DNA from: Prasinococcaceae sp. CCMP 1430
Taxonomy: Eukaryota; Plantae; Prasinodermophyta
Assembly: GCA_013416795.1 (NCBI GenBank)
Contig: RQSC01000033.1
Coordinates: forward strand, 228,027-247,424
Length of the DNA: 19,398 bases
Direction: 5' to 3'
Of the stretch, positions 1 through 19,398 are shown one piece after another. The translations under genes and the position numbers were made by a program. Every line of letters starts with the position of its first letter. The stretch's first letter is position 1. The notes below the pieces were generated by a model that saw only the letters and a program-made list of their open reading frames with translations, was not told where the DNA came from and did not search any database.

Positions 1-94
<94 letters not shown>
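1..94. repeat. (AC)n microsatellite, 47 units visible, runs off the window edge
   Basis: Perfect ACAC run from 1 to 94, seen directly. Confidence 0.99.
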
Positions 95-95
<1 letters not shown>

Positions 96-248
96 GAGTC
101 TGCGCGCGCGCGCACGCACACACGCGCGACGAGCGCGCACACGCGCGCGCCGAATCGAATCTGCGAGTGCGCGCGTGCGCGCCGTCGGCGCCACTTCTCG
201 CGCGCTGCACGCGCGCGCGCGCGCGCACACACACCGCCTCGGGCCACC

Positions 249-491
249 ATGGCGGAGGTCACCCTCGACCCCGCCATCCGCTCGTGGGTGCTGTTGCCCA
301 TCACCTTCGTGATGCTCCTCATCGGGTTGTTGAGGCACCTCGTGATGCAGCTCACCAAGGCCGAGCCAAAGGTCGACGCCGACGCCGCGCGCGAGGCGCA
401 GACGGTCGCGCGCGCGGCGAGGCTGCGCGCCAACGGCGTCTTCCTGCCCGCGGCGGGGTACGCCGCCAGGAAGGCCTACTTCGCGCACAAG
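249..491 (+). CDS. EMC3: ER membrane protein complex subunit 3 (EMC3/TMEM111), first exon only; the rest is probably inside the gap
   Basis: MAEVTLDPAIRSWVLLPITFVMLLIGLLRHLV...ARLRANGVFLPAAGYAARKAYF matches the EMC3 N-terminus (LDxxIRxWVLxP plus TM helix). Start context is gccaccATGG. It ends at an AAG|GTGCGC donor (phase 0). No downstream EMC3 sequence is recognisable in any frame. Confidence 0.85.
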
Positions 492-528
492 GTGCGCGTG
501 CGTGTGCGTGTGCGTGTGCGTGTCCGCG
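492..528 (+). other. 5' part of EMC3 intron 1, containing (GCGTGT)4 at 500-523
   Basis: GTGCGC donor, identical to the PDS donor. A low-complexity repeat runs into the N gap. Confidence 0.75.
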
Positions 529-628
529 NNNNNNNNNNNNNNNNNNNNNNNNNNNNNNNNNNNNNNNNNNNNNNNNNNNNNNNNNNNNNNNNNNNNNNNN
601 NNNNNNNNNNNNNNNNNNNNNNNNNNNN
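529..628. other. Assembly gap of exactly 100 N (probably an unknown-size placeholder)
   Basis: N run. The round length suggests a placeholder, and the missing part of EMC3 (roughly 170 aa from recall) cannot fit in 100 nt. Confidence 0.9.
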
Positions 629-647
629 CAGGCGCGGGCGAGTGGCG

Positions 648-3173
648 ATGGCACGACCAAGGCGCAGGAGCGCCCGCGCCGGCGACAAGCGCGCGGCGGC
701 GCCGCCGCAGGTGATCGACGCCGCGGCTGTCCCGGCAATGAGGGTCGCCGATCTGCGCGCGGCGCTCTCCGCGCGCGGGCTGCCGATGGAAGGCGTGAAG
801 GCGCAACTCGCACAGAGGCTCGCTGAGGCGCTCGCGGCGGAGAGCCCTGGTGCCGCCGCGGCTCCAGCGGATGGGGCGCCGCCTGAATGCGGTCCGGTCG
901 CCGAGGCGCCAGCTCGTGACGCCCAGACGCGGCTCGGCGCGCGCAAGCACGCGGAGCTGCGCCAGATGTGCGCCGACCGCGGGCTTAAGACTTCGGGAAG
1001 CAAGGCCACGCTTGCGGAGCGTCTCGCGGAGGATCTCGGAGCGGCGGGCACGGGCGAAGCGCGCGTGAGCGCTGACGAGGAGGGTCGTGGGCGGGAGCAG
1101 GTCGAGCAGCAGCGGGAGAGTGAGCCTGACCGGGATGGCGCCCAGGCCGCCGATGAGGACAGCGGCGCCGCTGCTACCGCCATCGCGCTCGACGTGTCCA
1201 AGCTCAAGGTGACCGAGCTGCGCGCCGCACTGAGCAGCCGCGGCCTGGACAGCAAGGGGCTCAAGGCTGCGCTCGTGGTGCGGCTGCGCGAGGCCCTCGT
1301 GAAGGAGGCCGGGAAGGACGCGCCAGCCCCGATGGTGGAAAGCGGAGACGATGACGTGGGCCAGGATGAGGATGAGGACGAGCAGCCAAGCCCCGACGAC
1401 CTAACGGCATCGGCGCAGACGCTGACCAGCGCCACGGGAGCGGCGTACTGGCGCCGCCTCTGCCCGCACCTCAGCGTTGATGGAGAGTCCGAGGGAGACT
1501 CCGCGCCAGCTGCTACGGCGGCGGCGCAGGTCGACCTCAGCGACGAGGCCGCGCACGCGATCGCAACTGAGATCCTGAGCAATGGCTTCGCGCGCGTGGG
1601 TGACATGGCCGGCGCGGATGTGTCGCTGCCCACTGGCCAGCTCCCACACGTGTCTGCCCTTGCAGATGGCGTGCACGCGGTGGTGGATGCCGGTTGGCCA
1701 GCCAGCTTCGTGCTCATGTATGATGAGGCGTGGGCGATGCTGCGCGCGGCGAGCGCGATCGTGGAGCGCGCGAGCGGCGGTCGCCTGAGCTGCAACCTTG
1801 ACAGTCTCGCGTGGCGCGTGGACGCTGCGAAGGGCGAGGCGGGCTTCGCGCCGCATCGCGACAGGCAACCCGACAACGCGGGGGACTTCTTTTTCGAGGC
1901 TGACGACTTCCCGAAGTATGCAACCCTGTGGGTCGCGCTCACCGACGTGACGCCCGCCGGTGGATGCTTGTACGCCGTCCCCAAGGATGCCGACCCCGGC
2001 TACGCTAGCGGCGACCCTGTGGTGGACAACACCACCCGTGGCCTGCCGATGGCGTTGCGCCGCGCGCTGCCCTCGAAGGAGAGCCTACAGATGATTGCCG
2101 CTCTGCCTGTGCCGGCGGGCTCGGCGGTGGCGTTCTCTGGCCGATCCATCCACTGGGGCTCGGCCGGCTACGGGCTCCACCCACCGCCACGCATCGCCAT
2201 CAGCTTCGGCTGCTCTGATGCGGACTTCGAGGCGCCATACCTCAAGGGCGCAGGTGGATCTCTCGCCTCGACTGCCGAGCCGCCGCCGCCGAGCGTGCGT
2301 CTAGCGCTGGCCGCTGCGCAGACGCTTGTGTACCACCAGCGCTTCCCGCAGGATGCGGGCATGCTCTCGCTGTGCACTGAGGCGTTCAATCGCCATGCGG
2401 ACGACTTCGACGAGCGCTACGCCACCAAGGTGCGCGCCGAGCTTGTGGAGGCCGTCAAGGAGGCCGTTGAGAACGCGGAGGAGCTCGGCGAGGAGGTCGA
2501 GGAGCTGCTGATGGACAGGGCGCTTGACGGTGTGCTCGAGGCCAAGGGCGACGAGCTGCTGCAATTCCGCGATGACTTTGACGAGATGGAGGCGGACGGT
2601 GACAGCGAAGGGGAGCAAAGTGAGGACTACGACGATTACGACGTCTGTGTTGACTCCGACGGCGAGGATGACGAAGACGAGGAGGTCCTGCGCGCGGTGT
2701 CCAAGCGCACTCGAAACGCGCTCGATTCTCTGGACATGATGATGATGGATGAGGGCGACAGCGAGGATTCGGACGGCGAGGAGGACGACGAAGCCCAGCG
2801 CGCCGCCCTGTCCAGGCGAACTCGCCACGCACTCGACCTGGTGGACGAGATCATGGAAGACGAGGAGGAAGGCGATTCGGACGAAGAAGATGACGAGGAC
2901 GGAGATGATTACGAGGAGGACGATGAGGGTGTGGACACAGGGCACGTCGCGATCGACACCAACGGCGAGCTGAGCCACTACTCCGACCAGGACCGTCGCT
3001 CGCCGCTGGCCGCGCGTGTGCCGCTGTGGCACCCCAGGCAGCGGCTCTACATGTCCAAGGTAGGCAGGCTAGGGCGCTTCCTGTCGCGTGCGCACCGATG
3101 CCACGCGCTGCTGGATCGCAGGAAGGAACAGGCTGCCATTTTCGACGCCATATTCTCGCAATCGAGGCGGTGA
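648..3173 (+). CDS. Uncharacterised ~841-aa protein: three SAP motifs, PhyH-like 2OG/Fe(II) dioxygenase domain, long acidic C-terminus (start uncertain)
   Basis: SAP-like motifs at ~729-833 (MRVADLRAALSARGLPMEGVKAQLAQRL), ~933-1037 (KHAELRQMCADRGLKTSGSKATLAERL) and ~1194-1298 (LKVTELRAALSSRGLDSKGLKAALVVRL). PhyH-type motifs are PHRD (H1854, D1860), TLWVALTDVTPAGGCLYAVP, VPAGSAVAFSGRSIHWGS (H2151) and RIAISF (R2190). The ORF is open without gaps from 629 to TGA 3171-3173. ATG648 is the first ATG after the gap. Confidence 0.8.
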   Translation: MARPRRRSARAGDKRAAAPPQVIDAAAVPAMRVADLRAALSARGLPMEGVKAQLAQRLAEALAAESPGAAAAPADGAPPECGPVAEAPARDAQTRLGARKHAELRQMCADRGLKTSGSKATLAERLAEDLGAAGTGEARVSADEEGRGREQVEQQRESEPDRDGAQAADEDSGAAATAIALDVSKLKVTELRAALSSRGLDSKGLKAALVVRLREALVKEAGKDAPAPMVESGDDDVGQDEDEDEQPSPDDLTASAQTLTSATGAAYWRRLCPHLSVDGESEGDSAPAATAAAQVDLSDEAAHAIATEILSNGFARVGDMAGADVSLPTGQLPHVSALADGVHAVVDAGWPASFVLMYDEAWAMLRAASAIVERASGGRLSCNLDSLAWRVDAAKGEAGFAPHRDRQPDNAGDFFFEADDFPKYATLWVALTDVTPAGGCLYAVPKDADPGYASGDPVVDNTTRGLPMALRRALPSKESLQMIAALPVPAGSAVAFSGRSIHWGSAGYGLHPPPRIAISFGCSDADFEAPYLKGAGGSLASTAEPPPPSVRLALAAAQTLVYHQRFPQDAGMLSLCTEAFNRHADDFDERYATKVRAELVEAVKEAVENAEELGEEVEELLMDRALDGVLEAKGDELLQFRDDFDEMEADGDSEGEQSEDYDDYDVCVDSDGEDDEDEEVLRAVSKRTRNALDSLDMMMMDEGDSEDSDGEEDDEAQRAALSRRTRHALDLVDEIMEDEEEGDSDEEDDEDGDDYEEDDEGVDTGHVAIDTNGELSHYSDQDRRSPLAARVPLWHPRQRLYMSKVGRLGRFLSRAHRCHALLDRRKEQAAIFDAIFSQSRR

Positions 3174-3382
3174 CGAATTGGGCGACTGGTGGTAAGAAAT
3201 GCAAACGCGAATTCGGACCGTCCCCGCGCAGCCCTCATGACAGGCGACCGCGCGGCTCGGCGCCCCCTCAGTCGGCCATTCCCACCTGCAGTCAATTACT
3301 TTTCGCGCGGTGACCTCACCCCGCACCACGCTCATCCGCCAGGCTCAGGTGGCACCGCAGCCCGAAGTGCTGCGGCCTGCCA

Positions 3383-6300
3383 TCAATCGGCCATGCCTTC
3401 GTTGATCTCCGAGGGCTTCACCATCCCCGGAATCGCCAGTGCCTTTTGTCGCGCAGCCTCCGCCTCACGCGCGGCCTCCTCTGCATAAAGGTCGCTGTTG
3501 TTCGTCGCAGAGAACTCCTTGGTCTGCACGAGGAAGTCGCGCAGGTGGTTCTTGAATTGCGGCAGGTCCGCCTTGAGATGCGAGAGCCCTGCAACGAATG
3601 TTCCGACCTGCGCGGGCTGCATGTTGGGGAAGGACGTCACGAGCAACGCCTGCGCGCGCTTGGAGACGTACTCCGAGTTGCTTGGGAACTGGCCCTCCGA
3701 GGCATCCCACAGAGGCATGTTCAGCACTGGGCTCTCCGCGAGCGTGAACATGTGCTGCAGGATGAGTGCGTGCAGCTTAAACCCGGGCTTGTGGAAGGTG
3801 TCGGTAAGCACGCTGAAAATCTCCGTGAGCACTGGCATGTAGAACGCCTTGTAGAAGGGCATGGCGTGCGCCGACTTGGCGAACGAGCGCAGCAGCTCCA
3901 GCAGCAGGTTGAGCCCGGTCTCCGCGACGTTGCGCTCCGTGTGGCGGATGGCCCAGACGATGGAGTCCATCACAAGCTTTAGCTGCGACTCGTCGAGGCG
4001 AAGCAGGGTGTCGAAGCAGTTGTTGGCGATCGCGCGCAGCAACGAGAAGAACTTGAGCCGGTGGTCGGGGAAGTCCTCGAAGTTGCGCGTGATCATCTGC
4101 AGCGTGGGGTCGAACACAGCCTCGAATATGCGCGGCACGTGGCTGGTCACCTCGCCCTGGAGCCGCTCAACGATCGTGGCGAAGAGGGAGAGCACCTCGG
4201 CGTCGCGTGCGTCTGGCACGGAGCGTGCGTAGTCGCCCAGGATTGGATCCAGCATCTCCGGCACGAACTGCTGCCCGACGACCGCGCAGTCCTCCGCGCG
4301 CTCCACAAAGCACTCGATCAGCCTGAGCACCTCCTTCTTGACTGACCGCAGCAGCTTCACGATGGACGTGCGTGTGGCGTGCTGGCCGCCAGACGCAACC
4401 TGCGCCGACACGAGCTCCGAGTACAGCTTGTACACGTGAAGCATGTCGACAAAGATGAGCTGCAGCTGCGTGACGAATGGCTGGCCGAGGCTCGTGCAGA
4501 CGCCAACGTTGGTGCGCAGGATGTTCGCCAGATTCTTGATGACATTGGGGTCCTTGAGCACCTCCACGTTCGTCCGCGCTTGCCTGATGATCTGCGCCCA
4601 CGTGACGTTTGGGGGGTCCATCAAGCGCAGCAGGTACTGGTCTCTCCTCGCCTGGTCGCTCTCCGACTGCACCATCTGCCCGATCGCTTCGTAGAAGACG
4701 TGCACCTGCGCCGGCTCCAGGTCGCAGATGATTGGCTGCAGGTTGGACAGCAGCTCGTTCAAGAAAGGCTGCTGCTCGCCCATCTGCAGGATGACGAAAT
4801 TCCTCTTGCACTTCTGCGCGATTTTGAGCAGCGTGTCGACGGCCATGTCCTGCACGCCCGGATGCGACTCATGCATGAATTCGAACAGCTTGTTGACCAC
4901 CGTGCGCAGGAACTTCCAGTGCGCGCGCAAGAAGCGCGGGTACTGGCCCACCACGTACATGATGTTCGACGCGATCACCGCCTTGTGGGGCTTGCCGCGC
5001 GTCTTCTCACACAGGTTGAGCAGATCGCGGATGACGGTGACGAGGAAACGATTCTCCTGGTCTTCCGCCATGGACCCCGAAATGGATCCGATGGCCCAGC
5101 ACAGCGTGTTGAGATTGTTCCAGCTCCACTCGGTGCCGTTGAGCTGCAGCGACAGCTTGCCGATCATTTGCTGCTCGGTGTCGTCGTGGTCCAGGTGGCT
5201 CAAAAACACGAGGGTCTCCTTCATGGTCTTGTACTGCATGAGCACGTCGTTATCCTTGAGTGTCTCGCGCACAATGTTGCCGTTCTCATCCTCAACGATC
5301 AGGATCTCCTCGGGCTTTGCCATGCGCGAGATCATCAGCAGGCGCAGCTTGCTCATCGGCGCGGCGAAGAGCGTGCGCTCGGCCGCGGCCTTGGCGGCGT
5401 CGGCGCCTTGCTCCGAACGGAACGCGAACGGGCTCTCCACGTTCGGGGCGCTCGACACGCACTCCAGCTGGAAGAGGTCGCACACCAGCGAGTTCCAGTA
5501 GTCAAGGCACACCTTGAATACCTCGTCGTCGTCGATGTATGACAACTTGATCAGGTACTCGAGGCCCGTCAGGAGCAGCTGCTGGCCGGCCTGGTCCCCC
5601 TTGAGCAGACGGATGTGAGCGCGGAAAAAGCCCGCCAGGAAGAGCGCCAGGTTCTGCAGGAATGCCTGCTCTTCGTCCGTGCCATTCTCGTACGCCTCGG
5701 GGATGTTCGCGGACGGCGGTACGATGGCTTGTAGCTGCTGGACGAACACCATGTACATCTTCACGAAGTGCTGGTTGTAGTAATCGCCGACCACCAACGA
5801 GCCGATCTCGGTCAGGCACTGCAGCGCCGGGTTGCGCAGCGCTGGCTGCGGCAGTAGCCGCAGCAGAGACTCGAGCAGCTGCGACTCGAAGATGTAGCCC
5901 AGCGGGATCCAGCCCAGGAAGACGCGCAGGGTCTCCAGGGTGGCGCGCAGGAGCTCCAGCCGCTGCGAGTGCGTGAGCACCAGCTCGCACAACTCGTGGA
6001 TGAGCGCAAACTCGTTGTTGAGCGAGTTTTTCATCTCCTTGATCTTCGTCTGCGTCATTTCGCCACGCGAGAAGTCAAACACCTCCTCCGACAGCAGCTT
6101 GAGAAGCCCCATGGTATTTTCGCAGAGTGTCTCGCTCGTCTTGGACGCCCCAGTGATGTCCGCGATGAAGGTCGGCCAGTTGTGCGGCCACTCGTGCTTG
6201 AGCACCGCCACCAGCGTCAGATTGAGCTTTTGCAGCAGCGTGCGCGACGCGCGAAAGACCGCCTCGTCCGCGCTGAGCTTTATGATCATGTTGGAGAGGT

Positions 6301-6592
6301 AGTTCTTGATGCCGTCGCGCTGCTCCGCGGGCATCGTTGCCCAGCGATACTTGATCTGTCGCTCGAGGATCTGCAAGCCGTAGTACTTGGTGTCCGCATC
6401 CTGCGCCCCCTCGAGGATCGCATCCACCCGCGTCCACGCGTCTGGGTGCTCGCTTAACTGCTTGAGGGCCGCCTCGGCGGTAGCGCGCTCCGTCGGGTCC
6501 GCGCTGCGGTAGAACGCATTCACCGTGCTGTCAAGCAGCGAGACGTTGAAGGGCTGGCTGAAGTCGAGGAGCGCCTCGGCAGGGGATGCCAT
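3383..6592 (-). CDS. XPO1: Exportin-1 (CRM1), intronless, 1069 aa
   Basis: Hallmark segments WNNLNTLCWAIGSISGSM, DLLNLCE, ASNIMYVVGQYPRFLRAHWKFL, NKLFEFMHE, FKNHLRDFLVQTKEF, plus an importin-beta N-terminal region. Start context is gacgccATGG. Confidence 0.98.
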   Translation of the reverse strand: MASPAEALLDFSQPFNVSLLDSTVNAFYRSADPTERATAEAALKQLSEHPDAWTRVDAILEGAQDADTKYYGLQILERQIKYRWATMPAEQRDGIKNYLSNMIIKLSADEAVFRASRTLLQKLNLTLVAVLKHEWPHNWPTFIADITGASKTSETLCENTMGLLKLLSEEVFDFSRGEMTQTKIKEMKNSLNNEFALIHELCELVLTHSQRLELLRATLETLRVFLGWIPLGYIFESQLLESLLRLLPQPALRNPALQCLTEIGSLVVGDYYNQHFVKMYMVFVQQLQAIVPPSANIPEAYENGTDEEQAFLQNLALFLAGFFRAHIRLLKGDQAGQQLLLTGLEYLIKLSYIDDDEVFKVCLDYWNSLVCDLFQLECVSSAPNVESPFAFRSEQGADAAKAAAERTLFAAPMSKLRLLMISRMAKPEEILIVEDENGNIVRETLKDNDVLMQYKTMKETLVFLSHLDHDDTEQQMIGKLSLQLNGTEWSWNNLNTLCWAIGSISGSMAEDQENRFLVTVIRDLLNLCEKTRGKPHKAVIASNIMYVVGQYPRFLRAHWKFLRTVVNKLFEFMHESHPGVQDMAVDTLLKIAQKCKRNFVILQMGEQQPFLNELLSNLQPIICDLEPAQVHVFYEAIGQMVQSESDQARRDQYLLRLMDPPNVTWAQIIRQARTNVEVLKDPNVIKNLANILRTNVGVCTSLGQPFVTQLQLIFVDMLHVYKLYSELVSAQVASGGQHATRTSIVKLLRSVKKEVLRLIECFVERAEDCAVVGQQFVPEMLDPILGDYARSVPDARDAEVLSLFATIVERLQGEVTSHVPRIFEAVFDPTLQMITRNFEDFPDHRLKFFSLLRAIANNCFDTLLRLDESQLKLVMDSIVWAIRHTERNVAETGLNLLLELLRSFAKSAHAMPFYKAFYMPVLTEIFSVLTDTFHKPGFKLHALILQHMFTLAESPVLNMPLWDASEGQFPSNSEYVSKRAQALLVTSFPNMQPAQVGTFVAGLSHLKADLPQFKNHLRDFLVQTKEFSATNNSDLYAEEAAREAEAARQKALAIPGMVKPSEINEGMAD

Positions 6593-7028
6593 GGCGTCGG
6601 GCTAAGTGTACGCGGTGATCGATCCTCCACGCGCTCGCGCCGTGGCGTGGGGTTGCGGCTGCGCGGCCCACCACCCGCGCCCGCTCCGCCGGCGGCCGCT
6701 GGGTTGGCGTCCGCGCAAGCCGAGCGGACGCTCCTCGCGTCGGCTGATCGCCTCCACGCCCGCGCAGCGCCACCGCGTCGCCTCCCCCACCCCTTCCCCC
6801 ACCCCCGTACCCTGAGGAGGCGCAGAGGCACACCCCCGCACGCGACAGCGTACACACTTCGCGCGGCGGTCCCGCTCGCGACCCGGGCGCCGCGAGAAGC
6901 GCACGAGGGGACAGAGGGGGCGGGCGACCGGGGGAGGGGGACGGCGAGTGCGCGCTCCCCGCAGCGGCCGAACCAAAAAAAAGCGGGCGGGACGGCCGCA
7001 CGCCGCAGCGGCCGGCGGCAGCGATGCC
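6593..7028. promoter_or_regulatory. Putative bidirectional promoter / 5' UTRs shared by XPO1 and PurM, with G-tract clusters at 6784-6806 (-) and 6907-6940 (+)
   Basis: 436 bp between divergent start codons. C-tracts on the left, G-tracts on the right, and an A8 tract at 6975-6982. Confidence 0.55.
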
Positions 7029-7167
7029 ATGACTTACAAGGGCGCCGGCGTTGACATCGATGCAGGGGCGGAGCTGGTACGCCGCATTGCGGCTGCGTGC
7101 CCCGGCGTGGGTGGATTCGGAGGTCTGTTCCCGTTCGGCGATTCGTATCTCGTCGCCGGCACTGATG
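7029..7167 (+). CDS. purM: Phosphoribosylformylglycinamidine cyclo-ligase (AIR synthase), exon 1
   Basis: MTYKGAGVDIDAGAELVRRIA...GGFGGLFPFGDSYLVAGTDG, plant-type short N-terminal loop. Ends at a G|GTGCGT donor (phase 1). Confidence 0.93.
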
Positions 7168-7303
7168 GTGCGTGCTTGGCGCCTGAGGCGGCGCCGCACG
7201 CTGCGCCGCCAGCCGCATGCTGCGTTGCATGCTGACTCCCCCCTTCCGCTGCGCGCCCCCCTGCTCGCGCCGACCTTTGCACACACGCGCCCATACATGC
7301 CAG
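7168..7303 (+). other. Spliceosomal intron in purM (136 nt)
   Basis: GTGCGT...GCTGAC (7231-7236, branch-like)...CAG. Removal restores the invariant GTDGVGTK motif and gives a 975-nt CDS (324 aa). Confidence 0.93.
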
Positions 7304-8139
7304 GCGTCGGCACTAAGCTCAAGCTCGCTTTTGACATGGACAAGCACGACACCATCGGCCAGGACCTGGTGGCGATGAGCGTGAACGACATCGTGACTCT
7401 CGGCGCGGCGCCGATGTTCTTCCTTGACTACTTCGCCACCTCCAAGCTGGACGTCGACCAAGCCGAGGCGGTGATTGTCGGCATCGTGCGCGCATGCGAG
7501 GAGAGCGGCTGTGCACTTCTCGGTGGCGAGACCGCGGAGATGCCGGGGTTCTACTCGGACGGCGAATACGACCTGTCGGGCTTCGCCGTGGGCTCTGTCA
7601 AGAAGGACAAGGTGGTGGATGGCAAGCGCGTCCTGGCGGGCGATGTGCTCGTTGGACTGCCGTCGACCGGCGTGCACTCCAACGGCTTCTCGCTCGTGCG
7701 GCGCATTCTGGAGCGATCGGGCATGTCGCTCGCTGATCCGCTCCCCACGGACCCCTCGCGCAGCATTGGCGACGCGCTGCTCGCGCCGACCGCGCTTTAC
7801 GTCAAGCCCGTGCTGAGCGCCCTGGATGCGTTCGACGTGCGCGCCCTCTGCCACGTGACGGGCGGCGGGTTCACAGAGAACCTGCCGCGGGTCATGCCAG
7901 ATGGCCTCGGCTGCTCGGTGACCCGCGGCTCGTGGGCCAGCCTGCCCGTTTTTGAGTGGATTCAGCAGGCCGGAAGCGTCGAGGAGGAGGAGATGCTGCG
8001 CACCTTCAACTGCGGGGTGGGCATGGTCATGGTGATGCCAGCGGCGGACGCGCAGAGGTGCATCGAGGGTCCCGACGCCATGCCGGGTGCCACCATAATA
8101 GGCTCGGTGGTGGAGGGCGAGGGGGTCGTGTACGTGTAG
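7304..8139 (+). CDS. purM: AIR synthase, exon 2
   Basis: GVGTKLKLAF, DLVAMSVNDI, FFLDYFA, LLGGETAEMPG, GVHSNGFSLVR, HVTGGGF, MLRTFNCGVGMV; TAG at 8137-8139. Confidence 0.96.
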
Positions 8140-8296
8140 GCGCGGCGCGCATTGTCGGCACTGCGCGCCCCAAGCATGGTCGCGGCAGCGGGGCAATCGA
8201 AGACCATAGTAACAAAGGAACATTCCTACGCATGAGGTACGCTCCCTCGGATATTGATACAGATTCGGGGCCTCTTTCAGAGCTGAGCCGACCAGC

Positions 8297-10147
8297 CTAG
8301 TCGGCGCGGCCCGCTCCGCCTACGACGCGGCTGAACGCCTTTTGCAGGGCTGAGAGCGGACCTTGCGGCGGCGCCGCGCCCCCCTTGCCCCCACTGGTAG
8401 TCGCTTTGACCACCTTGCGGGCGATGGTCGCGGCGAGCCCCTGGCGGCCCTCCGGCAGCTTCCCCGCGTCCTCAAAGTACTCGAGATCGGCTTCCGTGAA
8501 GCCGCCACCCTTGCTGGTGCCAGCCTTGGACAGGAACGTGGCGAGCGCATCCGACTCCGAATCGCCGCCGCCCTCGGCGCGCCACTGACGCCACTTCTTG
8601 CTCGCCTGCTGCGCGGGCCGCAAGATCGGGCTCGTGCTGACGTACGGGTGGCTGAGCGCGCCGTTCGCGTCCAAGCGCAGGTCGGTGCGCACAGTGATCA
8701 GCCTCCGCAGCATCGCGTATGCCTCCCCACCGTCCAGGTCGAGCATGTCGAGCCCCTCCTGATACTCCCTCTGACGGCCCGACTTTTTGATCTCCTTCCC
8801 CTCGCGCATGGCACGGCGCCAGCGGTCCAGGTTGTACGCATACGCCTGGACGGCCTTGTTCCACTTGATGAGCGCGTCGGTGGATTTGAGGTTGGGAAAG
8901 GAGAGCTGCGCCATCGTGACCCCCACGCAGTACATGTCGAAGCGATCGGGGCGCTCGAGCTGCCACAGGATGGGCGAGAGGCCGGCCGCGATCGCCGGCG
9001 GCGGCGGCTCTGGCGTGAGCGTGCTCATGATGAACTGCTCGGGCGGCGCATAGCGCGGGTCCAGCAGAAACTCGTTGGGCGCATAGTTGATGCCCACGCG
9101 CAGGTCGGCTGCGGCGCCCAGGTCGATCAGCTTGAGGCGCGCCGAGCCGGGCCGCCCGTCTCCCTTCGAGATGATGATGTTTTGAGGCTTGATGTCCCTG
9201 TGCACGAGGCCGACGCTGTGCAGCGTTTTCGCCGCTGCCAGCAGCTGCCTCATGAGCTCCTTGACGACGGCGGACCGCCGCGCCGCTGCAGGCTCGCCCT
9301 CGAGCGACTTGCCCAGAAGCGGCACCTCGAGGCAGCCCGGGAAGTCCTTGCGCCGCATGTACGTACACAGCGTGTCGTCGCCCTCGTACTTCCACGCGAG
9401 CCACGTCTGTTCCTTTCCGTCGGCACCCTCTTCGCGGAAAGACCCCAGGTACTTCGCGAATCCCGAACTGTCGGGCAGGCGCGAGACGCGGCCGTTCATC
9501 CAGGTCTCCTCCGCACCATAGTCGTCCGCGCGCTTGAGCACGACGTCCTCCACATCGGCACCCGCGCGGACGCAGGTCCCGCGGTACACCTCGCCGAACG
9601 CGCCCCTGCCAAGTTGTTCCCCGATCTCGAAGTCGCGCAGCCGGTAGGCCGGGCTGATCGCGCGCTGCAACGCGCGGACAAAGTACGTGTCGATGAATCC
9701 CCACAACACGCCCGGCGTGGCGAGCGTGTACGCCAGCACGGCTGCGAGGAGGGCCTTGCCCTGCAACGTGAGCCCGCCCACCTCCTTGCGCAGTTCGAGG
9801 TCGAGCGTCGAGCGGTACGTGATGTCGCCGCAGTCGGTAATCGCGCACTGCGGCCCAATGCCCTCGGCGAGCGATCCCACGGCCGCGTTGAGCGCATGAT
9901 GCGTCGCCTCGGCCGCGTGCGCCACCTCGGCAGGCGACACGCCCGCCGCGCGCGCCGGCGCGCGCCGCGCTCCNNNNNNNNNNNNNNNNNNNNNNNNNNN
10001 NNNNNNNNNNNNNNNNNNNNNNNNNNNNNNNNNNNNNNNNNNNNNNNNNNNNNNNNNNNNNNNNNNNNNNNNNNNNNNNNNNNNNNNNNNNNNNNNNNNN
10101 NNCGCGCCGCCCGCCGCCCGCGCCGCGCGCGCCGCTCGCGCCCCCAT
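8297..10147 (-). CDS. STN7: Thylakoid state-transition Ser/Thr kinase STN7/Stt7 (transit peptide interrupted by a 129-N gap at 9974-10102; start tentative)
   Basis: Lumenal CAITDCGDITYRSTL (Cys at 9845-9847 and 9830-9832), TM helix followed by ATPG, LGRGAFGEVY, HRDIKPQN, IDLGAAADLRVGINY, LLDPRYAPPEQFIMST, LSPILWQLERPDRFD. The Ala/Arg-rich N-terminus from ATG 10147 stays in frame across the gap. Confidence 0.9.
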   Translation of the reverse strand: MGARAARAARAAGGAXXXXXXXXXXXXXXXXXXXXXXXXXXXXXXXXXXXXXXXXXXXGARRAPARAAGVSPAEVAHAAEATHHALNAAVGSLAEGIGPQCAITDCGDITYRSTLDLELRKEVGGLTLQGKALLAAVLAYTLATPGVLWGFIDTYFVRALQRAISPAYRLRDFEIGEQLGRGAFGEVYRGTCVRAGADVEDVVLKRADDYGAEETWMNGRVSRLPDSSGFAKYLGSFREEGADGKEQTWLAWKYEGDDTLCTYMRRKDFPGCLEVPLLGKSLEGEPAAARRSAVVKELMRQLLAAAKTLHSVGLVHRDIKPQNIIISKGDGRPGSARLKLIDLGAAADLRVGINYAPNEFLLDPRYAPPEQFIMSTLTPEPPPPAIAAGLSPILWQLERPDRFDMYCVGVTMAQLSFPNLKSTDALIKWNKAVQAYAYNLDRWRRAMREGKEIKKSGRQREYQEGLDMLDLDGGEAYAMLRRLITVRTDLRLDANGALSHPYVSTSPILRPAQQASKKWRQWRAEGGGDSESDALATFLSKAGTSKGGGFTEADLEYFEDAGKLPEGRQGLAATIARKVVKATTSGGKGGAAPPQGPLSALQKAFSRVVGGAGRAD

Positions 10148-10625
10148 CAATCCAAGTGCCCTCTCGCACCTCCCGGGTCTGAACCGCGGGGGTTGGGAAC
10201 GATACCCCAGTCTATCCGATGCGATCCGGAGAACGAAACCGCGCTGCGAGGTCTTGACCGGGTTGAAGATTCTCTTCGGACGCCTCGGCCTCGGGCGCGC
10301 GGGTCGCCGGGCCGGGCGCCGGCGTGGGTCTAACCTTAAATACGATTGGGTTTTGGGCAGCCCTGTTTCCTCCCTTCCTCCCTCTCGAGCAGCAGTGCTC
10401 GGCGTGCTCCGCTCCCTCGCATTTTGCTCTGGCACTGGGGAGTGCAGGTTGGATGGGCGGAGGGAGCGCTGCGCGGCGCCGGGCGATTCAGATTCGCGCG
10501 CGGGCGCCGCTCGCGGATCGCGCCATCAAATCCAAGGCGGTCGCCGACGCCGCCGTGCGCGCGCGCGCCCGCGTGCGGGCGCGCCCGAACCCAAACGACG
10601 ACCAAACGTCGTTTGAAATGTGCTG

Positions 10626-10634
10626 TAAACCCTA
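10626..10634 (+). promoter_or_regulatory. Telo-box-like element (TAAACCCTA) in the STN7/PDS divergent region
   Basis: Exact AAACCCTA at 10627-10634, with a near-copy TAACCCTTA ~10 nt downstream. A single short motif could arise by chance. Confidence 0.25.
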
Positions 10635-10703
10635 TGCGAGGTCGTAACCCTTATCTATTTTCCCGGGCGTGCCGCGGGCGGCCCCCCCGCCCCGCGCGCG
10701 CCC

Positions 10704-10902
10704 NNNNNNNNNNNNNNNNNNNNNNNNNNNNNNNNNNNNNNNNNNNNNNNNNNNNNNNNNNNNNNNNNNNNNNNNNNNNNNNNNNNNNNNNNNNNNNNNN
10801 NNNNNNNNNNNNNNNNNNNNNNNNNNNNNNNNNNNNNNNNNNNNNNNNNNNNNNNNNNNNNNNNNNNNNNNNNNNNNNNNNNNNNNNNNNNNNNNNNNNN
10901 NN
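10704..10902. other. Assembly gap (199 N), probably containing the PDS start and part of its transit peptide
   Basis: N run. The sequence right after it reads [16 protein letters not shown] in the PDS frame. Confidence 0.8.
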
Positions 10903-10904
10903 CG

Positions 10905-11412
<508 letters not shown>

Positions 11413-12903
11413 GTGAGCGCGTGGCAGGACGAGGACGGCGACTGGATCGAGACTGGCCTGCACATCTTCTTCGGCGCCTACCCCAACATGATGAACCTCT
11501 TCGAGGAACTCGACATCGAGGACAGGCTGCAGTGGAAGACGCACAAGATGATCTTCGCCATGCAGGAGCTGCCCGGTGAGTTCACCACCTTCGACTTCGT
11601 TGAGGGCATTCCCGCGCCGCTCAACTTTGGCCTGGCTATCCTGCTCAACCAGAAGATGCTCACGCTCGCGGAGAAGCTGCAGACCGCGCCGCCGCTGTTG
11701 CCCATGCTCATCGAGGGACAGGACTTCATCGACGAGCAAGACGAGCTCTCGGTCCTTGATTTCATGCGCAAGTACGGCATGCCCGAGCGCATCAACGAGG
11801 AGGTTTTCATCTCGATGGCCAAGGCGCTCGACTTTATCGACCCCGACAAGCTCTCCATGACTGTGGTGCTCACGGCCATGAACCGCTTCCTCAACGAGAC
11901 CGACGGCCTGCAGATGGCCTTCCTGGACGGCAACCAGCCCGACCGCCTGTGCGAGCCAATGAAGCAGCACATCGAGGCGCGCGGCGGCGAGGTGCGCACG
12001 AGCGCCCCCCTGAAGCGCTTCGTGCTCAACGATGACGGCAGCGTGAAGCACCTGGAGATGCGCTCGGGCGACATCGTCGAGGCCGACGAGTACATCTCCG
12101 CGCTGCCCGTCGACGTCTTCAAGCGCATGCTGCCCAAGGACTGGGCCAACATGCCGTACTTCCGCCAGGTGGACCAGCTCGAGGGCATTCCGGTGATCAA
12201 CATTCACCTGTGGTTCGACAAGAAGCTCACCTCGGCGGACCACCTCACGTTCTCGCGCTCGCCGCTCCTGTCCGTGTACGCCGACATGTCCACCTGTTGC
12301 AAGGAGTACTACGACGAGGAGAAGTCGATGCTTGAGCTCGTGTTCGCGCCGTGCTCGCCCATCGCTGGCGGCAAGACCAACTGGATCGCGAAGAGCAACG
12401 AGGAGATCGTTGACGCGACCATGAAGGAGCTCGAGAGGCTCTTCCCCACCGAGATTGGCCCCAAGGCGCCCGGCGGCGGCGCCAAGCTCATCAAGCACGC
12501 CGTCGTCAAGACGCCGCGCAGCGTCTACGCAGCCATCCCGGGGCGCAACAAGTATCGCCCCTCGCAAACCACGCCCATCAGCAACTTCACGCTGGCGGGC
12601 GACTGGACGTCGCAGAAGTTCCTGGGTTCGATGGAGGGTGCGGTGCTTGCGGGCAAGCTGGCCGCCGAGGTCGTCGCCGACAAGGCGGCCTACGGCGCGC
12701 CTACGCGTGGCATGAAGCCCATCCGCGAGGAGGTCATCAGCGCCGCGAAGAAGCACGAGGCCAAGGAGCCCGTCGGGTGCAACGGCGACTCGCCTATCGC
12801 CTACGGTGCGGGCATGGTGCTCGACAAGAAGGGCAAGGGCGAGCTGCGGGAGCAGGACAGCGTGCAGCTCGCGGACGACGCCGCGCTGGCCATCTCATCG
12901 TGA
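11413..12903 (+). CDS. PDS: 15-cis-phytoene desaturase, exon 2
   Basis: VSAWQDEDGDWIETGLHIFFGAYPN, MNRFL, MAFLDG, FSRSPLLSVYADMS, LAGDWTSQKFLGSMEGAVLAGKLAA; TGA at 12901-12903. Confidence 0.97.
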   Translation: MSAWQDEDGDWIETGLHIFFGAYPNMMNLFEELDIEDRLQWKTHKMIFAMQELPGEFTTFDFVEGIPAPLNFGLAILLNQKMLTLAEKLQTAPPLLPMLIEGQDFIDEQDELSVLDFMRKYGMPERINEEVFISMAKALDFIDPDKLSMTVVLTAMNRFLNETDGLQMAFLDGNQPDRLCEPMKQHIEARGGEVRTSAPLKRFVLNDDGSVKHLEMRSGDIVEADEYISALPVDVFKRMLPKDWANMPYFRQVDQLEGIPVINIHLWFDKKLTSADHLTFSRSPLLSVYADMSTCCKEYYDEEKSMLELVFAPCSPIAGGKTNWIAKSNEEIVDATMKELERLFPTEIGPKAPGGGAKLIKHAVVKTPRSVYAAIPGRNKYRPSQTTPISNFTLAGDWTSQKFLGSMEGAVLAGKLAAEVVADKAAYGAPTRGMKPIREEVISAAKKHEAKEPVGCNGDSPIAYGAGMVLDKKGKGELREQDSVQLADDAALAISS

Positions 12904-12975
12904 GAGAAACGCTGTGTTCATCTTTTGGTAAATTAATTATTGCGTTCACGCTCAGCTGAGGGCGCACAGCGCAGC

Positions 12976-13743
12976 TCAGCCCTTGACGACCCTCCGCCCC
13001 GGCGCTGGCCACGGGAGCAGCGCGCCCGGCACATGCCGCAGGCACGCGGGGTTGGGGACGAGCATCCATGCGCGCTTGCAATACTCACCAAAGTTGGCGT
13101 ATCGGCTTAGCCGTGCGTCTTTCTTGACCATGTTCGGGTAGAAGAGGATGCACCACACGATGGAGTGGGACACCCATGGGATCCAGCTTCCAGACAAAGA
13201 GGCGAACGACCCATATATGAGGATCTCACCCAAGTAGTTTGGATTGCGAGTGTACGCGAAGAAGCCCTCGGTGATGAGCTCGCGATTGGCCTTGTACCGC
13301 AGCGTGTAGAACTTCTGGCAGTCCGAGCCGAAGTGAAGAAACACGCCCGCGGTGTACGCGCCGACAGTCAGTGCCATGCGCTGCGCGCTGAGCGTTGGTG
13401 TTGAAAGACCGATGCACCACGGCGAGAGCAGGTAAGCGGTGCTCAGAAATACGAACGTCATCAGGCCGCCGGCGAGGGTTGTCGGCACCTGCCACGCGGC
13501 GTCGGGATACGCGATGTCCTTGGCGAGCCACATGAATCCATAGCCACCGTGCAAAGCGACATAGAGCGAAGCGACGGGATTGGTGGCAACGTTCACCCCG
13601 AGCAACTTGAGGATGCCGTAGGCGAACAGCCCCACCAGGCCCTTGTGCATGTTCACCCATTTCCCCACTGGCACACCGCCCTCGGACGCACTGCCATAGA
13701 TGAGCCCGTCATTCAGCCTCGCGAGCGCCAATGCCAAGCCCAT
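12976..13743 (-). CDS. DUF1295 / steroid 5-alpha-reductase-ICMT-like integral membrane protein, 255 aa, intronless
   Basis: Several hydrophobic helices, YVALHGGYGFMWLAKD..YPD, HFGSDCQKF, LITEGFFAYTRNPNYLGEILIY, NMVKKDARLSRY. Start context is gccATGG at 13743. Confidence 0.8.
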   Translation of the reverse strand: MGLALALARLNDGLIYGSASEGGVPVGKWVNMHKGLVGLFAYGILKLLGVNVATNPVASLYVALHGGYGFMWLAKDIAYPDAAWQVPTTLAGGLMTFVFLSTAYLLSPWCIGLSTPTLSAQRMALTVGAYTAGVFLHFGSDCQKFYTLRYKANRELITEGFFAYTRNPNYLGEILIYGSFASLSGSWIPWVSHSIVWCILFYPNMVKKDARLSRYANFGEYCKRAWMLVPNPACLRHVPGALLPWPAPGRRVVKG

Positions 13744-14324
13744 GGCCACGCGCTGGGGCACGAGCGCGCCCACCGCGCAGCGAGGCGTATCCTCGCGTCG
13801 GGCGCGAGCGCGCGGTGTGGCACGCGCCGCGCAGTACAAGTGCGCGGGTTGTTTCGGATTTTCCGCTGATTCAAACACGATACCATGCCCCCCAAAAAAA
13901 AAAAAAAAAGGTGTTCGCGTCAAATGCGCGCCGCGAGGGCGCCGCCGCGTGGCAACCCCCATCAAACCCCCTCCGTTCGGACTCTCCCGTTTCCCCTTTT
14001 TTGAAGTTTTTTTTAAAAGCCTGCACCTTCGCTTGTGTCACATGGTCCCACATGAGATTGAGATGCCACACAATTGCATGCACACGGCTTGAACGGGCAG
14101 GAACGGGAGCCCAGACGCCCGAACGGCTGCGTGTGGGTGCGGGGGCGATGCGTTTTGACGTAGCGGCACAGTACGTCACTCCTCATGTGCGCATGCGCTG
14201 TGACCTCGACGGGGCGCTCTCTGTCGCCCCTCCTTGCATTTTGTTGGCATTTTGGTGGTGTTGGATCGTATCAAAGCCCGTTGGAAAGTGCAGCGTTTCG
14301 AAATTGGGCTGGGAGGGTGATATT

Positions 14325-14377
14325 GATTTTGATTTTATTTTTTGATTTTGATTTTGATTTTGATTTTGATTTTGATT
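14325..14377. repeat. (GATTTT)n hexamer tandem repeat, about 8-9 units with one imperfect
   Basis: GATTTT units at 14325, 14331, 14344, 14350, 14356, 14362 and 14368, with a variant ATTTTTT and a partial GATT. Confidence 0.95.
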
Positions 14378-14520
14378 GCGATGTACCGGCACTTGGATCC
14401 AGCTCGATCGATGCACCAGAGCTGCGAACGTTCGGTTCGGGTGCGTCGACGCGCCCCCGTCAGTCAGGGCGCGCGGGGCCCCGCGTGCGGGCGCAGGAAA
14501 AGGAAAAAGCGGCGGAAATC

Positions 14521-14660
14521 TTTTTTTTTTTGTGTGTGTGTGTGTGGTGGTGGTGGGCGGGGTGCGGGCGCGGTATCGAGCAGCGCCCGGAGCGCGCGCG
14601 CGACAGAGAGAGAGAGACAGACAGAGTGAGAGAGAGGGAGAGAGAGAGAGAGGGAGGGAG
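14521..14660. repeat. Compound simple repeat: T11-(GT)7-(GGT)n ... (AG)n/GGAG
   Basis: T run at 14521-14531, GT/GGT at 14532-14557, AG-rich tract at ~14605-14660. Confidence 0.9.
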
Positions 14661-14816
14661 CTTTGGCCCAGGCGCGGCTGGCTCGCGGCGCGGCGCGCCG
14701 TAGACACCTGCTGCGCGGGGAGCGCGGTTTCTTAAAAATGGCAAATGGCAGGCGCGTGCCCTCGCGTAGGGTATCCACGGCGCGAGGTCTCAAGGTCGCC
14801 TCCAGCCGGGGGCACC

Positions 14817-17800
14817 CTAGAGGATCCCGAGGATTCGCCTCCGGCGCGTGGGCGTGTCGTCGTTGCCCGCGCTCGATGCAGTCATGCCCTTCGCCCCATC
14901 GCCCTGCAGCTTCTGCCTGAGCTCCTCATAGCGGGCGAGCTCGTCCATCGACAGCGACGGCGCGAGCGTCTGCAGCGACATGTTGAAGTCCGCCTCGGTC
15001 ACCTCGACCACGGTAGGTTTGCCCTTCTTGCCCTTGCCCTTGGAACCCTTGGCCGCGCCATTGGCCTTCGCGGGCGAGGGCTTGGCAGGGCTGGCGCCGC
15101 CGTCCACGAAGATGTCCTCCTCGGCGGCGCCGCCCAGGCCACCCAGGCCACCCAGCCCGCCCAGGCCAGCGCCGAGCCCAGCGACCGACCCGGGCGTGCC
15201 GCCTGCCGCCGCAGCCTTGCCTTGCTTCATCGCCTGGCTCTCGGCGCGGCTGCTCAGCCCGGCCGTGCGCTTGGCAGCCTGCATCCAGCTGTCCGCACAC
15301 AGTGCGTACATGTCCGCACCGGTGAAGGTGGGCGGACACTGCGCAGCGACGCGCTCGAGCGAGGTCCCCGGAGCGAGGTTGAACTTGCGCGTGAGGGCCT
15401 CGAGCACCTTCATGCGCGCGGGGACGTCCGAAGCGATCGACACGTAGGCGAGCTTGTCGAAGCGCCCGGGGCGCAGCAGCGCTGGGTCGACAAGGTCGGG
15501 CCGGTTGGTCGCGCCCACGATGAAGATGTCCGTGGATGCGCCCGCATCCAGGCCGTCCAGCTCGGCGAGCAGCTGCGAGACGACGCGGTCCATCACGCCA
15601 CCGCTGTCCGCGCCACCGCCGCGGCTGGGCGCCAGCGCGTCGAGCTCGTCGAAGAACATCACGCACGGCCGCGCGCGCCGCGCGCGCTCGAAAACCTCGC
15701 GCACGTTCTTCTCGGACTCGCCGATGTACATGTTCACCAGCTCGGGGCCCTTCACAGAGAGGAAGTTGAGGCCGCACTCGGTTGCGACGGCCTTCGCGAC
15801 GAGCGTCTTGCCGGTACCCGGCGGGCCGTAGAGCAGCACGCCAGAGCGCGCCTGGAGCCCGCTGGCGAAGAGCTCCGGGTGCTGGAGCGGCAGCTGCACG
15901 GTGTCGAGGATGGTCGCCTTGACATCCTCGAGGCCTCCCACGTCCTCCCACTTGACGTTGGGGACCTTGGGCGCGCCGAGCGCGGCGTTCTGCCGCTGCT
16001 TCGCGCGCTTCATAGCGCCGTCGAGCCCGCCGCCAGCCTCGATGGTCAGCTCGGCACCCCTGGCACGCGCGGCATTGGCGTCCTGTGCGACGACGCGGAG
16101 GTCGCGCTGGTTCATGCCAGCCGTCTGCGCCGCCGCCTCCTTGATGGCAGCCTGCTCCGCCTTGGAGAGCGGCTTGGCGGCCTTGCTGGCCGGCGCGCCG
16201 GCGCTGAGGAAGCCGCGCATGGGAGCGGGCTTGGCGTCCTTGATGGCAGCCTCAAGGTGGTGCTTGAGGACGGCCTCGCGCTGCGCCTGGTCGGGCGTCT
16301 CCACCTTGATCTGATGGGTGAAAATGCGACGAAGCGCCTTCGGGATTGGCTCCAGCTCGTCGGCGGTGGCCACGAGCAGCACCGACTTGTTTGCGAGCGC
16401 CGCGGCGCCTCCCTCGGCCAGCGCCTCGTCCATCTCGAACTCATCGGCCGGGCCTGCGTCGGCGGCGGTGCCGCCCGCGCCGCCCTCGGCGGCGGCGGCG
16501 GCGCCCTCGGGCGCCGGCGGCGGCTCGCGGTACGAGTCGAGCACAGTGCCGAGCACCTCATGCCTGAAGCACGCGATGACGCGCGCGCCAAGGTTGGCGT
16601 CCTGCGTCGGCTGGCCCGACGCGCCCGCGGGCGGCACGAGCGCGTGGAAGCGCCGCAGGAGCAGCATGCACGGCGCGAAGTCGCGCGCCTCCTCGAAGAC
16701 CTCGTGCATGGCCTTTGCGGTGGCGGCGTCGTTCTGGCCGACCAGCTCGTGGCAATTGAACGCGAGCACGGGCAGACCCACGGCGGCACCGGCCGCGATG
16801 GCCGTGATCCGCTTGCCAACGCCCGCGCCGCCCGTGAGCAGCACGCTCGCGCGCAGATTGAGCGGCGCGGCGCCGCCGTGCACGGCGGGCGCCATAATGG
16901 TCGCCAGACGACGCCACGGCAGGCCCGACACGTCGGCGTGAGCCTGCAAGCGGCCCATCGGATCGGCGGCGGCGACCGACTGCGCGGTGGTGGGCGCGCG
17001 CGCCACCGCGTCGAAGCCCTTGAGCATGGGCGGCACCGGCGCGGTGTCATCGCCGACCAGCAGCAGCGTCGTGCGCTCGTTGTCCGCCTGGTAGTAGGAG
17101 CCGTCGCCGCCCTCGCCGGCGCCCGCGCCCTCGTCGTCGTAGTCATCGTAGTCATCGTCCTCGTCCCCGCCACCGGTCTTGGGGCCCTGGATGCTCTGCA
17201 CGATGAAGGTGTGAGCCTCGCGCTGCGGCGGGGGATCGAACGAGCACGGCGCGCGCACGGTGCGCGGCGCGCGCGCCGTGAACACGTCGCCAACCTGCAC
17301 GAGGCGCGGCACGGCAAAGTGCGCGTGCAGCGCCGCGCTGAGCTCCTCCTCCTCCTCCTCGGCCGCGTCCTCCGGCAGCGCCTCCGCGCGACTGAACGAG
17401 AACTCCGAAGTCGGCAGGCGCGCCTGCACCACGCGCACGACCGACGCGACGCTAACTCCCGCCGTCGCTGCCTTGCGCCACTGCGCGAACGAGGTGCCGC
17501 CGGATCCCTCCCCACCGGCGACCTCGAGTGCCTTGGACTCGTGGCGCTTGATCGTCACCGTGGGCGCGCTGGTGAGGCCGCCCAGGTACTCGCTCAGGTG
17601 CAGGTGCAGCCCCAGGTTGTGCGCGAGCGTCGGCGCGAGCGACGCGGCACCCACGCCGCCCTTTGCCCCCGGCGCCGCGGCGGCGGCCGCCGACGGCGGC
17701 TTGCCCTGAGCGACGGCGCGCGCGAGGCGCGTCACGCCCGTGCTGGACGCCTTGACCTCGACCACCGCACCGTTGACCACCTCGAGCGCCCGAAGCGCCT

Positions 17801-17933
17801 CGGGGGACAGCGCGACCTCCGCCCAGCGGTCGCGGCCCGCGTTGGCGCGAAACGCCCACGACTTGGACCGCGCGACGTCGGGCGCAGGCGCCGCGCTCAG
17901 CGCCGCGGGCAGCGTCACGCCCGCCGCATTCGC
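14817..17933 (-). CDS. PEX6: Peroxisomal AAA-ATPase PEX6 (start codon not visible; reading frame enters a 21-N gap at 17934-17954)
   Basis: D2 domain: VPNVKWEDVGGL, RSGVLLYGPPGTGKTLVAKAVATEC, SVKGPELVNMYIGESEKNVR, CVMFFDELD, DSGGVMDRVVSQLLAELDG, LLRPGRFDKL, FTGADMYALC. D1 is degenerate (LLTGGAGVGKR; CMLLLRRFHAL), as typical for PEX6. TAG at 14817-14819. Confidence 0.93.
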   Translation of the reverse strand, partial: ANAAGVTLPAALSAAPAPDVARSKSWAFRANAGRDRWAEVALSPEALRALEVVNGAVVEVKASSTGVTRLARAVAQGKPPSAAAAAAPGAKGGVGAASLAPTLAHNLGLHLHLSEYLGGLTSAPTVTIKRHESKALEVAGGEGSGGTSFAQWRKAATAGVSVASVVRVVQARLPTSEFSFSRAEALPEDAAEEEEEELSAALHAHFAVPRLVQVGDVFTARAPRTVRAPCSFDPPPQREAHTFIVQSIQGPKTGGGDEDDDYDDYDDEGAGAGEGGDGSYYQADNERTTLLLVGDDTAPVPPMLKGFDAVARAPTTAQSVAAADPMGRLQAHADVSGLPWRRLATIMAPAVHGGAAPLNLRASVLLTGGAGVGKRITAIAAGAAVGLPVLAFNCHELVGQNDAATAKAMHEVFEEARDFAPCMLLLRRFHALVPPAGASGQPTQDANLGARVIACFRHEVLGTVLDSYREPPPAPEGAAAAAEGGAGGTAADAGPADEFEMDEALAEGGAAALANKSVLLVATADELEPIPKALRRIFTHQIKVETPDQAQREAVLKHHLEAAIKDAKPAPMRGFLSAGAPASKAAKPLSKAEQAAIKEAAAQTAGMNQRDLRVVAQDANAARARGAELTIEAGGGLDGAMKRAKQRQNAALGAPKVPNVKWEDVGGLEDVKATILDTVQLPLQHPELFASGLQARSGVLLYGPPGTGKTLVAKAVATECGLNFLSVKGPELVNMYIGESEKNVREVFERARRARPCVMFFDELDALAPSRGGGADSGGVMDRVVSQLLAELDGLDAGASTDIFIVGATNRPDLVDPALLRPGRFDKLAYVSIASDVPARMKVLEALTRKFNLAPGTSLERVAAQCPPTFTGADMYALCADSWMQAAKRTAGLSSRAESQAMKQGKAAAAGGTPGSVAGLGAGLGGLGGLGGLGGAAEEDIFVDGGASPAKPSPAKANGAAKGSKGKGKKGKPTVVEVTEADFNMSLQTLAPSLSMDELARYEELRQKLQGDGAKGMTASSAGNDDTPTRRRRILGIL

Positions 17934-18732
17934 NNNNNNNNNNNNNNNNNNNNNGCAGCCGCCGCCGCGAGGGCTTTTTGCGCGGCCGGCCGCCGATCCG
18001 CCCCGCGCCCCGGCGCGCGCGCGCCTGCGTTTTGACCTACTTTGGGTCTCGTCCCCAATCAGGGTTCACATGTGATGGTGGCGCGCACCCCGCAACGCGC
18101 GCGCGGCGCGCCGGCGACTTCCAACCCCAAACCTCGCGCGCTGCGACTCACGCCGCCATCACATCACATCGCACGACGCGCAGCCCATAATACACCAGAC
18201 CCTCTCGGAGCGCACGACAAAACGGGAGGCGCGGCGCCGTCCGATGGCACCGATGGATGCCATCGGCAGAAATTAAAATTTCACTCCTTTTTCGCAGCCA
18301 CGAGTACGCAAACTGGCCATGTTTGTGCATGCGCGAGGCCAGCGCCGAAGCGCTTTTCGGCCGCCGCGAGCGAGTTGCGATTCGCGCGAGCGGAGCGACG
18401 CGCGGAGTCGCCCCGTCGATCGATCGACGAACGCCGCTGCCGATGGGAGGGTTGGCTCCCTCCGCGCGCGCGCCGGGAGCGCGCGACCGCGGGCGCCCAT
18501 GTTTTCGCGGGGTCCGCGACGCGTGCAACGCGCGCGCGCGCGGACCCCGATCGCGATCCGATTCGGTCGGGCGCGCGCGCGCGCGCGCGCGCCCCCGCTG
18601 CGCGCCGACGCGGGATCGTTTTTCCGGGTTTAGGTTTCGGTGAGGAACGCGTGCACGCGGGTGTTTTGTTTGGGGTTGGGATGGAATGGGTTGCCATCCA
18701 TCATCCAGCCAGCCGGGTGTACACTCACCCAC

Positions 18733-19090
18733 TCATTTCAGGCCGTGAGCGTAGACAGACACGCCCATCGAGCAGGCAGGCGGCCCGCCCGCAGCAGTTG
18801 ACGCAGCGTCCCTCCCTGCGCCACGGCTCGCCCCGCCAGCCAGCCAAGGCCAGCCAGGGCGCGCCCGTGAGCACGCTCGGCTCGCTTGCGCCCCCGCCGC
18901 GCCTCGCGACCGTCCCTCCGTCCCCCACTGGATGCGCGCGGTGGCGCGCGCCGCCGCGGCGCCGATGGAATTGCGGTCCAGGTCAAGCCTCGTGAGCGCT
19001 GTGTTCGTCATGAGCGCCTCGGCGAGCGCTTGTGCGCCGGCGTCGCCGATGGAATTGATGTCCAGGTCAAGCCTCGTGAGTGCTTTGTTC
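18733..19090 (-). pseudogene. Fragment of an RNase-inhibitor-like (NLRC3-type) 28-aa leucine-rich-repeat gene; relic or collapsed array
   Basis: NKALTRLDLDINSIGDAGAQALAEALMT followed by NTALTRLDLDRNSIGAAAARA. Two near-identical DNA units with an 84-nt period (18961 vs 19045). The 5' side abuts a single N at 19091, and the 3' side decays into low-complexity sequence ending at TGA 18733-18735. Confidence 0.6.
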
Positions 19091-19398
19091 NACGCGAGCC
19101 TGAGGCCGGGAGGCCGCCGCCCCGCCCGCGGGCGGCAGGCGGCGCCTTCGCCCGCGGGAAGAAAAAAAAAAGGCGTGTGGGATTATTTCGGTGGCTCTTC
19201 CGTAGTTTTCGAGCGGTGGGGTGTGCACGCGACGTGCTGAAGGGCGCGACGGAAACGACGGAATGCGATTCGCGTCGCGCCGCGGGTTTAAAAAAAAAAG
19301 CCCCCGAGGCTAGGCCGAAGAGGAAAAAGCGCATGCGGCGCGACGGCGCGCGCGCGGGGACGGCGGAAAGCGCGGCGGGGCGTTTCGCGCGCGCGCGG

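Follow-up and report, generated by a model that had tools for sequence, protein, structure and literature searches.

An uninterrupted single-exon gene encodes the SAP-PhyH fusion

The window analyzed here, a stretch of 19,398 nucleotides, comes from the green picoalga Prasinoderma coloniale and carries PRCOL_00004520, a genuine nuclear gene that is expressed, has a single exon and encodes a product joining SAP motifs to an oxygenase domain and an acidic tail. The gene and its immediate surroundings comprise the following elements.

529..628, no strand: assembly gap of 100 N directly upstream of the gene, hiding the promoter and the transcript start
629..3222, + strand: mRNA in the transcriptome contig, unspliced, with poly(A) added after 3222
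648..3173, + strand: coding sequence of PRCOL_00004520, 841 aa plus stop (3171-3173)

From ATG648 the frame runs to its stop codon without a break, as evident from the ORF listing and its translation, which agrees with the gap-free frame described in the first-pass annotation of this DNA. A transcriptome contig of 2620 nt spans 629-3222 with no gaps or joints, carries 18 extra letters before 629 and ends in a loose stretch, AAAAAAAA, behind 3222. ATG648 is the first AUG of this contig, and the 5′ UTR is at least 37 nt long, 18 nt of which fall within the assembly gap. A metatranscriptome contig is likewise unbroken across 1049-3216, and a third transcript contig covers 2314-3151. The continuity of the poly(A)-ended contig across 629-3222 places the sequences for SAP and oxygenase on one unspliced mRNA, which answers the earlier call for a check that they share a transcript. 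EMC3 and CRM1 transcripts are found on contigs separate from that of PRCOL_00004520.

The public gene model (744 aa) begins at 738 and splices out an intron at 2841-3041. This putative intron (GT..AG, in-frame) is retained in all three transcript contigs, and its removal would delete residues that are kept in the sister ortholog, a protein of 50% identity. In the public model, the start is wrong and the in-frame intron is spurious. Two longer N-termini were also rejected. The ORF at 249-3173 is an artefact because it reads an EMC3 exon through the run of 100 N. A relative annotated with 854 aa owes its additional residues to a GTG chosen as ‘M’ by a prokaryotic gene caller, and no in-frame ATG exists upstream of ATG648, including on a Tara scaffold of 99% identity that spans the gap. 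Relative to this scaffold there are seven amino-acid changes, none inside the SAP motifs, and three synonymous changes to one non-synonymous change in the catalytic domain, numbers that are too few for a selection test.

An assembly gap that ends only 20 nt before ATG648, together with an ORF listing that merges the EMC3 exon through the N run, might suggest an artefact of assembly or annotation in which two genes were joined. However, the gap lies outside the coding sequence, one poly(A)-tailed transcript contig spans all parts, and the same architecture recurs on independent metagenome scaffolds and in 35 member sequences in two clusters. These observations already contradict the two-gene explanation, to which we assign a negligible likelihood.

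Three SAP motifs precede the oxygenase domain

The N-terminal part of the protein contains these features.

654..677, + strand: basic patch RPRRRSAR, NLS-like
729..833, + strand: SAP motif 1 (aa 28-62), 36.1 bits
933..1037, + strand: SAP motif 2 (aa 96-130), 38.6 bits
1194..1298, + strand: SAP motif 3 (aa 183-217), 47.5 bits
1299..1442, + strand: acidic linker (aa 218-265), net charge -12

The Pfam SAP profile (PF02037) matches the 841-aa product in three stretches, with 96.6 bits and an E of 4.7e-28. When the motifs are scored one by one, each exceeds the cut-off of 23.9 bits on its own, and thus the three SAP motifs that had been noticed by reading the sequence are real by this measure. Motif 2 has no counterpart in the sister ortholog, which carries two SAP motifs. 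The canonical 35-residue motif, here present three times, is shared with SAF-A/hnRNPU, PIAS/Siz1, Ku70, Acinus and SARNP/Tho1, but these proteins, unlike the Prasinoderma protein, carry SAP without a 2OG oxygenase. DNA binding is the best-known role of SAP, and the motif is found in RNA-binding and organellar proteins as well. The basic patch is present directly after ATG648, as the first-pass annotation had it, but the sister ortholog does not conserve it, and the public model leaves it out.

The catalytic core is PhyH-like

The central part of the protein is a PhyH-type domain that retains the residues expected of an oxygenase.

1443..2483, + strand: PhyH-type 2OG/Fe(II) oxygenase domain with helical C-terminal extension (aa 266-612)
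1446-1466, + strand: subfamily signature YWxxLCP
1695-1733, + strand: subfamily signature WPASFxLxYDExW
1854-1874, + strand: subfamily signature HRDRQPD
1854..1862, + strand: H403-R-D405 (CAT-CGC-GAC), predicted iron-binding HxD
1992-2003, + strand: subfamily signature DPGY
2151-2162, + strand: subfamily signature HWGS
2151..2153, + strand: H502, predicted distal iron-binding histidine
2187-2210, + strand: subfamily signature PRIxxSFG
2190..2192, + strand: R515, putative binder of the 2-oxoglutarate C5 carboxylate

The match to the PhyH profile (PF05721) reaches 31.8 bits, above the cut-off of 22, and covers profile positions 105-201 of 213; the same profile also matches 64 of 66 relatives. 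H403, D405, H502 and R515 are invariant across alignments of 58-71 relatives, in agreement with the earlier proposal of an intact PhyH-like domain built on these same residues. The role assigned to R515 follows from spacing: as in PhyH enzymes, the arginine comes 13 residues behind the distal histidine, which would place this side chain at the C5 carboxylate. Retention of the HxD...H triad and of the 2OG arginine suggests that the enzyme is most likely active as an oxygenase.

In the AF2 model, which has a pLDDT of 89, the catalytic core is a PhyH-like double-stranded beta-helix. Its best solved structural matches are of the PhyH class (Foldseek E about 1e-8, VIA Z 14-15). SnoK/SnoN, AviO1, KanJ, PHYHD1 and PhyH are among the top matches, and MysH and a proline hydroxylase are also among the nearest structures. 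Identity to these structural neighbors is only 12-22%. Protein hydroxylases rank lower (PHD2, Z 12.3; P4H, Z 12.0). Human PhyH (2a1x) aligns with a Z of 12.0 and 17% identity, below many bacterial enzymes. A sequence search of the PDB returned SnoK alone, at an E of 0.58, with no match to human PhyH, and no PTS2-like N-terminus is seen by eye. On these findings we do not class the Prasinoderma protein as a phytanoyl-CoA 2-hydroxylase proper, that is, as a PHYH/PAHX ortholog.

Among Pfam oxygenase families, PhyH is the sole one to match the protein, and profiles for TET/JBP, AlkB and JmjC matched neither it nor any of the scanned relatives. An NCBIfam search gave no match, and a language-model atlas search returned generic bacterial PhyH clusters only.

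The enzyme belongs to a widespread eukaryotic subfamily

Its signatures and its place in the family tree, within which it nests, assign the catalytic domain to an old, widespread and uncharacterized eukaryotic PhyH subfamily, none of whose members has been characterized or solved. Relatives number 2325 cluster representatives when the threshold is E<=1e-3, and 686 when it is E<=1e-30. They range over green algae, haptophytes, diatoms, dinoflagellates, stramenopiles, Amoebozoa, Rhizaria and an aphelid, with named members from Volvox, Chlamydomonas, Haematococcus, Ulva, Chloropicon, Prymnesium and Polarella, and further ones from a diatom, MAST, Vermistella, Leptophrys and Amoeboaphelidium. The window protein holds all subfamily signatures (YWxxLCP, WPASF, HRDRQP, DPGY..GD and HWGS, plus AL.AMLDA...F.DDFD in the tail). 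The subfamily shares its fold, the HxD...H residues and the arginine after the distal histidine with phytanoyl-CoA 2-hydroxylase, PHYHD1, SnoK/SnoN, AviO1, KanJ, MysH, EctD and proline hydroxylases, but differs from them in its own signatures, its helical C-terminal extension and its acidic, motif-bearing tail. The enzyme part is no special invention dedicated to chromatin: the subfamily of which it is the Prasinoderma ortholog is large and pan-eukaryotic and normally goes without SAP.

Most subfamily members are 400-600 aa long and have almost no N-terminal extension (median 29 aa), and in 89 of 99 complete members the domain is preceded by less than 60 residues; several begin with acidic residues. 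Tails are net negative in 88% of members. Basic KKRKR-like clusters, called NLS-like by eye only, are found in the tail of 51 of the 99 members and within the last 30 aa of 34.

These comparisons bear on whether the protein is imported into plastids or mitochondria, where the Arg/Ala-rich first 30 residues would serve as a transit peptide and the SAP motifs would bind the protein to the organellar nucleoid. SAP proteins do exist in plastid nucleoids, and the N-terminus (MARPRRRSARAG...AAAPP) is rich in Arg, Ala and Ser. However, the N-terminus of the sister ortholog is Ala/Pro-rich with a single basic residue, and both the short or acidic beginnings of most or several relatives and the NLS-like tail clusters in half of them fit poorly with import. 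We therefore consider an organellar location highly improbable.

Two names attached to subfamily members deserve comment. In UniRef, the member from Prymnesium is called ‘bifunctional lysine-specific demethylase and histidyl-hydroxylase’, a name that no JmjC domain supports. Some other members are named ectoine-hydroxylase-related by JGI.

SAP motifs are a lineage-specific addition

Architecture was inspected for the best 150 of the 2325 relatives, and among these SAP is found only in the window’s own cluster and in the one sister cluster of 50% identity; no other scanned subfamily member carries it. A word search with the catalytic region among proteins of 462-1472 aa recovered the two SAP clusters and Ulva only, a result of low sensitivity that is not proof of absence. 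In the tree, the window protein and the sister ortholog form a pair (support 100/99) that groups with Ulva (97/95) inside the green-algal clade. Because the SAP motifs are limited to this Prasinoderma pair nested within green algae, the two or three N-terminal copies are best classed, on the sampled sequences, as a derived addition of the Prasinoderma lineage alone. No description of a fusion of SAP with a PhyH or 2OG domain, or of nuclear PhyH proteins, was found in the literature, in keeping with the earlier remark that this architecture was unfamiliar.

Other lineages have joined the same enzyme to different partners. One single-ORF fusion combines a Mago-binding (PYM-type) motif, at 49.3 bits against a cut-off of 20.6, with the enzyme, the tail motif and an RRRKR cluster. 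An aphelid gene model joins the enzyme to MIF4G, which at 27.5 against 30.8 falls below threshold. Further partners are Amidohydro_2 (lactonase-like), AMP-binding, FSH1 hydrolase, LRR, DnaJ and kinase domains, a set that, with MIF4G, is too mixed for function to be read from it. The best solved relative of the Amidohydro_2 domain is 4dlf (E 1.8e-10), which we take to be a sugar lactonase. A pathway resembling that of thymine-7-hydroxylase and isoorotate decarboxylase was considered from this fusion and rejected, as no decarboxylase matched.

The C-terminal tail carries a family-wide motif

The remainder of the protein is strongly charged.

2484..2969, + strand: acidic tail (aa 613-774), 44% D/E, net charge -60
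2490..2582, + strand: family-wide tail signature, an acidic amphipathic helix EEVEELLMDRALDGVLEA (aa 615-632) followed by FRDDFD (aa 640-645)
2700-2726 and 2811-2837, + strand: two S(K/R)RTRxALD repeats within the acidic tail
2970..3170, + strand: basic C-terminal module of 67 aa (aa 775-841), net charge +10

The very acidic tail that had been pointed out is indeed present, but its description as a generic, histone-chaperone-like acidic run gives way to a family-wide helix followed by an aromatic-acidic FxDDFD motif. This combination lies behind the enzyme, in most cases within an acidic tail, and is found in 66-69 of 99 complete members. Its consensus, D..AL.AMLDA...G...F.DDFD, recurs in two family alignments with L630 and D642 invariant. 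The modeled helix has a pLDDT of 72-83 and the FRDDFD motif one of about 57. The sister ortholog has one S(K/R)RTRxALD repeat and keeps the basic C-terminal module, which has no Pfam match. VP16-type DALDDFDLDML and the D/E-F/Y elements of histone chaperones are acidic-aromatic docking motifs, and the ALDAMLDA ... FxDDFD wording resembles such activation and chaperone motifs by eye only. Similarly, the pairing of a DNA-binding module with a long D/E tail resembles HMGB1 and nucleoplasmin only in composition and by eye.

Possible functions of the tethered enzyme

Our best overall reading, which we hold tentatively and at slightly less than even confidence, is that this Prasinoderma ortholog of an uncharacterized PhyH subfamily is a nuclear, SAP-tethered oxygenase acting on a macromolecule. 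A nuclear setting is plausible because the family combines acidic tails and frequent KKRKR-type clusters with no room for presequences. The enzyme would work in the nucleus, where the SAP array may hold it on DNA, or on RNA or an mRNP, and the acidic motif could dock on a basic partner protein. It would hydroxylate some macromolecule of the nucleus, with a protein side chain as the likeliest target, and the gain of SAP would have changed the place of enzyme action rather than its reaction. TET/JBP, AlkB, JmjC enzymes such as JMJD6, and Chlamydomonas CMD1 use the same cofactor chemistry. The likely shared setting in the nucleus, where targeting modules and charged tails occur in both, is functional analogy only. 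The Prasinoderma enzyme lies in a different superfamily branch.

The earlier proposal of a DNA, RNA or histone modifier finds no support in this analysis. To our knowledge, almost all PhyH-type oxygenases described so far act on small molecules. The following observations count against the nuclear macromolecule reading. The nearest solved structures (SnoK/SnoN, AviO1, KanJ, MysH, proline hydroxylase) are all small-molecule tailoring enzymes, and the family fusions include metabolic-looking partners (the lactonase-like amidohydrolase, the AMP-binding enzyme and the FSH1 serine hydrolase). Both observations, like membership in Pfam PhyH and the JGI names, favor a subfamily of small-molecule hydroxylases whose substrate would be a metabolite such as a free amino acid or a lipid, and in which tail and SAP would affect only location, solubility or regulation, with no macromolecule modified. 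However, those enzymes are no more than 12-22% identical, and an E of 0.58 is the best that the PDB sequence search gives; a metabolic enzyme would not usually have a strictly conserved acidic motif of docking type, NLS-like clusters, and tethers of the SAP or Mago-binding kind; and the amidohydrolase fusion retains a KRKR cluster and the acidic motif. We regard this explanation as possible but somewhat doubtful.

The tether might also engage RNA rather than chromatin, with SAP acting as in SARNP/Tho1 or Acinus and the substrate being a protein or RNA of the nuclear mRNP or exon-junction complex. SAP proteins are known in mRNP biology, and the independent Mago-binding fusion and the aphelid MIF4G model point in this direction. 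However, the case has one clear fusion as its base, the subthreshold MIF4G domain sits in a spliced model that possibly merges neighboring genes, and SAP is better known for binding DNA. An RNA or mRNP tether therefore seems unlikely.

Extended to the whole subfamily, our reading becomes more speculative: it is conceivable, though we doubt it, that all members are unrecognized nuclear oxygenases acting on a basic nuclear protein side chain or a nucleic acid, with the helix and FxDDFD serving as a docking element and the SAP and Mago-binding tethers marking the place of action. If true, this would define a new class of nuclear oxidative modification beyond the TET/JBP, AlkB and JmjC families, and one that in some lineages carries an explicit tether to nucleic acid or the exon junction. 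Of all subfamily members, the one from Prasinoderma is the most informative, because its SAP array indicates where to look. Even if the substrate is a metabolite, a large unannotated family has been defined and a public gene model corrected.

Fusion of an algal 2OG oxygenase to a nuclear-type module has a parallel in the SUMO-2OG-Fe(II) oxygenase fusions of Chlamydomonas (PMC7522501). However, those proteins belong to another oxygenase family (PF03171) with another partner, and are unrelated to PRCOL_00004520.

A single transcript encodes SAP motifs, oxygenase and acidic tail

The source of the window is Prasinoderma coloniale (Prasinodermophyta), whose EukProt entry EP00793 PRCOL_00004520-RA falls in the same 90%-identity cluster as the window product. 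From ATG648 to the stop codon at 3171-3173, frame +3 is uninterrupted and specifies 841 amino acids. When this whole product is scanned with Pfam, SAP scores 96.6 bits over three stretches and PhyH scores 31.8 bits, above its cut-off of 22. The first-pass annotation had proposed three SAP motifs, a PhyH-like domain with its catalytic residues, and a very acidic tail, and all of these assignments hold at the following positions.

729-833, + strand: SAP motif 1 (36.1 bits scanned singly; cut-off 23.9)
933-1037, + strand: SAP motif 2 (38.6 bits scanned singly; cut-off 23.9)
1194-1298, + strand: SAP motif 3 (47.5 bits scanned singly; cut-off 23.9)
1854-1862, + strand: H403-R-D405
2151-2153, + strand: H502
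2190-2192, + strand: R515

The tail (aa 613-774) is 44% Asp/Glu with a net charge of -60, and is directly followed by a basic C-terminal module of 67 residues.

An assembly gap of 100 Ns (529-628) lies upstream and stops 20 nt short of ATG648. A 974-aa open reading frame from 249 was rejected as an artefact, because an EMC3/TMCO1 exon (51.9 bits) supplies its initial 93 residues and the frame merely reads on through the Ns, and an 854-aa database form was set aside because its start is a GTG picked by a prokaryotic gene caller. No in-frame ATG lies upstream of ATG648 on L001, a 99%-identical Tara metagenome scaffold that spans the gap.

Transcript evidence comes from assembled contigs rather than raw reads. 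A 2620-nt contig from the run X1 covers 629-3222 with no gap or joint, continues 3′ of 3222 as AAAAAAAA, and carries 18 extra letters 5′ of 629 that lack an ATG. X1 is a small 2015 data set whose RNA status is only probable, being a tool's guess. However, the poly(A) tract and the division of its contigs gene by gene fit a transcriptome, with EMC3 (242-486, continuing elsewhere) and CRM1 (from 3275) each on separate contigs. Two marine metatranscriptome contigs are likewise unbroken across 1049-3216 and 2314-3151. Therefore, the SAP motifs, the enzyme and the tail are encoded by one unspliced, polyadenylated mRNA, and ATG648 is its first AUG. That the architecture is an artefact is scarcely credible.

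The public model of PRCOL_00004520 (744 aa) starts at Met31 (738) and treats 2841-3041 as an intron (GT..AG, in frame) to be spliced out. This splice is absent from every transcript contig, and the stretch encodes residues (GELSHY...VP.WHP) shared with P0002, a sister ortholog. We regard the intron as spurious.

An uncharacterised branch of the PhyH superfamily

A word search with the whole protein matches its own cluster, P0002 (718 aa, 50% identical, two SAP motifs plus PhyH), two green-algal proteins without SAP, and nothing further. An alignment search with the catalytic part recovers 75 proteins, about 400-600 aa long, with sources in Volvox, Raphidocelis, Tetradesmus, Scenedesmus, Ulva, Chloropicon, Prymnesium, Polarella, a diatom and a MAST stramenopile. 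When 1.84 billion cluster representatives are searched exhaustively with a profile, 2325 relatives score E<=1e-3 (686 at E<=1e-30), and of the 2325 the best 150 were inspected for architecture; further named members are from Haematococcus, Vermistella (Amoebozoa), Leptophrys (Rhizaria) and Amoeboaphelidium. An ESM-Atlas fold search gives a single cluster of 195 members, 94% of them eukaryotic.

Across 58-71 sequences, H403, R404, D405, R406, Q407, P408, H502, W503, G504 and R515 are invariant, as are several charged residues outside the iron triad. The AF2 model of the catalytic domain (pLDDT 89, pTM 0.91) has its closest solved folds among PhyH-class enzymes, namely SnoN/SnoK, ColD, the CurA and SyrB2 halogenases, AviO1, KanJ, MysH and a proline hydroxylase (Foldseek E ~1e-8, TM 0.4-0.6; VIA Z 14-15; identity 12-22%). 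Protein prolyl hydroxylases score slightly lower (Z ~12). By its residues and modelled fold, the core is a predicted intact Fe(II)/2OG oxygenase, preceded by three bona fide SAP motifs. Given the low identity of these fold neighbours, and given that no close sequence relative was found in the PDB (best match E 0.58), the subfamily stands apart within the PhyH superfamily as an uncharacterised branch of its own and is not a phytanoyl-CoA hydroxylase ortholog.

Chain 14 of PDB 8fnc, a subunit of the trypanosome RNA-editing RESC complex, aligns with the structure model m9071570793bc over 235 residues (Z 14.2, 8% identity). The chain, which belongs to an RNA-binding complex, has a PhyH-like fold, and its likeness to the window domain is one of fold only.

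No paper was found that describes either the joining of SAP to PhyH or this PhyH subfamily. In a 2010 survey of dioxygenases that modify peptides, PhyH enzymes come up solely within bacterial gene clusters (PMC2938197), and the SUMO-2OG fusions of Chlamydomonas belong to a different oxygenase family (PMC7522501). We rate as new the combination of a known enzyme superfamily with a known DNA-binding motif, on an unannotated subfamily.

A conserved motif in the tail

Past the enzyme, the subfamily shares the consensus D..AL.AMLDA...G...F.DDFD, with these counterparts in the window.

2490-2543, + strand: tail helix EEVEELLMDRALDGVLEA
2565-2582, + strand: FRDDFD, matching F.DDFD

L630 and D642 never vary, and D643 and D645 almost never. 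The tail is more than low-complexity acid and carries a subfamily-wide signature. Among 99 complete-looking members, the aromatic-acidic motif occurs in 69 and the helix motif in 66, and in 88% the net charge of the tail is negative (median -17). When the motif is included in the AF2 model, the helix reaches pLDDT 72-83, FRDDFD ~57 and the remainder <50, a pattern consistent with a putative short docking motif within an otherwise disordered tail. Its wording, by eye, resembles that of acidic activation and histone-chaperone motifs.

KKRKR-type clusters lie in the tails of 51 of the 99 members and within the last 30 residues of 34, as in Chloropicon (...KKPKLR), the diatom (...KKRKRDV) and Ulva (...GKKRKR); volvocine members have long linkers rich in Lys/Ala. 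The stretch ahead of the first conserved motif has a median of 29 residues and thus leaves no room for a presequence. A role as an organellar nucleoid protein is accordingly very unlikely.

Origin of the SAP array and a proposed role

When 58 catalytic domains are placed in a maximum-likelihood tree, the window protein pairs with P0002 (100/99), and together they nest with Ulva (97/95) within the green-algal group; the remaining clades roughly agree with organismal lineages. No SAP motif was found in the other subfamily members scanned (66 + 10 + 30). The SAP motifs are therefore an N-terminal addition within the Prasinoderma lineage, a derived fusion. P0002 lies on GC-rich Tara contigs with different synteny and so represents another species of the same lineage; its two SAP motifs include no counterpart to the window's middle motif. 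The SAP-PhyH architecture is real and suggestive, and among the relatives inspected is confined to one small lineage.

The clearest other fusion is a 589-aa single open reading frame at 1494-3263 of L005, a Tara genomic scaffold from a marine eukaryote, in which a Mago-binding (PYM) motif (49.3 bits) at the N-terminus is joined to the subfamily oxygenase, the acidic motif and an RRRKR cluster. That the window protein is tethered to mRNPs or the exon junction instead of chromatin is improbable. Elsewhere in the subfamily the fused domain is LRR, DnaJ, protein kinase, a lactonase-like amidohydrolase, AMP-binding, or FSH1 plus MIF4G. P0108, an 869-aa relative on a Logan contig, has two oxygenase domains in tandem, the first without the iron-binding His (SRDRD); this copy may serve the second, intact one as a pseudo-enzyme partner. 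These fusion partners are too mixed for a substrate to be named.

A small-molecule hydroxylase is a reading that we regard as rather unlikely; in its favour are the structural neighbours and the metabolic character of some fusions in the subfamily. The reading we tentatively favour, at somewhat short of an even chance, is a nuclear oxygenase. Its SAP array would hold it on DNA, or possibly on RNA/mRNP, its acidic motif would engage a basic partner, and its core would hydroxylate a nuclear macromolecule, most likely a protein. A nuclear setting is suggested by the subfamily's NLS-like clusters, lack of presequences and acidic tails.

Genomic neighbourhood

The first exon of the EMC3/TMCO1-family gene (249-528, 51.9 bits) ends at a GT by a (GTGCGT)n repeat (498-521) and enters the 100-N gap. 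Beyond 486 its transcript contigs run on at another place, which puts the remainder of the gene inside the gap or else points to a misjoined scaffold. Upstream, L001 600-1250 is quite different from window 100-628 despite the 99% identity of the scaffold: it has an AT-rich stretch, unusual in a 65-70% GC genome, and lacks the EMC3 exon. The explanation is either >600 bp concealed by the gap or a structural difference between the strains.

The convergent, intron-free exportin-1/CRM1 gene (3383-6592, - strand; 1069 aa, CRM1_C 421 bits) has its 3′ end ~50 nt from that of the SAP-oxygenase gene, with contigs stopping at 3222 and beginning at 3275. Long open reading frames at 6520-8223 (- strand) and 14745-18035 (+ strand) have no Pfam match, and others match as follows.

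8297-10435, - strand: protein kinase (Pfam)
11413-12903, + strand: flavin amine oxidase (Pfam, 203.9 bits)
12976-13965, - strand: steroid 5-alpha-reductase-like membrane protein (Pfam)

Three more N-run assembly gaps lie at 9974-10102, 10704-10902 and 17934-17954, and the GC dip at 10001-11000 is due to Ns. The window opens with an (AC)47 microsatellite (1-94).
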